Sequence record: NC_018855.1
Source: Escherichia phage HX01
Strand: one strand, 5' to 3'
Length of the DNA stretch: 64,000 bases
Shown here: positions 1 through 64,000 of the stretch, piece by piece
How the letters are laid out: each line of letters opens with the position of its first letter
Position numbering within the stretch: the first letter of the stretch is position 1
The notes under the pieces: generated by a model
Databases searched by the model: none
Told to the model about the DNA's origin: nothing
The model's input: the letters and a program-made list of their open reading frames with translations, nothing else
Translations under genes and position numbers: made by a program

Positions 1-1
1 C

Positions 2-313
2 GTAGTTAATTCTTTCGCTTTCGATAAAGTTGTTGCTCTTCTGGAATCCGGCAATATTGTTACTCCTCAAGTCCTTGACGCGTGGGAATTCCGTCTTTAT
101 GAAATCATGCAAAAACACGACCAGAAAATTGGACGTAATTCTATTCGTGAAATTCTAGTACAATATATTCTTTCTGAATTTGACGTTGCTGCATTTGGTG
201 TTGAATCTAAAGCTTATCAGAAACATGAAATCTCTGAAAAGACTATCCGTCGTATGAAAAATCAACGTAAGAAAAAATTCGTTGACCTGAAAATTGTTAA
301 GGCGGTAAAATGA
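2..313 (+). CDS. hypothetical protein, 5' truncated at window edge
   Basis: Frame is open from position 2 with no stop before the track ATG at 107, so the ORF likely starts upstream of the window. Confidence 0.4.
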   Translation, partial: VVNSFAFDKVVALLESGNIVTPQVLDAWEFRLYEIMQKHDQKIGRNSIREILVQYILSEFDVAAFGVESKAYQKHEISEKTIRRMKNQRKKKFVDLKIVKAVK

Positions 314-537
314 GCGTATTAACAGAAACTTTGATTAATGACCTGCGTCTAGCTGGTTACGAAGTTGGTACAAATAGTCTAGGTCTTCCTCAGATTGAAG
401 GGCTTGGATTTATCCTAGAATATGAATTCAAACAATGGTGGTTATATGCTACGGTTGACGATGCGTTGAATATTGATTTCGTTGACCAATTTGATTCGCT
501 GGATGCTGCTCTTGAAGCAGCAAAGGAACTAGAATGA
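310..537 (+). CDS. hypothetical small early protein (75 aa)
   Basis: ORF with ATGA stop/start overlap with upstream ORF; acidic small protein. Confidence 0.5.
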   Translation: MSVLTETLINDLRLAGYEVGTNSLGLPQIEGLGFILEYEFKQWWLYATVDDALNIDFVDQFDSLDAALEAAKELE

Positions 538-803
538 AATTAACTCGAATCAGTATAACTGAAGAAAAGCTGGGCGAATTCTATGTTGACGAATACATGA
601 AAGTCACGTATTTTCCATTCGTTAAAGGTGTTGGTTTTTGGGAAACTCATGTATCTCAATTAAACGAAGGCGACTATAACGAAACACATGAGAACTTTTT
701 AGATTTTCTTTATAATGCCGGTCTTACTGAGCTTTATATCGATATCCATGAGTTCAAACGTTTAATGGAAAAAGTGTTTCAGGCTTATTGTTTGCTCCGA
801 TAG
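534..803 (+). CDS. hypothetical small protein (89 aa)
   Basis: ORF with ATGA overlap coupling to upstream ORF. Confidence 0.5.
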   Translation: MKLTRISITEEKLGEFYVDEYMKVTYFPFVKGVGFWETHVSQLNEGDYNETHENFLDFLYNAGLTELYIDIHEFKRLMEKVFQAYCLLR

Positions 804-810
804 TATCTCG

Positions 811-846
811 TGCTTTAAGATAGGTCTCTAAATATTATGATATAAT
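811..846 (+). promoter_or_regulatory. putative MotA-dependent middle promoter upstream of gene 55
   Basis: TGCTTTA (MotA-box-like) at 811-817, TATTAT at 833-838 and TATAAT at 841-846, about 30 nt upstream of the gene 55 ATG. Confidence 0.3.
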
Positions 847-875
847 AGACCTATGAATTGAGCTAAGAGGTACTT

Positions 876-1433
876 ATGACTGAACAAAAACCTAAAAATA
901 ACTATGTGAATAATAAAGAGCTTCTCGCCGCTATAATCGAGTGGAAAAAGGAGCTCTTAAATAATAAAGACCCAAACAAAATTATTCGTCAGAATGATAC
1001 CATCGGTTTAGCAATTATGCTTATCGCCGAAGGCCTGTCTAAACGTTTCAACTTTTCAGGATATACCCAGTCTTGGAAGCAGGAGATGATTGCAGATGGG
1101 ATTGAAGCCTCTATTAAGGGACTTCATAATTTCGACGAAACTAAGTACAATAACCCACATGCATACATAACTCGAGCTTGTTTTAATGCTTTTGTCCAAC
1201 GTATCAAAAAAGAGCGTAAGGAAGTTGCAAAGAAATATAGTTACTTCGTTCATAATGTCTACGACAGTCATGACGATGATATGGTAGCGTTGGTAGATGA
1301 AACGTTTATTCAAGACATCTACGATAAAATGACGCATTATGAAGAATCCGCTTATAAAGCTCCTGGGGCTGAAAAGAAGGAAGTTGTTAGCGATTCGCCT
1401 AGTTTGGATTTTTTATATGAGGATGACAATTGA
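876..1433 (+). CDS. 55: gp55 late-transcription sigma factor
   Basis: 185 aa; N-terminus and central region ([15 protein letters not shown]..., [37 protein letters not shown]) closely match T4 gp55 as I recall it; ATG with GAGG ribosome-binding site. Confidence 0.9.
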
Positions 1434-1632
1434 CATCTCTAACTACTTAGAAGAACCTTTTGACGAAGCAATCCCTTATTTGGTAAAACTGTTGGGTCGT
1501 GAATTTAAAATTAATTTTGACATCGACCCTTTGAACCCACATGACGTGTCATTTTCGATAAATGGGACTCCGGTTGAGTATGAGTTCTGTATTGAAGAGG
1601 ATGGACGTTTTTATTTTAATTTAATGAGATAA
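1417..1632 (+). CDS. hypothetical protein (about 70 aa)
   Basis: Track ORF 1339-1632 overlaps the gene 55 3' end; in-frame ATGs at 1417 and 1423 give a short overlap. Occupies the slot where T4 has alpha-gt/47.1. Confidence 0.4.
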
Positions 1633-1633
1633 T

Positions 1634-1957
1634 ATGACTACCGAGATTATTGAAAATAAAGAAGCAGAAGATGCAGTAGCTAAAATGCTACAAGAAATCC
1701 AAAAGAAAAATGAAGCTGAAGCACGTAAAAAATCCGAAAAGATTCTTAAAAAGAATCGTTTTGAACTAAACCGTCTTTATGCTCATGCTCAAGAAGCAGC
1801 AATTCAAAACAACTTCGAAGCTTACGAATATGCTATTAAGAAATCTCGGGATATTCTACGACAACCATATAATGACAAGTTAATTAAAATCCAGTGGATT
1901 ACTACTCGTCAGGCTATTGAGGACATCATTAATGGCGCTAGTTCAAACAAAGTTTAA
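1634..1957 (+). CDS. hypothetical protein (107 aa), Lys/Glu-rich
   Basis: ATG ORF 2 nt after the upstream stop. Confidence 0.5.
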   Translation: MTTEIIENKEAEDAVAKMLQEIQKKNEAEARKKSEKILKKNRFELNRLYAHAQEAAIQNNFEAYEYAIKKSRDILRQPYNDKLIKIQWITTRQAIEDIINGASSNKV

Positions 1958-2138
1958 ACGTCTTAATCTGAACGCAGGGTTCACCCTTAAATTGGGAGGT
2001 CCTCTTTGTGTTAAAATTTCTGAAAAGGAATATCACGACGGTTCTATTACAGAAATTTGTCCGCCTATTGTAAAGGCAGACCCAAAACAACTCGTGTGGG
2101 TTGATTCATTTCAAGTTAAGAAATGGTGGAAACGATGA
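1932..2138 (+). CDS. hypothetical protein (68 aa)
   Basis: Track ORF 1917-2138 trimmed to the in-frame ATG at 1932; overlaps the upstream ORF by 26 nt. Confidence 0.35.
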   Translation: MALVQTKFKRLNLNAGFTLKLGGPLCVKISEKEYHDGSITEICPPIVKADPKQLVWVDSFQVKKWWKR

Positions 2139-2177
2139 TAGAAATCGATTTAGGTATTTTCTGAGAGGTGATTATGT

Positions 2178-2354
2178 ATGACGAACACCCAGACTTCTGA
2201 AATAGATTATAATAAAATTCGTTCCTCTAAAGTAGAAATGATGAGACGCTTTAAAGAGTCTCATGATAAAGCTAAAGCAGAAGGAACTATAACATATAAG
2301 CCCATTCGATTTAAAAGTTCAAATGAGCCTCTGTACGGTGTACTATGTGGATAG
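2178..2354 (+). CDS. hypothetical small protein (58 aa)
   Basis: ATG ORF below the track size cutoff, GAGGTG ribosome-binding site upstream, stop directly followed by a terminator hairpin. Confidence 0.3.
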   Translation: MTNTQTSEIDYNKIRSSKVEMMRRFKESHDKAKAEGTITYKPIRFKSSNEPLYGVLCG

Positions 2355-2378
2355 GAACTCTTCGGAGTTCCTTTTTTG
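2355..2378 (+). terminator. rho-independent terminator
   Basis: GGAACTC-ttcg-GAGTTCC hairpin followed by TTTTTT. Confidence 0.65.
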
Positions 2379-2423
2379 CTTTATAAACGGATGATAGAAT
2401 GAATTAACTAATGAGGAAATAAT

Positions 2424-3443
2424 ATGAAAATTTTGCACTTAGGCGACTTCCATATCGGAGTCAAACAAGACGACCCATGGGTTCAAGATATTCAACGTGA
2501 TGGTATTCGTCAAGCAATTGAATACTCTAAGAAACATGGGATTAAAACTTGGATTCAGTACGGTGATTGGTTTGACGTCCGTAAAGCAATAACACATCGT
2601 ACAATGGAATTCAATCGTGAAATTGTTGATATGATTTCTAAAGCAGGCATTCACGTTCATGTCACGATAGGAAACCATGACATGGCGTTTAAGAATACAA
2701 TAACACCTAACACTGTTTCTGAATTGTTAACTCAATTTGAAAACTTTACTATTTACGAGCATCCAACTACTGTTGATTTTGACGGATGTCTGATTGATAT
2801 CGTTCCATGGATGTGCGAAGAAAATACAGGTGAAATCTTAGAGCACATCAAGACTTCTTCTGCCGCGTATTGTGTTGGGCACTGGGAACTGAACGGCTTT
2901 TATTTCTATAAAGGAATGAAGTCTCATGGGCTTGAACCTGATTTCTTAAAGACCTACAAACAAGTCTGGTCCGGCCACTTCCACACAATCTCTGAAGCTG
3001 CTAACGTCAAATATATTGGGACACCATGGACCCTTACTGCAGGTGATGAGAACGACCCACGCGGATTCTGGGTATTTGACACTGATGTTGAACGTATGGA
3101 ATTTATTCCTAATGAAACAACATGGCATCGACGAATCACTTATCCGTTTAAAGGCAAAATCAATTATTCTGATTATACTAATCTAGCCGTACGTGTTATA
3201 GTATCAGAAATTGATTCAGAGTTGACTAAGTTTGAATCTGAACTTGAAAAAGTAGTTCACTCTCTTCGTATGGTTTCTAAAGTTGATAACAGTGTTGAAT
3301 CTGATGACGACCAGGAAATCGAGATTAAATCACTTCAAGATATCATTAAAGAATATATTGACGCGATTCCAGATATCTCAGACGAAGACAGAGAAGCGCT
3401 GGTCAAATATTCCAACGAACTTTATATTGAGGCAACACAATGA
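2424..3443 (+). CDS. 47: gp47 recombination nuclease subunit (Mre11/SbcD-like)
   Basis: 339 aa, same length as T4 gp47; strong similarity along the length (GDFHIGVK, GNHD, GHWELNGFYFYKGMKSHGLEPDFLKTY, GTPWTLTAGDENDPRGFW). Confidence 0.9.
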   Translation: MKILHLGDFHIGVKQDDPWVQDIQRDGIRQAIEYSKKHGIKTWIQYGDWFDVRKAITHRTMEFNREIVDMISKAGIHVHVTIGNHDMAFKNTITPNTVSELLTQFENFTIYEHPTTVDFDGCLIDIVPWMCEENTGEILEHIKTSSAAYCVGHWELNGFYFYKGMKSHGLEPDFLKTYKQVWSGHFHTISEAANVKYIGTPWTLTAGDENDPRGFWVFDTDVERMEFIPNETTWHRRITYPFKGKINYSDYTNLAVRVIVSEIDSELTKFESELEKVVHSLRMVSKVDNSVESDDDQEIEIKSLQDIIKEYIDAIPDISDEDREALVKYSNELYIEATQ

Positions 3444-3697
3444 CTTTAGATGAATTTAACAATGCTGGTCTCAGGCTTGAAGTCGAAATGGGCGTTAAAG
3501 ATGATGATGGATTCGAGAACACTATCAAGTATTGGATTGAGCCATTACGCGTTGAAGGTAATGAAGTTAAAGCAGTTCATGTCTGCACCGACTGGGCTAT
3601 TGAATTTAGCTTTAATATAATGGACAACGATACTCCTGGCTCTATTCTTAAAATGGCTGAAGCGTGTATTGAGGATGCGTATAATGACGAAGACTGA
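3440..3697 (+). CDS. hypothetical protein (85 aa), 46.x-like
   Basis: ORF coupled by ATGA overlap to gene 47; syntenic with T4 46.1/46.2. Confidence 0.5.
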   Translation: MTLDEFNNAGLRLEVEMGVKDDDGFENTIKYWIEPLRVEGNEVKAVHVCTDWAIEFSFNIMDNDTPGSILKMAEACIEDAYNDED

Positions 3698-3923
3698 TTA
3701 TGAAATCCATCGTCATGAATTTAGTATTGGTGACGGTTATATTGGTATCGTTGAATGGACTGAGAATTACGAGGAATCAACTCCTCGTTTCTTTGGAACA
3801 ATGTATGTTACCTGTGAGTACGCACCGGGTGTTGTTATGTATGCAGAACTAGATGAATATTTTGCTGATAGAGATGACATGTTAAAATATGTAGAGGACT
3901 TCATTCGAAGAGAATACATATGA
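3684..3923 (+). CDS. hypothetical protein (79 aa), 46.x-like
   Basis: Track ORF 3669-3923 trimmed to in-frame ATG 3684; ATGA coupling to gene 46 at its 3' end. Confidence 0.45.
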   Translation: MTKTDYEIHRHEFSIGDGYIGIVEWTENYEESTPRFFGTMYVTCEYAPGVVMYAELDEYFADRDDMLKYVEDFIRREYI

Positions 3924-5608
3924 AATCATTTAAATTAAATCGTGTTCGTTATCAAAACATCATGTCGGTAGGTGGGAATCCTATTGACATCCAATTAGAT
4001 AAAGTCCAAAAGACATTAATCACTGGTAAAAATGGTGGTGGTAAATCTACGATGTTAGAAGCCATTACTTTCGGACTTTTCGGTAAACCATTTCGTGATG
4101 TTAAGAAAGGGCAAATCATTAATAGCACGAACAAGAAAGAACTCTTAGTTGAGCTTTGGATGGAATTCGATGGTAAAAAATACTTCATTAAACGTGGCCA
4201 AAAGCCCAATATTTTCGAAATCTCCGTTGACGGTGTTCGTCTTGATGAATCTGCCAGCAGTCGTGACTTCCAAGAAGAATTTGAACGTAGCATCGGAATG
4301 TCATACGCGTCTTTTAAACAAATCGTTGTGCTTGGGACGGCAGGGTATACCCCTTTCATGGCTCTTAGCACCCCTGCTCGTAGAAAACTTGTCGAAGACC
4401 TTTTAGAAGTCGGCACACTCGCTGAAATGGATAAAATCAATAAGTCTCAAGTTCGAGAACTTAATTCCCAGGGACAAGTTCTCGATGCCAAGAAAGACGG
4501 TGTTATCCAACAAATTAAGATTTATAACGAGAATATCGAACGTCAAAAGAAATTATCTGGTGATAATGTAGCGCGTCTACAGAATATGTATGACGACCTA
4601 GCCAAAGAAGCTCGTTCATTAAAAGCAGAAATCGAAGAAGCTAATGAGCGACTACTTAATATCGTTCTTGATGAAGACCCTACTGAGGCATTCAACAAGA
4701 TAGGACAAGAAGCATTCTTGATTAAATCTAAAATTGACTCATATAACAAAGTTATTAAGATGTATCATGATGGTGGTACATGTCCTACTTGTGCATCACA
4801 GTTGCACCAGGGTGATCCTATTGTCTCTAAGATTACCGATAAGCTTCATGAATGTAATCACTCATTCGAGCAACTTACATGTCACAGAGATAATCTGAGT
4901 GTCCTAGTGGACGAATATAGAGCTAATGTTAAGACTAAACAGGACCTTGCATCTGATATTCGTACCAAGAAACAAGCAATGATTGCCACTATTGATAAAG
5001 CTAAGAAAGTTAAAGCTGCAATAGAACAAGCCTCGGCGGAATTTATCGACCATGCTGATGAGATAGCTTTGCTTCAAAAAGAACTTGATAAAATCATTAA
5101 AACAAAATCAGATATCGTTCTTGAAAAATATCATCGTGGTATTATCACAGATATGTTAAAAGATTCTGGTATTAAAGGTGCTATCATTAAAAAATATGTG
5201 CCTCTGTTCAACAAGCAGATTAACCATTATCTTAAAATCATGGAAGCTGATTACGTGTTTTCTATTGACGAAGAATTCAATGAATCTATAAAATCACGTG
5301 GTCGTGAAGATTTTAGTTATGCTTCATTTAGTCAAGGTGAAAAGGCACGTATCGATATCGCATTGTTGTTTACATGGCGAGATATTGCTGAAAAGGTCTC
5401 TGGTGTTAGAATCAATACGTTAATTATGGACGAAGTCATGGATTCCGCGACTGATTCTGAAGGTATTAAAGCTATTTCAACAATTCTTAACTCTCTAACC
5501 GATGCAAACGTGTTTATAATTAGTCACAGAGACCATGACCCACAAGCTTATGGACAGCATCTTCAAATGAGCAAAGTTGGACGATTTACGGTAATGACTG
5601 TTTCATAA
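3920..5608 (+). CDS. 46: gp46 recombination nuclease ATPase subunit (Rad50/SbcC-like)
   Basis: 562 aa versus 560 in T4; Walker A GKNGGGKST, central coiled-coil region, CPTC zinc hook, C-terminal D-loop/Walker B (LIMDEVMDS). Confidence 0.9.
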   Translation: MKSFKLNRVRYQNIMSVGGNPIDIQLDKVQKTLITGKNGGGKSTMLEAITFGLFGKPFRDVKKGQIINSTNKKELLVELWMEFDGKKYFIKRGQKPNIFEISVDGVRLDESASSRDFQEEFERSIGMSYASFKQIVVLGTAGYTPFMALSTPARRKLVEDLLEVGTLAEMDKINKSQVRELNSQGQVLDAKKDGVIQQIKIYNENIERQKKLSGDNVARLQNMYDDLAKEARSLKAEIEEANERLLNIVLDEDPTEAFNKIGQEAFLIKSKIDSYNKVIKMYHDGGTCPTCASQLHQGDPIVSKITDKLHECNHSFEQLTCHRDNLSVLVDEYRANVKTKQDLASDIRTKKQAMIATIDKAKKVKAAIEQASAEFIDHADEIALLQKELDKIIKTKSDIVLEKYHRGIITDMLKDSGIKGAIIKKYVPLFNKQINHYLKIMEADYVFSIDEEFNESIKSRGREDFSYASFSQGEKARIDIALLFTWRDIAEKVSGVRINTLIMDEVMDSATDSEGIKAISTILNSLTDANVFIISHRDHDPQAYGQHLQMSKVGRFTVMTVS

Positions 5609-5662
5609 ACGCTTTAACACGATGTGGTTATAATGACCACATCAAATTAAATGGAGAACAAC

Positions 5663-5851
5663 ATGGAGTATTCAACCGGTCAACATCTTCTCGTTGTCCC
5701 TGAAATTAAAAAATATGTTTTGACCAATACGTTTTCAGGTGAAGAACATATTGTTACTGAACAAATGCTCAAATCTGCTTTTAAAGATGAGTATAATAAA
5801 ATAATGTCTAATCGCAATTCCGCATGGACAGTTACCGACTTCTACGAATAA
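5663..5851 (+). CDS. hypothetical protein (62 aa), gp45.2-like by position
   Basis: Track ORF trimmed to the ATG preceded by a GGAG ribosome-binding site; size and position match T4 45.2. Confidence 0.45.
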   Translation: MEYSTGQHLLVVPEIKKYVLTNTFSGEEHIVTEQMLKSAFKDEYNKIMSNRNSAWTVTDFYE

Positions 5852-5863
5852 GAGAGAAATAAT

Positions 5864-6280
5864 ATGTTTACTACTGCTAAAGGTTTCACTGCTGCTGATC
5901 TGAAAGTTACTTCTATCCGTACTGACGCTAACCCACATAACCATAATCGTGTTCGTAAAGCATGGGTCCTGCATTGTGATGACGCAAGTGCTAAAAAACT
6001 CCAATCTTTGCCACAAGAAACTCGTTTTATGATTTATGGTTTTATTGATAACGATGTATCTGATATGTGGATTCATCTGATGCGTAAGCACTATAAAGAT
6101 TCTATTGAAGCCGGCGGAAAAATCGTTCTTGATAAAGATGGTTCTGAGCGTCTGGAAGATCTCTACTGTGTTGATGCCGACGAACAACTAATTGCAGCTG
6201 GCGAAATTGTTGCTTCTAAAATTCCAGAATATATTGAATCACTGCCTGAAGCTATTAAAAAGCAGATGGTTGCTGCATAA
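5864..6280 (+). CDS. rpbA: RpbA-like RNA polymerase-binding protein (by synteny)
   Basis: 138-aa ORF between the 45.2-like ORF and gene 45, as rpbA is in T4; ATG with GAGAG ribosome-binding site. No sequence memory to confirm. Confidence 0.5.
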   Translation: MFTTAKGFTAADLKVTSIRTDANPHNHNRVRKAWVLHCDDASAKKLQSLPQETRFMIYGFIDNDVSDMWIHLMRKHYKDSIEAGGKIVLDKDGSERLEDLYCVDADEQLIAAGEIVASKIPEYIESLPEAIKKQMVAA

Positions 6281-6322
6281 TAAATTTGTTATAAACTTTG
6301 AATTGTCTTGAAAGGAAATAAA

Positions 6323-7009
6323 ATGAAACTGTCTAAAGATACTATCGCTATTCTGAAAAACTTTGCCTCTATTAACTCCGGCATTCTGCTGAGTCAAGGT
6401 AAATTTATTATGACTCGTGCAGTTAATGGCACAACTTATGCGGAAGCAAATATCTCTGATGAAATTGATTTTGACGTAGCACTTTATGATTTGAATAGCT
6501 TCTTAAGCATTTTGAGTCTAGTGTCTGACGATGCTGAAATTTCAATGCACACCGATGGCAATATTAAAATTGCAGATACACGTTCCACAGTTTATTGGCC
6601 TGCTGCTGACAAGAGCACCATTGTTTTTCCTAATAAGCCAATTCAATTCCCAGTGGCTTCTGTGATTACTGAAATTAAAGCTGAAGACCTTCAACAATTG
6701 CTTCGAGTTTCACGTGGTCTTCAGATTGATACAATTGCTATTACAAATAAAGATGGTAAAATTGTTATCAATGGTTATAATAAAGTTGAAGATTCTGGAC
6801 TAACTCGTCCTAAGTATTCTTTGACTCTTACCGATTATGATGGTTCTAACAATTTTAACTTCGTAATCAATATGGCTAATATGAAAATCCAGCCAGGTAA
6901 CTATAAAGTAATGTTGTGGGGAGCTGGTGATAAAGTTGCAGCCAAGTTTGAAAGCTCTCAAGTAAGTTATGTTATTGCGATGGAAGCCGATTCTACTCAC
7001 GACTTCTAA
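6323..7009 (+). CDS. 45: gp45 sliding clamp
   Basis: Track start 6308 is TTG; the ATG at 6323 gives a 228-aa protein starting MKLSKDTIAILKNFASINSGILL, like T4 gp45, with AAGGA ribosome-binding site. Confidence 0.9.
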   Translation: MKLSKDTIAILKNFASINSGILLSQGKFIMTRAVNGTTYAEANISDEIDFDVALYDLNSFLSILSLVSDDAEISMHTDGNIKIADTRSTVYWPAADKSTIVFPNKPIQFPVASVITEIKAEDLQQLLRVSRGLQIDTIAITNKDGKIVINGYNKVEDSGLTRPKYSLTLTDYDGSNNFNFVINMANMKIQPGNYKVMLWGAGDKVAAKFESSQVSYVIAMEADSTHDF

Positions 7010-7012
7010 GTC

Positions 7013-7039
7013 AAAGCTTTACGTTTAATGTAGTACTAT
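7013..7039 (+). promoter_or_regulatory. putative middle promoter upstream of gene 44
   Basis: AAAGCTTTA (MotA-box-like, one mismatch) followed 12 nt later by TACTAT. Confidence 0.25.
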
Positions 7040-7084
7040 TATGGAGGAGAAATCCTCCAGTTTAATGATAATGAGGAAAATTAC

Positions 7085-8047
7085 ATGATTACTATCAATT
7101 CCAAAGAACACATTCTAGAACAGAAATATCGTCCTTCTTCCATTGACGAATGTATTCTGCCTGCGTATGACCATGAAACATTCAAGTCTTTAGTATCTAA
7201 AGGAAAACTTCCTCATATTATTTTGCACTCTCCTTCTCCTGGTACAGGTAAAACAACCGTAGCAAAAGCATTATGTAATGATATCAATGCCGAAATGATG
7301 TTCGTCAACGGTTCTGATTGTAAGATTGATTTTGTGCGTGGTCCGTTAACTGCATTCGCTCGTTCAGTCTCAATGGAAGGCAAGCCGAAAGTTATCGTTA
7401 TCGATGAATTTGACCGTAGCGGCCTCGCCGAATCACAACGTCACCTTCGTACGTTTATGGAAGAATTCTCTAGTAACTGTTCTATTATTATTACTGCTAA
7501 CAACATCGATGGAATTATTGAACCATTACGTAGTCGTTGTCGAGTTATCGAATTCGGACGTCCAACCGAAGAAGATAAAATCTCGATGATGAAGAAAATG
7601 ATTCATCGTATGGTTGAAATCTGTAAGAATGAAAATATCGAAATCGCTGATATGAAAGTTGTTGCAGCTCTGGTTAAAAAGAACTTCCCGGACTTTCGTC
7701 GTACAATTGGTCAATTAGACCAGTACTCGTCTAAAGGTGTTCTTGATGCAGGTATTCTGTCTATCGTAACTAATGACCGTGGCACAGTCTCTGATGTTAT
7801 CGAAGCAATGAAGAACAAAGATATCAAACAACTTCGTGCATTAGCTCCAAAATATGCCGCAGATTATTCATGGTTCATCGATAAATTAGTTTCAGAATGT
7901 TATGACCAAGTTGCACCTGGTAAAAGTATTATTTCGCTTTATGAAATTGCAGGCGAAAACAATAAGTTTCATGGATTAGCAAGTAATATTGAATTACATG
8001 TTATGTATATGCTTCTTCAATTGACTTGTGAACTGACTTGGAAATAA
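7085..8047 (+). CDS. 44: gp44 clamp-loader ATPase subunit
   Basis: 320 aa; AAA+ motifs ([10 protein letters not shown] Walker A, VIVIDEFD Walker B, SRC motif) and T4 gp44-like N-terminus. Confidence 0.9.
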
Positions 8048-8048
8048 T

Positions 8049-8612
8049 ATGAACTTATTCGATGATGACGTCCAGCTTAACGAGCACCAAATTGCATGGA
8101 AGTCTAATGACGCTGATGCGATTCAAAAATGTGCTGATATGTTTAAAGAAAAACCTGAGAATGAATTCTTTAAAATCATTAATGCTATTAATGAAAAGAA
8201 ATCTATGTCAATTGCTCAGGTCGACTACTCAAAATTTATGGTTGAGAACTCATTATCCCAGTTCCCAGAATGTATGCCAGCTGTTTACATGATGAACTTA
8301 GTCGGTTCTGAATTAAGTGATGAAGCGCACTTCAACTATATGATGGCGGCAATTCCGCGTGGTCGTCGATTCTCTAAATGGGCTAAACTAGTCGAAGACA
8401 CTTCAGAGTTACTAGTTATCAAACTGTTGATGAAACATTACACAATCAACATGAATGATGCTACTGAGTATAAGCGGCTCCTTGAAAAAAATAACAAGTT
8501 GCCAATAGTCCTTAAAGAACTGAAGGCCATGGTCACTGATGAGTTTCTCAAAGAAGTTACAAAAAATGTGAAAGAACAAAAACAATTTAAAAAATTAGCA
8601 TTGGAATGGTAA
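8049..8612 (+). CDS. 62: gp62 clamp-loader subunit
   Basis: 187 aa, same as T4 gp62; immediately downstream of gene 44 with 1-nt spacing. Confidence 0.85.
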
Positions 8613-8614
8613 AA

Positions 8615-8983
8615 ATGATTGAAATTAAATTGAAGAACCCTGAAGATTTTCTGAAAGTCAAAGAGACTTTGACCCGTATGGGCATCGCTAATAACAAGGA
8701 TAAAGTCCTTTACCAGTCTTGTCATATCCTCCAAAAGCAAGGTAAGTACTATATCGTCCACTTTAAAGAAATGCTGCGTATGGACGGACGTCAGGTTGAT
8801 ATTGATGGTGAAGACTATCAGCGACGTGATTCGATTGCTCAGTTGCTTGAAGACTGGGGATTGATTGTTATTGAAGACTCTGCCCGTGAAGATCTGTTTG
8901 GTCTGACTAATAACTTTCGTGTTATCTCTTTTAAACAGAAAGATGACTGGACTTTGAAAGCAAAATATACAATTGGTAATTAA
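8615..8983 (+). CDS. regA: RegA translational repressor
   Basis: Track start 8606 trimmed to ATG 8615, giving 122 aa as in T4 RegA; MIEIKLKNPEDFLKVKETLTRMGIANNKDKVLYQSCHILQK is near-identical to T4 RegA as recalled. Confidence 0.85.
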   Translation: MIEIKLKNPEDFLKVKETLTRMGIANNKDKVLYQSCHILQKQGKYYIVHFKEMLRMDGRQVDIDGEDYQRRDSIAQLLEDWGLIVIEDSAREDLFGLTNNFRVISFKQKDDWTLKAKYTIGN

Positions 8984-9036
8984 AGCAATGGGACTTCGGT
9001 CCCATTTGGAGTATAATAAGTTCATCAACAAACAAA

Positions 9037-9064
9037 AGACAATAACTCGTCTAAAGGAAATTAA
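9037..9064 (+). promoter_or_regulatory. candidate gene 43 autogenous translational operator (RNA hairpin plus ribosome-binding site)
   Basis: AGAC-aataactc-GTCT hairpin (4-bp stem, 8-nt loop) immediately 5' of the AAGGAAA ribosome-binding site and ATG of gene 43; the loop resembles the T4 gene 43 operator loop as I recall it. Confidence 0.4.
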
Positions 9065-11776
9065 ATGAAAGAATTTTACTTAACGGTTGAACAGATTGGT
9101 GATTCAATTTTTGAACGTTACATCGATTCTAACGGCCGTGAACGTACTCGTGAAGTAGAATATAAACCATCACTGTTTGCTCATTGCCCGGAAAGTCAGG
9201 CTACGAAATATTTCGATATCTACGGTAAGCCGTGTACTCGTAAGTTGTTCGCCAATATGCGTGATGCCTCCCAATGGATTAAACGCATGGAAGATATCGG
9301 ACTTGAAGCACTTGGCATGGACGATTTCAAATTGGCGTATTTGTCTGACACTTATAACTATGAAATCAAATACGACCATACAAAAATTCGTGTGGCTAAC
9401 TTCGACATCGAAGTAACATCTCCAGACGGGTTCCCTGAGCCGTCACAAGCAAAACATCCGATTGATGCTATCACTCATTATGACTCAATTGACGACAGGT
9501 TCTACGTATTTGATCTATTGAATTCTCCATACGGTAATGTAGAAGAATGGTCTATTGAAATCGCTGCTAAGCTTCAAGAACAAGGCGGTGATGAAGTTCC
9601 ATCCGAAATTATCGATAAAATCATTTATATGCCGTTCGATAACGAAAAAGAATTGTTGATGGAATATCTCAACTTCTGGCAACAGAAAACTCCTGTCATT
9701 TTGACTGGATGGAACGTTGAGTCATTTGATATTCCGTATGTGTATAACCGAATCAAGAATATTTTTGGCGAATCCACAGCAAAACGGTTGTCACCACATC
9801 GTAAAACTCGTGTTAAAGTTATCGAAAACATGTATGGTTCTCGTGAAATCATTACATTGTTCGGTATCTCTGTTCTTGATTACATTGACCTTTACAAAAA
9901 ATTCTCTTTTACCAATCAACCGTCATATTCTCTGGATTACATTTCAGAATTTGAATTGAACGTTGGTAAACTGAAATATGACGGCCCTATTTCTAAGCTT
10001 CGTGAAAGCAATCACCAACGATATATTTCTTATAACATTATCGACGTGTATCGTGTATTGCAAATTGATGCTAAACGTCAGTTCATTAACTTGAGCTTGG
10101 ACATGGGTTATTATGCTAAGATACAGATTCAATCTGTGTTTAGCCCAATTAAAACATGGGATGCTATTATTTTTAATAGCCTTAAAGAGCAGAACAAGGT
10201 GATTCCACAAGGTCGTTCTCACCCGGTTCAACCTTATCCCGGCGCTTTTGTTAAGGAACCTATTCCAAATCGATACAAATATGTAATGAGTTTCGACCTT
10301 ACATCTCTGTATCCAAGTATTATTCGCCAAGTGAATATTAGCCCAGAAACAATAGCAGGAACGTTTAAAGTAGCTCCATTGCATGATTATATTAACGCTG
10401 TTGCTGAACGTCCTTCTGATGTGTACAGTTGTTCTCCTAACGGCATGATGTATTATAAAGATCGTGATGGTGTAGTTCCAACTGAAATCACTAAGGTCTT
10501 TAATCAACGTAAAGAACATAAAGGTTACATGCTTGCAGCTCAACGTAATGGTGAAATAATTAAAGAGGCATTGCATAATCCTAATCTTTCTGTTGACGAA
10601 CCATTAGATGTTGATTATCGTTTCGACTTCAGTGATGAGATTAAAGAAAAGATTAAAAAGTTGTCTGCTAAATCTCTTAATGAAATGTTGTTTAGAGCTC
10701 AACGTACTGAAGTTGCAGGTATGACTGCCCAAATTAACCGTAAATTGCTTATCAACTCACTTTATGGTGCACTTGGCAACGTTTGGTTCCGTTATTATGA
10801 TTTGCGTAATGCTACTGCAATCACAACATTCGGGCAAATGGCTTTACAGTGGATTGAACGTAAAGTTAATGAATATCTGAATGAAGTTTGTGGCACAGAA
10901 GGTGAAGCTTTCGTTCTTTATGGTGATACAGACTCTATTTACGTATCTGCTGATAAAATTATCGATAAGGTTGGTGAATCTAAATTCCGTGATACCAACC
11001 ATTGGGTAGACTTCTTAGATAAGTTTGCACGTGAACGTATGGAACCAGCTATTGATAGAGGTTTCCGTGAAATGTGTGAATACATGAACAATAAACAACA
11101 CTTAATGTTCATGGACCGAGAAGCTATCGCTGGGCCTCCACTCGGTTCTAAAGGTATTGGTGGATTCTGGACTGGTAAGAAACGTTATGCATTAAACGTG
11201 TGGGATATGGAAGGAACCAGATACGCCGAACCTAAGCTTAAAATCATGGGTCTAGAGACTCAGAAATCTTCGACTCCTAAAGCAGTACAGAAAGCTCTTA
11301 AAGAATGTATTCGTCGTATGCTTCAGGAAGGCGAAGAATCATTACAAGAATATTTTAAAGAGTTTGAAAAAGAATTCCGTCAATTGAATTATATTAGCAT
11401 CGCGTCGGTATCTTCTGCGAATAACATTGCTAAATATGATGTAGGTGGATTCCCTGGTCCTAAATGCCCGTTCCATATTCGTGGAATTCTGACGTATAAC
11501 CGGGCTATCAAAGGTAATATCGATGCACCGCAAGTTGTAGAAGGTGAAAAAGTATATGTTCTGCCTTTACGTGAAGGAAACCCATTCGGTGATAAATGTA
11601 TCGCATGGCCTTCTGGTACTGAAATCACAGATTTAATTAAAGACGACGTACTTCATTGGATGGACTACACTGTTCTCCTTGAGAAGACATTTATTAAACC
11701 ACTTGAAGGATTCACATCAGCAGCGAAACTCGATTACGAGAAGAAAGCATCTCTGTTCGATATGTTCGATTTTTGA
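9065..11776 (+). CDS. 43: gp43 family-B DNA polymerase
   Basis: 903 aa; exonuclease motifs (FDIEV, YNIIDV) and polymerase motifs (DLTSLYPSII, KLLINSLYGALG, YGDTDS); sequence matches what I recall of RB69 gp43. Confidence 0.95.
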   Translation: MKEFYLTVEQIGDSIFERYIDSNGRERTREVEYKPSLFAHCPESQATKYFDIYGKPCTRKLFANMRDASQWIKRMEDIGLEALGMDDFKLAYLSDTYNYEIKYDHTKIRVANFDIEVTSPDGFPEPSQAKHPIDAITHYDSIDDRFYVFDLLNSPYGNVEEWSIEIAAKLQEQGGDEVPSEIIDKIIYMPFDNEKELLMEYLNFWQQKTPVILTGWNVESFDIPYVYNRIKNIFGESTAKRLSPHRKTRVKVIENMYGSREIITLFGISVLDYIDLYKKFSFTNQPSYSLDYISEFELNVGKLKYDGPISKLRESNHQRYISYNIIDVYRVLQIDAKRQFINLSLDMGYYAKIQIQSVFSPIKTWDAIIFNSLKEQNKVIPQGRSHPVQPYPGAFVKEPIPNRYKYVMSFDLTSLYPSIIRQVNISPETIAGTFKVAPLHDYINAVAERPSDVYSCSPNGMMYYKDRDGVVPTEITKVFNQRKEHKGYMLAAQRNGEIIKEALHNPNLSVDEPLDVDYRFDFSDEIKEKIKKLSAKSLNEMLFRAQRTEVAGMTAQINRKLLINSLYGALGNVWFRYYDLRNATAITTFGQMALQWIERKVNEYLNEVCGTEGEAFVLYGDTDSIYVSADKIIDKVGESKFRDTNHWVDFLDKFARERMEPAIDRGFREMCEYMNNKQHLMFMDREAIAGPPLGSKGIGGFWTGKKRYALNVWDMEGTRYAEPKLKIMGLETQKSSTPKAVQKALKECIRRMLQEGEESLQEYFKEFEKEFRQLNYISIASVSSANNIAKYDVGGFPGPKCPFHIRGILTYNRAIKGNIDAPQVVEGEKVYVLPLREGNPFGDKCIAWPSGTEITDLIKDDVLHWMDYTVLLEKTFIKPLEGFTSAAKLDYEKKASLFDMFDF

Positions 11777-11816
11777 TATAATGACATGGACGGTAAACTA
11801 ATTAAATGAGAGAAAT

Positions 11817-12452
11817 ATGAAAACTACTCCTATTACTATCGCTATTGACGCAATCATAAAACAAGCTTCTTCTTTGGTCGCTATGGCCAAAGTAATTAGT
11901 CAAAACCCTGCTCGTTATAATGCTATTCTAGAAACTCTTCGACGCCCAGGACTTAGTAATTATGAAAGCCGAGTAATTATTACAGGTGTTGGTAAGAATG
12001 CTAATATTGCAACTAAAGCTTCTGAGACATTTGCTTCACTCGGTATCCCGAGTATGTACTTGAACACTGGACATTATTCTCACGGTGATGCAGGATTCAT
12101 TGCGCCTAATGATGTGTTGATTCATATTAGTCGTTCTGGTAAAACTGAAGAAATGATAGGCGTGGCTAAGCATCTTAAAATGATTCGTCCGAACGTCAAA
12201 CAGATTCTGTTGCATTGTAACCCGGACATTCCACAAGAATACGAAGCTCTTTTTGATTATACGTTCTGTACAGGCATCGCAGTAGAGGTTGATGAGAATT
12301 CTCTGGCTCCGACCATGTCCACTACATTGTTGTTAGCGCTTATCGATACGTTTGCTATCAACCTTTCGTCTGAACGTGGATTTACCTCTAATGACTTCCT
12401 TAAGTTCCACCCTGGCGGTGCACTAGGTGCCATGTTACGAGGCGAACAATGA
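11817..12452 (+). CDS. SIS-domain sugar-phosphate isomerase, arabinose-5-phosphate isomerase-like (KdsD/GutQ type, no CBS domains)
   Basis: 211 aa with motifs matching the KdsD SIS domain by eye: GVGKNANIATKASETFASLG, HGDAGFI, SRSGKT, APTMSTTLLLAL, FHPGGALG. Confidence 0.7.
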   Translation: MKTTPITIAIDAIIKQASSLVAMAKVISQNPARYNAILETLRRPGLSNYESRVIITGVGKNANIATKASETFASLGIPSMYLNTGHYSHGDAGFIAPNDVLIHISRSGKTEEMIGVAKHLKMIRPNVKQILLHCNPDIPQEYEALFDYTFCTGIAVEVDENSLAPTMSTTLLLALIDTFAINLSSERGFTSNDFLKFHPGGALGAMLRGEQ

Positions 12453-12592
12453 AAGCAATAACAATAGGACTTTTACTATTGATGCTTGTCATGACTATCT
12501 ACTGGAGCTTAACGACTCCAGTAATGATTCCGACTCTTATAATCGGATGGATTATGATTGGACTACAAGCAAAGTATGAATGCTTTAACTAG
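12449..12592 (+). CDS. small hydrophobic membrane protein (47 aa)
   Basis: ATG overlapping the stop of the SIS gene; two hydrophobic segments; sits where T4 has imm, but homology not established. Confidence 0.3.
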   Translation: MKAITIGLLLLMLVMTIYWSLTTPVMIPTLIIGWIMIGLQAKYECFN

Positions 12593-12633
12593 AATAGTGT
12601 ACAATACTCCTACTTACCAATGAGGACCACAAC

Positions 12634-14319
12634 ATGAAAAAAGCTGTTATTCTTGGTGCTGGACTGGCAACTCGTTTGTATCCAATAACGCATCATATTC
12701 CTAAGGTGCTTGTTAACTATAAACAAGACACTATTCTGAGCAATTTGTATACAATTTATTCTGACCTTGGCGCAGATGAAATTATTGTAGTAGTTCATTC
12801 AAAATTTGCTGAAACTGTTCGAGCTTATTGTGAGCAAGAAGGGTTCAATGTGACTATTCGTACAGTTGATGAAGCGTATGGTTCTGCTTATGCTCTTGCT
12901 AAATTGCACAAAGATTTAGACGGCCATAATGTAATTGTTAACTGGTGTGATATTATTCCTGATTTTGGTTCATGGTCTTGGAATGTTAACGCAATCTATG
13001 TTAAAGGTGACGAATGTCGATATAATTTCGACGGTGAAAATATCACTAACGTAGGTTCAACAGGTGGTAATGTTGTAGGAATTTATCAGTTCAAAGACTG
13101 GGAATTCTATATGGGTTCTACCGATGAGGAAATTCATGAATACTGCAAAGGACGTGATTTCGTAGAATTCCTTTACGGCAGTGCATTCAATAAATCAGAG
13201 CTTATGAATCTAATTGATTTAGGTGATATGCCTAAACTTGAAAAGGCTCATGAAGTTCGTGAACTTAATCGTAGTTTTAATGCCGTTGAAATTGGTGAAG
13301 AAACTGTAACTAAATTCGCATTAACCGAACAAGGCCGAGCTCTTCAGAAAGATGAGATTTCATGGTATCTTAAAGTGAAATCAGATTCAGTTCCTCAGTT
13401 AGTTTCTGTTAATGAAAATAACTTTGAAATGGAACGCATTAAAGGTAAGCCGGCATTTGAATATATTAAATCCAAATCGAGTCTTGCTCGTCCACAAATT
13501 GTTGATGCAATTTTAGATGCACTGAAATTCAGCACAGACACTTATTTTGTAAGTCCTGAAACTGTTCGTCGTGATTTCACTAAAGAATTCTATACTAAAG
13601 TTATTGATCGTTGTGAAAGTATTCAACCATTGATTGATTCATTTGGTAAAATCACACATGTGAACTACACTAAGATTGGGCGTCTGAAGCCAATGTTGAA
13701 ACAAGCTTTAGAACACCTTATTCGTTATCATAACCGTTCTCAGGGACAGTACTCTGTTATTCATGGTGACCCGAACTTCAGTAATACTATGATTACTGAT
13801 AATGGTGAAGTCAAGTTTATCGACCCTCGTGGATATTTTGGTGAAACCAAGATTTATGGACCAAAATTGTACGACGAAGCTAAAGTGCTTTATGCTGTTT
13901 CAGGTTATGATGAATTCAACGCTAATCCGACCTGGGGACAGTTTACTATTGACGAAACAACTTGTAATGTGTCTATTAACATCAATCCATTAGTTTACAA
14001 ATATGGAAAGATGAGTTCGTTTAACGAGTATCATCATTTGGCAGTGGCAATTATCTGGATTGCATTAGGTGGTTATTTCAAGAATAATCCACTTAAAGCG
14101 GTAGCCGCATATTATAAAGGTATGGAACTTCTGACTAAGCAATTACGTAACATGGGCCGTGTACTTCAGGACGGCTCTATTAGTTATGACGTAGCAGAAC
14201 CTGTAACGGCTACTCTGATTACAAAAAATCCTGGTAAATGGGTACTAACTGATAAAGAAACTGGTGTTTCCTATCGTCCAATCGGTGGCGATATCACTCA
14301 TCAATGGGAACGAATCTAA
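12634..14319 (+). CDS. bifunctional sugar-1-phosphate nucleotidyltransferase / sugar kinase fusion (putative NDP-sugar salvage enzyme)
   Basis: 561 aa. N-terminus KKAVILGAGLATRL resembles the G-x-G-T-R-L loop of sugar nucleotidyltransferases; C-terminal HGDPNFSN...FIDPRG resembles the catalytic/Mg-binding motifs of APH/choline-kinase-like kinases. GAGGA ribosome-binding site. Confidence 0.6.
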   Translation: MKKAVILGAGLATRLYPITHHIPKVLVNYKQDTILSNLYTIYSDLGADEIIVVVHSKFAETVRAYCEQEGFNVTIRTVDEAYGSAYALAKLHKDLDGHNVIVNWCDIIPDFGSWSWNVNAIYVKGDECRYNFDGENITNVGSTGGNVVGIYQFKDWEFYMGSTDEEIHEYCKGRDFVEFLYGSAFNKSELMNLIDLGDMPKLEKAHEVRELNRSFNAVEIGEETVTKFALTEQGRALQKDEISWYLKVKSDSVPQLVSVNENNFEMERIKGKPAFEYIKSKSSLARPQIVDAILDALKFSTDTYFVSPETVRRDFTKEFYTKVIDRCESIQPLIDSFGKITHVNYTKIGRLKPMLKQALEHLIRYHNRSQGQYSVIHGDPNFSNTMITDNGEVKFIDPRGYFGETKIYGPKLYDEAKVLYAVSGYDEFNANPTWGQFTIDETTCNVSININPLVYKYGKMSSFNEYHHLAVAIIWIALGGYFKNNPLKAVAAYYKGMELLTKQLRNMGRVLQDGSISYDVAEPVTATLITKNPGKWVLTDKETGVSYRPIGGDITHQWERI

Positions 14320-14705
14320 TGCACCGTGTAGAAAACATGCTTAATCTTTGTTTTGATGTCGATGATTGTATAACAGAGTGGAATAACAACCGTGATTACG
14401 TGAACTTCAAACCAGACGTCGAAATGGTGACTGCCATTAATGCCCTGTACGATGCAGGGCATACCATAACGCTTTACACTGCTCGCGGTATGAAGTCAGT
14501 CGGTCCTGGTCGTATAGCAATTGACATTCTCCCAAGTCTGATTCAGAACTTGGCAAACATTGGATTGAAGTACCATAATTTGCTAACACATAAACCAGTA
14601 TATGATTGGATTATCGACGACAAAGCTATGCGTCCTGACGAATTCAAAGCTCTTATGAATAAAGGCGAATTCGAAACATTTAAATCATATAAACCGAATC
14701 TATAA
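14319..14705 (+). CDS. small HAD-like phosphatase (tentative)
   Basis: Track start 14304 trimmed to ATG 14319 (TAATG overlap with upstream stop). FDVDD near the N-terminus, TLYTARG, HKP and DWIIDD resemble HAD motifs I-IV, but motif I is non-canonical. Confidence 0.35.
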   Translation: MHRVENMLNLCFDVDDCITEWNNNRDYVNFKPDVEMVTAINALYDAGHTITLYTARGMKSVGPGRIAIDILPSLIQNLANIGLKYHNLLTHKPVYDWIIDDKAMRPDEFKALMNKGEFETFKSYKPNL

Positions 14706-14762
14706 TAATTTAAGTAAGACCTGCAAAAACCATCGCGTCAATTAACGTGAGATGCAAAAAAA

Positions 14763-15923
14763 ATGAATACTTTTAAAATCGGAACGAATTTTGATTTAGC
14801 TCTTCTTGATAAAATCGTAGAGCTCAATAAAACTTATCCTAATAGCTTGATAAACGAAGTATACGGCTCTACAAGAGAAATGGCTTTTGTAGCAGCCAGA
14901 CCTGATTTTAGGCTTCCTGACGTTGACAAAAAGATGTTAGAAGATTATGTTAAACGTTGTAACGAATTAGGTATTTGCTTTAACTATACACTCAACACGA
15001 TAAATCCTGGTTCAAAAAGAGAACTAGTTGAGTGGAAGAAGAAAGCTATTCAGGATTATGTTCAGTATCTTTGGTCAATAGGCGTATGGCGTATTACTAT
15101 CGCTAACCCTGTTGTTATGGAAATTGTTCGTGAAGTCAATAAAGACATTGAGATTGAAGTTTCAACAATTCTACATGTCGATGCTGTAACTCAAATCAAA
15201 TACTTGCATGACCAATATAATATCAAAAAGGTCTGCTGTGGAATTCATAAGAACCGTTCAGTTTCTTTCCTGAAACGTGCAGCAGAGTTTTGTAATAAGA
15301 ACAATATAATATTTGAAGTTCTTGTAAATGAGTTCTGTTCTAATGCTGGTAAAGGGTACACAACACATTGTAGCTATCGTGACTCTTGCTATATTTTCCA
15401 TAGCACCGATGTTACAGTAGATGATGCCAAATCCTTAAATGGATATCCAATGCAACACTGTATTAAAGCTCGTGATACAGATCCATTTAACTGGTTGAGA
15501 ACTCGTTTTGTTCGTCCTCAAGATTTGAAACTTTATAATGATATTGGTATCACTCAATTTAAAGTTTCGGGACGTACAGGTAGCACAGACTACATTTTGA
15601 AAGTTCTTGAAGCTTATGCTTCTGAAAAGTTTGAAGGCAATTTGTTGGAATTGTGGAAGCCTTTAGAGACCATTTTCACTCTTGAAAATGAGACCGAGTT
15701 TTCACATACAGTAAATATTGAAACCTCTTTGTTAGACGGCTTTTTAGAAAAAAGGTGGTTCAAACATCCAGATTTCGATTGTGCTAATGAAATCTGCGGG
15801 ACGACGTGTACATATTGTGAAAGATATTATAAACGTCAGTTATCTAAAAATGGGTTATCAGAAAACTCTATATCTATTATTGATATAACTAACTCTGATG
15901 ACGCTTTGAGGTACCCAGAATGA
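14763..15923 (+). CDS. uncharacterized enzyme-sized protein with C-terminal Cys cluster (C-x4-C-x3-C-x2-C)
   Basis: 386-aa ORF; C-terminal DFDCANEICGTTCTYCERYY; function not assignable by eye. Confidence 0.5.
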   Translation: MNTFKIGTNFDLALLDKIVELNKTYPNSLINEVYGSTREMAFVAARPDFRLPDVDKKMLEDYVKRCNELGICFNYTLNTINPGSKRELVEWKKKAIQDYVQYLWSIGVWRITIANPVVMEIVREVNKDIEIEVSTILHVDAVTQIKYLHDQYNIKKVCCGIHKNRSVSFLKRAAEFCNKNNIIFEVLVNEFCSNAGKGYTTHCSYRDSCYIFHSTDVTVDDAKSLNGYPMQHCIKARDTDPFNWLRTRFVRPQDLKLYNDIGITQFKVSGRTGSTDYILKVLEAYASEKFEGNLLELWKPLETIFTLENETEFSHTVNIETSLLDGFLEKRWFKHPDFDCANEICGTTCTYCERYYKRQLSKNGLSENSISIIDITNSDDALRYPE

Positions 15924-16005
15924 TTTCTAGAAAAACTTTTAACCACCAACTTAACGAAGAGATTTTGACTATTAAAATTAACAGCAACGAACAAATTCTT
16001 AAAAA

Positions 16006-16024
16006 GGCCCATAAGGGCCTTTTT
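16006..16024 (+). terminator. rho-independent terminator
   Basis: GGCCC-ataa-GGGCC hairpin followed by TTTTT, about 80 nt after the stop of the 386-aa ORF. Confidence 0.55.
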
Positions 16025-16117
16025 GAAACTAAAGCGGCTAAAGTGATTAAAGAACCTGTTCAACTAGAATACTAAGCCGAAGCTCTACGTTATATCAACA
16101 TCGCTAAGAAATTCAAA

Positions 16118-16143
16118 TAAGCTTTATGAATTGAGTATATAAT
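16118..16143 (+). promoter_or_regulatory. putative middle promoter upstream of the gene-42-like ORF
   Basis: TAAGCTTTA (MotA-box-like, one mismatch) with TATAAT 11 nt downstream. Confidence 0.25.
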
Positions 16144-16161
16144 AACTGTATTGAGGTAAAC

Positions 16162-16878
16162 ATGGGAAAACATAACACAATGAAATATATTAAAGCCGCA
16201 GATTTTCAATCCGCATTTAAAGCTGTCAATCGTGAAATTTTAGAAAATCCACAGTTCATTACTGATTCTCGTATTGGACGTTGTAATGAAATTGGGTCTA
16301 TGACAGTAGTTGTTGATACCCCTTCATCATTCAAAATGACCGACCCACGTATTAATCGCATCTCTTATGAATATGCTGAAGATTTCTGGAAATTTATGAT
16401 TTCTGGTGGTACTGATGCAAAAGAAGCATTTAAGGCATATCCTAACGTCGCTAAATTTATTTCTAAACCTAAATCAGACGCTTTGCCTGCAAACTTCAAC
16501 ACTTTCTATGGTCCACGAATTGCGGCCCAGTTACCAACTCTTCTAAAAGAACTTAAAGAAAAACCTAACTCTCGAAGAGTTGTGTTCCAAATTCTAGAAA
16601 GTTCTGATCAGGCTTTGCTTGATTCAGACGAAACACTTGAATATCCATGTACTGACTCAGTGACTTATTATATTCGTGATGGTAAGCTTTATACCCACTG
16701 TCATATGCGTTCTCAGAACTGTGCTGTTGTTATGCAGTTGGATTTTTATCTCCAAGGAAAATTACTTCATTATATCGCTAACGAATGTGGTGTAGAAGTT
16801 GGTGATTATACTCATACCATGGTAAGTGCCCATGTGTTTGAACGTGATTTTGATTATGTTAAAGGATTCCTTGACTAA
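16162..16878 (+). CDS. 42: thymidylate-synthase-fold pyrimidine hydroxymethylase, divergent dCMP hydroxymethylase (gp42-like)
   Basis: 238 aa at the syntenic gene 42 position; shares the NPNSRR, CTDSVTYYIRD and MRSQN blocks with T4 gp42 (NPDSRR, CTNTVQYLIRD, MRSND) but is otherwise quite divergent. Confidence 0.6.
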   Translation: MGKHNTMKYIKAADFQSAFKAVNREILENPQFITDSRIGRCNEIGSMTVVVDTPSSFKMTDPRINRISYEYAEDFWKFMISGGTDAKEAFKAYPNVAKFISKPKSDALPANFNTFYGPRIAAQLPTLLKELKEKPNSRRVVFQILESSDQALLDSDETLEYPCTDSVTYYIRDGKLYTHCHMRSQNCAVVMQLDFYLQGKLLHYIANECGVEVGDYTHTMVSAHVFERDFDYVKGFLD

Positions 16879-17777
16879 TGGCTATTTTCCGCGTACCTAT
16901 TTTGAGTATGCGGTCTTATGAAACTGGACAGTATGCTATCCTTAAGGATGGCAACTTCCAACTTCATTTGCACCGTGCTAATCCGGGTGATGTGATTACA
17001 TATCCACGTAATGCATCTGATATTAAAGAATGTGAACGTCTTTTCCCAGAATTTAAGTTTGTTCCATTATGGTATAAAGATAACGCATATAACACTCGTA
17101 AATATTTCTGGTCTGAAAATGAATTTGTGGTTGATTCATTAATTGATTATTATGATTGTGATTTTCTAATCACAGATATCACTGGATATGACGGCACTTT
17201 TGACGTAGAATTCAATTTCAATATCACTGCAGACCCTAATAAACCACGTTTTTATATTGACGAATTCTTAAAAACCGACATGTTGTCTGTTAATCGTTCA
17301 CTTCAAACTACTGTGTTGAATGAACGTCAAAAAGAAGTGCTGGTTAACGCAGGTGCAGATGGTAATAAGATTATCGTAACGCAGAAAGTTATACGTCCTT
17401 CCATCATGCAGCGTCTTGTAGGTGATTTGGCCCCTATTCATCTAGATGGTATTTTTCATCCATTTCGAATTAGTGACCCGTGTTATCGTTTTGAACAAGT
17501 GGTTGAATGCGCAATTCAATTAGGTCAACCGCTTTATATAACCGATCCAAATAATAGCTTCGACAGAAATAAGTATCCTGAAGAAGCACTGATTCGAATT
17601 TTTAAACCAACTAAAACTGAGTACTATCAAATTCTTAAAGGAAGACCGAAGATTCAATATTTCGAAAATCCTGAAGAAGTATTCCATCCAGGTCTTGGCG
17701 AGTTCATCTACTTTAACGCTTTAATTTCTTCACCGTATAATATACCTAAATATGAAGATGTCGTAATCGAGGAATAA
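16878..17777 (+). CDS. hypothetical protein (299 aa) occupying the beta-gt slot
   Basis: ATGG overlap with the gp42-like stop; no recognisable similarity to T4 beta-glucosyltransferase. Confidence 0.5.
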   Translation: MAIFRVPILSMRSYETGQYAILKDGNFQLHLHRANPGDVITYPRNASDIKECERLFPEFKFVPLWYKDNAYNTRKYFWSENEFVVDSLIDYYDCDFLITDITGYDGTFDVEFNFNITADPNKPRFYIDEFLKTDMLSVNRSLQTTVLNERQKEVLVNAGADGNKIIVTQKVIRPSIMQRLVGDLAPIHLDGIFHPFRISDPCYRFEQVVECAIQLGQPLYITDPNNSFDRNKYPEEALIRIFKPTKTEYYQILKGRPKIQYFENPEEVFHPGLGEFIYFNALISSPYNIPKYEDVVIEE

Positions 17778-17778
17778 A

Positions 17779-18327
17779 ATGGCTAAAATTATTTTAGTAG
17801 ATGGCCCAGATAATGCTGGTAAAACAACTTTCATTAATGACATAATGGAAATTAGTGAAAGATATGTAAAGATTGATTTCCCTAAACGAACAGTTGATGG
17901 ACGTTTCGATGTTAAGTCTCGAAATGAAGTTGGCTGTTTCGAAACGATGTTGAATTATTTAGACCCTACTAAGATTTATCTGTTAGACCGTGGATATATT
18001 AGTAACTGGGTTTATGGACGTATTCGACAAGATGCGGACTCGGTTCTTGACGTTTATGAACAGGATTATGTTCGTCTTTGCCAAAACCATGATGTGTTCA
18101 CAATTATTTTAACACGTAACGAAATGACTGAAAGTTTTGAAGACGACCTTATTACTTTGTCTTCATTCGGTTTTAATACAGTCATTTCATATTTTGAAGA
18201 GTTTGCAATTCATAACGAAATCCAAACGTATCAATTACTTAATCATGATGGTGCTAACAAAGTTATAGGATTTAATGCAAGCGAACGTAATGGTTTGATT
18301 ACAGAAATTATCAAATGGGCTCGTTAA
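17779..18327 (+). CDS. P-loop nucleotide/nucleoside kinase-like protein (thymidylate-kinase-like fold)
   Basis: 182 aa; Walker A ILVDGPDNAGKTT and a DRGY motif resembling the DR(Y/H) of TMK-type kinases. Confidence 0.5.
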   Translation: MAKIILVDGPDNAGKTTFINDIMEISERYVKIDFPKRTVDGRFDVKSRNEVGCFETMLNYLDPTKIYLLDRGYISNWVYGRIRQDADSVLDVYEQDYVRLCQNHDVFTIILTRNEMTESFEDDLITLSSFGFNTVISYFEEFAIHNEIQTYQLLNHDGANKVIGFNASERNGLITEIIKWAR

Positions 18328-18346
18328 GAGCCTGTTTAAAGTTTTA

Positions 18347-18372
18347 AATGCTGTATAACCCTTAGTATATAA
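18347..18372 (+). promoter_or_regulatory. putative MotA-dependent middle promoter for uvsX
   Basis: AAATGCTGTA (MotA-box-like, one mismatch) with TATAAT 11 nt downstream, consistent with uvsX being a middle gene in T4. Confidence 0.35.
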
Positions 18373-18426
18373 TCATTTTATCTTTTAAACATGAGTAAAA
18401 TATAATGATGCCTATGGAAAAATACA

Positions 18427-19599
18427 ATGTCTGATTTAAAATCTCGTCTGATTAAAGCTTCTACTTCTAAAATGACTGCAGACTTGACTAAGTCTAAGCT
18501 GTTTAATAATCGTGATGAAGTCCCTACTCGTATTCCGATGTTGAATATTGCATTAGGTGGTGCACTGAATGCCGGGTTGCAATCAGGCTTAACTATTTTT
18601 GCTGCTCCTTCTAAACACTTTAAAACGTTGTTTGGACTGACCATGGTTGCAGCGTATATGAAGAAATATAAAGATGCAATCTGTTTGTTTTATGACTCAG
18701 AATTCGGTGCTTCGGAATCTTATTTTCGTTCAATGGGTGTTGATTTAGACCGTGTAGTTCATACACCAATTCAGTCAGTCGAACAACTTAAAGTTGATAT
18801 GACTAATCAGCTTGACGCGATTGAACGCGGTGATAAAGTTATTATCTTTATCGATTCAATCGGTAATACTGCATCTAAGAAAGAAACTGAAGATGCATTG
18901 AACGAGAAAGTTGTAGGTGATATGTCTCGTGCTAAGGCACTTAAATCTCTTTTCCGTATTGTGACCCCGTATCTGACTATTAAAGATATTCCGTGTGTTG
19001 CAATTAACCATACCGCAATGGAAATTGGCGGATTGTATCCTAAAGAGATTATGGGCGGTGGTACAGGTATTCTTTATTCTGCTAACACTGTATTCTTTAT
19101 CTCTAAACGTCAGGTTAAAGAAGGTACAGAATTGACCGGTTACGACTTCACGTTGAAAGCAGAAAAATCTCGTACAGTTAAAGAGAAATCTACTTTCCCG
19201 ATCACGGTTAATTTCGATGGTGGTATCGACCCATTCAGTGGCTTGCTAGAAATGGCAACTGAAATCGGTTTTGTGGTTAAGCCTAAAGCTGGTTGGTATG
19301 CTCGTGAATTCCTTGACGAAGAAACAGGTGAAATGATTCGTGAAGAAAAATCATGGCGTGCTAAAGCTACTGATTGTGTAGAATTCTGGGGACCTTTGTT
19401 TAAACACAAACCTTTCCGAGATGCAATTGAAACTAAATATAAACTAGGTGCTATCTCTTCTATTAAAGAAGTTGATGACGCTGTTAACGACCTTATTAAT
19501 TGCAAAGCAACAACTAAAGTTCCGGTTAAAACTTCTGATGCTCCGTCTGCAGCAGATATAGAAAACGACCTTGACGAAATGGAAGATTTCGATGAATAA
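18427..19599 (+). CDS. uvsX: UvsX recombinase (RecA/Rad51 family)
   Basis: 390 aa; N-terminus MSDLKSRLIKASTSK and most of the length near-identical to T4 UvsX as recalled. Confidence 0.95.
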   Translation: MSDLKSRLIKASTSKMTADLTKSKLFNNRDEVPTRIPMLNIALGGALNAGLQSGLTIFAAPSKHFKTLFGLTMVAAYMKKYKDAICLFYDSEFGASESYFRSMGVDLDRVVHTPIQSVEQLKVDMTNQLDAIERGDKVIIFIDSIGNTASKKETEDALNEKVVGDMSRAKALKSLFRIVTPYLTIKDIPCVAINHTAMEIGGLYPKEIMGGGTGILYSANTVFFISKRQVKEGTELTGYDFTLKAEKSRTVKEKSTFPITVNFDGGIDPFSGLLEMATEIGFVVKPKAGWYAREFLDEETGEMIREEKSWRAKATDCVEFWGPLFKHKPFRDAIETKYKLGAISSIKEVDDAVNDLINCKATTKVPVKTSDAPSAADIENDLDEMEDFDE

Positions 19600-19933
19600 T
19601 CTCGATGATTTAAATCTAGAAATCGTTGATGAATCCCCTTCTTTGGAAGGGGAGGACATTCGCAAAGAACGAGTGTTTAATGAATCTCTTAAAATTGTCC
19701 GTTCAGCAATGGAAAATGTCATTCAAGAGATTCTGATTACACTTGAAGACGGTTCCCATCATATAGTCTATATTACAAAACTAGACTGGGTTGATGGTAA
19801 AATCGTAATGGACTTTGCAGTTCTTGACCAGGACAGAAAAGCAGAACTTGCACCACATGTTGAAAAATGTGTTACAATGCAAGTACAACAAGCTTTTAAT
19901 GAACGGACCAAGAAAAAATTTAAATTCTTTTAA
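19571..19933 (+). CDS. 40: gp40-like head assembly protein (by synteny)
   Basis: 120-aa ORF between uvsX and gene 41; alternative start at ATG 19592 overlaps the uvsX stop. Confidence 0.5.
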   Translation: MTKWKISMNNLDDLNLEIVDESPSLEGEDIRKERVFNESLKIVRSAMENVIQEILITLEDGSHHIVYITKLDWVDGKIVMDFAVLDQDRKAELAPHVEKCVTMQVQQAFNERTKKKFKFF

Positions 19934-19942
19934 GGAGTTATC

Positions 19943-21385
19943 GTGGTAGAAATTATTTTGTCTCATCTAGTATATGACCAGGCTTATTTTTCTAAGGTCT
20001 GGCCTTATATGGATTCTGAGTACTTTGAGCGTGGACCGGCAAAAAATGTCTTTAAAATTATAAAGAGCCACGTTAACGAATATAATGCAATGCCGTCTAT
20101 CAATGCATTAAAGGTGGCTTTAGATAACAGTTCTTTAACTGAAGCCGAATATAAAGGAACTTCAGACCTAATTGAAAAATTGGCTGATACTCCTGAAGAC
20201 CATGAATGGTTGGTTAAAGAAACTGAGAAATATGTCCAGCAAAAAGCGATGTATAATGCTACGTCCAAAATCATTGAGATTCAGTCTAATGCTGAACTAC
20301 CTCCAGAACAACGTAACAAGAAAATGCCTGATGTAGGAGCTATTCCTGATATTATGCGTCAAGCACTTTCAATTTCGTTTGATAGTTATGTTGGACACGA
20401 CTGGATGGAAGACTATGAAGCACGCTGGCTTTCTTATCTAAACAAAGCACGTAAGGTCCCGTTCAAATTAAACATTCTGAATAAAATCACTAAAGGTGGT
20501 GCTGAAACCGGTACACTGAATGTTTTAATGGCCGGTGTTAACGTTGGTAAATCTTTAGGCCTTTGTTCACTTGCTGCAGATTATCTTCAAACAGGTCATA
20601 ATGTTCTTTATATTTCTATGGAAATGGCTGAAGAAGTTTGTGCTAAGCGTATAGATGCAAACATGCTTGACGTATCACTCGATGATATTGATGATGGTAA
20701 CGTATCTTATGCTGAATATAAAGCCAAGATGGAAAAATGGCGTTCAAAATCCACATTAGGACGTTTAGTAGTTAAACAGTATCCTACTGGCGGAGCTAAT
20801 GCTAATACATTCCGTGCATTGCTTAATGAATTGAAACTCAAGAAGAACTTTGTGCCATCTGTAATCATGGTTGATTACTTAGGTATTTGTGGGTCTTGTC
20901 GTATCAGAGTTTACACTGAAAATAGTTACACATTAGTTAAAGCTATCGCAGAAGAACTTCGTGCATTAGCAGTAGAATCTGAAACAGTTCTATGGACTGC
21001 AGCTCAAGTAGGACGTGCAGCATGGGATGCTTCGGATATGAACATGAGCGATATTGCAGAATCAGCAGGTTTACCAGCAACGGCAGATTTCATGTTGGCC
21101 GTAATTGAAACCGAAGAACTTGCACAAGCTGAACAACAACTTATCAAACAAATCAAATCACGTTATGGTGATAAGAATAAGTGGAATAAATTCCTGATGG
21201 GTGTACGTAAAGGCAACCAGAAATGGATTGAGATTGAGCAAGAAGGCATGAACACACCTAACACAGTAAATGAAAACGCAGGTGCTCAGATGCGTCAGGC
21301 AGAGGTGAATCGTACGGAACGCGTAGGTAAAGCCAAAGCAACACGTGCTGACCTAGATAGCTTAGCCAATGAGTTAAAATTTTAA
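19943..21385 (+). CDS. 41: gp41 replicative DNA helicase (DnaB family)
   Basis: 480 aa with GTG start and GGAG ribosome-binding site; Walker A GVNVGKS, T4 gp41-like N-terminus. Confidence 0.9.
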   Translation: MVEIILSHLVYDQAYFSKVWPYMDSEYFERGPAKNVFKIIKSHVNEYNAMPSINALKVALDNSSLTEAEYKGTSDLIEKLADTPEDHEWLVKETEKYVQQKAMYNATSKIIEIQSNAELPPEQRNKKMPDVGAIPDIMRQALSISFDSYVGHDWMEDYEARWLSYLNKARKVPFKLNILNKITKGGAETGTLNVLMAGVNVGKSLGLCSLAADYLQTGHNVLYISMEMAEEVCAKRIDANMLDVSLDDIDDGNVSYAEYKAKMEKWRSKSTLGRLVVKQYPTGGANANTFRALLNELKLKKNFVPSVIMVDYLGICGSCRIRVYTENSYTLVKAIAEELRALAVESETVLWTAAQVGRAAWDASDMNMSDIAESAGLPATADFMLAVIETEELAQAEQQLIKQIKSRYGDKNKWNKFLMGVRKGNQKWIEIEQEGMNTPNTVNENAGAQMRQAEVNRTERVGKAKATRADLDSLANELKF

Positions 21386-21390
21386 TAAAA

Positions 21391-21408
21391 AGGAGACTTC
21401 GGTCTCCT
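21391..21408 (+). terminator. hairpin after gene 41 (weak terminator)
   Basis: AGGAGAC-ttcg-GTCTCCT stem-loop, short T tract. Confidence 0.35.
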
Positions 21409-21414
21409 TTCGGG

Positions 21415-21444
21415 GTTTACATCTTCCTCTAGGCGTGATATGAT
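21415..21444 (+). promoter_or_regulatory. early promoter (sigma70-type)
   Basis: GTTTAC at -35, 17-nt spacer, TATGAT at -10. Confidence 0.5.
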
Positions 21445-21473
21445 GTACTTACACAAACCAAGAGGAAAACATT

Positions 21474-21848
21474 ATGAATATGTCTCAAGCAATTTTTACT
21501 GCAATCACCGAAAACACAACTGTTGAAGTAGTTTCTCCGCTGGCAACCTACGTTATTCTTGCACCTAAAACTATTGTATCTCGTATGGAAAACATGGGCA
21601 AACGTATCGTACAAATTGTTGGAGCCGGAAATCAAAAACTTGATTATCTACGAACCATCAAAGCTTATGAACATTTCCAACTCGAAAAAGGTTCTCCTAT
21701 CCAGGTAGAACTCGTAAATGGTGATATCGTTCGAGCAATGTTCCATCATTTCTATGCATTGAATGACCCGTCTAAAGCGGTTCGTTTAATTGCATACGAC
21801 GCAAACCAAAACGAAATCAACGCAGATGTATCTAAATTACGTTTTTAA
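21474..21848 (+). CDS. hypothetical early protein (124 aa)
   Basis: ATG ORF with AGAGGAAAA ribosome-binding site downstream of an early promoter. Confidence 0.55.
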   Translation: MNMSQAIFTAITENTTVEVVSPLATYVILAPKTIVSRMENMGKRIVQIVGAGNQKLDYLRTIKAYEHFQLEKGSPIQVELVNGDIVRAMFHHFYALNDPSKAVRLIAYDANQNEINADVSKLRF

Positions 21849-21877
21849 GTTTACTTCTCCGGTAGTTGTGTTATTAT
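21849..21877 (+). promoter_or_regulatory. early promoter
   Basis: GTTTAC, 17-nt spacer, TATTAT, followed by the recurring AGACCTATCAA motif. Confidence 0.5.
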
Positions 21878-21903
21878 AGACCTATCAACTACTGGAGAAC
21901 AAA

Positions 21904-22221
21904 ATGAAAACCATCGATTGTAAAGCAGAATTTAAGATTTTTTATCACGGTTCAAGTAGTTCAGCTAACATCGAAAACATGCTTTGTCCTCCTGAGGAAA
22001 CAGGAGTTCTGTCTGAAACTGGACGTAAGAAAAACTTGGATCGTGTATTCTTTACTGAAGATATCGGTTTAGCAAAGATTTATGCAGGACGAGCAGCACG
22101 CTCTTATGGAGGTGAACCACGTCTCTATCGAGTAATTTCTCCGGTAGACGTAGTTCAAATGAATAATACTAAAGGTGCTACAGTTTATCACGCTGAATGG
22201 GCATTTTGCGAGGAAATATGA
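21904..22221 (+). CDS. hypothetical early protein (105 aa)
   Basis: ATG ORF with GGAG ribosome-binding site. Confidence 0.55.
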   Translation: MKTIDCKAEFKIFYHGSSSSANIENMLCPPEETGVLSETGRKKNLDRVFFTEDIGLAKIYAGRAARSYGGEPRLYRVISPVDVVQMNNTKGATVYHAEWAFCEEI

Positions 22222-22409
22222 GCAAATTAACTAAAGTTACTTTTACCGGTTGGTTTAAAAGCGGTGAGATGTTCACTAAAGATATCATGTTATCAGGTGA
22301 TCGCGAAGAAATCGAGTGGGTTGCGGTACAACTTGCTGAAGTGAACAAAGCATTAGTTAAAGCATTTGTTAATGACGAGAAAGTTTTTGAAGCTGATTTC
22401 AGAGGATAA
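22218..22409 (+). CDS. dmd: Dmd-like antitoxin (discriminator of mRNA degradation)
   Basis: Track ORF trimmed to ATG 22218 (ATGA overlap, GAGGA ribosome-binding site); the 63-aa product (KVTFTGWFKSGEMFTKDIM...AEVNKALVKAF) resembles T4 Dmd as recalled. Confidence 0.55.
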   Translation: MSKLTKVTFTGWFKSGEMFTKDIMLSGDREEIEWVAVQLAEVNKALVKAFVNDEKVFEADFRG

Positions 22410-22410
22410 T

Positions 22411-22623
22411 ATGTATTCAACCGTGTTTAAACCATCAACATACGAATTTGCATCAACTACACAATGGAAAGCTCTTATTCTGGAAGGATGGGAACTAATG
22501 ATGGACTGTGAAGCATCTGAAAAGTTTCCACACGGCAAAGTGGACTTCGTTAAATTTGCTGTACGTCCGACTAAACGACAGATTCGTCAAGAAAAACGCA
22601 AATTTCGCAAAAGTTTAAAATAG
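22411..22623 (+). CDS. hypothetical protein (70 aa)
   Basis: Track ORF trimmed to ATG 22411 with GAGGA ribosome-binding site, 1 nt after the dmd stop. Confidence 0.45.
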   Translation: MYSTVFKPSTYEFASTTQWKALILEGWELMMDCEASEKFPHGKVDFVKFAVRPTKRQIRQEKRKFRKSLK

Positions 22624-22625
22624 CT

Positions 22626-22655
22626 GTTTACAAGCATCGCATACTGTGTTACTAT
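22626..22655 (+). promoter_or_regulatory. early promoter
   Basis: GTTTAC, 17-nt spacer, TACTAT-like -10. Confidence 0.4.
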
Positions 22656-22683
22656 CTTTCTATCAACTACAGAGGAAATTGAA

Positions 22684-23052
22684 ATGAAAAAATTAATCGC
22701 TTTAGCAATGGTATTTGGATTAACCGGATGTGGTGCCAACGGCTTTATCCCTAATAATGTTGGGCAACTGATTTACAATCCGAATGTTAAACAGTATGAC
22801 CAACCTAAAGTTGAAGTGGAAGACCCGGTTACTGTAGGTAATCGAATGATTCAAGCTGATGCCCATGCTCAACATTATCGTGACTCTGATACTGTAGCAT
22901 TGCCAAAAGAACAACGCGTTAAAGAACATTGTCTACAGGCTACTGAAATCGCATTCATTCGCTATGTTGAAACAACTGGTAAAGAGCCTACCCAGAAACA
23001 AATCGCAAATAACTACGTCCAGTGTATTGAACGTTTAAACAAATTTAATTAA
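22684..23052 (+). CDS. putative lipoprotein (122 aa)
   Basis: N-terminal signal peptide with lipobox LTGC. Confidence 0.55.
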   Translation: MKKLIALAMVFGLTGCGANGFIPNNVGQLIYNPNVKQYDQPKVEVEDPVTVGNRMIQADAHAQHYRDSDTVALPKEQRVKEHCLQATEIAFIRYVETTGKEPTQKQIANNYVQCIERLNKFN

Positions 23053-23055
23053 TTG

Positions 23056-23086
23056 GTTTACGCCAAAGTTAAAACAAGATATTATA
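23056..23086 (+). promoter_or_regulatory. early promoter
   Basis: GTTTAC, 17-nt spacer, TATTAT-like -10. Confidence 0.4.
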
Positions 23087-23113
23087 AACATAACAAATCA
23101 AGAGGAAATTAAC

Positions 23114-23362
23114 ATGGAATTATTCGTAGCTAGTTCAGTAGCGGTTTTAATCGCAGGTATTGGTTCAATCATCATTTACATGTTGCCTTGGGTAATCGCA
23201 CTTATTCGTGGCACAAAAAGCACAACAGCAATCTTTTTTGTATCTTTACTCTTTAACTGGACGATGATTGGTTGGATTGGAACTTTAATTTGGTCTATCG
23301 TTGCCGAAAAGAAATCTGCCCAGCAGCCTCAACAAGTAATTATTATTCGCGAAAAAGAATAA
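23114..23362 (+). CDS. Imm-family superinfection-immunity-like membrane protein (82 aa)
   Basis: Two transmembrane segments and a LPWVIALIRG...LLFNWTMIGWIGTLIW pattern typical of the phage superinfection immunity family as I recall it. Confidence 0.45.
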   Translation: MELFVASSVAVLIAGIGSIIIYMLPWVIALIRGTKSTTAIFFVSLLFNWTMIGWIGTLIWSIVAEKKSAQQPQQVIIIREKE

Positions 23363-23366
23363 ACTT

Positions 23367-23396
23367 GTTTACATTATAGATGGACTATAGTATAGT
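23367..23396 (+). promoter_or_regulatory. early promoter
   Basis: GTTTAC, 17-nt spacer, TATAGT, followed by TAGTCCTATC motif. Confidence 0.5.
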
Positions 23397-23425
23397 AGTC
23401 CTATCAAATCAACTAAGGAGTTAAA

Positions 23426-23719
23426 ATGAAAAAGTTATCATTGGCAGCAATCTTACTTGCAGTATCATGTGCACCAGCTCCAGTTACGGCAGGTTATGAT
23501 AAAGACCTCTGTGAGTGGTCAATGACTGCAAATCAAGAAGATGTTGAACAACAAATCTTCTCTGATATCATGAACATCACTAAACGAGACCGTCCTAATA
23601 TGGTTAATAAAGTTGTTGAACAACTTAAGTCTGGCGGTATCATGCAGTACAACTATGTTTTGTATTGTGACCCTAATTTCGATAACAAAGATATCGTAAC
23701 CGAAATCACAGGTGAATAA
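23426..23719 (+). CDS. sp: Spackle (Sp) periplasmic protein
   Basis: 97 aa, same as T4 Sp; signal peptide, then GYDKDLCEWSMTA...KSGGIMQYNYVLYCD closely matches T4 Sp as recalled. Confidence 0.75.
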   Translation: MKKLSLAAILLAVSCAPAPVTAGYDKDLCEWSMTANQEDVEQQIFSDIMNITKRDRPNMVNKVVEQLKSGGIMQYNYVLYCDPNFDNKDIVTEITGE

Positions 23720-23720
23720 T

Positions 23721-24371
23721 ATGATTTATTATATGCACAAAAATGCGCCATTTAAATATGGTAAATTTCCTAATGCACAATGTTATAATATAACGCCGAA
23801 CGAAAATAATAACGGATATCATATTGGTGTAATTTTTGTAATTGTTAAAGATAACGAAATCGTTGCCTGGGCAGATTTTAAAGGTACAACATATGATGTT
23901 AATCCTGTGCCTTTCACATATTACAATATAATGGATTTGGCATATGATTATAATTGGTTTAATCATGACACGTTGGCTCATATTGAAGGTGTAGGATTTG
24001 ACATCTCTTATTCTAGCTATTCATTATGTCCTATGAGCCGAGCTCACGGTAAAGATGCCTCATATTTTTCATTTCGGAAACGTGTAAACTTCAAACGTAG
24101 TACAGAGTATGTTGGTGGACTCTTTGTTAAAGATAATAAAATAACCCGTATTAGTTATCCTCTAAGTGTAGGTCAAAAAGATGTTGATGTTGATTTAGAC
24201 TTAACCGAAAATAACATTAATCATATTGCTTCTGTATATTTTGATATCGATGAAAAAATTGTAGTGTGTGGATACGAATTACCACCTGAAGAAAAGGCTG
24301 AAGCAATTGAAGTCGAATTAGAAATTTCTGTTGACGACCAAATATTTAATGCATTTATGAATCGAGGTTAA
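23721..24371 (+). CDS. hypothetical protein (216 aa), 61.2-like by position
   Basis: Track GTG start 23712 trimmed to ATG 23721. Confidence 0.5.
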   Translation: MIYYMHKNAPFKYGKFPNAQCYNITPNENNNGYHIGVIFVIVKDNEIVAWADFKGTTYDVNPVPFTYYNIMDLAYDYNWFNHDTLAHIEGVGFDISYSSYSLCPMSRAHGKDASYFSFRKRVNFKRSTEYVGGLFVKDNKITRISYPLSVGQKDVDVDLDLTENNINHIASVYFDIDEKIVVCGYELPPEEKAEAIEVELEISVDDQIFNAFMNRG

Positions 24372-24372
24372 A

Positions 24373-24570
24373 ATGACTACTGCAATTTGCACTGGTTCTA
24401 AAATTAGTGTTTTTACAAGTTTTGAAGATTATGAAGTTGTTTCAAAACACCAATACCATATTAGCGTAAAAGCTAATGATGGTGTAATTTGGAATATTCC
24501 ACAGTATGAAGGCACTACATATGAAGTCACAGATATAAATGGTGACAAAGCAATCTTTGTAATTGATTAA
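24373..24570 (+). CDS. hypothetical protein (65 aa)
   Basis: ATG ORF 1 nt after the upstream stop. Confidence 0.45.
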   Translation: MTTAICTGSKISVFTSFEDYEVVSKHQYHISVKANDGVIWNIPQYEGTTYEVTDINGDKAIFVID

Positions 24571-24589
24571 ATATACTCAGGAGGTACCT

Positions 24590-25057
24590 ATGGGTATTAT
24601 TAACACTGCAATAGATTCTGTTTATGCATATAAGTTTATTCGACTAATGCAAAAACCTTTTACCGAATGGAAAGCGTACGAAGCCAAAATCATCGATGAA
24701 CGTGGAAGTGTTCTTAAACGTCCTTCTACTCCTGAAGAGAAAGCGGCTTATACACCTTTTCATGCTTCAGTTCGTTCAATGAAGCGAATGATGAGCACTG
24801 TTCCCGGTCTTAATGGAATGGCCTCAATGATGTCTGCCTGGAGTGCTGTAGCTTCACGCTATAACATTACGGAAGAACAACAGAAAGAAATATTTAAAGA
24901 ACTCCCTTTATTTGAGGATATGGTTGCTGGTGATTCAGGCGGCAGTCCTCAAGCTATTGCATCAGGAACAACTACAGGTGCAGTCGTAAATAAAGGTCCA
25001 GAACAAATTCCTTCCAAGAAAAGAAAGCGAATTAAAGTAAATATTAATAAGTTGTGA
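24590..25057 (+). CDS. hypothetical protein (155 aa)
   Basis: Track ORF trimmed to the ATG preceded by a strong GGAGGT ribosome-binding site. Confidence 0.5.
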   Translation: MGIINTAIDSVYAYKFIRLMQKPFTEWKAYEAKIIDERGSVLKRPSTPEEKAAYTPFHASVRSMKRMMSTVPGLNGMASMMSAWSAVASRYNITEEQQKEIFKELPLFEDMVAGDSGGSPQAIASGTTTGAVVNKGPEQIPSKKRKRIKVNINKL

Positions 25058-25096
25058 TATGATGGCCTTATTAATTTAAGGCCTCTGGAGAATACT

Positions 25097-26119
25097 ATGG
25101 CTGAATGGATAGATAATGAATTTGCTTATCGTGCGTTTTCTCACCTCCCTCGTTTTAGACAAATCAATAATTCAAGCACATTTAAATTAACATTTCGTTG
25201 TCCAGTTTGTGGCGACTCCCAGACAGATGCAATGAAAGCTCGCGGATGGTATTATGGCGGTACTCCTGGTAATGTACATTGCTATAACTGCCAATACCAC
25301 AATACAATTTCCGGATACTTAAAAGAGTATGATGAAGAGCTTTACCGCGAATATCTAATGGAAGTTCGTAAAGAAAAAGCTAGAATGGAACCAAAGATTG
25401 AAAAGGTTCCTGAACATAAACCAGAACCGGAGAAAAAGACTATAAATTCTTTGCCGTCTTGTTCTCGTCTGGACAAGCTGCCTGAAGAGCATCCTATTGT
25501 GAAATATGTTAAGTCTCGATGCATTCCTAAAGAATCATGGAACAGATTATGGTTCACATTAGAATGGCCCAAATTGGTCAACAAGATTCAACCCGGTACG
25601 TATAAGAAAGAGATTCCGGAACCACGTTTAGTGATTCCTATTTTTAATAAAGACGGGAAGGCTGAATCATTCCAAGGGCGTGCACTTCGTAAAGATGCTC
25701 CTCAGAAATATATCACTATTAAAGCGTTTGAGTCTGCAACAAAAATTTATGGTGTTGAACGTGTTAAGGAAGGAGACGTCTGGGTAATGGAAGGCCCTAT
25801 TGATAGTTTATTCATACCCAACGCAATCGCTATTACAGGCGGCTCAATAGATTTAGATGTGGTACCATTTAAAGAACGTCGGGTATGGGTAATGGATAAT
25901 GAACCTAGGCATCCGGATACTATAGCTCGCATGAAGCGATTAGTTGATGCAGGCGAACGTGTCATGTTCTGGGACCGAGCTCCGTGGAGATCAAAGGATG
26001 TGAATGATATGGTAATGAAAGAAAATGCAACACCACAAGAAATTTTAGAATATATGAAACAGAATATTTCAAGTGGGTTGCATGCTAAAATGAGATTATC
26101 TCGTTATTCGAAGATTTAA
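25097..26119 (+). CDS. 61: gp61 DNA primase
   Basis: 340 aa; N-terminal zinc ribbon (CPVCGDS...CYNC) and TOPRIM-like region; syntenic with T4 gene 61. Confidence 0.85.
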   Translation: MAEWIDNEFAYRAFSHLPRFRQINNSSTFKLTFRCPVCGDSQTDAMKARGWYYGGTPGNVHCYNCQYHNTISGYLKEYDEELYREYLMEVRKEKARMEPKIEKVPEHKPEPEKKTINSLPSCSRLDKLPEEHPIVKYVKSRCIPKESWNRLWFTLEWPKLVNKIQPGTYKKEIPEPRLVIPIFNKDGKAESFQGRALRKDAPQKYITIKAFESATKIYGVERVKEGDVWVMEGPIDSLFIPNAIAITGGSIDLDVVPFKERRVWVMDNEPRHPDTIARMKRLVDAGERVMFWDRAPWRSKDVNDMVMKENATPQEILEYMKQNISSGLHAKMRLSRYSKI

Positions 26120-26313
26120 ACAAGCCCTATAATAGCAAAGGCCAAATCAACTACAGTATCCAATGGAACAGAAGGAACTATAATACCATGGGCAACTAAC
26201 AATGGTGCAATCCCGAAGTTCCATGAAATAATGCCACCTACAACTATTGCAGCGATAGCAGTTTTCTTTTTATTGCCTTTAATAGCGTTGATTAACGATG
26301 GAAGTTTAAACAT
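26116..26313 (-). CDS. small membrane protein (65 aa) on the opposite strand
   Basis: Minus-strand ORF with strong AAGGAG ribosome-binding site 6 nt upstream of its ATG; Gly/Ala/Ile-rich hydrophobic product; convergent with and overlapping the gene 61 stop by 4 nt. Confidence 0.45.
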   Translation of the reverse strand: MFKLPSLINAIKGNKKKTAIAAIVVGGIISWNFGIAPLLVAHGIIVPSVPLDTVVDLAFAIIGLV

Positions 26314-26403
26314 AATATCTCCTTAGTTACCTTATTATTTATTACGCTTTATAAAATTAATGTTAGAATTAACTTCTCTTATACTGAATTGAAAGGAAAA
26401 ATA

Positions 26404-26925
26404 ATGGCACACTTTAACGAATGTTCACAACTTATTTCTGGTGTTGATAAAGCAGAAGAAGCTTATTTTAATGCTCTGATTCACGAAGATAAAGACCCAC
26501 TGCAGGTAATGCTTGATATGCAGAAATCTTTACAGGTTCGTCTGGCAAATGACAAGCCTGAACATAACAAACATCCTGATGAATTAGCCACTGCTGGCGA
26601 TGTTGTTGATTGGCTGCGTAATCAGAAAGATTATATTGATGATGAATTCCGTGAACTGCTGACTTCACTTGGTGGTATGAGCAATGGTGAAAAAGCCGCT
26701 AGCTCTGTATGGAAGCCGTGGAAGGCACAACATGCTGAATATCGAAATCGTCGTATCGATGAACTGTCTCCTGAAGACCAGCTTGAAATTAAATTCGAGA
26801 TGATTGATATCCTCCACTTTGTTCTGAATATGTTCCAAGGTCTGGGTCTTTCCGCTGAAGAAATCTTTAAACTGTATTACCTGAAAAACCAACACAACTT
26901 TGAACGCCAGGATAATGGTTACTGA
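26404..26925 (+). CDS. 56: gp56 dCTPase/dUTPase (dCTP pyrophosphatase)
   Basis: Track TTG start 26389 trimmed to ATG 26404; MAHFNECSQLI...PLQVMLDMQ...ETAGDVVDWLR...DDEFRELLTSLG...EDQLEIKFE closely matches T4 gp56. Confidence 0.9.
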   Translation: MAHFNECSQLISGVDKAEEAYFNALIHEDKDPLQVMLDMQKSLQVRLANDKPEHNKHPDELATAGDVVDWLRNQKDYIDDEFRELLTSLGGMSNGEKAASSVWKPWKAQHAEYRNRRIDELSPEDQLEIKFEMIDILHFVLNMFQGLGLSAEEIFKLYYLKNQHNFERQDNGY

Positions 26926-26931
26926 TTAAGT

Positions 26932-26939
26932 TATAAATA
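26932..26939 (+). promoter_or_regulatory. late promoter (TATAAATA) for soc
   Basis: Exact TATAAATA 32 nt upstream of the soc ATG. Confidence 0.55.
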
Positions 26940-26970
26940 CACCTGTAATTAAACAACAAAGGAGTTAATT

Positions 26971-27207
26971 ATGGGTGGTTACGTTAATATTAAAACCTTT
27001 ACACGTCCGGCTGGTGAAGGCAAAGAAGTTAAAGGTATGGAAGTTTCTGTACCGTTTGAGATTTATTCAAACGAACATCGGATTGCGGATTCTCATTACC
27101 AAATCTTTCCATCAGAAAAGGCAGCATATTCTACTGTAGTTTCTGATGCAGCTGATTGGAAAACTAAGAACGCTGCAATGTTTACCCCTACACCAGTAAG
27201 CGGTTAA
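26971..27207 (+). CDS. soc: Soc small outer capsid protein
   Basis: 78 aa; GYVNIKTF...VSVPFEIYSNEHRIADSHYQIFPSEKAAYSTV resembles T4 Soc as recalled; preceded by a late promoter and AAAGGAG ribosome-binding site. Confidence 0.8.
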   Translation: MGGYVNIKTFTRPAGEGKEVKGMEVSVPFEIYSNEHRIADSHYQIFPSEKAAYSTVVSDAADWKTKNAAMFTPTPVSG

Positions 27208-27217
27208 ATAATTTAAG

Positions 27218-27242
27218 GAATCCTTCGGGATTCCTTTTTTTG
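27218..27242 (+). terminator. rho-independent terminator
   Basis: GGAATCC-ttcg-GGATTCC hairpin followed by TTTTTTT. Confidence 0.7.
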
Positions 27243-27250
27243 TTTCTACA

Positions 27251-27280
27251 GTTTACATCCACTAAAAACTGTGTTAAGAT
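27251..27280 (+). promoter_or_regulatory. early promoter
   Basis: GTTTAC, 17-nt spacer, TAAGAT. Confidence 0.45.
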
Positions 27281-27308
27281 ATTCTTACTTACTCAAGAGG
27301 AGAACAAT

Positions 27309-27536
27309 ATGTTAAATCGCTGGATTAAACCTAATAACACATTAGGTGCTTTGATTGCTCAAGAAGTTTCGTTGAAATATGGTCTTGGATATTATGATGA
27401 TGTAGTCGTACACTCATTCATGATGGATGGTGAAGACATCAAATTTAATGCCGAAATTCGTTGGGACGATGGTGGTGTTCGTTTTGTTCGAGGAACAATT
27501 AATGCTTACAATGCTGAAGAAGTTGTTTGCTGTTAA
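27309..27536 (+). CDS. hypothetical protein (75 aa)
   Basis: Track TTG start 27240 runs through the terminator and promoter; trimmed to ATG 27309 with AGAGGAG ribosome-binding site. Confidence 0.5.
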   Translation: MLNRWIKPNNTLGALIAQEVSLKYGLGYYDDVVVHSFMMDGEDIKFNAEIRWDDGGVRFVRGTINAYNAEEVVCC

Positions 27537-27549
27537 ACCAGGCGAAGGT

Positions 27550-27750
27550 ATGATGCCTATTCCTGATACACACGAAAAAAGTTGGGAATATATCGGCGAC
27601 GGAATGATGGAAGAAGTTGTTCGTCCAAAAACAAAACAGGTTAATGCTTCAAGCTCTTCAAGTTATAATCATTCATACGTATCGTCTTGGCCTGGCGATT
27701 CTGGGTCAAGTTATTCTGATTGTGGTTCAAGCTCAGGGAGCTGTGAATGA
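27550..27750 (+). CDS. hypothetical protein with Ser-rich C-terminus (66 aa)
   Basis: Track ORF 27427-27750 overlaps the upstream gene; trimmed to ATG 27550; alternative start ATG 27511. Confidence 0.35.
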   Translation: MMPIPDTHEKSWEYIGDGMMEEVVRPKTKQVNASSSSSYNHSYVSSWPGDSGSSYSDCGSSSGSCE

Positions 27751-27926
27751 ACAAAATAGTAAAATGGTTTAAAAGCTGGAATGATGGAGTCGAACCAGAA
27801 GATTGGTTGGATGTTCTTGAAGAGAATATGGCTAAAGAATTCCAGAAACACGAAGAGAAGCTCGTCGAAGATGAAGGCGAACGTATCGTAAAACTTTATA
27901 TGGGTGAACCATCGAGGAAATTATAA
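27747..27926 (+). CDS. hypothetical small acidic protein (59 aa)
   Basis: ATG ORF below the track cutoff, ATGA overlap at its 5' end and TAATG overlap at its 3' end with flanking genes. Confidence 0.3.
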   Translation: MNKIVKWFKSWNDGVEPEDWLDVLEENMAKEFQKHEEKLVEDEGERIVKLYMGEPSRKL

Positions 27927-28390
27927 TGGATGCTATGTTATTTAAAATGTATTTGCTTGAAGCCAAGTCGTTTAAACATATACCAGTAGAAGATAAGACT
28001 CCACTAGAAATAGCTATTCTCATTAACAAAAGTCTAAATAATCCGCAATATATCGTAGAAGAATTCTGCAAATTGCAGATTCCTAAAGGTTACAAAATTC
28101 GTGTAGAGCGAGTTGGAGCTATTACTCGTTCTAAAAATTCTCCGTTTAGTCTTGAAGAAGGCATAAAGGATTTAGGTTATGAATCTACTGAAAATGCAGT
28201 TTATGTGAATCCTGAAAAGCGTTTAGACCTGTTTGAAAAGCGAGACCATAAGTACTTTGCCAAAAAATACTTTATTACATCATTAGCAGATTTAATCCAT
28301 TTGCAGCGAGCTATTTGGAAATTTTTTAAGACAAAAGGTGTAGCACTAGAAACATTCTCTGAACCGGCTAGTTTTTATCTTGGTGAATAA
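27926..28390 (+). CDS. hypothetical protein (154 aa)
   Basis: ATG ORF coupled to neighbours. Confidence 0.5.
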   Translation: MDAMLFKMYLLEAKSFKHIPVEDKTPLEIAILINKSLNNPQYIVEEFCKLQIPKGYKIRVERVGAITRSKNSPFSLEEGIKDLGYESTENAVYVNPEKRLDLFEKRDHKYFAKKYFITSLADLIHLQRAIWKFFKTKGVALETFSEPASFYLGE

Positions 28391-28391
28391 T

Positions 28392-28571
28392 ATGGACCTT
28401 ATGAGTATGTTTGACGAGCCTGAAGTTGAGGCTCCTAAAGTGCATCGTAGTGAACTTGTTGATGAACTAGATAGTATTATACAACGACACGGCTTTAGTT
28501 TACCTGTTGAAGCCCTGAAAGACCTTGCATCTTATTATGACGACCCTCCACCATGGAGTCCTTGGAAATGA
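28392..28571 (+). CDS. hypothetical acidic protein (59 aa)
   Basis: Track TTG start trimmed to ATG 28392. Confidence 0.35.
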   Translation: MDLMSMFDEPEVEAPKVHRSELVDELDSIIQRHGFSLPVEALKDLASYYDDPPPWSPWK

Positions 28572-28732
28572 AAGAGAAATTGAAAGAGAAATTCTTACTA
28601 GAAATCAAGGAAAAAGACTTTGAGACATGGTATCGAATGGTGAAAGGGTTGACATTGCTTTTTAAAGCATCCTTATTCATGTTAGAACAACCTGGTCCTG
28701 ATGGACCTTTAGTAGGAAAGCTTAAAAAATAG
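28568..28732 (+). CDS. hypothetical small protein (54 aa)
   Basis: ATG ORF with ATGA overlap; below track cutoff. Confidence 0.25.
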   Translation: MKEKLKEKFLLEIKEKDFETWYRMVKGLTLLFKASLFMLEQPGPDGPLVGKLKK

Positions 28733-28761
28733 TTTACATTCCCTCCTCTCGTGTTATGATA
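28733..28761 (+). promoter_or_regulatory. early promoter
   Basis: GTTTAC, 17-nt spacer, TATGAT. Confidence 0.5.
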
Positions 28762-28787
28762 GGCTTATCTTTAAATGGAGGTCTATC

Positions 28788-29369
28788 ATGACATGTCAAT
28801 CTGAACTTCAAGAACGTGAATACCTAACAAATCTGATTGATAGCAAATTCACCCACCAAGAACAAAACATTCTCTGGGCTTGCACCGATTCTAAGGAAGA
28901 CCCGGATTTCCACTATGAATTAGACCATCTTGTTCGTAAGCATATGACTTCTACAGTACCAGTAGAACTCTACCGTGGTGTAACTCCAGAAGAAGTAGAA
29001 CGTCTTTCCCTTCTTTCTGTTGGATGCCATTGGTCTCCTGGACGAGTAACATCGTTCACAACTGATTTCAGTACAGCTCGTCAATTCTCTGGGAGATGGG
29101 AATATCAGACGTACACTATTCTTAGTCTCAGGAATGCTCCATTCATTTTTGATTACTACCAAAACATGGTTAATATTGTACTCGCCGGAAAGAACCCTAA
29201 GCATGTTATGGAAGAAACACGTGTTGATGTCCTAGATATGATTGAATCTGAACAAGAGTACATGGTTTCAAGTATCTCTAGATTTGAGATTGTGGAAATC
29301 GAAGAGTTAGAGTATGACCCTTTGTCTCGAGTATACAAAATCATTCACTTAAAGATGTTGAATTTTTAG
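28788..29369 (+). CDS. Mod-like ADP-ribosyltransferase (ModA/ModB family paralog 1)
   Basis: 193 aa with R-S-E triad pattern (LYRGV, SFTTDFSTA, ESEQEYMV); syntenic with T4 modA/modB between soc and srd. Confidence 0.6.
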   Translation: MTCQSELQEREYLTNLIDSKFTHQEQNILWACTDSKEDPDFHYELDHLVRKHMTSTVPVELYRGVTPEEVERLSLLSVGCHWSPGRVTSFTTDFSTARQFSGRWEYQTYTILSLRNAPFIFDYYQNMVNIVLAGKNPKHVMEETRVDVLDMIESEQEYMVSSISRFEIVEIEELEYDPLSRVYKIIHLKMLNF

Positions 29370-29398
29370 TTTACAACCACCACAGACGGTGTTATGAT
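29369..29398 (+). promoter_or_regulatory. early promoter
   Basis: GTTTAC, 17-nt spacer, TATGAT. Confidence 0.5.
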
Positions 29399-29428
29399 TA
29401 CTTTATCGAAACGTGAGGAGAAACCTAA

Positions 29429-30037
29429 ATGTTTATGCCGTATAACGAGTGTGAAATTGAAGAAATGGTTCGTCGTGCTCAAAACCCCGAATATCAAGAT
29501 GTATTGCAGTACGAAATTGATAGTCAATTCAGCGACATTGAACAAAGTGTACTGTGGCAGTGTATGGAAAACAAGCCAGACTGTATTCAACAGGAGTTAA
29601 GTTCAATCGTTCGTAGAAATTGGACGTCTTCTGTTCCTGAGACAATGTATCGTGGAATCTCTAAGAAAACTATGGCCACACTCGATGATAAAGGTATTGG
29701 TAGTATTATTAAATTTGACAGAGTAATGAGCTTCAGCCCAGTGTTCGGTGTAGCACGTAACTTTGCTTCGTATAATTTTTACGGAACATTTAATATGTTC
29801 TGCATCAAAGATGCACCATTTGCTTTCAACTTCCGTGAACATATGCTTAACATGATTCTGGCTGCGCCATCTTGTGAGTTCAATGGAGCTTTCCCTGAAG
29901 CGACAAGACGGTCTAATGCTAGACTTATATCTGACGAATGTGAATTTATGCTCCCTATAGGGACTACACTGCGTGTAGATTCTATTATTCAGGATGGACG
30001 TTATACAATCTGGAATCTGTCTATTGTCAGTTACTGA
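29429..30037 (+). CDS. Mod-like ADP-ribosyltransferase (ModA/ModB family paralog 2)
   Basis: 202 aa with MYRGI, SFSPVFGVA and SDECEFM (R-S-ExE pattern); paralogous to the upstream gene. Confidence 0.6.
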   Translation: MFMPYNECEIEEMVRRAQNPEYQDVLQYEIDSQFSDIEQSVLWQCMENKPDCIQQELSSIVRRNWTSSVPETMYRGISKKTMATLDDKGIGSIIKFDRVMSFSPVFGVARNFASYNFYGTFNMFCIKDAPFAFNFREHMLNMILAAPSCEFNGAFPEATRRSNARLISDECEFMLPIGTTLRVDSIIQDGRYTIWNLSIVSY

Positions 30038-30190
30038 CTGAATTGGAATAACCGGATGGAACTCAGAACCATTATAACACATAAAAAATTAAAGCATTTT
30101 ATGAAAAAAGAGTGTACACTACCTGAGGGCATGATATTATAAGCTTATCAGCTAAATGACCTTAACGTCCGTAAGACAGAGGAAAATATT

Positions 30191-30937
30191 ATGTTATCAA
30201 ATAATAAAATTAACAAAATTAATCGTCGTCTTGACCACACCAGAGCTTCTGCGAAGAGACGCTCTAAGGATTTTAACTTAGACTTTAATTACCTTAAAAA
30301 CATTCTTGATCAAAAGGTCTGCGCTTACTCAGGTGAATCTTTCAATAACTCTGTTGAAGGTGAGAAATTATCCTTAGAACGTTTTAATAATGATATCGGC
30401 TACATTAAAGGTAATGTTATCCCAGTTAAGAAAAAATATAACACGGCTCGTTCTGATTTAACATTAGAAGAACTTATTGAGAAACGTGATGCCATTGCAA
30501 GACGTATCGCTAATCCTTCTGTTCGTAAAGTAGAGAAACTTAATCTCGACGAGAAGAAATGGGCCCAAATTAAAAAGGTTTATGGTACTATTTTAAAAAT
30601 CCGAGCAAAACGTGAAAATCGTGTTAAGCATATGGCGAACATGATGAAAAATCAACCTTTATCTAACGAATCTAAACTTAGAATTGTTGCTTTGAAAGCA
30701 CGCATTAACGGCTCACATCAAGCAGAAGGCCATGAACTTACTAAACTCAACGTTCTTCTTAAAGGCTCTGACTGGAAAACTAAAACTAAATTAACTGACG
30801 CTGAATCGCTTTTCGATACATATGATAAAGTTATCCAAGGTCTGCAACGTTTTGAAAAGATTGGTTTCATTGGTAAATTAAAATTGAAACGTGGCTTACC
30901 ACTTAGCGCATCATTATTCCAACTGGTTAAAGGTTAA
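30191..30937 (+). CDS. Srd-like protein (by synteny), basic 248-aa protein
   Basis: ORF between the mod paralogs and dda.1/dda, as srd is in T4; no confident motif-level assignment. Confidence 0.35.
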   Translation: MLSNNKINKINRRLDHTRASAKRRSKDFNLDFNYLKNILDQKVCAYSGESFNNSVEGEKLSLERFNNDIGYIKGNVIPVKKKYNTARSDLTLEELIEKRDAIARRIANPSVRKVEKLNLDEKKWAQIKKVYGTILKIRAKRENRVKHMANMMKNQPLSNESKLRIVALKARINGSHQAEGHELTKLNVLLKGSDWKTKTKLTDAESLFDTYDKVIQGLQRFEKIGFIGKLKLKRGLPLSASLFQLVKG

Positions 30938-30939
30938 TT

Positions 30940-31251
30940 ATGGTTTATGTATATGCAATAGTTTATCGAGATATGGAAGGATTTACTGTCCCGGTTCCAC
31001 TTGATGAGCATCGTCCTGCGGTATTTTTTAGAAAGGATATTGCAGATAAAGTTTTCGATACTTTGAAAACACAGTATAAAACAGATTTAAAAATGGGAGT
31101 TCTAAGAATGGTCGAAACTCCGCGTAAGTTCTGGTTTAATAAGCTTGAAATGAAACACGTTAAACTAGATGCGGAGACGCAAAGATTGTATCAACGAATC
31201 CTGGACACAGGCCGTATTGTTAGTATTCCAATTGCAGGGACTTTACGATGA
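30940..31251 (+). CDS. hypothetical protein (103 aa), dda.1-like by position
   Basis: ORF coupled to dda by ATGA overlap. Confidence 0.45.
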   Translation: MVYVYAIVYRDMEGFTVPVPLDEHRPAVFFRKDIADKVFDTLKTQYKTDLKMGVLRMVETPRKFWFNKLEMKHVKLDAETQRLYQRILDTGRIVSIPIAGTLR

Positions 31252-32561
31252 CATTTGATGATTTGACTGAAGGCCAGAAAAACGCCTTCAACGTTGTTAT
31301 GGAAGCTATTAAAGAAAAGAAACATCATGTAACTATTAATGGACCTGCTGGTACAGGTAAAACAACCCTTACTAGATTCATCGTTGAAGCCCTTATTTCT
31401 TCTGGAGAATCAGGTATTATTTTAGCAGCCCCTACACATGCTGCTAAAAAGGTTCTAAGCAAACTTGCAGGTCAAGAAGCATCGACTATTCATAGCATTC
31501 TTAAAATCAACCCAACTACATACGAAGAAAACGTATTGTTTGAACAGAAAAAGGTTCCCGACTTAGCCTTGTGTCGTGTACTGTTATTTGATGAAGCGTC
31601 AATGTGCGACCGTTCTCTGTTTAAAATAATGTTAGCTAGTATCCCTAAATGGTGCACAGTAATTGGAATCGGCGACCGATGTCAAATTCGACCGGTAGAC
31701 CCAGGCGAATCAACTGCGTATCTAAGTCCTTTCTTCACTCACAAAGACTTCGTGCAATGCAACCTTACAGAAGTTAAACGTAGTAATGCACCAATTATTG
31801 ATGTTGCGACTGATATTCGTAATGGCAAATGGATTTACGATAAAGTAGTTGATGGACACGGTGTTCATGGATATACAGACCTTAAATCGTATATGATGAA
31901 CTATTTTAACGTCGTTAAAACTCCTGAAGACCTTTTCGAAAATCGAATGATGGCATTCACAAATAAGTCGGTGGACAAGTTAAATTCAATTATTCGCCGA
32001 AAACTTCTTGAAACAGAAAAACCATTTATTAAAGACGAAGTCATTGTTCTACAAGAGCCATTTACTAAGACATATAAGCTAGACGGTAAAAATATGACCG
32101 AAATGCTTTTCAATAATGGGCAATTCGTTCGTATTCGAGATGCTGTAGAAACGTCTACATTCGTTAAAGCACGTGGTGTTTCAGGCGAATATATGATACG
32201 ATACTGGAATCTTACAGTAGAAACATATGGTGATGATGAAGAATACGTCCGCGAAGATATAAAGGTTATTTCTTCTGAAGAAGAGCTTTATAAATTCAAT
32301 TTGTTTTTGGCTAAGGCCGCAGAAACATACAAATTCTGGAATAAAGGTGGTAAAGCTCCATGGAGCGAATTCTGGGATGCTAAACGCATGTTCACTAAGG
32401 TGAAGGCACTACCTGTATCAACCTTCCATAAGGCCCAGGGTATGTCTGTTGACACGGCCTTTGTTTATACACCGTGTATCCATTATGCCGATTCAGAATT
32501 AGCTAAACAGTTATTGTATGTCGGCACAACTCGTGGTCGGTTTGACGTCCATTTTATTTGA
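31248..32561 (+). CDS. dda: Dda DNA helicase (SF1B)
   Basis: 437 aa; MTFDDLTEGQKNAFNVVMEAIKEKKHHVTINGPAGTGKTT and later blocks closely match T4 Dda. Confidence 0.9.
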   Translation: MTFDDLTEGQKNAFNVVMEAIKEKKHHVTINGPAGTGKTTLTRFIVEALISSGESGIILAAPTHAAKKVLSKLAGQEASTIHSILKINPTTYEENVLFEQKKVPDLALCRVLLFDEASMCDRSLFKIMLASIPKWCTVIGIGDRCQIRPVDPGESTAYLSPFFTHKDFVQCNLTEVKRSNAPIIDVATDIRNGKWIYDKVVDGHGVHGYTDLKSYMMNYFNVVKTPEDLFENRMMAFTNKSVDKLNSIIRRKLLETEKPFIKDEVIVLQEPFTKTYKLDGKNMTEMLFNNGQFVRIRDAVETSTFVKARGVSGEYMIRYWNLTVETYGDDEEYVREDIKVISSEEELYKFNLFLAKAAETYKFWNKGGKAPWSEFWDAKRMFTKVKALPVSTFHKAQGMSVDTAFVYTPCIHYADSELAKQLLYVGTTRGRFDVHFI

Positions 32562-32570
32562 GAGAAAATT

Positions 32571-33248
32571 ATGAGCACTGATGTTATTATAGATTTTGAA
32601 ACATTCGGCAATACATCAAAAGCGGCTGTTATTGACCTTGCGGTTATTGCATATAATTCCGACCCTGAAGTTGTTGAATCATTTGAAGAACTTGTTCAAC
32701 GAGGTAAGCGAATTAAATTTAATTTAGCTTCTCAGAAAGGGAAGCGAGTTTTCGCTAAATCCACTATGAAATGGTGGAAAGAACAATCGGCTGAAGCGCG
32801 TAAAAACTTGGCTCCGTCTGAAGACGATGTCACTACGCTTGAAGGCATTAAAATCTTTTTAGATTATTGCCGAGCTAATAAAGTTGACCAATGGAAATCA
32901 CAGATGTGGTGTCGTGGTATGAGCTTTGACTTCCCAATCTTGGTCGATTTGATTCGTGACCTCTATCGTGATGAAGGTGTTCTTGAACCAGATATTGATA
33001 CTGATAAATTAGAACCTGTTAAATTCTGGGCTCAACGTGATATTCGTACGGCAATCGAAGCTTACTCGTTGACACGAGGATTAAGTATGTGTCCATTACC
33101 GATGGGTACGCTAAAAGGATTCGTTGCCCATGATAGTATTCATGATTGTGCTAAAGATATTTTGATGTTAAAATATGCTCAGCGTTATGCGCTTGGCCTT
33201 GAAGATGTCCCTGAGAATCCTGATCCGTTAAGTGTAAAACAGCGATAA
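32571..33248 (+). CDS. dexA: DexA exonuclease A (DnaQ-like 3'-5' exonuclease)
   Basis: 225 aa; IIDFETFG, CRGMSFDFPILVDLIRD and FVAHDSIHDCAKDILMLKYA closely match T4 DexA. Confidence 0.85.
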   Translation: MSTDVIIDFETFGNTSKAAVIDLAVIAYNSDPEVVESFEELVQRGKRIKFNLASQKGKRVFAKSTMKWWKEQSAEARKNLAPSEDDVTTLEGIKIFLDYCRANKVDQWKSQMWCRGMSFDFPILVDLIRDLYRDEGVLEPDIDTDKLEPVKFWAQRDIRTAIEAYSLTRGLSMCPLPMGTLKGFVAHDSIHDCAKDILMLKYAQRYALGLEDVPENPDPLSVKQR

Positions 33249-33252
33249 AACA

Positions 33253-33282
33253 GTTTACAACCAAGGATGGTTGGAGTATAAT
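33253..33282 (+). promoter_or_regulatory. early promoter
   Basis: GTTTAC, 17-nt spacer, TATAAT. Confidence 0.55.
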
Positions 33283-33313
33283 CTTTCTATCTTAACCAAA
33301 CAGGAAAAACATT

Positions 33314-33808
33314 ATGAATATCAATACTATGGCTACTTACATCCTGAAAGACGAAAAACAAATCAACTGGTACGGTGCTTCAGTGCGAGCTTATGAAAAG
33401 TTTTGTGAAATTTTAGGTGCCACTCAAGGTAATAGTTTCACTATTGTTAACTTCATCAAACAAGCTGAAGGCCCTTGGTTATTCTTAGAAATTAAAAATT
33501 CACACGGTACAATTTCTACTACCGCCCTTCCAAGCACTGACTTTGAACTGTTGATTGAAGAAGCACCTGTTAAAGATGGTCTCCACTTTGATATGGACAT
33601 CGCTTGTATGTACGGTACTCTGATTAAGCCTATTGAGCCTACTGATTTGTTGTGTAAAGCTGTTTCAATTCGACGTCCGTTCGCAGGACCAGTGAGTGGA
33701 TGGGTAACTGATCAGTGGATTGAAGACGGTGTTGAACTTCTGAACGTAGTTCATGCGGGTGATTTTAGTGTAGTTCCACGTAGTGCAGTAGTTAATATCC
33801 TTAATTAA
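33314..33808 (+). CDS. hypothetical protein, member 1 of a tandem paralog triplet
   Basis: 164 aa; C-terminus GWVTDQWIEDGVELLNVVHAGDFSVVP is shared with the next two ORFs. Confidence 0.55.
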   Translation: MNINTMATYILKDEKQINWYGASVRAYEKFCEILGATQGNSFTIVNFIKQAEGPWLFLEIKNSHGTISTTALPSTDFELLIEEAPVKDGLHFDMDIACMYGTLIKPIEPTDLLCKAVSIRRPFAGPVSGWVTDQWIEDGVELLNVVHAGDFSVVPRSAVVNILN

Positions 33809-33810
33809 TG

Positions 33811-33840
33811 TTGTACATCCAAGGATGGATGGAGTATAAT
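33811..33840 (+). promoter_or_regulatory. early promoter (variant -35 TTGTAC)
   Basis: TTGTAC, 18-nt spacer, TATAAT; the AAGGATGG(A/T)TGGAGTATAAT block is shared with the promoter at 33253. Confidence 0.45.
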
Positions 33841-33872
33841 GAATTCAATTTAAACAAAGAGAGAGAGAAATT

Positions 33873-34337
33873 ATGATTACTATTGGTGAAATCCTTCGTG
33901 TATCTCCTGCTTCTCGTTCTAAAGCTGCAGGTCGTCTGGTTGAAGTAGCAGGGCTTCGTACTAACGGCATGGGACGTGTTAAAGAAGTTAAAGTTCGAAT
34001 CATCCCCAGTTTTGGCGGACAAGATGCCCAGTATGCTTACGTAAGTCCTAAATTCCTGGAAAAACATATACGAGTCCAATTTGCTTCAAGCGATATCGTT
34101 GAGCCTACTACACAGTTCAAATGGGCCCTTTGCAAAGGCGTTGAATTTATAACCGATAAAGAATTTGATTACATCGACGAATACGGATATCCAAGCAAAA
34201 CTGATATTATGTGTGGCTTCATTAGTGACCAATGGGTTGAAGATGGTGAAAAGTTATACAATATCGTATTCTTAGGTGACTTCCGAGTTGTTAAAGAATC
34301 TGAAATCACTCGCTATGTGTCTCCTCGTAAAGCTTAA
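33873..34337 (+). CDS. hypothetical protein, member 2 of tandem paralog triplet
   Basis: 154 aa; shares N-terminal SPASRSKAAGRLVEV and C-terminal GFISDQWVEDGEKLYNIVFLGDF blocks with the flanking paralogs. Confidence 0.55.
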   Translation: MITIGEILRVSPASRSKAAGRLVEVAGLRTNGMGRVKEVKVRIIPSFGGQDAQYAYVSPKFLEKHIRVQFASSDIVEPTTQFKWALCKGVEFITDKEFDYIDEYGYPSKTDIMCGFISDQWVEDGEKLYNIVFLGDFRVVKESEITRYVSPRKA

Positions 34338-34346
34338 GGAATTATT

Positions 34347-34766
34347 ATGAATATTGTAAATCTTTCTACAGGTGATTACGTATATGTATCTGTTGCTTCT
34401 CGCTCTAAAGTTGCCGGGAAGTTGGTTGAAGTTCTTTCTGTGAGTGATCCGGTTTTTGGACGTAACGAAGTTAAAGTTCGTGACGCCGATGGTAATATTG
34501 GTTACGTTAAAAGCCAATTCATTGAACCAGAAGAAAAGGCGTTCAAATGGGGACTATGCAGATCAGTTTCTGTTGAAAAAGACCACGAATTCACTATTGC
34601 TGCGGCAACCGATGGAACGCCATGGAAAACTAAGCAAATCGCCGGATTTATTAGCGACCGTTGGGTAGAAGATGGTGTTAAGCTTTATAACATCGTTTTC
34701 GCTGGTCAGTTCATGGTAGTTCCTGAATTCCAAATTAAAAAATATAGCCCAGCTGCTTTCGCATAA
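34347..34766 (+). CDS. hypothetical protein, member 3 of tandem paralog triplet
   Basis: 139 aa; VASRSKVAGKLVEV and GFISDRWVEDGVKLYNIVFAGQF blocks. Confidence 0.55.
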   Translation: MNIVNLSTGDYVYVSVASRSKVAGKLVEVLSVSDPVFGRNEVKVRDADGNIGYVKSQFIEPEEKAFKWGLCRSVSVEKDHEFTIAAATDGTPWKTKQIAGFISDRWVEDGVKLYNIVFAGQFMVVPEFQIKKYSPAAFA

Positions 34767-34770
34767 AGTT

Positions 34771-34799
34771 GTTTACTTCTCCTCTGGTTTTGATATTAT
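34771..34799 (+). promoter_or_regulatory. early promoter
   Basis: GTTTAC, 17-nt spacer, TATTAT. Confidence 0.5.
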
Positions 34800-34825
34800 A
34801 GCCATATTAACCAGAGGAGAATAAT

Positions 34826-35350
34826 ATGTTAGTTTACCGCGTAGAACGTAGTTTTTGTACTCAACGTGAATCATTACCAGGAATTGCTATTGAAGACGGT
34901 AAAGCCGTCAGAATTTGGGAAACCTCTTGGAATAAAGAACCTCGCTCACCATACGGTTGGTCAGGCACCGACAACTCTGAAGAAACATGGGAGTTCCTTG
35001 ATAAACATGGAATACTCTCAGGTAACTTCTACCATCATGGCGACAACTATAATGTCCCTAATCGTCCTACAGTAAATGAAGACAAACTCCTTGAACAAAA
35101 TATCTTAAGATACTATAGAATTGAGCACACATTTGAATTGAGTGAAGATTGGGCTCAAGGGTTCTATTTTGGATTTGAAAGTGTTGACGCGGTTTATGCA
35201 TGGTTTGATGACCAGGTGGATGTTGAACTCCTGAAAGCTAAAGGATACTACATCGCCGTCTATGAAGCACCTGATTTCATCCTCGGAAGTTGTCAATTAA
35301 TGTTTAGACGTTCATTGGCAGAACAAGTTGATTTTATTTTGCTAAAATGA
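34826..35350 (+). CDS. hypothetical protein (174 aa)
   Basis: ATG ORF with AGAGGAG ribosome-binding site. Confidence 0.5.
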   Translation: MLVYRVERSFCTQRESLPGIAIEDGKAVRIWETSWNKEPRSPYGWSGTDNSEETWEFLDKHGILSGNFYHHGDNYNVPNRPTVNEDKLLEQNILRYYRIEHTFELSEDWAQGFYFGFESVDAVYAWFDDQVDVELLKAKGYYIAVYEAPDFILGSCQLMFRRSLAEQVDFILLK

Positions 35351-35407
35351 TGTACAACAACTATGGTCTATGATACTATAGACCTATCAAAACAAGAGGA
35401 GAATATT

Positions 35408-35635
35408 ATGAAACGTCAAATCATTAAAAACGTAACTACTGATTCAAACATCGATGAGTTTGAAGATGTTCTGTTTAATCCTGATTTAGTTGTTGTACAG
35501 AAAAGCTGGACCGAATTTTTATGCTACACCGAAGTGGTTTACGTTTACGAAAAACTCGGTGATGAAATGCCTATCTATGGTATCTTCCGTGAAATCACTG
35601 AAAACGGTACAACTTATTGGAAGGAAACTTACTAA
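35408..35635 (+). CDS. hypothetical protein (75 aa)
   Basis: Track start 35363 lies inside the promoter; trimmed to ATG 35408 with GAGGAG ribosome-binding site. Confidence 0.45.
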
Positions 35636-36045
35636 TGGCTAATAAATTTGAAGTTAATAAATGGTATCAGTTCATAGATAAACGTGCCCAAGAAGAGTTT
35701 ATTAAAGACCACACTGATAATGGGATTTATGCACGACGTCTTGGCATGGAGCCATTTAAAGTATTAGATGTTGACCATCTTGGACGTCCTACTAAACTTG
35801 TGACATCTACTGGCATGGTTGGATACGCAACAGGCGGTGATATCCTTGATGAAAACTTTATCTGGCTCTCCACAAATGAAGCAGAGTTCTTTGACGAAGT
35901 TGAAAATCCATATCAAGCGTCCGAAGAGCAAGATTCTGGTGAACTTGACGAATTGTCTGAATTTCCTGTGATGACGATTACTATCGAAAATAATGATCAG
36001 GCATGGTCTTTGTATCAAATGTTGAAAACACATTTTAAGGAATAA
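35635..36045 (+). CDS. hypothetical acidic protein (136 aa)
   Basis: Track TTG start trimmed to ATG 35635 (TAATG overlap). Confidence 0.5.
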
Positions 36046-36047
36046 TA

Positions 36048-36227
36048 ATGCCATTATACGACTATAAATGTCAATCTGAAGATTGTGGCCATGAATATGA
36101 AAAAATTAAAAGAATTTCTGAACGAGAAAACGATGTTTGCCCTGAATGTCATCGTTTGTCTACTCGTCGGGTTTCTGCTCCTAAACATGTGAACGGTGGT
36201 TTTTACGACTTACTTAAGAAGGGTTAA
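36048..36227 (+). CDS. small zinc-ribbon protein (59 aa), FmdB-like pattern
   Basis: MPLYDYKC..CGHEYE...VCPECH: two CxxC pairs, typical of small zinc-ribbon proteins; below track cutoff. Confidence 0.4.
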   Translation: MPLYDYKCQSEDCGHEYEKIKRISERENDVCPECHRLSTRRVSAPKHVNGGFYDLLKKG

Positions 36228-36229
36228 TT

Positions 36230-36655
36230 ATGGCTTTTAAAGGTTTTGAAGTTGGTAAGAAATATCGTATTATCAAAGGACAGGAAGATAATTTCTTGAG
36301 AATTCTTAATACGACTGGTAAACGTCTTAATACTAATCTGCATACTACTTTGTTGTCCAAAGATTTTATTGTAGAAGAGATGATTGGTTACGGCGTTTCG
36401 GTTATTGCCGTAGAAGCCGTAGGCGATTATGGCCGAACTATTCATAGTATGCAAGGTGATATTCTGCTTTATGGTGCAGAATTTAAATTCTTTGAAGAAG
36501 TTCCGGAACCAGATACATCTGTCGATTTCAAAAAAGGCTCTGTAGAATTTGTTGATGGTTCGGTGATCGTATCAGGTGATGTGGTCATTACAGTTAAAAG
36601 TGAACAAGGGCGTTTGGCTGCAATTGATGCACTTCAGAAAATTAAATTTAAATAA
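36230..36655 (+). CDS. hypothetical protein (141 aa)
   Basis: ATG ORF followed by a terminator. Confidence 0.5.
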   Translation: MAFKGFEVGKKYRIIKGQEDNFLRILNTTGKRLNTNLHTTLLSKDFIVEEMIGYGVSVIAVEAVGDYGRTIHSMQGDILLYGAEFKFFEEVPEPDTSVDFKKGSVEFVDGSVIVSGDVVITVKSEQGRLAAIDALQKIKFK

Positions 36656-36672
36656 GGGCTTCGGCCCTTTTT
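36656..36672 (+). terminator. rho-independent terminator
   Basis: GGGC-ttcg-GCCC hairpin followed by TTTTT, directly after the stop. Confidence 0.6.
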
Positions 36673-36702
36673 GCTTTAGATTTCGGATGATAGAATACCT
36701 TT

Positions 36703-37386
36703 ATGAAATACATAACATACTTAACAATATACACAGGCGATAAGTTGCCACCGTTTTATATAGGGTCTACTTATCTTGATAAACATACAAACAATTACTA
36801 TCATGGTACGGTAAAGTCGAAAAAATATAAACAAATTTATGATAAAGAGATAAAAGATAATCCTCATTTATTTGATTCATGTATTATTGGCGAATTTGAT
36901 ACACGGGAAGAAGCGACGTTTTGTGAGTTGTATTACCAGAAATTGCATAATGTGGTTAAATCTGAAAAATTTTTCAACATGTCTTATGCCACAGTTGATG
37001 GGTGCTTTGGTATGGATGTTTCAAAAGAGTTAAATCCATTTTATGGACATAATCACTCTGAAGAAACTATTGAACTACAATCCGTTATCAAGAAAGGCGA
37101 TCTTAATCCGATGTATGGAATTAAGCGCCCGGAACATTCTAAAGCAATGAGTGGCAAAAACAATCCATTTTATAATAAGAAACATACAAAGGAAGCGCTT
37201 ATAAAGTGTGGGCTTAAAAATCGTAAAAGTCCTGTATGGGAATATGAATCTGCTTTATATAAATTATGGTTAGAATTGGATAAACCAAAGGTTGGGAAAT
37301 TTGCTAAAGAAAGCATTAAACGTGGATTTCCGGAAGGTTCATACAAAAATATAGTCATGCAATTTGAGAGAAAATCTAATGATTGA
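36703..37386 (+). mobile_element. GIY-YIG homing endonuclease (Seg-like)
   Basis: 227 aa; N-terminal YITYLTIYTGDKLPPFYIGSTY (GIY-YIG motif) and C-terminal NPFYG / NPMYG / NNPFYNKKHT repeats (NUMOD3-like); stop overlaps the start of gene 39. Confidence 0.65.
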
Positions 37387-39199
37387 TAATAAAATTGAAA
37401 TGCTATCCGATAAAGAGCATTGTTTGAAGCGTCCTGGCATGTATATTGGAAGTGTTGCCAATGAAGAACAAGAACGTTTCCTATTCGGTGAATTTAAAAA
37501 GGTTAAATATGTTGCAGGTGTTCTCAAATTAATTGATGAAATTATTGACAACTCGGTAGACGAAGCTATTCGAACCAATTTCAAATACGCTAATAAAATT
37601 TCCGTTAGTATTGATTTAAATTCTAATAAAGTGACTGTTGAAGATAATGGTCGAGGTATTCCTCAAGAAACAGTTATTACTCCTGAAGGAGAAGAAATTC
37701 CAGGACCAGTTGCGGCGTGGACACGTACAAAAGCCGGTGGCAACTTTGGTGACGACAAAGAACGTGTTACGGGTGGACAAAACGGTGTCGGTTCTTCATT
37801 AACAAATATTTTTTCTGTCTCTTTTGTTGGCACTACTTCAGATTGTAAAAACGAATTGACAGTTAATTGTTCTAATAATGCTGATAATATTTCTTGGAAA
37901 TCTAAGCCGTCTAAAAACAACGGGACTAAGGTCGAGTTTATTCCTGATTTCTCTCATTTTGAAATGAATCAATTTGAAAAAATATACCAAGATATTACTA
38001 TAGACCGGCTCCAAACATTGGCAGTCGTTTATCCTGGCATTGAATTTAAATTTAATGGCAAAAAGATTCAAGGTAACTTTAAGAAGTTTGCTAAACAATT
38101 TGATGAAGAGGCCATCATTCAAGAACAAGACGGATGCTCTATTGCCATTGGTCGGTCACCAGATGGCTTCCGACATTTAACTTATGTTAATAACATCCAT
38201 ACCAAAAACGGCGGTCATCACATTGAATGTGTGATGGACGACATTTGCGAAGAATTAATTCCGGCTATTAAACGCAAATATAAAATCGACGTGACTAAAG
38301 CGCGCATCAAGGAATGTCTCACTCTCTTAATGTTCGTTCGTGGAATGAAGAACCTTCGTTTTGATTCCCAAACCAAAGAGCGTTTAACAAGTCCTTATGG
38401 CGAAATTCGGACGCATATTAAATTAGATACCAAAAAATTGGCAAAAAATATTTTGAATTCTGAAGCAGTTTTGATGCCTATAATTGAAGCAGCATTAGCT
38501 CGTAAATTGGCAGCAGAAAAGGCCGCAGAAACTAAAGCAGCTAAAAAGGCAACTAAAGCTAAGGTTCATAAGCATATTAAAGCTAACCAATGTGGTAAAG
38601 ATGCAGATACGACATTGTTTTTAACAGAAGGTGATTCGGCAATTGGTTATCTCATTGATGTTCGTGACCGTGAACTACACGGCGGATTCCCATTACGTGG
38701 TAAGGTGATGAATAGCTGGGGTATGTCATATGCTGATATGATGAAGAACAAAGAGCTCTTCGATATCTGTGCTATCACAGGTCTTATTCTTGGTGAAAAG
38801 GCAGAGAATACGAACTATCGTAATATTGCAATTATGACCGATGCCGATCATGATGGTCTTGGAAGTATTTATCCGGCTTTGCTTGCTTTCTTTAGTAATT
38901 GGCCTGAATTGTTTGAACAAGGACGTATTCGCTTTGTTAAAACGCCTGTAATTATTGCACAAATTGGCAAAACTCAAAAATGGTTTTATACTGTAGCTGA
39001 GTATGAAGAAGCTAAAGATACACTGCCTAAGCATAGTATTCGATACATCAAGGGATTGGGCTCCCTTGAAAAGTCAGAATATCGTGAAATGATTCAGAAC
39101 CCTGTGTACGACGTAGTTAAACTTCCTGAAAATTGGAAAGAACTCTTTGAAATGTTGTTGGGTGATGATTCAGAACTTCGTAAAGAATGGATGTCCTAA
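37379..39199 (+). CDS. 39: DNA topoisomerase II large subunit, fused gene 39 + gene 60 form (GyrB-like ATPase + TOPRIM)
   Basis: Track TTG start trimmed to ATG 37379, giving 606 aa. N-terminal ATPase region (LKRPGMYIGS, DNSVDEA, GGxNGVG) and C-terminal TOPRIM region in one continuous ORF. Confidence 0.85.
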   Translation: MIDNKIEMLSDKEHCLKRPGMYIGSVANEEQERFLFGEFKKVKYVAGVLKLIDEIIDNSVDEAIRTNFKYANKISVSIDLNSNKVTVEDNGRGIPQETVITPEGEEIPGPVAAWTRTKAGGNFGDDKERVTGGQNGVGSSLTNIFSVSFVGTTSDCKNELTVNCSNNADNISWKSKPSKNNGTKVEFIPDFSHFEMNQFEKIYQDITIDRLQTLAVVYPGIEFKFNGKKIQGNFKKFAKQFDEEAIIQEQDGCSIAIGRSPDGFRHLTYVNNIHTKNGGHHIECVMDDICEELIPAIKRKYKIDVTKARIKECLTLLMFVRGMKNLRFDSQTKERLTSPYGEIRTHIKLDTKKLAKNILNSEAVLMPIIEAALARKLAAEKAAETKAAKKATKAKVHKHIKANQCGKDADTTLFLTEGDSAIGYLIDVRDRELHGGFPLRGKVMNSWGMSYADMMKNKELFDICAITGLILGEKAENTNYRNIAIMTDADHDGLGSIYPALLAFFSNWPELFEQGRIRFVKTPVIIAQIGKTQKWFYTVAEYEEAKDTLPKHSIRYIKGLGSLEKSEYREMIQNPVYDVVKLPENWKELFEMLLGDDSELRKEWMS

Positions 39200-39226
39200 G
39201 CTCCTTCTGGAGCTTCATTTTAATTT
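39199..39226 (+). terminator. hairpin after gene 39 (weak terminator or attenuator)
   Basis: AGCTCC-ttct-GGAGCT hairpin followed by a T/A-rich tract. Confidence 0.35.
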
Positions 39227-39241
39227 TAATAAGGCTTAATT

Positions 39242-40342
39242 ATGAAAGTTATGTTTATCCCATCTCGTGCAGTCCCATTTAATCCTGACCGTGTACAAGG
39301 TGGTCTTGAAGCAGTACATTTAAATGTGTTGAAATATCTTGTGTCCATCGGTGCTGATATTGATTATATCGGCTTTGATAATGACACGTTTGGTGACTGG
39401 AAAGTTACACACCATCCTGTTGGTCATCTGACTAAATTTAGTCTAGGTATGAGTTATACTATGGCTCGTAAGATTGTTGAACTAGCCGGCATCCATGAAT
39501 ACGATTTTGTTGTTACTATGGAACCGACTAAACTAACCGTTCAGGCAATTAAAGACGCAGGTCTCTCTAAAGTTCATAAGAATTTTATGGCAACACCATT
39601 TGAACCGGTATCTCGTGGCATTGTTCAAATTTGGGACCAGACTATTCAAATTCATAAGAATGGTGGTAAGAGTTATGCTCCTACTAAAGCCTTCCGTGAA
39701 TTTGAACGCAAATATTGTTATATGACTTCAGGTCTGACTGACAAAATTGATTATGATTATTGGCGAGCAAATCCGTTGTTTGAAGCCGAAGATTATCCGG
39801 TTATTTGTTTGAATGAGAAACCTGAAGTTCTTCCGGCGACTGATCTGATTATTAGTGCACAACGTTATGACACTAAAATGCGTCGTACTGATGTTGCTCT
39901 TGAAGCGATTAAAGCACTAGGCGAAAATGGTGTAGGATACTGTCCAAGCAAATGGGCACCACCAGCTAAATATCCTGTTATTATTGATGCTCCACACAGT
40001 GAAATCATGGAACGTCTTAAAACAGCTAAAGCGCTTATTAATACGTGTCCTGACACAGGTACGGTAGAGAATAGTTCTATTGAAGCCATCTCTAAAGGTG
40101 TCCCTGTAATCCAGTTAGTTTTTAAGGATTATCCTCATGCGACATTCGAATACGACCCAGATACTGTGCGTGTAGAAATTGATTCCTCTACTCCTAAGAA
40201 AGAAGTAGTTGCGCTTTACACAAAAGCTGTATTAGAATTCACTGACACATACGAAGCTCGAGTTAAACGTGCTGAAGCAGTATGGAAGAAGTATAACCGA
40301 GATGCAGTTGTTGCGATGTGGGATAAAATCTTCACAGCGTAA
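39242..40342 (+). CDS. putative GT-B-fold glycosyltransferase, candidate DNA (hmC) glycosyltransferase
   Basis: 366 aa; C-terminal region GTVENSSIEAISKGVPVIQL resembles the E-x7-E donor-binding motif of GT4/GT-B enzymes. Inserted between gene 39 and rIIA.1/rIIA, where T4 has no glycosyltransferase. Confidence 0.5.
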   Translation: MKVMFIPSRAVPFNPDRVQGGLEAVHLNVLKYLVSIGADIDYIGFDNDTFGDWKVTHHPVGHLTKFSLGMSYTMARKIVELAGIHEYDFVVTMEPTKLTVQAIKDAGLSKVHKNFMATPFEPVSRGIVQIWDQTIQIHKNGGKSYAPTKAFREFERKYCYMTSGLTDKIDYDYWRANPLFEAEDYPVICLNEKPEVLPATDLIISAQRYDTKMRRTDVALEAIKALGENGVGYCPSKWAPPAKYPVIIDAPHSEIMERLKTAKALINTCPDTGTVENSSIEAISKGVPVIQLVFKDYPHATFEYDPDTVRVEIDSSTPKKEVVALYTKAVLEFTDTYEARVKRAEAVWKKYNRDAVVAMWDKIFTA

Positions 40343-40434
40343 ATCCTGAATCGCCTGAGGCACTATTACACATAAGATGATAAATTATATGGTCTTTAGT
40401 AATAGTGCCCTAGGAATCTACTGAAGAGAATATT

Positions 40435-40635
40435 ATGAGAACATATAACGTGGACTTGGAACTTTTTGATAAAGCAGTGCTCCGGGAATTCCGGCTTATC
40501 CAAAGATTTTTTGATATCGAATCAGCTGAAGCCTTTAAAGAACGCTTTAAGGAAATTCGATATAAAATACAAACCGATACAGCTACTAAAGAAGAACTTC
40601 TTGAAGTAGCAGAAATTTTTAAACGTAACTTGTGA
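40435..40635 (+). CDS. hypothetical protein (66 aa), rIIA.1-like by position
   Basis: ATG ORF immediately upstream of rIIA. Confidence 0.45.
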   Translation: MRTYNVDLELFDKAVLREFRLIQRFFDIESAEAFKERFKEIRYKIQTDTATKEELLEVAEIFKRNL

Positions 40636-40647
40636 TGAGAGAAAAAT

Positions 40648-42861
40648 ATGATTATTGAAACGGCTAAAGAAACGATTATTGGTTCAGGCGGTAAGAGCAC
40701 AGCATTTACTATTCAAGGCAATAGCAAAGTTTATAAGATTTTGTCTAATGACCTTTATACAAACAAAGAATTGGCTTGTGTACGTGAATTAATCACAAAC
40801 TGTATTGATGGGCAAATTCTTAATGGTTGCACTGATAAGTTTATTGTTCAGGCTCCAGGTCGTTTAGACCCACGTTTTGTAGTTCGTGATTTTGGACCTG
40901 GTATGAGTGATTTCACTATTCGTGGTAATGACGAAGAGCCAGGAATTTATAACTCATATTTTGCTTCAACTAAAACATCGAGTAACGATTTCATTGGTGG
41001 ATTCGGACTCGGCTCTAAAGCTCCATTAGCATATACTGATACGTTTAACCTTACGTCTTATCATAATGGTGAAGTTCGTGGTTACGTAATCTACCAAGAT
41101 GACACAGGTCCACAGATTAAGCCGACCTTTGTAGATAAGATGGGTCCTGATGACCGTACGGGTGTAGAAGTAGTTGTACCGGTTAACCCGGAAGATTTTG
41201 AAAAGTTTGCATCCGAAATTGCATATGTTATGCGTCCTCTAGGTGATATTGCAGAAGTTCGTGGTGTTAAAGATATTAAATACTTCCCAGAATTTGATGA
41301 TGTATATTTGGCCAAGGAAGCTCCATGGGGTGAACGTGGTAATATCATGGCTGTTTATGGCGGTATTGTATATCCAATCGGAAGTGTTATTAAAGAACAA
41401 ACATGGATGATGACACGATGCACTACAGCTTATATTAAATTCCCAATGGGTGAACTAGATGTTGCTCCGTCTCGCGAAGCATTGTCATTTGATAAACGTA
41501 CAGTAGCAAATATCCATAAACGCGTTGCAGAAATCGATGCTAAATTGTTCGCTGAAGATTCTAAGAAATGGATTGATTGTAAATACCCACGACATGTGTT
41601 CCGCGAAATTGATTCTCTTGGCTATACCGCTCGTAAATACATGGAAAAGGCCGGGTCTAATATTGAATCACTGAAATACTCTAAAGAACAACTAACTTAT
41701 TCTGAGTTGTACAAACGTTTTAAAATGGGACCTGAGTGGTGTAATCTTGGTGTCGTATACGATATCGTTGAATCCCCTCGTCTTCGTCGTATTCGTGAAA
41801 GTGGTAGCTCATCATCAACCATTTCAATTAACAGCCTGATTGGCATTAACATTAAAAACGTTGAAATTGTTATTGACGATGTTAAGGGACGCGTTCCATT
41901 AATGCGAGCTCTTAATTCAATTGAAATGTCTAAAGACGAGGTTAAATTATCCGGTAAAGTTCCACGCGGTTTTGGTAAAAGCGTACTATTCGTTGACCCT
42001 ACAGACGAAGATGCAATGAAACTTCTGGAACGCCTTAAAGTTATCTTTGATGGCGATAGCATTAACATGTACAAGACTTCAGAGCTTTTACAAATCGTTA
42101 AGCCATGGATTGAAGTCAGGAAACGGACTAATGAGCCTCGTCCTAAATCCCCAAGTGCTCATCGGTTCTTTAAGAATGAAAAGGATGTTTGGGTATCAGA
42201 AGATCTCTTTATTCCAGCGAGTGAAGCTGATGAAATCCAAGGTTATGCTATAGTTCGTAATCGTTCTAATGCTGAATGTCTTGACGCAGATAAAGGTTGG
42301 TTAAACTATGACTCTAATTTCTTGACTCGTATTGCTGATTTGTCAGGTATTAAAGAGTTCACTGTAGTTCGCCCACAGATTGCTAAGAAAGTTCGTAAAC
42401 TTGGTGAAGTAGAATGCTTGTTCGAAAAATCAATTAATGACTATATTACGCTAATTGATAAAGTGGATTATGATGAGTATGTGTCACCAAGTCGTAGAGC
42501 ACAGCCTTATTTGAATCATATTACTCGTAATGAAGAGCTTAACTTCCTTAGTAAGTATTTTAGCTCTAAGAACAAAGAAATCAGTAAAGACTTTGCAAAA
42601 CTCTCAACAGTAAATAATCGTTGGGGATGGAATCGATTCGCAGGTGCTACTAATACAGACCTGAATAAGAAGTTAGAATTGTGTGCTAAAATTTTCGATA
42701 AGCTTAAAGATAATGCTTACGATAATGATGATAAAATGGTTATTGAATTCGAAACCAATTATCATATTGTGTCAGAATACATGGGACGACGTGGTACTCT
42801 TTCCAAAGAACAGGTCGCTCAAATCGTTAAATTCATGAAGGCCGTGGAAGCGGCCAAATAA
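40648..42861 (+). CDS. rIIA: RIIA protein (rapid-lysis / lysis inhibition; GHKL-type ATPase-like N-terminal domain)
   Basis: 737 aa; MIIETAKETIIGSGGKSTAFT...YKILSNDLYTNKELACVRELITNCID matches the T4 RIIA N-terminus; size close to T4's 725 aa. Confidence 0.9.
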   Translation: MIIETAKETIIGSGGKSTAFTIQGNSKVYKILSNDLYTNKELACVRELITNCIDGQILNGCTDKFIVQAPGRLDPRFVVRDFGPGMSDFTIRGNDEEPGIYNSYFASTKTSSNDFIGGFGLGSKAPLAYTDTFNLTSYHNGEVRGYVIYQDDTGPQIKPTFVDKMGPDDRTGVEVVVPVNPEDFEKFASEIAYVMRPLGDIAEVRGVKDIKYFPEFDDVYLAKEAPWGERGNIMAVYGGIVYPIGSVIKEQTWMMTRCTTAYIKFPMGELDVAPSREALSFDKRTVANIHKRVAEIDAKLFAEDSKKWIDCKYPRHVFREIDSLGYTARKYMEKAGSNIESLKYSKEQLTYSELYKRFKMGPEWCNLGVVYDIVESPRLRRIRESGSSSSTISINSLIGINIKNVEIVIDDVKGRVPLMRALNSIEMSKDEVKLSGKVPRGFGKSVLFVDPTDEDAMKLLERLKVIFDGDSINMYKTSELLQIVKPWIEVRKRTNEPRPKSPSAHRFFKNEKDVWVSEDLFIPASEADEIQGYAIVRNRSNAECLDADKGWLNYDSNFLTRIADLSGIKEFTVVRPQIAKKVRKLGEVECLFEKSINDYITLIDKVDYDEYVSPSRRAQPYLNHITRNEELNFLSKYFSSKNKEISKDFAKLSTVNNRWGWNRFAGATNTDLNKKLELCAKIFDKLKDNAYDNDDKMVIEFETNYHIVSEYMGRRGTLSKEQVAQIVKFMKAVEAAK

Positions 42862-42870
42862 GGAAACATT

Positions 42871-43818
42871 ATGTACAATATTAAATGCTTGTCCCAAGAA
42901 GAACAGTTAGAAGCTTATGGCCTGGTTGAATCAGGCAAATGGACTCGTAAAGAAATTGCCGATTACTTCGACATTTCAACAGATACTCTTCGTAAGATTG
43001 TTAAGAATTTTAAAGCAGAAGGCGTTGTCCCTGAAGCAAACGATGCCTCTTATGTAATCGAAGAAGTTCCAGAAAATGATGAACCTATTATCGGCGGACA
43101 TCGTCCTGAAATCGTATGGAACGCGTCATCTAAATTTATTTCAATTATTGAAGGACGCGTAGCATACAATGCGACTCCATCAAGTCATGCAAATTTTGAA
43201 GAAATTAAAGCTAATCTGGTCGCAGGAAACCTTAATAAAGCTGTCGAACTTATTAACATCAAGAAAGCTATTAGTAAGTTTGTTGACGGTAATGTTGTTA
43301 TTGAAGGTGGTAGTTTATTTTATCAAGGTATAGAGATTCGTTCTGGTCTGGTTAATCGTATTATTGATTCTATGGAAAAAGGCGAAGACTTTAAATTCTA
43401 TCTACCGTTCCTTGAAAACCTGTTAGAAAACCCAAGCGAAAAAGCTGTACAACGTTTATTCGACTTCTTGGTTGCAAATGATATTGAAATCACTGAAGAT
43501 GGGCATTTCTACGCGTGGAAAGTAGTTCGTAAAGATTATTTAGATTGCTATAGCGGTACATTTGATAACTCACCAGGTAAAGTTGTTTCAATGCCTCGTA
43601 CTCGTGTTAACGATGATGATACACAAACCTGCTCCCGTGGTCTACATGTTTGCGCTAAATCGTATATTCGTTACTTTGGTTCTAGCTCAGATAAAGTTGT
43701 TAAGGTTAAAGTTCATCCACGTGATGTTGTGTCCATCCCAGTTGACTATGGCGATGCTAAGATGCGTACTTGTCGTTATGAAGTAATTTCAGACGTTACT
43801 GAATTATTTGCAGAATAA
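42871..43818 (+). CDS. rIIB: RIIB protein
   Basis: 315 aa versus 312 in T4; immediately downstream of rIIA. Confidence 0.8.
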   Translation: MYNIKCLSQEEQLEAYGLVESGKWTRKEIADYFDISTDTLRKIVKNFKAEGVVPEANDASYVIEEVPENDEPIIGGHRPEIVWNASSKFISIIEGRVAYNATPSSHANFEEIKANLVAGNLNKAVELINIKKAISKFVDGNVVIEGGSLFYQGIEIRSGLVNRIIDSMEKGEDFKFYLPFLENLLENPSEKAVQRLFDFLVANDIEITEDGHFYAWKVVRKDYLDCYSGTFDNSPGKVVSMPRTRVNDDDTQTCSRGLHVCAKSYIRYFGSSSDKVVKVKVHPRDVVSIPVDYGDAKMRTCRYEVISDVTELFAE

Positions 43819-43823
43819 TAATT

Positions 43824-43846
43824 GGGGACTTCGGTCCCCTTTTTTT
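43824..43846 (+). terminator. rho-independent terminator
   Basis: GGGGAC-ttcg-GTCCCC hairpin followed by TTTTTTT. Confidence 0.75.
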
Positions 43847-43860
43847 CTTTAGGGGTAATT

Positions 43861-44148
43861 ATGATTCATCCATTTGACGTATCAGAATCCAAAATTGCTA
43901 ATCTTCGTGGTCATCATAAGTGTAAATCAGTTTATTGTGCTAAATTGGTAAAACATCCTGGCGATGCACACTACGGCTGGTTAGAATGCGACGAAGTTGT
44001 TATTGAAATTCCGCCTGTAGATGCAGAATATCTTGAAGAAGGAGACCGCATTTATTTTGGCGAACTACACATCAGAGGTATCTATGGTAAAGACGAACTT
44101 GGGGCTGTTGAGACTGAAGAATCTTCCGACATTTATCCTGTCGAATGA
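43861..44148 (+). CDS. hypothetical protein (95 aa)
   Basis: Track start 43822 lies inside the terminator; trimmed to ATG 43861. Confidence 0.45.
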   Translation: MIHPFDVSESKIANLRGHHKCKSVYCAKLVKHPGDAHYGWLECDEVVIEIPPVDAEYLEEGDRIYFGELHIRGIYGKDELGAVETEESSDIYPVE

Positions 44149-44164
44149 GTTTTTGACTAGTGAA

Positions 44165-44641
44165 ATGAAGGTGAAGATTGCTGACACTGCTCGGTATTCC
44201 CTGAGCCAAAATCCTGATCAAAACAAAGAAGATGTAGTTCGACGTTGTAAGGTTGCGATCTTTGCAGAGTATGTAGTAGCAAATTGGCTAGACGGATATG
44301 TTAATAAAGGTATTGAAGACGTAGAAGACCCGTACACGTATGCATGGGACGTGTTAGCCCATCCCAAGTATTGTGGAATTCGTGTAGAAGTCAAGACACA
44401 CCAGATAGATTCTAAATGGATTTCTGTTACCACAGGATACAGTGGTGATTATCCAGGTGGCAACGGAATCAACATAGGGCCCTTCTTGAACCATCGAGTC
44501 GCAGATTGCATTATTATATTAGATGTCAAAGAAACCTCACCTGACGTCTTCTCTTATTCTATAAAGTTCGTGGGAGACCATGAAGACCTAAAGAAAATCG
44601 TCCGCAAGAGCAACTACAACGGGTGGTATCTTCATCTTTAA
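44165..44641 (+). CDS. hypothetical protein (158 aa; possibly longer N-terminus)
   Basis: Track ORF 44021-44641 overlaps the upstream ORF by 128 nt; in-frame ATGs at 44084 (AGAGG ribosome-binding site, 186 aa) and 44165. Contains a D...EVK pattern. Lies in the slot where T4 has denB. Confidence 0.4.
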   Translation: MKVKIADTARYSLSQNPDQNKEDVVRRCKVAIFAEYVVANWLDGYVNKGIEDVEDPYTYAWDVLAHPKYCGIRVEVKTHQIDSKWISVTTGYSGDYPGGNGINIGPFLNHRVADCIIILDVKETSPDVFSYSIKFVGDHEDLKKIVRKSNYNGWYLHL

Positions 44642-44653
44642 TTTCATAAAAGT

Positions 44654-44683
44654 GTTTACAACTAAGTAGGTCTATGATATAGT
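44654..44683 (+). promoter_or_regulatory. early promoter
   Basis: GTTTAC, 17-nt spacer, TATAGT, TAGTCCTATC motif downstream. Confidence 0.5.
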
Positions 44684-44709
44684 AGTCCTATCTAAAAGAG
44701 GATAACATC

Positions 44710-44973
44710 ATGAAATTTAAATTTTTCTACGCAAAACATAAAGTGACCGGTGAGTTTGTTTCAATGTACAACACCGCAGATGACGAAGGGATGATTTATA
44801 CTCATTTAGGTCTATCTCATTGGGACTCAGACGTGCCTTATATGTCATCTGAAGCCGAAATAACTCGTTTAGTTAATGGACATATGAACGACCATTTTAG
44901 TGTTATTCTTTCTAAAGACCTTAAAGAGGTTATCAACAAAGGATATATGGAACTCGCGGAAGTTGAGATATGA
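44710..44973 (+). CDS. hypothetical protein (87 aa)
   Basis: ATG ORF with AGAGGA ribosome-binding site. Confidence 0.5.
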   Translation: MKFKFFYAKHKVTGEFVSMYNTADDEGMIYTHLGLSHWDSDVPYMSSEAEITRLVNGHMNDHFSVILSKDLKEVINKGYMELAEVEI

Positions 44974-45165
44974 GCTCTAAAATGTGGATAGGAATATGGT
45001 TGCTTAGTATCCCTATGATTTGTATAGTATTTTCAATTGTATTGAGGTACTTATGAAAAATGCACTTATTATTGTACTAAGAACAATTTGTGATACGGGT
45101 TTTTACATCGCATGTTCGTTCACTGGAACATGGTTGGCTTTAACATATTTTAATGTAATTTAATT

Positions 45166-45195
45166 GTTTACAACAAGGTAGGATTATGGTATAGT
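45166..45195 (+). promoter_or_regulatory. early promoter
   Basis: GTTTAC, 17-nt spacer, TATAGT. Confidence 0.5.
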
Positions 45196-45223
45196 AGTCC
45201 TACTGAAACATGAGGAACACAAA

Positions 45224-45424
45224 ATGGCTAAGCTTTTTAAAGATGTTGAAATTGGTGAAAAATTTGTTCTGAATAATGGTCAGCAGCTTATTCGTGTAGC
45301 TTCTATCGCCGGACAAACTCATAACTGTATCGCCCCAACGTGTTGGACTCGATTCTTTATTGAAGATGACACTGAATGTTTAACTGTTGAAGAGCTTTTT
45401 GAACGTTCTGATATAGCCGAATAA
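45224..45424 (+). CDS. hypothetical protein (66 aa)
   Basis: ATG ORF with GAGGAA ribosome-binding site. Confidence 0.45.
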   Translation: MAKLFKDVEIGEKFVLNNGQQLIRVASIAGQTHNCIAPTCWTRFFIEDDTECLTVEELFERSDIAE

Positions 45425-45426
45425 AA

Positions 45427-45456
45427 TTGTACAAACTCTTGAGAGCAGAGTATAAT
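45427..45456 (+). promoter_or_regulatory. early promoter (variant -35 TTGTAC)
   Basis: TTGTAC, 18-nt spacer, TATAAT; the -10 is embedded in the GAGAGCA...TGCTCTC inverted repeat. Confidence 0.4.
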
Positions 45457-45500
45457 GCTCTCATGGATTACAAAAACATTAATCAATTGAGGAAATTAGC

Positions 45501-45947
45501 ATGTCCAAATATTTAACTCGTAAAGACCTTCTGGCAGTTGGCGGTGAAGTTGTTGCAGTAGTTCGTAATGGTGAATACGGTTCTGAAGTTTCTAAAGAGT
45601 TTCGTTCTCGTGAAGGTTTTTACTTCTTTGTTAAAGGTTCATCTGACTGGCGTCAAGTAGCAGCACGATTCTTTGTAGGACGTCAACGTTCTAAACAAGG
45701 GTTGGATGCAATTCTTTCTCACATTCGTCAAGGCCGTTCGCAACTAGCCCGTACTATGGGCACTAACAATATTGAATATGATGTAATCTTTGTTGCAGCT
45801 AAGAACATGAAACCACTGACTACTGGTTATGGTAAAGGACAATTGGCTCTGGCATTCACTCGCAATCATACATCAGAATATCAAACACTCACTGAAATGA
45901 ACCGTCTTCTGGCCGATAATTTCAAATTCATTCTGCAGAGTTACTAA
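45501..45947 (+). CDS. ndd: Ndd nucleoid disruption protein
   Basis: 148 aa; [31 protein letters not shown]...[40 protein letters not shown] matches T4 Ndd as recalled. Confidence 0.6.
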
Positions 45948-45954
45948 TTTATAC

Positions 45955-45987
45955 AGGCCTAGCTTAATAGGCCTTTAATTTATTTTT
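45955..45987 (+). terminator. hairpin plus A/T-rich tract after ndd (possible terminator)
   Basis: AGGCCT-agcttaat-AGGCCT stem-loop followed by ttaatttattttt. Confidence 0.35.
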
Positions 45988-45999
45988 GAGGTAATTAAA

Positions 46000-46149
46000 A
46001 TGGTAGCATGGATTATTGCATTGCTGTGTTGGTCGTTTTTATTCGTTAACACTTTAGTTACAGGCGAAACAACAGTATTTCAACAGGCTGTGTCACAAGG
46101 TACCTTAGCGGTCTTAGCTCTTCTTAACGTATTAAAAGGCGAGCAATGA
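46000..46149 (+). CDS. small membrane protein (49 aa), Ac-like by position
   Basis: ATG with GAGGT ribosome-binding site; hydrophobic; below track cutoff. Confidence 0.35.
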   Translation: MVAWIIALLCWSFLFVNTLVTGETTVFQQAVSQGTLAVLALLNVLKGEQ

Positions 46150-46286
46150 TTAAGAAAATCTTAGCAGGAGCCTTCGGGCTCTTGTTGTTGCTTACGGTTC
46201 TGTACTACGGTGTGATGTTTGGGCTAATCCAAGTAGTGCTTTTCATTTCAGATGTTATAATGGTTATTCGTTCATTAATATGGTGA
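46146..46286 (+). CDS. small membrane protein (46 aa)
   Basis: ATGA-coupled to the preceding micro-ORF; strongly hydrophobic. Confidence 0.3.
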   Translation: MIKKILAGAFGLLLLLTVLYYGVMFGLIQVVLFISDVIMVIRSLIW

Positions 46287-46290
46287 AAAT

Positions 46291-47616
46291 ATGCAATTGA
46301 ATTCTCGTAATCTAAAAAGTATTATTGATAACGAAGCCTTAGCATATGCGATGTACACCGTTGAAAACCGTGCAATCCCAAACATGATTGATGGATTTAA
46401 GCCGGTTCAACGTTTTGTGGTTCATCGTGCGTTAGATTTGGCTCGTGGTAATAAAGAAAAATTTCATAAACTTGCGTCAATTGCAGGAGGTGTTGCAGAT
46501 TTAGGTTATCATCATGGCGAATCTTCTGCACAAGATGCAGGTGCATTGATGGCTAACACATGGAACAACAACTATCCGTTGTTAGATGGCCAAGGCAACT
46601 TTGGTTCTCGAACAGTCCAAAAAGCTGCAGCATCTCGTTATATTTTTGCTCGTGTAAGTAAAAATTTCTATAACGTATATAAAGATACTGAATATGCTCC
46701 AGCTCATGAAGATAAAGAACACATTCCGCCAAAATTCTATCTTCCTATTATTCCGACAGTTCTTTTGAATGGCGTCTCTGGTATTGCAACCGGTTACGCA
46801 ACAAATATTCTGCCTCATAGTTTTAAATCAGTCAAAAAGGCTGTATTACAAGCTCTTCAAGGTAAAAATGTCACTAAGCCAAAAGTTGAATTCCCGGAAT
46901 TCCGTGGTGAAGTACATGAAGTTGATGGGCGTTATGAGATTCACGGAACATATAAGTTCACATCTCGCACTCAAATGCAGATAACTGAAATCCCATATAA
47001 ATTCGACCGTGAAACGTATGTGAGTAAGGTTCTTGACCCGTTGGAAGACAAAGGTCTAATCTCATGGGAAGATGATTGTGGTGAACACGGCTTTGGGTTT
47101 AAGGTGAAGTTCCGTAAAGAGTACTCGCTTCCTGATGATGAAGAGCTACGTCATGAAAAAATCATGAAAGATTTTAGTCTCATCGAACGTCGTTCACAAA
47201 ACATCACAGTGATTAATGAAAAGGGTAAATTAGCAGTCTACGATAACGTAGTGGACTTAATCAAAGATTTTGTTGAAGTCCGTAAGACTTACGTTCAGAA
47301 ACGTATTGACAACAAAATCCTTGAATCTGAAAAAGCGTTTAAACTTGCTTTTGCTAAGGCACACTTCATCAAAAAAGTTATTACAGGTGAAATTGTGATT
47401 CAGGGCAAGACTCGTAAAGCTTTGACTGAAGAGCTAGCACAAATCGAAATGTATAAAGAACATGTCGATAAACTGGTAGGTCTTAACATCTTCCATATCA
47501 CTTCCGACGAAGCACGTAAACTAGCAGAAGAAGCTAAAGCTAAGAAAGAAGAAAATGAGTATTGGAAGTCTACCGATGTTGTGACAGAGTACACTAAAGA
47601 CTTGGAGGCACTTTGA
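46291..47616 (+). CDS. 52: gp52 DNA topoisomerase II medium subunit (GyrA-like)
   Basis: 441 aa versus 442 in T4; N-terminus MQLNSRNLKSIIDNEALAYAMYTVENRAIPNMIDGFKPVQR typical of GyrA/ParC-type subunits. Confidence 0.9.
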   Translation: MQLNSRNLKSIIDNEALAYAMYTVENRAIPNMIDGFKPVQRFVVHRALDLARGNKEKFHKLASIAGGVADLGYHHGESSAQDAGALMANTWNNNYPLLDGQGNFGSRTVQKAAASRYIFARVSKNFYNVYKDTEYAPAHEDKEHIPPKFYLPIIPTVLLNGVSGIATGYATNILPHSFKSVKKAVLQALQGKNVTKPKVEFPEFRGEVHEVDGRYEIHGTYKFTSRTQMQITEIPYKFDRETYVSKVLDPLEDKGLISWEDDCGEHGFGFKVKFRKEYSLPDDEELRHEKIMKDFSLIERRSQNITVINEKGKLAVYDNVVDLIKDFVEVRKTYVQKRIDNKILESEKAFKLAFAKAHFIKKVITGEIVIQGKTRKALTEELAQIEMYKEHVDKLVGLNIFHITSDEARKLAEEAKAKKEENEYWKSTDVVTEYTKDLEAL

Positions 47617-47692
47617 GTGCCCTAGCCTTAGGATTTCTCGGTGCAATAGCTGCACTAGTGATTTGGCTGTATTGGTTGGACAAACATGATTA

Positions 47693-47712
47693 GGGAGCTT
47701 CGGCTCCCTTTT
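47693..47712 (+). terminator. rho-independent terminator
   Basis: GGGAGC-ttcg-GCTCCC hairpin followed by TTTT. Confidence 0.6.
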
Positions 47713-47733
47713 GTGCATTTTTCTCACAAAACA

Positions 47734-47762
47734 GTTTACATGTGCTTCAAACATGATATTAT
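47734..47762 (+). promoter_or_regulatory. early promoter with embedded MotA-box-like TGCTTCA
   Basis: GTTTAC, 17-nt spacer containing TGCTTCA, TATTAT; near-identical copy at 48056. Confidence 0.5.
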
Positions 47763-47801
47763 AGACCTATCAAAACAAAACAACCAAATTGGAGAAATAA
47801 A

Positions 47802-48017
47802 ATGTCTAAAATGAAATTAACCCAAAACACAACTACTCGTTTTGGTAAAGTTAAACCTGGTATGAATGCTCCCCGTAAAGCACTTGTTGAAGAATTAAAT
47901 TTCTTAGAAGTTGAAATCAATTCTTTAGTGGTTCGCGGTTCAAATGGACATCGTTTAGAAAAGCTTCGTTCTAAAAAGGCAAAACTTATTGGCCTTATTA
48001 AAGAAATGAGTTTGTAA
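47802..48017 (+). CDS. hypothetical basic protein (71 aa)
   Basis: ATG with GGAGAAATAA ribosome-binding site; shares promoter, leader and first three codons with motA. Confidence 0.5.
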   Translation: MSKMKLTQNTTTRFGKVKPGMNAPRKALVEELNFLEVEINSLVVRGSNGHRLEKLRSKKAKLIGLIKEMSL

Positions 48018-48055
48018 ATTTTACCAGGGCTTTTGGAAAAAGAGCCCAAAATAAA

Positions 48056-48084
48056 GTTTACTTTTGCTTCAAACATGATATTAT
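48056..48084 (+). promoter_or_regulatory. early promoter for motA
   Basis: GTTTAC, 17-nt spacer containing TGCTTCA, TATTAT. Confidence 0.5.
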
Positions 48085-48121
48085 AGACCTATCAAAACAA
48101 ATACTAATTTGGAGAAATAAA

Positions 48122-48754
48122 ATGTCTAAAGTTACTTATATCATCAAAGCTTCTGAAAACGCTCTGAATGAAAAAACTGCTGCAATAATGGTTTATATCA
48201 TTAAGAACAACTTCACCACTGCTGCCAATGTCCGTGAAGCTCTGGAAGCGGAATACAATGCATCGGTTGTTAACTCTAACATTGGTGTATTGATTAAGAA
48301 AGGTTTAGTCGAAAAATCTGGTGATGGACTTATAGCAACAGGCGAAGCAATGGATATTATCCAAAAAGCTGCAGACCTCTTTGCCCAAGAAAATGCTCCA
48401 GAACTTCTTCAGAAACGTAACACTAGAAAAGCACGTGGAGTTACTCCTGAAATGCATGAATTAGCAAACTTTGTTTTTGAAAATATTAAAGATAAAGTTG
48501 AAGTTAAAGAAATTGGTGAAAACCGTAGTAACTTGGAAGTTCGATTTGCAAAACGAGTTCTAGGTATTCGTCAGATCGAAATTCGTCGAAATGGTTCTCT
48601 TAGAATCTTTGCATACAACATGTCAGAAACCGAATCAAAGCTGTTTACTTCTCTTGAAAATGATGTTAAGATTAAGATCGGTGGTAAATATACTTACATT
48701 GACTTCCCTAATGTGTCCAAAGAAATCATTACCCTTGTAACTAACGTACTGTGA
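48122..48754 (+). CDS. motA: MotA middle-transcription activator
   Basis: 210 aa versus 211 in T4; MSKVTYIIKAS...VNSNIGVLIKKGLVEKSGDGLI matches T4 MotA as recalled. Confidence 0.8.
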   Translation: MSKVTYIIKASENALNEKTAAIMVYIIKNNFTTAANVREALEAEYNASVVNSNIGVLIKKGLVEKSGDGLIATGEAMDIIQKAADLFAQENAPELLQKRNTRKARGVTPEMHELANFVFENIKDKVEVKEIGENRSNLEVRFAKRVLGIRQIEIRRNGSLRIFAYNMSETESKLFTSLENDVKIKIGGKYTYIDFPNVSKEIITLVTNVL

Positions 48755-48764
48755 GGAATACATA

Positions 48765-49109
48765 ATGAATAAGCTGAATATTATTAACGAACTTCGTAAA
48801 TGTGCAGAACCTACTCAGGAAGGATGGGATATTTGGTACCACGGGGCTTATCTTGGAACTATAGTTAAAGTTAAAGCTGGGTTATATTTAATTATTCGCG
48901 AAAATTCTGAATTCCCTAATGGAGTAGCTCCTGGCGGTATACGTAAAAACTTTATGGCAGCGATCAGTTCATTTGTTGATGCCGCTTACGAAATCTATAA
49001 AGAAGATTATAAAGAATATCAGCAGTCACAACCGGTTATTCGTTCGATTGGTGTAAATAAACAAGCACAAAAATCTATTTGGCAACGTATTAAGGAATGG
49101 TTTAAATGA
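48765..49109 (+). CDS. hypothetical protein (114 aa)
   Basis: ATG ORF with GAGGAA ribosome-binding site. Confidence 0.5.
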
Positions 49110-49567
49110 AATCATTTAAAGAACGTTTAGAGCTATTAGATTTGGCCTTGTCTCGTGAGACTCCTGAAAGTCTAGCAGAAAAATTACAGTCCTACGGTTA
49201 TAATTATTCTGCTGATGATGTAATGAATGAAGTTCCTGAAATCTGTTGGCAAACGTGCTATTGGAATAATGACCAAAAAGTTCAACGTGTTATAGTATGT
49301 GCAGCTAATAGGTTTAAATTGAAGAGTGGTGGAACTCTGGTTATTCCTGGAGTTCGTCATTACTCTAAAGATATGGCTGAAGTACTTGATATAGTTGGTC
49401 CTCAATTAGTCTCGCAACAAGTTTGTGGTGACGATCAAGGCTTTATCGACCAATACTCTAATTACTGGACTCGTGAAGAAGCAATGGTTATTGCAACGTA
49501 TGCTGGACAGGTACGTATTGAACGTGGCGGAAGCGAGAAAGAACTTTATTCAGAGGACCTTTATTAA
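49106..49567 (+). CDS. hypothetical protein (153 aa)
   Basis: ATGA-coupled ORF. Confidence 0.5.
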
Positions 49568-49848
49568 TGAATATTAAACAACTCCAGAAAGATGCTATTG
49601 AATCACGCATCCAAGATATCAAACGTCTTAATCATATGATGGAAGAAAACTATGGTATGTATGCTAATCAGCCTGGTTGGGACGCTTTAGACCATCCTTA
49701 TTTGGTTAATTTATGTAAAGGTGATACGTTAGCAATTATTCGTGATGGGTTAAAACCTTTCTTACGCGACATGTATATTAAAATGAACGAAGAAATTATT
49801 AGCTCGTTGCAATATCAATTAAGGAAATTAGATGATGAGAATAATTGA
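49567..49848 (+). CDS. hypothetical protein (93 aa)
   Basis: TAATG-coupled ORF. Confidence 0.45.
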   Translation: MNIKQLQKDAIESRIQDIKRLNHMMEENYGMYANQPGWDALDHPYLVNLCKGDTLAIIRDGLKPFLRDMYIKMNEEIISSLQYQLRKLDDENN

Positions 49849-50050
49849 TTCTAAAGCAGATTATTTTAATTCTGTTAATGATAAGAATAAAGCTTTAATT
49901 CGCCACTTTATTACTGAGATGGGATACACTGACTCTAAAGATTTGAAAGAGCACATTATCGAATGTTCTGTGGCTAAAAAGTTTTCTTTTACCGATAAAT
50001 GTTTAAACGAGGTTATAAAGCATTATGAACAATCTTGTAGCAAAACATAA
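49832..50050 (+). CDS. hypothetical protein (72 aa)
   Basis: ATG ORF overlapping the upstream ORF by 17 nt. Confidence 0.4.
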   Translation: MMRIIDSKADYFNSVNDKNKALIRHFITEMGYTDSKDLKEHIIECSVAKKFSFTDKCLNEVIKHYEQSCSKT

Positions 50051-50133
50051 TTTCAATAAGGCTTCTGTTCATAAGGACAAGAAGAAATCAGAACTTCAAT
50101 CTAAACGTAAACAAAAACATAAGGGTAAAGACT

Positions 50134-50433
50134 ATGCTTATTAAAATCAAAGAAAATCCTGCAACTGAACTTGTTATTCGATGCGAAGAACTTGCAGAGC
50201 TTTATCAGGTTAACCGAGAAGTATATCGTAGTGTTGTTGCAGATATGGCAGACGAAGTATGTTCTCGTATTCCTTTTAGTGTTGATTTCAATCACATGAA
50301 GCCTGGTGAAATCACTATCGTCTTTGGTTCTGACTATACTGAAGAACGGGCTCTTAATGCCCTAGAATATGAAATGTCGTTCTTCGACATACAGGACTAT
50401 ATTGATAGTTATAAGGAACGATATGAGTCATAA
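50134..50433 (+). CDS. hypothetical acidic protein (99 aa)
   Basis: ATG ORF in the position where T4 has arn; identity not established. Confidence 0.45.
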   Translation: MLIKIKENPATELVIRCEELAELYQVNREVYRSVVADMADEVCSRIPFSVDFNHMKPGEITIVFGSDYTEERALNALEYEMSFFDIQDYIDSYKERYES

Positions 50434-50584
50434 TCTTCAGAACGTAGTAGAGGCCGAACGTGAGCGTGAGGCTTTAGTCTATAATGAACTATTAGTTCCG
50501 TTCTTGGCCTTACACTCGTACGAACAGGAAGACTACACCAATTACGTTAAAAGCGTAGAAAAAGCCATTTACAATCAACACTGA
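50423..50584 (+). CDS. hypothetical protein (53 aa)
   Basis: Track ORF 50369-50584 trimmed to ATG 50423 with AAGGAA ribosome-binding site. Confidence 0.3.
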   Translation: MSHNLQNVVEAEREREALVYNELLVPFLALHSYEQEDYTNYVKSVEKAIYNQH

Positions 50585-50630
50585 TAATGGTACTATATCC
50601 ATATCAACTAAGTGGAATGAATAAAACGTT

Positions 50631-50903
50631 ATGAATAAAGACATTGAAATCGTACGTGAAATTATTACTATTGCTTCTATTTTGATTAAATTCTCTAGGG
50701 AAGATATTGTTGAAGACCGAGCAAGTTTCATCGGATTCTTGAATGAGATTGGAATTAAAAAAGATGGTCGGCAGCTAAATCAGAATTCGTTCAGAAAACT
50801 AATTACAAATTTAACTGCCGAAGAAAAGAAAACACTGATTAGTGAATTCAACGAAGGTTTTGAAAATATTTATCGTCATTTAGCGATGTATTCTAACAAC
50901 TAA
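50631..50903 (+). CDS. asiA: AsiA anti-sigma-70 factor
   Basis: 90 aa; MNKDIEIVREIITIASILIKFSREDIVEDRASFIGFLNEIG closely matches T4 AsiA. Confidence 0.85.
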   Translation: MNKDIEIVREIITIASILIKFSREDIVEDRASFIGFLNEIGIKKDGRQLNQNSFRKLITNLTAEEKKTLISEFNEGFENIYRHLAMYSNN

Positions 50904-51563
50904 TTATTTGGCCCTTCCTAGTATTCGGACCGCTTGGTTGCATATAGCCGCTAAGCGATCCTCCTCAAGTATATTATTCCCCTTATACCAATACATCGTC
51001 ACAGTTCCAGCATAGATGTTATCCAAATTAAAGTATGGACAACTATACATATAAGAAAGTTCGGCAGTCTTAGATTTTGTAGGCAAAAATGCAAATTCTG
51101 ATTTAGATGAGAAATGACGGCCACTTAAATGAATTATATATTCATTGGCCGTTTTATCCACCGGGAATCCACCAAGGGACTTTTCAGAAATTGTGCTAGG
51201 TAGTTTGCCTTCATAAGCTATAAGGTCGACAAAATAATTTAAGTTTTTAGGTCTGAAAGAATACACAGCACTAAAATCTGCACCAGATGAGATATGAACT
51301 ATTTGCAGTTGTTCTAGAGCCGCAGATTCAAAACGTAAAGCTCGTTCTTTTTGGATTATTTCAGTATAAGTATCATACTTAGCTCTTACGTAATAATCCA
51401 GCAAAATACTTCCTTTGTACCATATTAGTGCCATTAGGAACAAAAGAATAATTACCGCTACTCGTGACATTAAAACCTTTCCAGTAGCGTTATCTTTGAA
51501 AATACGATCTAGCAACCCAAATAGAATATCACTAGGTGAAAATGACACTTTTGGTGTTGCCAT
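50904..51563 (-). CDS. t: holin T
   Basis: 219 aa; MATPKVSFSPSDILFGLLDRIFKDNATGKVL and the C-terminal periplasmic domain closely match T4 holin T; convergent with asiA. Confidence 0.9.
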   Translation of the reverse strand: MATPKVSFSPSDILFGLLDRIFKDNATGKVLMSRVAVIILLFLMALIWYKGSILLDYYVRAKYDTYTEIIQKERALRFESAALEQLQIVHISSGADFSAVYSFRPKNLNYFVDLIAYEGKLPSTISEKSLGGFPVDKTANEYIIHLSGRHFSSKSEFAFLPTKSKTAELSYMYSCPYFNLDNIYAGTVTMYWYKGNNILEEDRLAAICNQAVRILGRAK

Positions 51564-51572
51564 AATACCTCC

Positions 51573-52124
51573 TTACTTAAAGATATTTATAATCGCTTTG
51601 AAAATAGATTTGTTTTCAAGGTCAGGGAATTTAGGGAATTCGCCGCCAAGATGTTCATGTTTTTCTAAAAGGGCAAAGAATTTTTTGAGCTCTTTAAATT
51701 TTCGTTTTTCTTCTCTATTAGCAACCTCTGCGTCAATAAGAGAACTTAAAACACCGAATAATTTATAGAGTTCATGAATTTTCTTGTCACGTTGAACTAC
51801 GCGTTTATATGCTTCATCTTCCTTCCACCCGTCACCGGACCAAATGTCAAATTCACCAGGTTCTTCTGTAGTAACATTTTGAAGAGTACCTGGAGTGTCA
51901 ATAACAATTTTTTGCTTATCATAAGTCCATACTGTTTTTCCACGATGGTCTTCGACATATACCCATTCTTGTTCGCGTTCATCAAATACAACAGCATAGC
52001 CTTCTTTAGGGTCTAAAGGTTTTTTTGGTGTCGAATGAGCCGGAAATCCTACGCCTTTTAATGGTTTATAATTTTCTTCTTTGTAAAATTCTTTAGTGTC
52101 AAAATAATAGTGATAGAGTTTCAT
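51573..52124 (-). CDS. 38: gp38 long-tail-fiber assembly protein (T4-type)
   Basis: 183 aa; MKLYHYYFDTKEFYKEENYKP...FALLEKHEHLGGEFP matches T4 gp38. Confidence 0.85.
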   Translation of the reverse strand: MKLYHYYFDTKEFYKEENYKPLKGVGFPAHSTPKKPLDPKEGYAVVFDEREQEWVYVEDHRGKTVWTYDKQKIVIDTPGTLQNVTTEEPGEFDIWSGDGWKEDEAYKRVVQRDKKIHELYKLFGVLSSLIDAEVANREEKRKFKELKKFFALLEKHEHLGGEFPKFPDLENKSIFKAIINIFK

Positions 52125-52154
52125 ATTATAAAAAGGGACCGAAGTCCCTTCTCC

Positions 52155-55100
52155 TTATGCTAAACGAACGATATAGTTAAAAGCAACGTTTTTAACTGTG
52201 TTTTCTGTATTTCCTGTGGCATTTACAGTTATTGTATGTCCATGGGAACCAATTGCAACAGTATGAGAATGAGCACCAATACCCACAGTATGCGTATGAG
52301 CACCAATACCCACAGTATGAGCATGGTTACCCGTAGCGCTAGTAGTTCCTGACCAACTATGAGTGTGGGCACCATCTGAAGAAGTTTTGGCTATATTCGA
52401 CCCTGCAGTAGCACCATTCACGGTTCCAGTGAATTTAGCGTTGGCGTTTGCACCTACACTATTATATCCGTCATAGAATATGTTATTGGGTATGCCGGCT
52501 TGTATCTGAGGGCCTGAACGCGCGTGTTGGTGCGCACCGGCGGAACTAGTATTACCGCTCACTGTATGGTTATGGTTACCAGTGGTATTACTGGTCTTAG
52601 TACCATAATCAAAGCTTGAAGTCGTTTTGCTACCGTAATCAAAACTAGAAGTGGTCTTAGTACCCAAATCCGTGTTTGATGCACTTGCACTATGGCTATG
52701 TGACTTAACACCGTCTGCTTCTGTACTTAATACAGCACGCCCAGATGGTTTACCCTTGATAGTTTGACCACGCATATCAGGCAGAGAGCCGGAAGGATAC
52801 ACAGCAGCTAACTTAGGATACAAGCCAGCATCAAATGTTTGACCTTCCATTATGGCGTAACCTTCAGGAGGTGTATCAGTAGGCCAAGGAATCGGAGCAC
52901 CAATTGGATAACTTGAGACAATATCCGTCTTAAGGTTATTTATTGTGGTATTCAAGTTAGCAAAATTGCCAGAACCACCGGTGATATTACCATCAGTACC
53001 AATACGAACATTACCAGCGCCTAATTTACCAGGAGAGTAAAAATCACCGTTTTTATTAAATTCCCAACCTAAATCCTTTATAATTGCGCCAGTAGAACCG
53101 CCATCGCCACCTTCGTGATAATGAACTCTAAAGTTACCACCATTAATTAAAGTACCAATAGAATAGCAACTATTATTTTGAACGTATCTTTGTTTCACAA
53201 TAGGAACATAAGTGCTTGTATCTGTTCTATCAATATTCATATAGAAAGGAGCACGAACGTTTTCATTATTTTGTGAAGCAAAAGAACCGGCTCCAGCTGG
53301 GCGAACAGCATCAGTACATTCTGCATCAATGTACGCCGACTGACCTATCTGCATTCTGAAATTAGGAGAAATGCGACTATTACTAGTAACAACAACAAGT
53401 TTGTTATCGTTGTCCACAGTAATCATATTACCACCAGCACCATCATCGCCTAACGTAACAGAATGACGCATTTGCACCATACCATTATTAAGGCTAATAC
53501 TAAGCGGGCGGAGATTACTTATTCCACCACTTTCACCTGCATCTTTAAGTGTAGGTATAATATACAAAGACGCTTCAGAACGACGGAAAATAGCTCCATA
53601 TTCAGCATTGTAAATACGGAAAGCATCTGCGGTATTACCGATTTTAACTTGACCTGTAATAGAACCACCGCCGGATAAAACAAGCCCGTTATCCATAGTA
53701 ACTTGTCCGGATAATGTACTTAATCCATTAACTCTAAGACTTCCATCGGTGATAATGCTCCCTCTTGCATTCAGTTGTCCATTAATTTGTGTTACAACAG
53801 GTCCCACAGTTTCTGAACCGGTTGGAGCCACACGCTGTGAATAAAAATAATATCCTTGTCCGTCAGCTACTTCAAAAACTGTTTCACGATTACGATCGCC
53901 GGATGCGTTAAATGAATTACCCCATGCTTTAACAGTTACATAACTCTTATTCTGACCTGCTCGAGTACCGCCTTCCCACATGATTTGCTTAGTGCCGTCA
54001 ATACCTGAAGCTGCTTTAAAAACTAGAGAAGCATTAGTTCCATCACCATTAAAATATAATCCATTATTAAGCTTTAACGTTTGAACAGAAGCGACGGTAC
54101 CATCAGCACGCAAACTTAATGTATTTGAACTAGTTTTAATATCTAAAATTCCTGGTTCAACAATAAGTCCTTCGGCCATGCCAACAGCCATACGACCTGT
54201 ACCACGGAAATAGTGATACATCTTGGCATTGCTGCTATAACCTATATGAGTCTGACCATCGCCGTTATTATTACCATCAATATCGGTGCGTGCGGTAAAC
54301 ATTGCTTGGTTGTTATTTGGAAAATCCCAGGTAGAACCGGAATCTCGACTATAACCAACCATCAATTTTTTAGTACTGTTAATACCGTTATTAAGAATAG
54401 TGCCGGCAGAAATACCATTCGCAACTAAATCGATAACCCCGTCACGAACCCATTTAATACCAGTATCATTGTCACCAATTGCAATACCTTTACCAAACGA
54501 AACCAATGGATAACGTCCTTGGTCACCAACATCAGCAAGACCTATACCTATCGAATTAGCAACAGACATACGCCCATCTGTGGTATAAGACCATTGATAA
54601 ACTTCAGCATTACGTCCCGTCCAATACGAAATATTCTGTGGTTTACCTGAACGAGCATCAGCAACTTCATGGAAAATAGCAGAAGAAACATGTCCGCGGA
54701 ATTTACGAAGGTAGTTTATACCATTAGTATCCAAATCCGTTTCGGTTGGAGTATACTGCCAAGTCGGTAATGAAACTAAATCATATGCAGTATCAATATT
54801 AGTGTCCCAAGATTTAGTGCTCACATTGATATTTTTGGTAATAACTTTAGGACCAATTAAAGAACCAGCTTTAGTTTCAATATTACTTTGAGTAACTAAA
54901 TATCCATTAGATACTAATAAACTTCCGGAATCAACTTGAAAATTACCGTTTCGATTAAAAGTCCAGTATTTTGAAGTCCCGGTTTCATCAATATAATGGA
55001 ATTTAAAACTACCTTCGTTTACTAATGTACCAGCAGAAAAAGTTCCATCTTTATAGCGTTGTTTAATCAGCGGATGGTATTCTGAAACAGAAGTAGTTGA

Positions 55101-55448
55101 ACTTAAATCTGTAAAGATAGGGGCTTTATTCAAATGTTGGTTGGCCCAACGAGCACCATTTCCAGCGGTTTTAGGTAAAAATTCAATATACTTACCGGCG
55201 TAAACGAACATATTACCATTGAGGTTAAATGTGCCGTTTTGTAAATAATCACCATTTTGAGTTACATTACCGTTAATATCCCCGCCCTTAGCAAAGCCTA
55301 GGCTAATAATATTACCGAGGTCATCTTTAGTAAAAAGAGTTCGATCTTTTAAGTTTATCGCTAATTCGCCTTCGGCTAATTGTGCCGCAGTAGGATTAAC
55401 TCCTGCTACTTTGCTTCTTTTAAATTGTATCTGTTTTAATGTAGCCAT
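52155..55448 (-). CDS. 37: gp37 long tail fiber distal subunit (receptor-binding)
   Basis: 1097 aa; Gly/Asn/Thr-rich fibrous protein with C-terminal His-x-His repeats ([16 protein letters not shown]) like the T4 gp37 tip; syntenic between genes 36 and 38. Confidence 0.85.
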
Positions 55449-55456
55449 AAGTCCTC

Positions 55457-56119
55457 TTAATAATAGCCGAAATCTTGAACAGAATCTTTAATTACAATCT
55501 GGTCGAAACGAGGAACATGATTAGCCTCGGATGCCGGATTCTGTGAGAAAAAGTTTGGTGCTGTTAAAGTACCAGTCATGGTGTCGCCTTTACGCAATAC
55601 ACGGGAATTTGCGTTATCCGTAACAATATTTATTCGTCCATCAACATAGTCCTTTCTAGTAAGGTCATTCGCTGCTACAGGAGCAGTAGCGTTAGAACGA
55701 ACAGGACCGGTTGCATAAAAACCGCCCTTAGTGCTGACATCACCGGTACGAGCGTTAATAACAACAGTTCGTTCTGCTGAACCTTGTGATGATTTAAAAC
55801 CAATACCATTCCATGAAACGATGTCAATATTTGCCATAGCAAAAGTAGCTGCATCACCGTTACCTGGATAAACACCGCACTGTTGACTACTACCTATAGT
55901 AGGAACATGTACGCCTCCATTAAATCGAACGGTCGCGCCGTAAGTACCACCATTAGCTTTAGAAACGAAATCGTTATCAGCCGCTTGTGGTTTATTATAT
56001 TCTGAATAGAGTTTAAACGTTTTATACAGGACGTCATCACCTGCTGGCATTAAAGGGAAATTACCTTGATGCCATATGACAGCACCGCCAGTTGTACTAC
56101 CAGCTTTTAAATCGGCCAT
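55457..56119 (-). CDS. 36: gp36 long tail fiber hinge connector
   Basis: 220 aa (T4 221); position between genes 35 and 37; AAGGAGA ribosome-binding site on minus strand. Confidence 0.8.
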
Positions 56120-56143
56120 AGTTGTCTCCTTATATGTATACCA

Positions 56144-56151
56144 TATTTATA
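56144..56151 (-). promoter_or_regulatory. late promoter (TATAAATA) for gene 36
   Basis: Plus-strand TATTTATA = minus-strand TATAAATA, about 25 nt upstream of the gene 36 ATG. Confidence 0.55.
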
Positions 56152-56152
56152 C

Positions 56153-56176
56153 AAAAATGGGAGACCGAAGTCTCCC
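56153..56176 (-). terminator. rho-independent terminator after gene 35
   Basis: GGGAGAC-cgaa-GTCTCCC palindrome followed on the minus strand by a T tract. Confidence 0.55.
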
Positions 56177-56181
56177 TAAAT

Positions 56182-57309
56182 TTATTCCGATGCTTCTTTA
56201 AATTCTTGTCCAAATACCTTACCAGTATCAGTTGAAGATTGAGTAGGTAATGTCATTATGTCTGGGGCACTTAAAGATTCTGAAACATAATTTACACGAA
56301 TACCATTTACACCAAACTCAGCAGGTTTTGAAACGCTTCCATTACATGATACTTCAGTGAATATAATGTTTCTTAATCCACCTTGCCCGACTGGAGCTGT
56401 ACGATAACAATAAATCGTGAACCCGTCAGCACCAGCAGGAATTTCTATGTAGTCTTCATATATCTTCCATTCACCTGCAGCCCCATCAAAGTTTATATCC
56501 TTAAATGAAATAGGTGAAGTAGAAGGAGATTTAAAGAAACGAATAGAAAGTCGTGTCGTCCCTTGTGCTAACAAATCAGCATCGGCCATTAGTTGGAATT
56601 TCATATAAAGGAAATCTCCAGGCTTCAATTTATACCCAGCGAGAGGTGTAATAAGGGATGTTGTAGGCATCCTTTTAATTTCATTATTAGTACCTCCAAC
56701 GGCAGATAAAAATGTGTCTGTCGATTCATACGTACGACTAGGGAAGCCGGTAGCACCAATATCGTCGATCGTGTCATACACAACATCAAGTGGTGTACTA
56801 TAGTCGGTTGAAGTTTTCTTATTACTATACTTAATATGTTCTAGTGCTATAGCATTCTTACCAGAAATATAAAATGCCGAATAAGAAATGTCCACTATAT
56901 TTAAAACTTGTTGAGCTAATGGAATAGCAGAACTTCCGGCTTTATTAAACCATGTAAGAACTTCAGGCGGAAAGTTTGTTTTAGCGTTAGTAACAAGAGC
57001 AAATATAAAATTTGAAGCATATGTGTCCATGAAAGTAACAAATGCACTTGACGTTGTGTCGTTTTCAGTAGAGAAATTATATGACTTAGATTCAACTACT
57101 GCACCTGTTGTAGGATTTATTACACGAACGTTTAATCCAACGGAAAAAACCTGGGACCCAAGTGGATTATCTTGGAACTTAATATAAGCAGGAGATGTTG
57201 ATAGCGGGCAAGAGCCCGCTATGCTTAATTTAAATCGTACTGAATTGCTTTCCGATAAAAATGGCGTTTGGACGTATCCTTGTCCGAACTTAGCCATAAA
57301 TTTTTCCAT
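56182..57309 (-). CDS. 35: gp35 long tail fiber hinge protein
   Basis: 375 aa (T4 372); syntenic between genes 34 and 36. Confidence 0.8.
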   Translation of the reverse strand: MEKFMAKFGQGYVQTPFLSESNSVRFKLSIAGSCPLSTSPAYIKFQDNPLGSQVFSVGLNVRVINPTTGAVVESKSYNFSTENDTTSSAFVTFMDTYASNFIFALVTNAKTNFPPEVLTWFNKAGSSAIPLAQQVLNIVDISYSAFYISGKNAIALEHIKYSNKKTSTDYSTPLDVVYDTIDDIGATGFPSRTYESTDTFLSAVGGTNNEIKRMPTTSLITPLAGYKLKPGDFLYMKFQLMADADLLAQGTTRLSIRFFKSPSTSPISFKDINFDGAAGEWKIYEDYIEIPAGADGFTIYCYRTAPVGQGGLRNIIFTEVSCNGSVSKPAEFGVNGIRVNYVSESLSAPDIMTLPTQSSTDTGKVFGQEFKEASE

Positions 57310-57317
57310 AATACCTC

Positions 57318-60300
57318 TTATTCAATCCACTCAAATTTAACAGTTTTATTCACAGGGTCTGGAATAATGCGAACATTACCAATCCTTAAGAAATCCCTTA
57401 TTGTCAAGTTTCCGATTGTTGCATTATCAGAAGGTAAAGCGCCAATATCAGAAGGTTGAGGAGGGTTTCCGCCATCAAATACCTGAACAAAACTCGACCA
57501 AGAATTTTTAGTTTTCTGCCATGTACGTGTCCAACGGGTTGTACGTGCTTCTGGAGTTGTTGGATAAGTAATCCAATCTTGGTAAAGTGAATCAAGTGTA
57601 TTACCAAACTGAGTCAATGTACCAGGAGATTTAACTTCTTCGCCACGTTCTAAGTATGGAAGCCCAGTCACTTCATTAGTTTTTTCAACCATTTTAAAAT
57701 AACCCGGGAATTGGTTATAAGTAGCTGAATCATTAATGTCAATTGACCAGAATCCTACAGTATCAGATGTCGGTGCACGGGTGTATAAATCAGCGGTTTT
57801 AGTGCCCTGAGAACGAATTCTCGAGTTAACAGTTAAACCACCTGAATTTATAGTAGCACCTTTGGCAATGATTAAGCTTTCACCAATCGTTACTTGGCCG
57901 GATGCATTATTAATAGCTAAAGGACGTAATCCATTAAATCCGCCAGTCTGATCACCTGATGCAGTAAGCATAAAATAGGTATTAGCAGCATCATTACGAA
58001 TAAAGAATCCGTAATTACCACTAATTGCTCTGAATGCGTTTGCACTATAGGTTATAAATTCACCCTGTGCTGTCACCGAACGTCCAAATGTTGCCGCACC
58101 ATTAGCATTCAATGTTCCGGATGCATTAACATTAATCGGCCGAACTGTACCGTTGATGCTGAAAGTAATATTACCAAGGTTATCCCGTTGTGAATAAAAG
58201 TGGTTAGATGTTTCATCACCAACTTCAAATATCGTAGCACGAGATGTATCAGAACCGCCGGCGAATTGGTTACCCCATACACGGATATTCATCGCCTGAG
58301 CAGGGTTGTTTCCAGTTTGTGGACCTTTTTCAAATATTAAGCGAGTTGAAGCACCTGTATTAGAAATAGTTAATGTACTATTAGCAGATACCGAACCACC
58401 AAACGTAGCCGTACTAGATGATACAAGAGGGGCACTCAGATTCGTTTGTTGGGTTAAGGTTAGTGAACCATTAACCGTCTGTGCAATGTCCCTACGAATG
58501 AACTGAGATGAATCTAGGCCATCTAATAAATTTGCGTCAGCAGCTTTTGCTTTTAATGGCAAGTAATTTGCCAATACACGGTTTAATTCATACGGTGATA
58601 CTGCATAGCTATTTTTCTCGTATAGCTCTAAGTTTTGTGTAGAACCGACTGTATCATTACCAACGAATGTAATAGAACCGGATGAAGTTTTAACGAATCC
58701 GCGAATTGCTGTAGTAGCAGCCCATGTTGGTTCACTCTGCACAATCCATTTTAAATTCTTAGGAGATACAGCAGTGTTCGCTGACGTTCCAGTCACAGTT
58801 TCAGACTGGGTTGCAACCTTGATTACACCTTCAGACGTTTCAGTGGACTTAGTCCCTAAAAGCTTTTTAGGAGTAATAAGAACATCATCTAAAGTTCCTG
58901 CATTAGATTCTGCCTGGGTCGCTACGCGAAGTGTACCACGTTGTGTTTCATTTGCTTTAGAAATATCAAGAGTATAATGGTTCCACAAGGTTCCTTCTTC
59001 AATAAGTCCGGAATCAGAATTAACACTGGTACGGTCAGAAGAATCAAAATGAGTTTTAATTTTCAGTGGAGTCGAGATACGAGTATCATCAGTTCCAGTA
59101 TCAAATTCAACTTGCGTAGCAATTTCGGCTATGCCGGATAATCCTTCCGTCGCTCTCCTATCATTTAACGTCTTAGGCGTTACTGCACGTGTATAATCAG
59201 TCCCAGCATTAGTTTCTGCTTGCGTAGCAATTTCAATTAAACCAATACGTCCATCAGTAGAAGTTTTCTTATGTAGTGTTTCAGGAGTTACTACAGCATG
59301 AGAGTATCCAGACTGAGATTGTCCAGCAATTACTTCACTATCAATAGCTAAAATTACTGCACCTTGTTGGGCGTAAGTTGCTTTATATTGGTCAAGGGCT
59401 TTAGGAGAAATAGTTAAATTATTTACGGTTTTATTATAAACATTAGTGCCTGCAGCCCCACGAGTTTCGGCAGGAGTAGCAGAAGTAGTTGATACATATT
59501 TAACTATACCCGATAGTGTTTCGGAACCCTGACGTGCCTGTAATTTCTTAGGCGTAATAATCGTTGTGTCATCAAGACCAGCATCGGTTTCAGTCTGAGT
59601 AGCAATTTCAGCAAGACCGCGACGAGTTTCAGTTGCTGTACGCTCATTTAGTTTTTTAGGCGTAACAATAGTATCGTCCACAAATGATGCTGTGGAATTC
59701 TGGTTAACTTGTGCTGTTGTAGCAATTTTAGCGATACCACGTCGAGCTTCAGTTGCTGTACGATTTGCCAACGTTTCAGGAGTAATAGCAACTTCTTTAG
59801 CCGGAGTATTCTCTAAATCAACATTTGCTTGCGCTTGAGTAGCAAGAGCAATAACACCTAAACGAGCTCGTGTAGCATCAGTTCCAGCATCAACACGTTC
59901 TACCGTAGGGACATTCTGTTGCACAACCCAATAATGGGTGTCAGAATCGGTATCTTCAATATATGCTAATTCTAATACAGGAACATATGAATTAGTACCA
60001 TTGAATTCCAATTCAGTAACAGAAACCCATTGAGCATCAGGTGGATATTCAGAACGTTTAGGGAACTGAAGCAATGCAACAGAAGAAGCAATTGTATCAC
60101 CAGTAGCTGCTTTAATTTTTACTGTTTGGCCTTTACGCATGTAGTTCATTGAAATTTTAACAGTGTCACCACTCAAAATTCCAGTAGGCAGCGTAAGATT
60201 AATAGTTCCGGTTGTAGCGTTATTTGTGCCAAAAATAAGAACTTCTTCATTTGGACGAATATTTGAATCAGCACGGATAATACGAAGACGCGATTTCTGG

Positions 60301-61193
60301 TCGCCTTCCCATATACGCCATAAACTATTTGAAGCATCAAAAACAAAAAACGCGTCAGAGTCATTTCTGCCTTCGGCAATATGAGTCCCGACTTCACCAA
60401 TAGACGTTGTATCATCAAATGTTTTAACAATTGTATGATACAGTGGGTTTAATTTATCTAAATCGACTAGGGTGATTATATCACCATTGTTAGCATTACG
60501 TGGAAGTGTAATGTTGATTGGTGCTGCACTAGTAAAACGACGAACGATAAAATCATTTGCTTGTGCTTGATATGGTGTCGCAGGTGTAACAGTGATTGAT
60601 TCTTTACCGTAATCAATGATATACATCTGCCACAAACGATTACTAAACACAAACACTAGTTGTGAACGTGGGCGCGTCATTAAAACTGTACGAACTTGTT
60701 CACCTCTAAAGTTTAAAATACTCTGCACAGATGCGTTAATCTGTACTTTAACTGTCCCGGTTCTTCCACCAATATCAGCCAAAACAACAGTATCACCATC
60801 AACTGGTGCACTTGGCAACGTGAAAACCATATCATTGCCGGCACCAGTGTTAACCGAAATCGATTCACCTGAAGAAAGTTGATAAGTCCCAGAAGCGACA
60901 GTTATCCATTGTGCATCAGTACGAACTGCACGCCATTGTAAAAGGTTAAATGCCCCGGAAGGAGACACGATATCATTTATTGCTTGATATAATCGGTTGT
61001 CATAAAGAACAACAAATCCTTTGTTATATCCACGCGTAGAATCATATACTTGAACGGTGTTTTCTTGTACCAGGAAGTCAACGTTTACGCCATCAGTACC
61101 TACTGTACGGTCGGCTAATGCTACGTTAACAATCTTGTCGCCACCGGCGTCCAGACCGTCTTCGGCTCTGAACTTACGTTTGATGTCGGCCAT
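57318..61193 (-). CDS. 34: gp34 long tail fiber proximal subunit
   Basis: 1291 aa (T4 1289); fibrous repeat-rich protein; divergent from rnh as in T4. Confidence 0.9.
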   Translation of the reverse strand: MADIKRKFRAEDGLDAGGDKIVNVALADRTVGTDGVNVDFLVQENTVQVYDSTRGYNKGFVVLYDNRLYQAINDIVSPSGAFNLLQWRAVRTDAQWITVASGTYQLSSGESISVNTGAGNDMVFTLPSAPVDGDTVVLADIGGRTGTVKVQINASVQSILNFRGEQVRTVLMTRPRSQLVFVFSNRLWQMYIIDYGKESITVTPATPYQAQANDFIVRRFTSAAPINITLPRNANNGDIITLVDLDKLNPLYHTIVKTFDDTTSIGEVGTHIAEGRNDSDAFFVFDASNSLWRIWEGDQKSRLRIIRADSNIRPNEEVLIFGTNNATTGTINLTLPTGILSGDTVKISMNYMRKGQTVKIKAATGDTIASSVALLQFPKRSEYPPDAQWVSVTELEFNGTNSYVPVLELAYIEDTDSDTHYWVVQQNVPTVERVDAGTDATRARLGVIALATQAQANVDLENTPAKEVAITPETLANRTATEARRGIAKIATTAQVNQNSTASFVDDTIVTPKKLNERTATETRRGLAEIATQTETDAGLDDTTIITPKKLQARQGSETLSGIVKYVSTTSATPAETRGAAGTNVYNKTVNNLTISPKALDQYKATYAQQGAVILAIDSEVIAGQSQSGYSHAVVTPETLHKKTSTDGRIGLIEIATQAETNAGTDYTRAVTPKTLNDRRATEGLSGIAEIATQVEFDTGTDDTRISTPLKIKTHFDSSDRTSVNSDSGLIEEGTLWNHYTLDISKANETQRGTLRVATQAESNAGTLDDVLITPKKLLGTKSTETSEGVIKVATQSETVTGTSANTAVSPKNLKWIVQSEPTWAATTAIRGFVKTSSGSITFVGNDTVGSTQNLELYEKNSYAVSPYELNRVLANYLPLKAKAADANLLDGLDSSQFIRRDIAQTVNGSLTLTQQTNLSAPLVSSSTATFGGSVSANSTLTISNTGASTRLIFEKGPQTGNNPAQAMNIRVWGNQFAGGSDTSRATIFEVGDETSNHFYSQRDNLGNITFSINGTVRPINVNASGTLNANGAATFGRSVTAQGEFITYSANAFRAISGNYGFFIRNDAANTYFMLTASGDQTGGFNGLRPLAINNASGQVTIGESLIIAKGATINSGGLTVNSRIRSQGTKTADLYTRAPTSDTVGFWSIDINDSATYNQFPGYFKMVEKTNEVTGLPYLERGEEVKSPGTLTQFGNTLDSLYQDWITYPTTPEARTTRWTRTWQKTKNSWSSFVQVFDGGNPPQPSDIGALPSDNATIGNLTIRDFLRIGNVRIIPDPVNKTVKFEWIE

Positions 61194-61223
61194 TCGTTTT
61201 TCCTTTATTGTTTCAATAATACT

Positions 61224-61231
61224 TATTTATA
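61224..61231 (-). promoter_or_regulatory. late promoter (TATAAATA) for gene 34
   Basis: Plus-strand TATTTATA 31 nt upstream of the gene 34 ATG on the minus strand. Confidence 0.6.
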
Positions 61232-61234
61232 CCA

Positions 61235-61264
61235 GTTTACGCTTTCAAATGAGTGTGTTACTAT
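61235..61264 (+). promoter_or_regulatory. early promoter for rnh
   Basis: GTTTAC, 17-nt spacer, TACTAT; back-to-back with the gene 34 late promoter. Confidence 0.45.
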
Positions 61265-61296
61265 AGACAAGTTGACTAACTGAACAAGAGGTTCAT

Positions 61297-62214
61297 ATGG
61301 ATTTAGAAATGATGTTAGATGAAGATTACAAAGAAGGTATTGCACTTGCCGACTTTAGTAACATTGCATTGGCCGCCGCATTAAACAACTTTGAAGACGG
61401 CGATAAAATTACTGTTCCGATGGTTCGCCATGTAATCTTGAATTCAATTCGTAAAAACGTGGTGATGTTCCGTAAGCAAGGCTATACAAAATTTGTATTG
61501 TGTATGGATAATGCTACTTCAGGTTATTGGCGTCGTGACTTTGCTTACTATTACAAGAAAAATCGTAAAACCGATCGTGAAGCTTCAAAGTGGGATTGGG
61601 AAGGATATTTTACTGCACTCCATCAAGTTGTTGATGAGATTAAGAAATACATGCCATACGTTGTAATGGATATTGACAAGTATGAAGCGGATGACCATAT
61701 CGGTGTATTAACTAAATATTTGTCATTAGCTGGACATAAGGTGTGTATTGTTGCATCAGATGGTGACTTTACACAATTACACAAATACCCTAACGTTAAA
61801 CAGTGGTCGCCACCACAGAAAAAATGGGTTAAAATTAAGAACGGTTCTGCTGAAATTGATTGCATGACTAAAATTCTTAAAGGTGACCGTAAAGATGGCG
61901 TTGCATCTGTTCGAGTTCGTGGTGACTTCTGGTTTACTCGAGTTGATGGTGAACGAACTCCGAGCATGAAAACAACGATTATTGAAGCAATTGCCAATGA
62001 CCGTTCTCAAGCCGAAGTATTATTAAGTGCAGAAGAATATAAACGGTATCAAGAAAATTTGGTTCTCATTGATTTTGATTATATCCCTGATAATATTGCT
62101 TCAACCATTATAGAGTATTATAACTCATATAAACCACAACCTAAAGGCAAGATTTATTCATACTTTGTAAAATCTGGTCTTTCTAAATTAACAAGTGTAA
62201 TTAATGAATTCTGA
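61297..62214 (+). CDS. rnh: RNase H (5'-3' exonuclease / flap endonuclease)
   Basis: 305 aa, same as T4; MDLEMMLDEDYKEGIALADFSNIALAAALNNF and most of the length near-identical to T4 RNase H. Confidence 0.9.
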   Translation: MDLEMMLDEDYKEGIALADFSNIALAAALNNFEDGDKITVPMVRHVILNSIRKNVVMFRKQGYTKFVLCMDNATSGYWRRDFAYYYKKNRKTDREASKWDWEGYFTALHQVVDEIKKYMPYVVMDIDKYEADDHIGVLTKYLSLAGHKVCIVASDGDFTQLHKYPNVKQWSPPQKKWVKIKNGSAEIDCMTKILKGDRKDGVASVRVRGDFWFTRVDGERTPSMKTTIIEAIANDRSQAEVLLSAEEYKRYQENLVLIDFDYIPDNIASTIIEYYNSYKPQPKGKIYSYFVKSGLSKLTSVINEF

Positions 62215-62221
62215 GGTAAAC

Positions 62222-62491
62222 ATGGCTAAGAAAGAAGCAGTTGAATTTAATCAAGATGTGCATGGTGAAGAACTGGCTAAACTAGTCAAAGAAGCTTCCG
62301 ATAACAAACTTAAAATTTCTGGTTATAATGAACTGATTAAAGACATTCGTACTCGTGCTAAAGAAGAGCTTGGCGTCGATGGAAAAATGTTTAATCGTTT
62401 GTTAGCTCTTTATCATAAAGACGCACGTGACCAATTTGAAGCTGAAAACGAAGAGGTAGTCGAGCTTTATGACACAGTTTTCACTAAGTGA
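62222..62491 (+). CDS. dsbA: DsbA late-transcription dsDNA-binding protein
   Basis: Track start trimmed to ATG 62222 (GAGGT ribosome-binding site), giving 89 aa as in T4; MAKKEAVEFNQDVHGEELAKLVKEASDNKLKISGYNELIKDIRTRAKEELGVDGKMFNRLLALYHKD matches T4 DsbA. Confidence 0.8.
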   Translation: MAKKEAVEFNQDVHGEELAKLVKEASDNKLKISGYNELIKDIRTRAKEELGVDGKMFNRLLALYHKDARDQFEAENEEVVELYDTVFTK

Positions 62492-62807
62492 TATTAAACC
62501 GGTTGATGAGACCGGTTTATCTGAACAAGAATTAGCAGTAAAACACGATAAAGATGATATCGCTAAATTGCTTGACCGACAAGAAAATGGATTCATTATC
62601 GAATCCATGGTTGAACAATTTGGTATGTCTTATTTAGAAGCAACAACTGCTTTCTTGGAAGAAAATTCTATTCCAGAAACACAATTTGCTAAATTTATTC
62701 CTACAGGAATTGTTGAAAAAATTACAAGCGAAGCAATTGACGAAAATATGCTTCGCCCATCAGTTGCTCGTGGTGAAAAAACTAATACGTTAGATTTCTT
62801 ATTATGA
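62469..62807 (+). CDS. 33: gp33 late-transcription co-activator
   Basis: 112 aa as in T4; syntenic between dsbA and gene 59. Confidence 0.75.
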   Translation: MTQFSLSDIKPVDETGLSEQELAVKHDKDDIAKLLDRQENGFIIESMVEQFGMSYLEATTAFLEENSIPETQFAKFIPTGIVEKITSEAIDENMLRPSVARGEKTNTLDFLL

Positions 62808-63457
62808 TTAAAATACGCATGCCTCCTGATGGAGAACGTTATATTAACGGAAAATCGGTATACAAACTATACTTGATGTGCAAACAACATTTTAATGGTC
62901 GGTATGACGTAATCAAATATAACTGGTGCATGCGTGTTTCGGATAATGCGTATCAAAAACGCCGAGATAAATATTTCTTTGAAAAACTAGCAGAGAAATA
63001 TAAATTGAAGGAACTCACCTTGATATTCATAAGCAACTTAGTTGCTAACCAAGACGCATGGATTGGTGAGATATCAGACGCTGATGCATTAGTTTTCTAT
63101 AGGGAATATATTGGACGTCTCAAACAAGCCAAGGAGACGTTTGCTGAAGATGTACGTAACATCTACTATTTCGGTAAGAAAGTTGAAGTTAGCGCGCTTC
63201 AAGAGATATTTGATTATAATAATAAAGTTCAGTCGAGCTACATATTTAAATTGCTACAAAGCAATATAATTTCATTTGAAACCTTCTTGTTGTTAGATTC
63301 ATTTTTGAATATTATAGATAAGCACGACGAACTCACCGATAACTTAGTCTGGCAAAATTATTCTACCAAATTAAAGGCATATCGAAAAATACTTCAAATC
63401 GATGGAAATGCTGCTAAGAAATTGTTCATAGAAACAATCAAATCATGTAAGTATTAA
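62804..63457 (+). CDS. 59: gp59 helicase loader
   Basis: 217 aa as in T4; immediately upstream of gene 32. Confidence 0.85.
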   Translation: MIKIRMPPDGERYINGKSVYKLYLMCKQHFNGRYDVIKYNWCMRVSDNAYQKRRDKYFFEKLAEKYKLKELTLIFISNLVANQDAWIGEISDADALVFYREYIGRLKQAKETFAEDVRNIYYFGKKVEVSALQEIFDYNNKVQSSYIFKLLQSNIISFETFLLLDSFLNIIDKHDELTDNLVWQNYSTKLKAYRKILQIDGNAAKKLFIETIKSCKY

Positions 63458-63486
63458 GCTTTATTTCTTGTGTGTTAAAATTACTT

Positions 63487-63494
63487 TATAAATA
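63487..63494 (+). promoter_or_regulatory. late promoter (TATAAATA) upstream of gene 32
   Basis: Exact TATAAATA 86 nt upstream of the gene 32 ATG. Confidence 0.45.
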
Positions 63495-63500
63495 AATCAT

Positions 63501-63579
63501 ACCAGCTACGAGGTATAAGTGTCGTAGCAACCAACTGTAAGTAAATAAATTAAATAATCTAAATAAAAGGTAATAATCC
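63501..63579 (+). promoter_or_regulatory. gene 32 autoregulatory translational operator region
   Basis: GCTACG-12 nt-CGTAGC hairpin followed by a long unstructured A/U-rich leader (repeated TAAATA/AAATAA) ending at the ribosome-binding site, as in the T4 gene 32 operator. Confidence 0.4.
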
Positions 63580-64000
63580 ATGTTTAAACGTAAATCTACT
63601 GCTGACCTCGCTGCTCAAATGGCTAAACTGAATGGTAACAAAGGTTTCTCTTCAGAAGATAAAGGCGAATGGAAGCTGAAGCTAGATGCATCCGGTAATG
63701 GTCAAGCGGTAATTCGTTTCTTGCCAGCAAAAACTGATGATGCACTACCATTTGCAATTCTTGTTAACCACGGTTTCAAGAAAAATGGTAAATGGTATAT
63801 TGAAAATTGCTCTTCTACACATGGTGATTACGACTCTTGTCCTGTATGTCAGTACATTAGTAAAAATGACCTGTACAATACCAACAAAGCTGAATATTCT
63901 CAACTGAAACGTAAAACTTCTTATTGGGCTAATATTCTGGTTGTTAAAGACCCTCAAGCTCCAGATAACGAAGGTAAAGTATTTAAATATCGTTTCGGTA
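63580..64000 (+). CDS. 32: gp32 single-stranded DNA-binding protein (3' truncated by window end)
   Basis: Not in the ORF track because it runs off the window; [49 protein letters not shown]...[15 protein letters not shown] is near-identical to T4 gp32. Confidence 0.9.

Follow-up and report, generated by a model that had tools for sequence, protein, structure and literature searches.

The window, by which we mean the whole stretch of 64,000 nucleotides that was analysed, belongs to a Mosigvirus and is 98% identical to Mosigvirus genomes. At 16162..16878 on the plus strand it contains an ATG-to-TAA ORF of 238 aa, called afhB here (predicted 5-hydroxy-dCMP synthase, homologue of RB69 gp48), with a GAGG Shine-Dalgarno sequence 5 nt upstream of its start. 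The encoded protein matches the thymidylate synthase families of Pfam (Thymidylat_synt, PF00303, E = 2e-15) and PHROG (PHROG 160), and BLASTP aligns it with T4 gp42 (from NC_000866) at 24% identity over 218 residues (E = 2e-12). A tblastn search with T4 gp42 as query found no second gp42-like sequence in the 64-kb window.

Upstream of afhB on the same strand, we infer a putative T4-type, MotA-dependent middle promoter at 16119..16143 (AAGCTTTA, 11 nt, TATAAT), judged against the MotA-type consensus. The element is invariant in four Mosigviruses, and the ORF just upstream of it decays. This ORF (15920..16075, plus strand), the homologue of RB69ORF049c, is truncated to 51 aa compared with 79 aa in RB69 as a result of a 39-bp deletion and a new stop codon, and it covers positions 1–51 of the 79 in PHROG 8601. 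A stable hairpin downstream of the U32 gene (15999..16026, plus strand; AAAAAGGCCC-ATAA-GGGCCTTTTT; -17.7 kcal/mol, z-score -4.4) has an invariant stem and a variable loop in four Mosigviruses and is possibly a terminator or an RNA-stability element; it was found by direct folding and was not picked up by the terminator scan. A scan for sigma-70 promoters returned 26 sites, against 26 expected.

The gene order around afhB is gene 43, arabinose-5-phosphate isomerase, a small ORF, nucleotidyltransferase/kinase, HAD phosphatase, U32 protein, a small ORF, afhB, a 299-aa protein, a thymidylate-kinase-like protein and uvsX, where T4 has 43, imm.1, imm, 42, beta-gt, segA and uvsX. The comparison places afhB and the next gene in the slots of T4 gene 42 and its glucosyltransferase. 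With homologues of the isomerase, AfhE, AfhF, both arabinosyltransferases (AraT1 and AraT2) and the kinase all present, the arabinosyl-5-hydroxycytosine cluster around afhB is complete, and all of its genes lie on the plus strand. The isomerase (11817..12452, RB69 gp55 homologue) is recognised by the NCBIfam models KpsF/GutQ (2e-32) and KdsD (1e-30) and by the annotation of phage F2. AfhE (12634..14319, RB69 gp52:53 homologue) combines a Pfam NTP_transferase N-terminus with a kinase-like C-terminus, is also assigned by NCBIfam, and its RB69 counterpart is reported to make UDP-arabinose (PMC13326640). AfhF (14304..14705, RB69 gp51 homologue) is a HAD-type sugar phosphatase (NCBIfam capsule biosynthesis phosphatase, 4.6e-13); in relatives its start is annotated at an ATG 15 nt further downstream. 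It is followed by the U32-family protein (14763..15923, RB69 gp50 homologue; Pfam Peptidase_U32, 6e-11; PHROG 5757), which has a C-terminal CX5CX3CX2C motif. Downstream of afhB lie DNA arabinosyltransferase 1 (16878..17777, RB69 gp46:47 homologue), assigned from PHROG 3891 (4e-156), synteny, the position of the T4 beta-glucosyltransferase and PMC13326640, and the thymidylate-kinase-like nucleotide kinase (17779..18327, RB69 gp45 homologue; PHROG 761, 1e-44). Further away are a gp56-like dCTPase of the dUTPase_2 family (26389..26925, plus strand; Pfam dUTPase_2, 1.2e-6) and DNA arabinosyltransferase 2 (39242..40342, plus strand), 363 of whose 366 residues (99%) are identical to RB69ORF003c, the protein to which PMC13326640 ties this function.

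Active-site residues and family classes

The ORF was aligned with E. coli ThyA (from NC_000913), T4 gp42 and the AfhB protein of phage HY126, with positions expressed in E. coli ThyA numbering. AfhB shares with ThyA the catalytic cysteine (C163 = C146), the phosphate-binding arginine pair (R138/R139 = R126/R127) and R183/S184 (= R166/S167), and carries E160 at L143, N186 at D169 and D194 at N177. In ThyA, the residues E58, W80, D169 and G173 bind or activate methylene-tetrahydrofolate. Further folate-chemistry positions are replaced in AfhB by F75 (= E58), V96 (= W80) and V190 (= G173), and the protein ends without the 40-residue C-terminal tail of ThyA. The loss of folate positions and the absent tail fit a change of cofactor. 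The published signature takes D169N as the diagnostic of the family, N177D and L143E as common to hydroxymethylases, and Cys146 as retained (PMC13326640); all four residues are found in AfhB.

The same pattern extends to a much wider set of proteins. A search of 1.84 billion cluster representatives gave 2760 matches at E <= 0.001, and the 146 best full-length representatives, once aligned, fell into two sharply distinct classes, comprising 102 sequences of the window protein's type and 44 of the gp42/MilA type, T4 gp42 included. Median lengths are 240 aa and 309 aa, respectively. Position 58 is phenylalanine in 79 members of the AfhB class and never glutamate, which is invariant in the other class; W80 is replaced by alanine or valine in 90 (A in 60, V in 30), compared with a variable position that is mostly tyrosine; and in place of the invariant G173 of the gp42/MilA type, the AfhB class has V, T, I, L or M. 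At position 143, glutamate occurs in 99 of the AfhB class and aspartate in 42 of the others. Position 169, an invariant aspartate in the gp42/MilA type, is asparagine in 77 of the AfhB class, serine in 13, aspartate in 5, cysteine in 5 and histidine in 2, whereas aspartate at position 177 is common to both (101 of the AfhB class and all of the other). In addition, one member of the AfhB subfamily is naturally fused to a MazG pyrophosphohydrolase (P0159), which supports action at the mononucleotide level.

Many database records label proteins of this kind as ordinary thymidylate synthases, which would convert dUMP to dTMP, and the Pfam and PHROG family matches agree with that label. Yet AfhB has Asp instead of Asn at N177, the position that selects dUMP, its folate contacts and C-terminal tail are missing, and its scores against the NCBIfam thymidylate synthase equivalogs are far under the cut-offs (at best 70 bits vs 174.55, and 50 vs 325), leaving this reading scarcely credible.

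Identity with characterised enzymes and the proposed pathway

A sequence search of the PDB retrieved the AfhB of phage HY126 (9IQC/9IR2 and 9IQU), which is identical to the window protein at 236 of 238 residues. The two differences, I33 (V in HY126) and T125 (A in HY126), spare all signature positions, as do the five substitutions that separate the window protein from RB69ORF048c (gp48; 233/238 identical, 98%). An AF2 model of the window protein (mean pLDDT 87) has 9IQC as its best match (TM 0.94), followed by MilA and ThyA structures. The PDB entries, both released on 2025-07-16, are titled 'Monooxygenase dependent on riboflavin with dCMP and FAD' (9IQC) and 'phage HY126 dCMP hydroxylase-AfhB with substrate dCMP' (9IQU). 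The naming of the flavin varies by source, with FMN in the NAR paper cited below and riboflavin/FAD in the PDB titles. At the DNA level, the HY126 genome is among the matches at 97.6%, with its afhB copy aligning at 99%, and the 8-kb stretch around afhB is 97.5–98.3% identical to RB69-like coliphages, among them F2, AV112, PHB12, JS09, ST0 and HY126.

Biochemical evidence is available for these near-identical proteins. Expression of RB69 gp48 together with a phage dNMP kinase produced 5-hydroxy-dC in E. coli DNA (Lee et al., NAR 2026, PMC13326640). [quoted passage not shown] The crystal structure of the HY126 enzyme with flavin and its reconstitution in vitro are credited in that paper to He et al. 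(Nat Chem Biol 2026), and the same 5-hydroxylation has been stated independently for Mosigvirus NP (PMC13390438).

A different product was assumed in 2018, when RB69 DNA was described as containing arabinosyl-hmC and the enzyme was taken to be a dCMP hydroxymethylase (PMC6024577). AfhB would then be a divergent gp42 orthologue that forms 5hm-dCMP with methylene-tetrahydrofolate, consistent with its place in the T4 gene 42 slot, its thymidylate synthase fold, the retained cysteine and N177D determinant for dCMP, and the annotation of several GenBank records. However, RB69 gp48, 98% identical to the window protein, yields 5hodC and not 5hmdC in a parallel comparison with T4 gp42 (PMC13326640), and the re-analysis of RB69 DNA by NMR/MS reported in that paper places the arabinose in an ether linkage directly at C5 of 5-hydroxycytosine, not on hydroxymethylcytosine. 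Flavin is bound in the crystal structure of the 236/238-identical AfhB, and E58, D169 and G173, invariant in 44 of 44 gp42/MilA-type representatives, are all replaced. The 2018 description is superseded by the newer reports on RB69, HY126 and Mosigvirus NP, and a hydroxymethylase at this locus is thus very improbable.

An AfhB-type hydroxylase with another physiological substrate or product in this phage (dUMP, CMP or a further oxidation) could be envisaged from the variation at position 169 in the wider subfamily, which implies that the chemistry may vary across the family. Given the canonical N186 and D194 and the mere two to five conservative differences from two characterised enzymes, we consider this prospect to be slight for the window protein. 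The ORF therefore almost certainly encodes AfhB, the 5-hydroxy-dCMP synthase, predicted from its near identity to these proteins to be a flavin/O2-dependent dCMP C5-hydroxylase of the thymidylate synthase fold. The earlier note on this DNA had called it a divergent hydroxymethylase of that fold in the gene 42 position, of which the divergence, the fold and the position stand and the hydroxymethylase activity does not. Its suggestion that the divergence goes with a different modification chemistry is borne out by the arabinosyl-5-hydroxycytosine cluster and by the altered cofactor and product, while the different substrate that it offered as an alternative finds no support, dCMP being the substrate as for gp42.

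In the proposed mechanism, Cys163 would add to C6 of dCMP as in thymidylate synthase and make C5 nucleophilic. C5 would then attack a flavin C4a-hydroperoxide in place of methylene-tetrahydrofolate, and elimination of the thiol would restore the ring and yield 5-hydroxy-dCMP. The supply of dCMP may be attributed to the dCTPase on the strength of the T4 paradigm and Table 1 of PMC13326640; kinases would raise 5-hydroxy-dCMP to the triphosphate for incorporation by the polymerase. The neighbouring genes would make UDP-arabinose, from which the two arabinosyltransferases would attach arabinose to the 5-hydroxyl group in DNA, and the arabinosylated genome would be shielded from restriction.

The gene, structure, activity and pathway of AfhB are already published, so the finding is known, and since all of this appeared in 2025–2026, nothing new is learned from it. 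It is of practical use for annotation: database records label the gene variously as 'dCMP hydroxymethylase', 'thymidylate synthase' or 'hypothetical protein', which is wrong or uninformative. In a broader context, AfhB shows the fold of a folate-dependent methyltransferase put to a new use in a flavin monooxygenase, and with it begins a second family of glycosylated phage cytosines (5-O-glycosyl-dC), with a bearing on the evasion of restriction and CRISPR and on phage therapy.

The U32 gene and a possible oxygen-independent route

The U32 protein encoded upstream of afhB (14763..15923) may, as a tentative proposal that we consider possible but rather unlikely, be an Fe-S, prephenate-dependent and O2-independent hydroxylase that yields the same 5-hydroxycytosine under anoxia. 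The hypothesis is based on the chemistry of the U32 family, its pairing with chorismate mutase, and the distribution of hosts. In PMC13326640, RB69 gp50 appears only as a 'sugar or heterocycle reductase' without further discussion. The known prephenate-dependent pyrimidine C5 hydroxylases belong to the U32 family. They include RlhA, an Fe-S enzyme that forms 5-hydroxycytidine in 23S rRNA with prephenate as the source of the hydroxyl group, and TrhP, which depends on prephenate and has the O2-dependent TrhO as its partner (PMC13602947). The proposed pair of AfhB and U32 protein would parallel the two routes to ho5U through TrhO and TrhP, and also RlhA, which makes ho5C in rRNA.

Two phages, PWKp16 of Klebsiella and Virsaitis27 of Erwinia, have a chorismate mutase gene, recognised by its CM_2 domain (39.5 and 44.6 bits, respectively; cut-off 27), that separates the U32 gene from afhB and overlaps each of these two genes. 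The product of chorismate mutase is prephenate. This arrangement of U32, chorismate mutase and afhB occurs in Marfavirus and Winklervirus phages, and Mosigviruses have no chorismate mutase gene. The 51-aa ORF of the window and its 79-aa version in RB69 were considered as a degenerate chorismate mutase and rejected, as they do not match CM_2 and show no resemblance in BLASTP to the chorismate mutase of PWKp16.

The U32 gene was found in 220 phage records, always with at least 80% identity, and is more conserved than AfhB. All hosts listed for U32-carrying phages are facultative anaerobes, as are the gut hosts of the RB69-like phages. Genes for AfhB and the arabinose pathway are also found in phages of Acinetobacter, a strictly aerobic host (92 records matching by tblastn), and the one cluster inspected, that of Acinetobacter phage Berthold, has neither a U32 nor a chorismate mutase gene. 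Acinetobacter does not appear in the ten host names that occur most often for U32 carriers, so that at most two such records can exist; this contrast between aerobic and anaerobic hosts amounts essentially to a single phylogenetic split, one clade against another. The Acinetobacter phages still arabinosylate their DNA.

The U32 protein sequence had no matches in the PDB, and it is only 15–22% identical to UbiU, UbiV and RlhA, too divergent for a confident assignment of Fe-S ligands. A literature search for U32, prephenate or chorismate mutase in connection with these phages, the scope of which did not extend to He et al. 2026 and Mahler et al. 2025, returned nothing relevant. If unpublished and true, the U32/chorismate-mutase route would account for DNA modification by these phages in the absence of oxygen.

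Lineage of the subfamily and comparison with known systems

Alignment gives 24% identity of AfhB to T4 gp42 and 21% to ThyA, and the high identity to gp42 that would have contradicted the claim of divergence is absent. The three blocks that had been quoted as shared with gp42 are partly accurate: CTDSVTYYIRD and MRSQN occur exactly in the ORF, but the supposed NPNSRR reads KPNSRR, and T4 gp42 has NPDSRR, CTNTVQYLIRD and MRSND at these places. Similarly, the earlier note described the neighbouring replication proteins as near-identical to those of T4, which is overstated for gp43 (62% identity), UvsX (68%) and gp41 (86%), although the contrast with the 24% of AfhB is real.

The further claim that this enzyme alone had undergone accelerated divergence does not agree with the distribution of its relatives. 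In a tblastn search of 50,697 phage records, members of the subfamily match the window protein at 67–99% identity across many Straboviridae genera and hosts; below 67% there is a gap, followed by matches of about 32% in Rhizobium and Sinorhizobium phages. The true gp42 proteins of other T4-like Straboviridae are only 24–26% identical to AfhB. The subfamily comprises about 100 clusters at 50% identity, spans several phage families and has its own fixed active-site signature. A clade with at least 90% of the AfhB class and without T4 gp42, ThyA and the gp42/MilA-type sequences was recovered in 73 of 100 bootstraps of an unrooted neighbor-joining tree built at 20–30% sequence identity. The corrected distance between AfhB and T4 gp42 (1.93) is not below the mean distance to MilA-like representatives (1.87), and in a Foldseek search with the AfhB model, MilA follows directly after AfhB, with the T4 gp42 structures outside the top 50. 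AfhB is thus no closer to gp42 than to MilA-like enzymes, and it is best read as a broad and old subfamily that belongs to a different modification cassette and sits in the position of gene 42, not as the result of recent acceleration. Divergence in situ from a T4-like gp42 in a distant ancestor is disfavoured, because the subfamily is broad, internally diverse and equally far from the MilA-type enzymes.

Compared with characterised systems, AfhB shares with T4 gp42 the thymidylate synthase fold, the dCMP substrate, the catalytic Cys, Asp at N177 and an acidic residue at L143, as well as the same genome slot with a DNA glycosyltransferase gene next to it. The two differ in their chemistry: T4 gp42, which retains E58, D169 and G173, adds CH2OH with the help of methylene-THF, whereas AfhB has F, N and V at these positions and would add OH with flavin and O2. 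After AfhB itself, the nearest structure is MilA, the CMP 5-hydroxymethylase of mildiomycin biosynthesis (PDB 5B6D, 5JNH; Foldseek E = 1e-17, TMq 0.84), which aligns with AfhB over nearly the full length and is likewise specific for cytosine nucleotides, but is only 22% identical, folate-dependent, about 80 residues longer and active on a ribonucleotide. AfhB has the same core fold and catalytic Cys as E. coli ThyA and keeps both its RS motif and the Arg pair that binds phosphate, but the two are only 21% identical, and AfhB is set apart by the exchanges N177D, D169N, E58F and W80V and by the absence of the C-terminal 40 residues. HY126 AfhB and RB69 gp48 match the window protein in length, signature residues and gene neighbourhood alike.

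The U32-family gene and the ORF beside it

Within the window, a U32-family gene homologous to RB69 gp50 (14763–15923, + strand) precedes afhB (16162–16878, + strand), which encodes the flavin- and O2-dependent dCMP 5-hydroxylase, with one small ORF separating its 3' side from afhB. Identity of the U32 gene is at least 80% in 220 of the 220 phage records carrying it, and Marfavirus and Winklervirus phages encode a true CM_2 chorismate mutase between the U32 gene and afhB (L005:4658-4903 and L006:4658-5002). The one Acinetobacter phage cluster inspected lacks the U32 gene. Together, the conservation of this gene, the adjoining chorismate mutase, and its absence from the Acinetobacter cluster suggest that the U32 protein may be a prephenate-dependent, O2-independent hydroxylase serving as a backup for the O2-dependent AfhB.

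The small ORF (15920–16075, + strand) is a homologue of RB69ORF049c, cut from 79 aa in RB69 to 51 aa here by a 39-bp deletion leading to a TAA stop. The homologues in phages F2 (49 aa, premature stop) and HY126 (40 aa, frameshifts) are also short, and the gene appears to be decaying in Mosigviruses. This ORF is not homologous to the chorismate mutase occupying the same slot in other genera.

Variability within the AfhB-like class

The AfhB-like class, defined as every cluster representative without the E58/D169/G173 triplet (E. coli ThyA numbering), has 102 members among P0121-P0270, and the "diagnostic" asparagine at position 169 (Lee et al., PMC13326640) is not universal among them (N, n = 77; S, n = 13; D, n = 5; C, n = 5; H, n = 2). 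Members carrying S, C, H, or D there may differ in their chemistry; alternatively, the published criterion may be too narrow. No member of the class retains E58 or G173, partly by construction, since the class is defined by the missing triplet. Natural fusions of the AfhB-like domain also occur in metagenomic relatives, with a histidine-phosphatase domain in four cluster representatives (P0124, P0126, P0127, and P0131) and with a MazG nucleotide pyrophosphohydrolase domain in one (P0159).

Annotation of afhB and its genomic context

Across more than 300 records, afhB annotation is inconsistent, as the gene is labelled "hypothetical protein" in phage F2 (RefSeq NC_054913.1) and thymidylate synthase or dCMP hydroxymethylase in others. 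RefSeq assigns F2 to the genus Tequatrovirus, although the modification cluster it carries shares 98% identity with the cluster of Mosigvirus-type phages. Elsewhere in the window, an ORF at 23712–24371 (+ strand) matches Pfam AdfA (anti-DarT factor A; E = 5e-122); this anti-defence gene has no relation to the AfhB finding.

Putative regulatory elements upstream of afhB

A strong hairpin, AAAAAGGCCC-ATAA-GGGCCTTTTT (15999–16026, + strand; -17.7 kcal/mol, z-score -4.4), lies within the small ORF. Its loop varies and its stem is invariant across four Mosigviruses, and it may terminate transcription downstream of the U32 gene or influence RNA stability there. A short distance upstream of afhB, AAGCTTTA followed after 11 nt by TATAAT (16119–16143, + strand) is likewise invariant across four Mosigviruses. 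This putative promoter resembles the T4 middle (MotA-box) type.

What the first reader, a model, noticed from the sequence alone, without database searches (positions are those of the whole stretch)
26116..26313. Opposite-strand small membrane protein gene wedged between genes 61 and 56
The rest of this early region is on the plus strand, but a 65-aa hydrophobic Gly/Ala/Ile-rich ORF with a strong AAGGAG ribosome-binding site lies on the minus strand, its stop overlapping the gene 61 stop by 4 nt. No canonical late promoter precedes it, only near-matches. Antisense-oriented small membrane proteins in phage early regions are often toxins, holin-like factors or superinfection-exclusion factors.
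Basis: seen in the sequence. Interest (0 to 1): 0.45.

Follow-up and report, generated by a model that had tools for sequence, protein, structure and literature searches.

The report
Conserved late small membrane protein gene
The opposite-strand ORF is a real, strongly conserved T-even phage gene (the counterpart of T4 dam.1 / RB69ORF029w) that most likely makes a small inner-membrane protein late in infection; it is already annotated as 'hypothetical' in public genomes, it is absent from the T4 reference annotation, and its function is unknown.

Summary
Window 26116..26313(-) is a 65-aa ORF with an AAGGAG ribosome-binding site 5 nt before the ATG. Its stop shares a 4-nt TTAA with the gene 61 (primase) stop.

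The window is a Mosigvirus (RB69-like T-even phage). This is the only opposite-strand gene in about 50 kb and 84 genes of early region.

It is a real gene. dN/dS is about 0.10. It matches PHROG 2024 (unknown function) over its full length. Homologues sit convergent to the 3' end of gene 61, abutting it in most genera, in eight Tevenvirinae genera. Three outgroup Straboviridae genera have no such ORF.

The T4 homologue (54% identity) is missing from the reference records NC_000866 and AF158101. It is called dam.1 in T4T.

A late-promoter box always lies 12-22 nt upstream. It is canonical TATAAATA in Dhaka- and Kanagawavirus and AATAAATA here. AATAAATA is the commonest natural T4 late-promoter variant. 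No sigma-70-like promoter was found.

The predicted protein has a basic N-terminus (+5), one transmembrane helix with invariant Trp-Asn...Pro, and a short acidic-hydrophobic C-terminal helix.

There is no similarity to holins, Imm/Sp, defence proteins or any solved structure. The toxin, holin and exclusion readings are untested guesses. The gene itself is already known. Interest is modest.

The parts
26116..26313 (-). Coding sequence of a 65-aa small membrane protein (stop codon 26118..26116). It is the orthologue of RB69ORF029w and T4 Dam.1 and a member of PHROG 2024.
   Evidence: ORF list. PHROG 2024 matches full length, E=1.9e-27. The identical protein is on 217 public contigs. dN/dS is 0.10 against ESCO47 and L006.
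26319..26324 (-). Shine-Dalgarno AAGGAG, 5 nt before the ATG at 26313.
   Evidence: Sequence. AAGGAG(G), AGGAGG or GGAGG is present in all genera examined. It is the only strong SD among 35 minus-strand ORFs of at least 60 aa in 1..50000.
26336..26343 (-). T4-type late-promoter box, variant AATAAATA (A at -13). The predicted transcription start is about 26330, giving a 17-nt leader. The start position is inferred from the known geometry of the box at -13 to -6.
   Evidence: It is one of only 11 NATAAATA sites on both strands of 64 kb. VATAAATA occurs 6 times against 20.8+/-3.8 expected. All 5 TATAAATA sites precede an SD plus ORF. The same position holds TATAAATA in Dhaka- and Kanagawavirus, CATAAATA in Gapriver-, Jiaodavirus and ESCO47, GATAAATA in T4, and ATTAAATA in Karam- and Gelderlandvirus. 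The A(-13) variant is in 9 of 50 T4 late promoters.
26260..26313 (-). Residues 1-18: basic N-terminal segment (5 K, no acidic residue), predicted cytoplasmic. The model gives a short helix at 4-11.
   Evidence: Charge count; AlphaFold2 model.
26191..26259 (-). Residues 19-41: transmembrane helix. It carries the family-invariant W31-N32 (26223..26218) and P37.
   Evidence: Hydropathy. Invariant columns in alignments of 16 and 56 sequences. Model helix 15-41 with pLDDT 87-92.
26119..26190 (-). Residues 42-65: H-G turn, a Pro-containing loop (P47 nearly invariant), then a short hydrophobic helix (51-62) with D52 and D56. Predicted periplasmic, interfacial or re-entrant.
   Evidence: Model. This segment is hydrophobic enough for a second span only in the Tequatro/Mosig/Gapriver subfamily (KD 1.8-2.3). 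It is not in the Karam and Dhaka types (0.5-0.8).
26116..26119 (.). Palindromic TTAA shared by the convergent stop codons of gene 61 (+) and this gene (-).
   Evidence: The same 4-nt overlap is annotated in T4T, RB69, Dhaka-, Karam-, Gelderland- and Kanagawavirus. It is absent in Gapriver- and Jiaodavirus.
26346..26369 (+). Context, not part of the gene: putative MotA-dependent middle promoter of gene 56 (GCTT, 14 nt, TAGAAT). It lies back-to-back with the late box and is homologous in position and spacing to T4 P(M)16.53.
   Evidence: Comparison of X01416 features and sequence with the window. Inference by homology only.
26025..26083 (-). Uncertain: hairpin inside the 3' end of gene 61, about 35-95 nt beyond this gene's stop on its own strand, followed by AUUUUCU. 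It is a possible 3' end or stabiliser of the late transcript.
   Evidence: RNA fold z=-2.5. The T4 equivalent has a 13-14 bp stem, z=-3.6. By eye on alignment A5, the arms pair in Mosig-, Tequatro-, Kanagawa- and Gaprivervirus but not in four other genera.

Best explanation
This is a genuine phage gene, the Mosigvirus orthologue of RB69ORF029w and T4 dam.1 (PHROG 2024).

Most likely it is silent early. After DNA replication starts it would be transcribed from its own gp55-type late promoter (AATAAATA, 26343..26336 on the minus strand). This is the same strand as the tail-fibre and holin late genes. The predicted short 17-nt leader carries a strong AAGGAG.

The 65-aa product would insert into the inner membrane. 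The lysine-rich N-terminus would lie in the cytoplasm, followed by one transmembrane helix. A short acidic-hydrophobic C-terminal helix would sit at or in the periplasmic face.

The invariant Trp-Asn and Pro inside the membrane helix suggest that it acts by specific helix-helix contact. The contact could be with itself or with a larger membrane protein, as small membrane regulators do, rather than through bulk membrane damage.

My best guess for the process is late envelope physiology, meaning control of lysis timing, lysis inhibition or membrane integrity. This guess is inference only, at about 0.25.

Shown here: the ORF, the SD, purifying selection, synteny across eight genera, and the conserved late-type box.
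Inferred: late transcription, membrane topology, and mode of action.
For: Real gene:
- dN/dS is 0.10 at dS 0.27-1.43.
- 684-690 of about 695 matching phage records hold at least 80% of the ORF.
- All subfamilies match PHROG 2024 over their full length.
- An HMM built only from the Tequatro/Mosig/Gapriver rows finds the Dhaka, Jiaoda, Gelderland and Kanagawa proteins (E 1e-5 to 1e-7 at Z=1e6). It does not find four control small membrane proteins.

Synteny:
- The gene is always convergent on gene 61 in eight Tevenvirinae genera.
- It is absent in Krisch-, Biquarta- and Slopekvirus.

Late control:
- A conserved xATAAATA box lies 12-22 nt before the ATG. It is canonical TATAAATA in two genera.
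- The motif is rare and otherwise marks late genes in this window.
- The A(-13) variant is common in T4.
- No sigma-70-like site lies on the minus strand upstream.
- The bidirectional hairpin at 27215-27236 would block minus-strand read-in from further right.
- In ESCO47 a tandem pair of paralogues has one CATAAATA, in front of the first gene.

Membrane protein:
- Hydropathy and the charge split of +5 N-terminal and -2 C-terminal.
- AlphaFold2 pLDDT 83.5 with helix 15-41.
- Invariant W31, N32 and P37.
Against: - No RNA or protein data were available. The T4 dRNA-seq start-site table is not held. T4 omics work used the NC_000866 annotation, which lacks the gene.
- The box is not canonical in this window, in T4, or in five of the eight genera. 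The in-vivo strength of such variants is unknown.
- The topology is uncertain. In this subfamily the C-terminal 22 residues are hydrophobic enough to be a second span.
- Nothing links the protein to lysis. The holin t gene is 25 kb away, and outgroup T4-like phages do without this gene.
Confidence: 0.75

Rival explanations
1. A holin, pinholin or antiholin-like lysis protein. It would accumulate in the membrane late and form or gate holes.
For: - It is a small hydrophobic membrane protein with a late-type promoter.
- A source calls two homologues 'holin'. These are the UniProt name of the OE5505 protein and 'holin family protein' in EAWsc9.
- A polar Asn inside a transmembrane helix favours oligomerisation (established knowledge).
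Against: - No holin family in Pfam or NCBIfam matches at E up to 10.
- PHROG 2024 has no assigned function.
- The EAWsc9 record also carries obviously unreliable names such as 'ovule protein' and 'molybdenum ABC transporter'.
- There is no charged C-terminal tail.
- Only one segment is hydrophobic across the whole family.
- The phage already has holin t with a canonical late promoter.
- From established knowledge, t mutants of T4 do not lyse, so this protein is not a sufficient holin.
Confidence: 0.12
2. One reading: an early-region toxin or superinfection-exclusion factor, expressed early or from antisense transcription.
For: - It is a small hydrophobic protein lying near the envelope-directed early genes imm-like, sp and a lipoprotein-like ORF.
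Against: - No sigma-70-like promoter lies on the minus strand upstream.
- The conserved box is of the late type.
- It shows no similarity to Imm (PF14373), which does match the neighbouring gene at 23114..23362.
- It matches no PADLOC family.
- No separate antisense sRNA promoter was seen.
- Exclusion must act within minutes of infection, which does not fit a late gene (established knowledge).
Confidence: 0.08
3. The main function is RNA-level. A late transcript starting here runs antisense into the 3' end of gene 61 and shuts down primase expression late. The peptide would be secondary or dispensable.
For: - The genes are convergent with overlapping stops.
- No intrinsic terminator was found between the ORF and gene 61.
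- A conserved hairpin lies inside the 3' end of gene 61 in four genera.
- Both strands are known to be transcribed at different times at several T4 sites.
Against: - Purifying selection acts on the amino-acid sequence, with dN/dS 0.10.
- The SD and invariant residues are conserved across eight genera.
- In Gapriver- and Jiaodavirus the gene is separated from gene 61 by a spacer, a homing endonuclease or a GC hairpin, yet the ORF is kept.
- An antisense effect could be an additional role but cannot explain the ORF.
Confidence: 0.05

Closest known systems
RB69ORF029w (NP_861719) and its Mosigvirus orthologues, all annotated 'hypothetical protein'
   Same: Same gene. It has the same position between 61 and 56, the same strand and the same 4-nt stop overlap. 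The exact window protein is in public databases on 217 contigs.
   Different: Nothing of substance. No function is attached to any member.
T4 Dam.1 (T4Tp032, ADJ39749; UniRef 'Uncharacterized protein dam.1')
   Same: 54% identical over the full length. It is convergent on gene 61 with the same TTAA overlap, has an AAGGAGG SD, and has GATAAATA 21 nt upstream.
   Different: In T4 the dam gene lies between it and gene 56. The ORF is not annotated in the reference records NC_000866 and AF158101, nor in the 1984 sequence X01416.
PHROG 2024 (unknown function)
   Same: All eight-genus variants, including the tandem paralogue of ESCO47, match full length at E 1e-20 to 1e-31.
   Different: The family has no annotation, so membership says nothing about mechanism.
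Small single-pass membrane regulators and phage lysis regulators, for example T4 antiholin RI, pinholin S21, AcrZ- or MgrB-type small proteins. This is a resemblance from general knowledge, not tested.
   Same: Size of 60-70 aa, one membrane helix with conserved polar and proline residues, and late timing (for the phage examples).
   Different: No sequence or profile similarity. An HMM of the family does not hit S21, RI, lambda S or Imm. No structural match was found in PDB. No partner is known.

Membership tests
PHROG 2024 / Dam.1 / RB69ORF029w family | Full-length profile match | tested here: met
   E=1.9e-27 over positions 1-65 of 65. The T4, Dhaka, Jiaoda, Gelderland and ESCO47-paralogue proteins also match.
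PHROG 2024 / Dam.1 / RB69ORF029w family | Position: opposite strand, convergent on the 3' end of primase gene 61 | tested here: met
   Window and eight Tevenvirinae genera.
PHROG 2024 / Dam.1 / RB69ORF029w family | Invariant W-N in the membrane helix, Pro 5 residues later, and Pro in the following loop | tested here: met
   W31, N32 and P37 are invariant. P47 and G63 are nearly invariant.
T4-type late gene | TATAAATA box placed so that transcription starts just upstream of the SD | tested here: inconclusive
   The window has the AATAAATA variant 22 nt before the ATG. Orthologues have canonical TATAAATA in Dhaka- and Kanagawavirus. The A(-13) variant is in 9 of 50 T4 late promoters. Activity was not measured.
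T4-type late gene | Transcript appears after replication onset and needs gp55, gp33 and gp45 | not testable with these tools
   The dRNA-seq start-site table of the T4 study is not held. Published T4 omics used an annotation lacking the gene.
Holins | At least one transmembrane domain | tested here: met
   Hydropathy and model helix 15-41.
Holins | Highly charged, hydrophilic C-terminal cytoplasmic tail | tested here: not met
   The C-terminal 24 residues have no K or R and end in the hydrophobic AIIGLV. The charge cluster is N-terminal.
Holins | Match to a described holin family | tested here: not met
   No Pfam or NCBIfam family at E up to 10. The BFVD fold search returns only members of its own family.
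Holins | Triggers membrane permeabilisation and endolysin release | not testable with these tools
   Needs expression experiments.
Superinfection exclusion (T4 Imm / Sp) | Homology to Imm (PF14373) or Sp | tested here: not met
   No match. PF14373 instead matches the separate gene at 23114..23362 (E=1.5e-15), and sp is at 23426..23719.
Superinfection exclusion (T4 Imm / Sp) | Early expression | tested here: not met
   By promoter inference only. No sigma-70-like site lies on the minus strand upstream, and a late-type box is conserved.
Type I toxin (Hok/TisB-like small membrane toxin) | Family match, plus a dedicated cis-antisense RNA | tested here: not met
   No protein family match. No Rfam family lies in 25000-27500. 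The opposite strand is simply the 61-56 spacer.

The most novel reading that the evidence does not exclude
A gene conserved in all eight Tevenvirinae genera examined, overlooked in the T4 reference annotation and therefore invisible to T4 transcriptomic and proteomic work that relied on that annotation, encodes a late small membrane protein. This protein would be a previously unrecognised component of T-even lysis-timing or lysis-inhibition control, or of another late membrane process. It would act through its invariant Trp-Asn...Pro transmembrane motif on a phage or host membrane partner.
Probability: 0.2. Interest if true: 0.6.

Novelty: already known. Interest (0 to 1): 0.3.

Why it matters
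The gene itself is not new. Two points are practically useful.

First, the T4 counterpart is absent from NC_000866 and AF158101. Published T4 RNA-seq and proteomics were counted against that annotation. A gene conserved under purifying selection in all eight Tevenvirinae genera examined has therefore never been measured or perturbed in the model phage.

Second, the comparative data give a concrete, testable prediction. It should be a late transcript starting near T4 17722(+), about window 26330(-). It should encode an N-in single-pass inner-membrane protein.

T-even lysis inhibition and late membrane events still have unexplained components. A universally kept late membrane protein is a reasonable candidate, though nothing here ties it to them.

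Tried and rejected
Searches that gave no functional lead:
- Pfam, NCBIfam and PADLOC scans of four to five family members at lenient thresholds found nothing meaningful. There were only chance-level hits to Borrelia P13 for the Karamvirus protein.
- The profile search of PDB sequences gave only E>0.7 noise.
- The Foldseek search against PDB gave no hit. Against BFVD it returned only members of its own family.
- The HMM search of 1.84 billion representatives found only two clusters, both from this family.
- The word-indexed search with a diverse alignment found 80 proteins, all T-even-like phage proteins.
- The IMG/VR scan found only 2 loci, both Mosigvirus.
- The Rfam scan of 25000-27500 found nothing real.

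Literature:
- Searches for dam.1, ORF029w, T4Tp032, phrog_2024 and T4 ribosome profiling returned no paper on this gene.
- The Miller 2003 T4 genome review is not held.
- The T4 dRNA-seq preprint reports 150 phage start sites, 22 of them antisense, but its table is not held.

Readings rejected:
- A spurious ORF, because of dN/dS, the SD and synteny.
- An Imm or Sp paralogue, because there is no similarity.
- A second full transmembrane span as a family feature, because the C-terminus is not hydrophobic in the Karam and Dhaka types.

Apparent gene disruptions in T4_ev240 (a 1-nt loss in an A-run) and in ERS-1 (an unverified record) may be sequencing errors. I did not use them as evidence that the gene is dispensable.
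Full report
WHAT THE WINDOW IS.
The region 25000-27300 is 97-98% identical to many Mosigvirus (RB69-like T-even) genomes. The local order on the plus strand is dmd, lipoprotein-like ORF, imm-like, sp, three ORFs, gene 61 (primase, 25097..26119), gene 56 (dCTPase, 26404..26925) and soc (26971..27207). The tail-fibre and holin late genes further right (51-61 kb) are on the minus strand. The minus strand is therefore the usual late strand.

CHECK OF THE OBSERVATION.
- The ORF at 26116..26313(-) is present and codes for 65 aa.
- The reading frame opens only 9 nt before the single ATG, so the start is unambiguous.
- AAGGAG lies at 26324..26319, 5 nt before the ATG.
- The stop codons of gene 61 and of this ORF share the palindromic TTAA at 26116-26119.
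- The protein is 60% AILVFMW. Its N-terminal 18 residues carry five lysines and its C-terminal 24 residues carry two aspartates.
- In phage SF, which is collinear with the window, this is the only opposite-strand gene among 84 annotated features over about 50 kb.
- Of 35 minus-strand ATG-ORFs of at least 60 aa in window 1..50000, it is the only one with an AGGAG-class SD.

IS IT A REAL GENE?
Yes, on five grounds.
- It matches PHROG 2024 (unknown function) end to end at E=1.9e-27.
- tblastn finds it in about 690 phage records, and 684-690 of them cover at least 80% of the ORF.
- The identical protein occurs on 217 public contigs.
- Nei-Gojobori dN/dS is 0.10 against ESCO47 (dS 1.43) and 0.10 against an IMG/VR Mosigvirus (dS 0.27). 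Across genera it is 0.1-0.4 where dS is not saturated.
- The opposite strand here is non-coding spacer, so this constraint belongs to the ORF itself.

WHERE ELSE IT OCCURS.
A homologue lies on the opposite strand, convergent on the 3' end of gene 61, in eight Tevenvirinae genera:
- Tequatrovirus, including T4, T2 and T6
- Mosigvirus
- Gaprivervirus
- Karamvirus
- Dhakavirus
- Jiaodavirus
- Gelderlandvirus
- Kanagawavirus

An HMM built only from the Tequatro/Mosig/Gapriver rows recognises the Dhaka, Jiaoda, Gelderland and Kanagawa proteins (E 1e-5 to 1e-7 at Z=1e6). It does not recognise Imm, pinholin S21, T4 RI or lambda S. All variants fall in PHROG 2024.

Three Straboviridae genera outside Tevenvirinae have gene 61 followed directly by plus-strand genes, with no such ORF. 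These are Krischvirus, Biquartavirus and Slopekvirus.

Whatever is inserted between this gene and gene 56 varies. It is dam in T4, homing endonucleases in several genera, and nothing in the window. The gene stays attached to the end of gene 61.

The exhaustive HMM search of 1.84 billion representative proteins found only this family. A wider word-indexed search found only T-even-like phage proteins.

STATUS IN T4.
The T4 homologue is 66 aa and 54% identical. It lies at NC_000866 17738..17938(+), in the 309-bp 'gap' between dam and 61. It is not annotated in NC_000866, in AF158101, or in the original 1984 sequence X01416. It is named dam.1 in the T4T record and in UniRef. Pyrodigal calls it in a recent T4 assembly. 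RB69 has carried it as RB69ORF029w since its first annotation. I found no paper that mentions it. The main T4 transcriptome and proteome study counted reads against NC_000866 features, so it could not see this gene.

CONTROL SIGNALS.
An 8-mer matching, or one step from, the T4 late promoter TATAAATA lies upstream of the SD in every genus.

| Phage or genus | Box | Distance to ATG |
|---|---|---|
| Window (Mosigvirus) | AATAAATA, 26343..26336(-) | 22 nt |
| T4 | GATAAATA | 21 nt |
| Gaprivervirus | CATAAATA | 16 nt |
| ESCO47 | CATAAATA | 22 nt |
| Jiaodavirus | CATAAATA | 12 nt |
| Dhakavirus | canonical TATAAATA | 21 nt |
| Kanagawavirus | canonical TATAAATA | 15 nt |
| Karam- and Gelderlandvirus | ATTAAATA | 14-15 nt |

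The flanking sequence is otherwise diverged.

The motif is not background noise of AT-rich DNA. In the 64-kb window TATAAATA occurs 5 times (7.8 expected). VATAAATA occurs 6 times (20.8 +/- 3.8 expected), so it is avoided. All five TATAAATA sites sit 20-85 nt upstream of an ORF with an SD. These include soc, gene 34 and holin t.

According to Geiduschek and Kassavetis (PMC2988020), 32 of the 50 listed T4 late promoters are perfect. Nine have A at -13, and most of the rest have other single deviations. One exception is a TA-to-AT change. [quoted passage not shown] The window's box is therefore the commonest natural variant.

With the box at -13 to -6, the start would be near 26330, giving a 17-nt leader that contains the SD (inference).

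The simple sigma-70 scan found no promoter-like site on the minus strand between the ORF and the bidirectional hairpin at 27215-27236 that follows soc. Read-in from further right is unlikely, and an early promoter is not apparent.

The late box lies 2 bp from a GCTT-14 nt-TAGAAT element on the plus strand (26346-26369). That element matches, in position and spacing, the T4 middle promoter P(M)16.53 in front of gene 56. The 90-bp spacer is therefore probably a compact divergent control region (inference).

THE PROTEIN.
Alignments of 16 and 56 family members show invariant W31, N32 and P37, and nearly invariant G43, P47 and G63.

AlphaFold2 with the 56-sequence alignment gives pLDDT 83.5. The model has a short helix at 4-11, a long helix at 15-41, a loop at 42-50 and a helix at 51-62.

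Hydropathy supports residues 18-41 as a membrane span in all subfamilies. The C-terminal 22 residues are hydrophobic enough for a span only in the Tequatro/Mosig/Gapriver subfamily (mean KD 1.8-2.3). They are not in the Karam and Dhaka types (0.5-0.8).

Together with the +5/-2 charge split and the positive-inside rule, the family-wide topology is most simply N-terminus in, one span, with a short C-terminal helix at or dipping into the periplasmic face.

Independent in-frame 3-residue deletions in the N-terminal half of the span are tolerated. They occur in NRG-P0074, P0004 and the T4-like OE5505. The W-N...P...H-G part is fixed. A buried Asn and a Pro kink in a single span are typical of specific helix-helix contacts (general knowledge), not of a generic hydrophobic toxin.

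WHAT IT IS NOT, AS FAR AS TESTED.
- No Pfam, NCBIfam or PADLOC family matches.
- There is no solved-structure relative by sequence or fold.
- The only structural neighbours in BFVD are its own relatives.
- The 'holin' labels on two homologues are unsupported names. One of them sits in a record that has other obviously wrong names.
- The protein lacks a charged C-terminal tail. The phage has its own holin t and its own Imm-like and Sp genes.

MOST LIKELY MECHANISM AND ITS LIMITS.
I conclude with about 0.75 confidence that this is a late-transcribed gene for a small inner-membrane protein that acts through intramembrane contacts.

Which process it serves is not shown by anything here. Late envelope physiology, meaning lysis timing, lysis inhibition or membrane integrity, is my best guess at about 0.25.

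A secondary RNA-level effect is possible. No terminator separates the ORF from gene 61, so the late transcript should run antisense into the primase gene. A hairpin inside the 3' end of gene 61 follows the ORF in four genera. Even so, the amino-acid constraint shows that the peptide matters.

VERDICT.
The gene is already annotated as a hypothetical protein, RB69ORF029w / dam.1 / PHROG 2024.

What this analysis adds:
- conservation in all eight Tevenvirinae genera examined;
- a conserved late-promoter box, canonical in two genera;
- a topology prediction;
- the point that the T4 reference annotation omits the gene.

Interest is modest at 0.3.

Noticed in passing
L014 (Escherichia phage ESCO47) 1805..2008 and 2001..2198, + strand of the locus: Two paralogues of the family sit in tandem with overlapping stop and start. 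The first is a 67-aa Dhakavirus-type copy and the second is the 65-aa orthologue. A single CATAAATA box plus AGGAGG lies in front of the first. Proteins P0005 and P0074 come from one 30-kb contig, which suggests the same arrangement elsewhere.
   Followed up: partly
window 26025..26083 (-); L003 (T4) 2974..3027 (+): A hairpin lies inside the 3' coding end of gene 61, on the strand of the small gene, 35-95 nt past its stop (z -2.5 in the window, -3.6 in T4). By eye, the arms stay complementary through base changes in Mosig-, Tequatro-, Kanagawa- and Gaprivervirus but not in four other genera. It could mark the 3' end of the late transcript.
   Followed up: partly
whole window, both strands: The near-consensus late-promoter words [ACG]ATAAATA are about 3.5-fold under-represented (6 found, 20.8 +/- 3.8 expected). 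This suggests selection against stray late-promoter-like sequences.
   Followed up: no
window 26346..26369 (+): A GCTT-14 nt-TAGAAT element has the same spacing and position as T4 middle promoter P(M)16.53. According to the T4 record, that transcript primes replication at oriA. Here it lies 2 bp from the late box of the small gene, because this phage has no dam gene in between.
   Followed up: partly
NC_000866 17626..17934 (L003 2627..2935): The T4 reference genome and AF158101 leave the dam-61 interval unannotated, although it holds the conserved 66-aa dam.1 ORF. T4 omics studies that count reads on NC_000866 features therefore miss it.
   Followed up: yes
window 23114..23362 (+): An Imm-type superinfection-immunity gene (PF14373, E=1.5e-15) sits next to sp in the 41-61 interval, as RB69 also annotates it. 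A lipoprotein-like ORF (signal ending LTGC) lies just upstream at 22684..23052.
   Followed up: no
L022 (T4_ev240) 1410..1470; L023 (ERS-1): Loss of one A in the run that encodes the KKK/KKR motif frameshifts the ORF in T4_ev240. ERS-1, an unverified record, matches in two pieces. These may be real inactivations or homopolymer sequencing errors.
   Followed up: partly
window 27215..27236: A perfect 9-bp GC-containing hairpin follows soc and has T-runs on both sides. It is a likely bidirectional terminator that insulates the 61-56-soc block from minus-strand transcription coming from the right.
   Followed up: no

What the first reader, a model, noticed from the sequence alone, without database searches (positions are those of the whole stretch)
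33253..34766. Tandem triplet of paralogous early genes, each with a conserved C-terminal W(V/I)EDG...N(I/V)V(F/H)xGxF motif
Three consecutive ORFs (164, 154 and 139 aa) share a C-terminal block GF(I/V)(S/T)DQW(V/I)EDGxxLxN(I/V)VxxG(D/Q)FxVV; the second and third also share an N-terminal ASRSK(A/V)AG(R/K)LVEV block. The first two are preceded by promoters sharing an AAGGATGG(A/T)TGGAGTATAAT element. Local gene amplification with diversification is typical of host-interaction or anti-defence loci.
Basis: seen in the sequence. Interest (0 to 1): 0.45.

Follow-up and report, generated by a model that had tools for sequence, protein, structure and literature searches.

The report
MotB-family early gene trio (known)
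The three neighbouring genes are real relatives of one another, but they are the already described motB.1, motB and second motB copy of RB69-like T4-type phages, a family of small early proteins whose studied member coats DNA and disturbs the host silencer H-NS.

Summary
ORFs 33314-33808, 33873-34337 and 34347-34766 share a C-terminal block far beyond chance, and ORF2 and ORF3 also share an N-terminal block. ORF1 and ORF2 are each preceded by a strong sigma-70-type promoter carrying an element that occurs only twice in the window.

It is not new. All three pass Pfam PF17613 (MotB, "modifier of transcription").
- ORF2 is the ortholog of T4 MotB (46% identity).
- ORF3 is the second MotB copy, annotated in RB69 in 2003 as "RB69ORF010c similar to motB".
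- ORF1 is a full-length MotB.1, with a different N-terminal domain fused to the MotB C-terminal domain.

The RB69 record has the same gene order. A 2021 paper reports that RB69 has two motB, one motB.1 and a 29-aa fragment.

By homology, ORF2 is most likely an abundant, sequence-nonspecific DNA-coating protein that remodels H-NS-DNA complexes. The roles of ORF1 and ORF3 are untested. All three are under purifying selection. No link to anti-defence was found.

Side findings:
- The T4 and RB69 reference motB.1 genes carry single-base frameshifts that the window lacks; every other T4 genome record listed carries the intact allele.
- The tandem motB pair is collapsed into one hybrid gene in some phages.
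- The C-terminal module is confined to about 25 protein clusters of T4-like phages.

The parts
33254..33282 (+). Early-type sigma-70 promoter P1 for ORF1 (TTTACA, 17-nt spacer, TATAAT). It contains the shared element AAGGATGGTTGGAGTATAAT at 33263-33282.
   Evidence: 11 of 12 consensus positions. (the element occurs only twice in the window; 0 expected). (conserved in RB69, phiC120, SSE1). Function is inferred from consensus only.
33314..33808 (+). ORF1, 164 aa: full-length MotB.1 homolog. Predicted beta-rich N-terminal domain at aa 1-85 (33314-33568). Low-confidence linker at aa 86-108 carrying the motif FDMDIACMYGTLIKP. MotB-type C-terminal domain at aa 109-164 (33638-33805), with the core GWVTDQWIEDGVELLNVVHAGDFSVV at 33698-33775.
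   Evidence: Pfam PF17613, 36.8 bits against a cut-off of 25, matching aa 88-159. phrog_2333, E = 2e-80 over the full length. 38% identity to T4 MotB.1, E = 1e-26. AF2 model with pLDDT 79 and aa 86-105 below 50. dN/dS 0.12-0.33.
33812..33840 (+). Early-type sigma-70 promoter P2 for ORF2 and ORF3 (TGTACA, 17-nt spacer, TATAAT). It contains AAGGATGGATGGAGTATAAT at 33821-33840.
33873..34337 (+). ORF2, 154 aa: ortholog of T4 MotB. Basic KOW-like N-terminal domain at aa 1-63 (33873-34061, net charge +5, includes the ASRSKAAGRLVEV block). Disordered linker at aa 64-82. C-terminal beta-barrel domain at aa 83-154 (34119-34334), with the core at 34215-34292.
34347..34766 (+). ORF3, 139 aa: second MotB copy, the ortholog of RB69ORF010c ('similar to motB'). 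Same two-domain layout as ORF2 but with shorter loops and linker and zero net charge. No promoter match of its own; it starts 10 nt after the ORF2 stop behind an AAGGA ribosome-binding site, so it is probably co-transcribed with ORF2. Core motif at 34644-34721.
   Evidence: PF17613, 77.2 bits. phrog_1671, E = 1e-51. 43% identity to ORF2, E = 7e-30, and 38.5% to T4 MotB. Orthologs are 84-94% identical and all 139 aa long. dN/dS 0.04-0.16. RB69 annotation.

Best explanation
**Identity.** This is the motB.1 - motB - motB-like early gene cluster of a Mosigvirus (RB69/JS09-like T4-type phage). It lies between dexA and the motB.2 homolog, cef and goF.

**Architecture.** Each protein is predicted to be two small beta-barrel domains joined by a flexible linker.
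- All three share one C-terminal module, with invariant D-x-W-x-E-D-G..L-x-N-x-V..G-x-F-x-V-V.
- ORF2 and ORF3 carry a KOW-like N-terminal domain; the SRSK-x-AG-x-LVEV block is part of it.
- ORF1 carries the unrelated MotB.1-type N-terminal domain, published as LSm-like.

**Expression (inferred).** ORF1 and ORF2 each have their own early sigma-70 promoter. ORF3 is probably read from the ORF2 transcript.

**Mechanism, inferred by homology to T4 MotB.** ORF2 is made in large amounts soon after infection. It binds double-stranded DNA without sequence preference, probably through its basic KOW-like domain. It coats host and phage DNA and changes how H-NS/StpA sit on the DNA. This relieves H-NS silencing at some loci and modestly raises burst size.

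**The other two.** ORF3 is an old, strongly conserved duplicate that has lost the net positive charge. It probably does a related but distinct job. ORF1 is acidic and unlikely to coat DNA. It probably brings a different ligand-binding head to whatever the shared C-terminal module contacts (a common partner, or self-association).

**Shown versus inferred.** Shown here: homology, domain layout, synteny, promoter matches, purifying selection. Inferred: all biochemical activities.
For: Family membership: PF17613 is above its gathering cut-off for all three ORFs; PHROG 1671 and 2333 hits.

Orthology to T4 MotB and MotB.1.

Identical gene order and annotation in RB69: motB.1, RB69ORF012c, motB, 'RB69ORF010c similar to motB', motB.2, cef, goF. 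The same order holds in PNJ-6, phiC120 and SSE1. 149 phage records cover at least 80% of the locus at DNA level.

Charge: ORF2 N-terminal domain +5, like T4 MotB (+5). ORF1 net -8. ORF3 net 0.

Purifying selection, dN/dS 0.04-0.36.

Promoters.

Literature:
- T4 MotB is toxic when expressed, binds DNA nonspecifically, co-purifies with H-NS/StpA and doubles burst size (PMC6070864).
- KOW plus OB-fold prediction; MotB.1 shares the C-terminal domain; RB69 has two motB and one motB.1 (PMC7827196).
- The MotB.1 N-terminal domain is LSm-like, together with GoF and Frd.2 (PMC12152347).
- MotB as a phage nucleoid-associated protein: Son et al. 2021, NAR 49:9229. Known here only from its title and its citation in PMC13096335.
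Against: - No biochemical data exist for ORF1-type or ORF3-type proteins.
- T4 deletion and amber mutants of motB.1 had no phenotype, and MotB.1 had no effect in an RNA reporter assay (PMC12152347).
- ORF2 is only 46% identical to T4 MotB. Its C-terminal domain is acidic (-4), whereas T4's is +2, so the DNA-binding behaviour may differ.
- Which domain binds DNA is not known, even in T4.
- Promoter activity and co-transcription of ORF3 are inferred from sequence only.
Confidence: 0.8

Rival explanations
1. The trio is a diversifying anti-defence locus. Each paralog would neutralise a different host immune system or a variant of one target.
For: The locus lies in the dispensable, plastic early region. 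Copy number varies from 1 to 3 per genome. N-terminal domains are swapped among at least four architectures. Alleles are exchanged between genera: the RB68 ORF3 ortholog is 90% identical to the window while the flanking dexA is 68%. H-NS silencing of foreign DNA can be seen as a form of defence (PMC7827196 discussion).
Against: No experimental link was found. One literature search for motB with 'anti-defense' returned a single paper, which mentions MotB only as a DNA-coating protein. Pairwise dN/dS is 0.04-0.36, with ORF3 the most constrained. The shared motif is nearly invariant across the whole family. T4 MotB acts on DNA in general, not on a specific immune protein (PMC6070864).
Confidence: 0.08
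2. They are transcription regulators of phage middle genes. This is the historical meaning of motB, 'modifier of transcription', and the source of the common database label 'MotB-like transcriptional regulator'.
For: Database names. The N-terminal domain has a KOW fold like NusG and Spt5.
Against: In T4, a motB knockdown leaves early and middle RNA levels unchanged and only mildly affects a few late genes (PMC6070864 abstract; PMC7827196). No sequence-specific binding was detected.
Confidence: 0.05
3. For ORF1 only: it is an RNA-binding, Hfq-like chaperone that affects the stability or translation of phage or host mRNAs. The MotB C-terminal domain would serve as an assembly or localisation module.
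Against: T4 MotB.1 had no effect in the gene-41 leader reporter assay, and AlphaFold3 gave no confident multimer (PMC12152347). ORF1 is acidic (net -8, pI 4.8), which is unusual for an RNA chaperone. The fold match is generic for small barrels: Tudor, PWWP and chromo domains score higher.
Confidence: 0.15
4. The shared blocks are chance similarity, or the ORFs are not real genes.
For: None found.
Against: z-scores of 14-44 against shuffles. Pfam scores above the curated cut-offs. Conserved intact orthologs in the many phage genomes that cover the locus. dN/dS well below 1.
Confidence: 0.01

Closest known systems
RB69 locus motB.1 / RB69ORF012c / motB / RB69ORF010c ('similar to motB') / motB.2 (GenBank AY303349, 2003 annotation)
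   Same: Same genes in the same order, between dexA and cef. Both promoter elements are present. The ORF3 ortholog is 97% identical and the ORF2 ortholog 87%.
   Different: In the RB69 record, motB.1 is broken by two single-base insertions into a 132-aa ORF and a 29-aa ORF. In the window it is one intact 164-aa ORF.
T4 MotB (NP_049626): DNA-coating early protein that alters H-NS-DNA complexes
   Same: ORF2 is 46% identical over the full length. It has the same KOW-like basic N-terminal domain, linker and C-terminal domain, lies downstream of motB.1 as in T4, and has an early promoter.
   Different: ORF2 is 8 aa shorter with an acidic C-terminal domain. The window has a second copy (ORF3) that T4 lacks. 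The motB.2 homolog lies downstream of the trio here, whereas in T4 it lies upstream of motB.1.
T4 MotB.1 (Category 2 of PMC7827196; PHROG 2333)
   Same: ORF1 aligns with T4 MotB.1 from residue 1 (38% identity) and carries the same DPTDLLCKAV..GWVTDQWIEDGVELLNVVHAG C-terminal domain.
   Different: ORF1 has a 21-residue insertion (about aa 87-107) carrying an FDMDIACMYGTL motif that the 143-aa T4-type protein lacks. The T4 reference annotation (119 aa) stops inside the conserved core because of an extra G.
KOW-domain proteins (NusG and RfaH C-terminal domains, Spt5 KOW repeats) and Tudor/SH3-like small barrels
   Different: No detectable sequence homology: a PDB profile search found nothing below E = 0.02. 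There is no NusG N-terminal domain. Nothing suggests binding to RNA polymerase or the ribosome.
Phage antagonists of H-NS: T7 gp5.5, T4 Arn
   Same: The same host target system as proposed for MotB (PMC7827196 discussion).
   Different: Those proteins bind H-NS directly. MotB associates with H-NS only in the presence of DNA. Sequence or fold similarity to them was not tested here.

Membership tests
MotB family (Pfam PF17613) | Score against the family HMM above the curated gathering cut-off (25 bits) | tested here: met
   ORF1 36.8, ORF2 125.8 and ORF3 77.2 bits. For ORF1 only the C-terminal half matches (aa 88-159).
MotB proper (PHROG 1671; Category 1 of PMC7827196) | KOW-like N-terminal domain with the SRSK-x-AG-x-(L/F)VEV block, plus the MotB C-terminal domain | tested here: met
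   Met for ORF2 and ORF3. Not met for ORF1, whose N-terminal half is unrelated, so ORF1 is not filed here.
MotB proper | Position in the early region between dexA and cef, transcribed in the same direction | tested here: met
   Order in the window is dda, dexA, ORF1, ORF2, ORF3, ORF4, cef, goF. It matches RB69 and, apart from the position of motB.2, T4.
MotB proper | Sequence-nonspecific DNA binding, co-purification with H-NS/StpA, toxicity on expression, effect on burst size | not testable with these tools
   Known only for T4 MotB (PMC6070864, PMC7827196). Here the only support is the basic N-terminal domain of ORF2 (+5).
MotB proper | Early expression from a sigma-70 promoter | tested here: inconclusive
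   Strong consensus matches upstream of ORF1 and ORF2, conserved in relatives. No expression data are available.
MotB.1 (PHROG 2333; Category 2 of PMC7827196) | Full-length match to the family profile and to T4 MotB.1 | tested here: met
   ORF1: phrog_2333, E = 2e-80 over aa 1-164. T4 MotB.1, E = 1e-26 and 38% identity. Intact homologs of 143-169 aa.
MotB.1 | N-terminal five-stranded LSm-like beta domain (PMC12152347) | tested here: inconclusive
MotB.1 | C-terminal domain of the DPTDLLC...GWVTDQWIEDGVELLNVVHAG type | tested here: met
   ORF1 aa 109-154. The columns are invariant across 24 homologs.
Known anti-phage defence proteins (PADLOC) and NCBIfam named families | Any profile match | tested here: not met
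   No hit at E <= 0.01 for ORF1-ORF4. No library of anti-defence proteins was available.

The most novel reading that the evidence does not exclude
The shared C-terminal module is not the DNA-binding part. It would instead be a common assembly or target-binding module that lets paralogs with different heads (KOW-type ORF2 and ORF3, LSm-type ORF1) co-assemble on the nucleoid as mixed complexes, so the trio would work as one system.

Linked to this: the published 'no phenotype / no activity' results for T4 MotB.1 may have used the truncated 119-aa reference annotation, which lacks the conserved core. If so, full-length MotB.1 has never really been tested.
Probability: 0.2. Interest if true: 0.4.

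Novelty: already known. Interest (0 to 1): 0.14.

Why it matters
This result mainly closes the finding: the trio is a correctly spotted but already annotated and published gene family, so it should not be pursued as a discovery.

Three things retain some value:
- The functions of MotB.1 and of the second MotB copy are still unknown, although both are conserved under purifying selection in the many T4-like phage genomes that carry them.
- The family's C-terminal module is confined to about 25 protein clusters among 1.84 billion representatives, and it is recombined with several different N-terminal heads. That makes it a compact model for modular evolution of phage takeover proteins.
- The T4 and RB69 reference sequences appear to misrepresent motB.1 through single-base frameshifts. 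This affects how published experiments and phylogenies on 'MotB.1' and the '29-aa peptide' should be read.

Tried and rejected
- **PDB sequence search** with profiles of both protein groups: nothing below E = 0.02. The staphylokinase hits at E = 0.02-0.1 are treated as noise.
- **BFVD Foldseek**: returns family members and a few KOW-domain phage proteins, nothing new.
- **NCBIfam and PADLOC**: no hits.
- **Search for positive selection**: simple pairwise Nei-Gojobori dN/dS is below 0.4 everywhere. No site-wise test was run.
- **Programmed frameshift in T4 motB.1**: considered and rejected, because the extra G is present only in the reference record and absent from all other T4 genome records listed.
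- **ORF4 as a fourth family member**: considered because T4 calls it motB.2, and rejected. It has no significant similarity to ORF1-3 (best E = 0.43) and belongs to a different PHROG (1106).
- **The 16-nt inverted repeat 34780-34795 / 35385-35400** flanking ORF4: it reflects two near-identical ribosome-binding regions (..AGAGGAGAATA.TATG) rather than a mobile-element boundary.
- **Son et al. 2021 (NAR 49:9229)** could not be read; the paper is not held.
Full report
**1. What is in the sequence**

The region holds three consecutive + strand ORFs of 164, 154 and 139 aa, at 33314-33808, 33873-34337 and 34347-34766. Upstream lie a Dda-type helicase (31248-32561) and DexA exonuclease (32571-33248). 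Downstream come a 174-aa ORF, then cef and goF homologs.

A three-way alignment shows an invariant C-terminal core, G..D.W.EDG..L.N.V..G.F.VV. It also shows the N-terminal block ASRSK(A/V)AG(R/K)LVEV shared by ORF2 and ORF3. Smith-Waterman scores are 97, 106 and 242 for the three pairs. The shuffle mean is about 28 (sd 4.6-4.8) and the shuffle maximum 58, giving z = 14.5, 17.1 and 44.2. A tblastn of the C-terminal domains finds exactly three copies in the 64-kb window, all here.

Both copies sit in the two best + strand sigma-70 consensus matches of the region, each with a 17-nt spacer. The similarity of the two promoter regions runs over 48 nt at 77% identity. Both copies are conserved in RB69 and SSE1. 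In phiC120 the first matches exactly and the second differs only in the -10 hexamer.

ORF3 has no promoter match of its own in the scan. It begins 10 nt after the ORF2 stop, behind AAGGA.

**2. What it is**

All three proteins pass the curated cut-off of Pfam PF17613 ('motB, modifier of transcription'). The scores are 36.8, 125.8 and 77.2 bits against a cut-off of 25. For ORF1 only residues 88-159 match.

- In PHROGs, ORF2 and ORF3 belong to phrog_1671 ('MotB-like transcriptional regulator', E = 3e-61 and 1e-51).
- ORF1 belongs to phrog_2333 (E = 2e-80), with a secondary hit of its last 38 residues to phrog_1671.

Against the T4 proteins:

- ORF2 is 46% identical to MotB over the full length (E = 2e-40).
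- ORF3 is 38.5% identical to MotB and 43% to ORF2.
- ORF1 aligns from residue 1 with T4 MotB.1 (38%, E = 1e-26), and its C-terminus aligns with MotB (E = 3e-12).
- The following 174-aa ORF4 is the MotB.2 homolog (34%, E = 3e-15) and is unrelated in sequence to the trio.

At DNA level the locus matches 254 phage records. 149 of them cover at least 80% of it, the best at 96.8% identity. Most of the best matches that carry annotation are labelled with MotB-related names such as 'MotB-like transcriptional regulator'.

The 2003 RB69 record has exactly this order: dexA, motB.1, RB69ORF012c, motB, 'RB69ORF010c similar to motB', motB.2, cef, goF. PNJ-6, phiC120 and SSE1 have the same order.

Patterson-West et al. 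2021 (PMC7827196) describe the family in four categories. They note that MotB and MotB.1 share the C-terminal domain but differ in the N-terminal domain. [quoted passage not shown] The finding is therefore an independent rediscovery of a published, annotated family.

**3. Anatomy**

AlphaFold2 models were built on alignments of 23-24 homologs and reach mean pLDDT 79 for both ORF1 and ORF2. Each consists of two beta-rich domains separated by a segment with pLDDT below 50: ORF1 aa 86-105 and ORF2 aa 66-82.

These results agree with the published KOW assignment for the MotB N-terminal domain and with the LSm-like assignment for the MotB.1 N-terminal domain (Kim et al. 2025, PMC12152347). They are too generic to settle whether the C-terminal domain is an OB fold, as published, or an SH3/Tudor-like barrel. 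No solved structure of a sequence relative exists.

Charge differs sharply between the paralogs:

- ORF2 N-terminal domain: +5, as in T4 MotB.
- ORF2 C-terminal domain: -4.
- ORF3: net 0.
- ORF1: net -8, pI 4.8.

**4. Distribution and evolution**

A tblastn with the ORF1 C-terminal domain finds 779 phage records, all enterobacterial T4-like phages, with one to three copies per genome. Typical counts are three in Mosigvirus and in some Tequatrovirus (RB68, RB7, GiZh, TH09), two in most Tequatrovirus, and one in the Klebsiella and Edwardsiella phages listed.

A profile of the three C-terminal domains was searched against 1.84 billion cluster representatives. It finds only 29 clusters at E <= 0.001. 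About 25 are credible family members of 101-251 aa, and three long repetitive proteins look spurious.

The module occurs behind at least four kinds of N-terminal region:

- KOW-type heads.
- MotB.1-type heads.
- A 180-aa class.
- A 245-251-aa class with extra domains.

Most distant members have a KOW-type head, followed by a (V/I)xDxDVxxMY motif, then DPTDLLC and the core. ORF1 keeps that linker motif (FDMDIACMYGTLIKPIEPTDLLC), whereas the T4-type 143-aa MotB.1 lacks it.

Pairwise dN/dS between the window and six relatives is 0.12-0.33 for ORF1, 0.14-0.36 for ORF2 and 0.04-0.16 for ORF3. All three are therefore functional genes under purifying selection. dS at ORF2 within Mosigvirus (0.15-0.54) exceeds that of the neighbouring dexA (0.04-0.14). 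The RB68 and RB7 orthologs of ORF3 are 90% identical to the window while dexA is 68% identical. Together this points to allele and cassette exchange between lineages rather than fast adaptive change.

Four metagenomic contigs from different samples carry a single hybrid gene, with a motB-type N-terminal half and an ORF3-type C-terminal half. Three of them show one other family gene upstream, and two run on into cef downstream. That is the product expected from recombination between the tandem copies.

**5. How it most likely works**

What is established comes from T4 MotB:

- It is an abundant early protein, about 40,000 copies per cell at 5 min (quoted in PMC12152347).
- It is toxic when expressed alone, binds modified and unmodified DNA without sequence preference, co-purifies with H-NS and StpA, and doubles burst size (PMC6070864).
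- It overrides the H-NS footprint at proV. It up-regulates 75 host genes, a third of them in the H-NS regulon.
- It does not measurably change the T4 transcriptome (PMC7827196).
[quoted passage not shown] 2021, seen only as a citation).

By orthology, I assign this mechanism to ORF2 with reasonable confidence. For ORF3, a conserved duplicate without net positive charge, I infer a related but diverged role. For ORF1, an acidic protein with a different head, I infer that it does not coat DNA. It would use the shared C-terminal module for the same contact as MotB does, either a partner or self-association. These last two points are inference only.

**6. Rivals**

- *Anti-defence.* Nothing supports it beyond the general plasticity of the locus. 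There is no literature link, and selection is purifying.
- *Regulator of phage middle transcription.* This historical idea is contradicted by the T4 RNA-seq.
- *RNA-chaperone role for ORF1.* It is possible on fold grounds, but T4 MotB.1 was negative in the one assay published.
- *Chance similarity.* Excluded.

**7. Verdict**

The side observations most worth passing on are the frameshifts in the T4 and RB69 reference motB.1 genes.

- The T4 allele with the extra G is found only in AF158101/NC_000866.
- All eleven other T4 genome records listed carry the intact allele, which encodes a 143-aa, 16.2-kDa protein with the full conserved core.
- The RB69 '29-aa peptide' is the displaced C-terminus of motB.1.

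Noticed in passing
L002 (T4 NC_000866) 1643-1860, minus strand; compare window 33695-33808: The T4 reference motB.1 (119 aa) ends inside the conserved core (…WVTDQWIGRWR*) because of one extra G (ATTGGAAGATGG). The +1 frame continues with EDGVELLNVVHAGEYSVVPRSAVVAILN*. That allele occurs only in AF158101/NC_000866. Eleven other T4 genome records, plus RB55 and RB59, carry the intact allele, which encodes a 143-aa, 16.2-kDa protein. Published work cites MotB.1 as 13.8 kDa, which is the size of the truncated form.
   Followed up: yes
L004 (RB69 AY303349) 2168-2664: RB69 motB.1 is split into a 132-aa ORF and the 29-aa 'RB69ORF012c' by two single-base insertions relative to the window (CGTTTCGCAGG and GACGGTTGTTG). 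The '29-aa Category 3 peptide' of PMC7827196 is therefore most likely the displaced C-terminus of motB.1, from a sequencing error or a stock mutation, and not a separate gene.
   Followed up: partly
window 34772-34825: A perfect 13-bp hairpin (34777-34789 / 34809-34821; RNA fold -24 kcal/mol, z = -3.45) encloses the -10 hexamer (TATTAT, 34794-34799) of a promoter-like site for ORF4, the motB.2 homolog. Its 3' arm covers the ORF4 ribosome-binding site GAGGAG. Read-through transcripts from ORF3 would sequester that site, while transcripts starting inside the loop would not. From my own knowledge, this layout is known for several T4 genes.
   Followed up: partly
L009 1373-1894; L010 3001-3492; L011 2199-2690; L012 37-528: Contigs from four different samples carry one hybrid motB: the N-terminal half is of the motB (ORF2 or T4) type and the C-terminal half of the ORF3 type. 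L009-L011 show one other family gene upstream, and L009 and L012 run on into cef. This looks like collapse of the tandem pair by recombination between the copies.
   Followed up: partly
L005 (RB68) 2153-3637 and L008 (RB7) 2228-3640: These two Tequatrovirus phages carry the same motB.1 - motB - 139-aa trio. Their ORF3 orthologs are 90% identical to the window (dS about 0.65), while the flanking dexA is only 68% identical (dS about 2-2.5). This suggests the cassette was exchanged between genera.
   Followed up: partly
window 33581-33625 (ORF1 aa 90-104): A short conserved motif, (F/I)D(M/F)D(I/V)xxMYxxx(I/V)KP, lies in the low-confidence linker of ORF1. In relatives it appears at different positions: at the N-terminus of the 180-aa and 250-aa classes, and in the linker of KOW-headed members. 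It is absent from the T4-type 143-aa MotB.1. It may be a portable peptide motif; its function is unknown.
   Followed up: no
window 36230-36655: This 141-aa ORF, the ortholog of RB69ORF005c, belongs to the same PHROG as GoF (phrog_622, E = 8e-22). It weakly hits the MotB.1 PHROG over its N-terminal 98 residues (E = 0.0012). That fits the published GoF / MotB.1 / Frd.2 LSm-like family, so the locus holds at least three such heads: ORF1, goF and this ORF.
   Followed up: no
window 35363-35635 and 35617-36045: The mechanical ORF starts for cef (90 aa) and goF (TTG, 142 aa) are probably too far upstream. Comparison with T4 and the ribosome-binding sites places the real starts at ATG 35408 (MKRQII…) and ATG 35635 (MANKFEV…). 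A 7-bp palindromic hairpin (35365-35384) and a TGTACA…TATGAT promoter-like site lie just upstream of cef.
   Followed up: no
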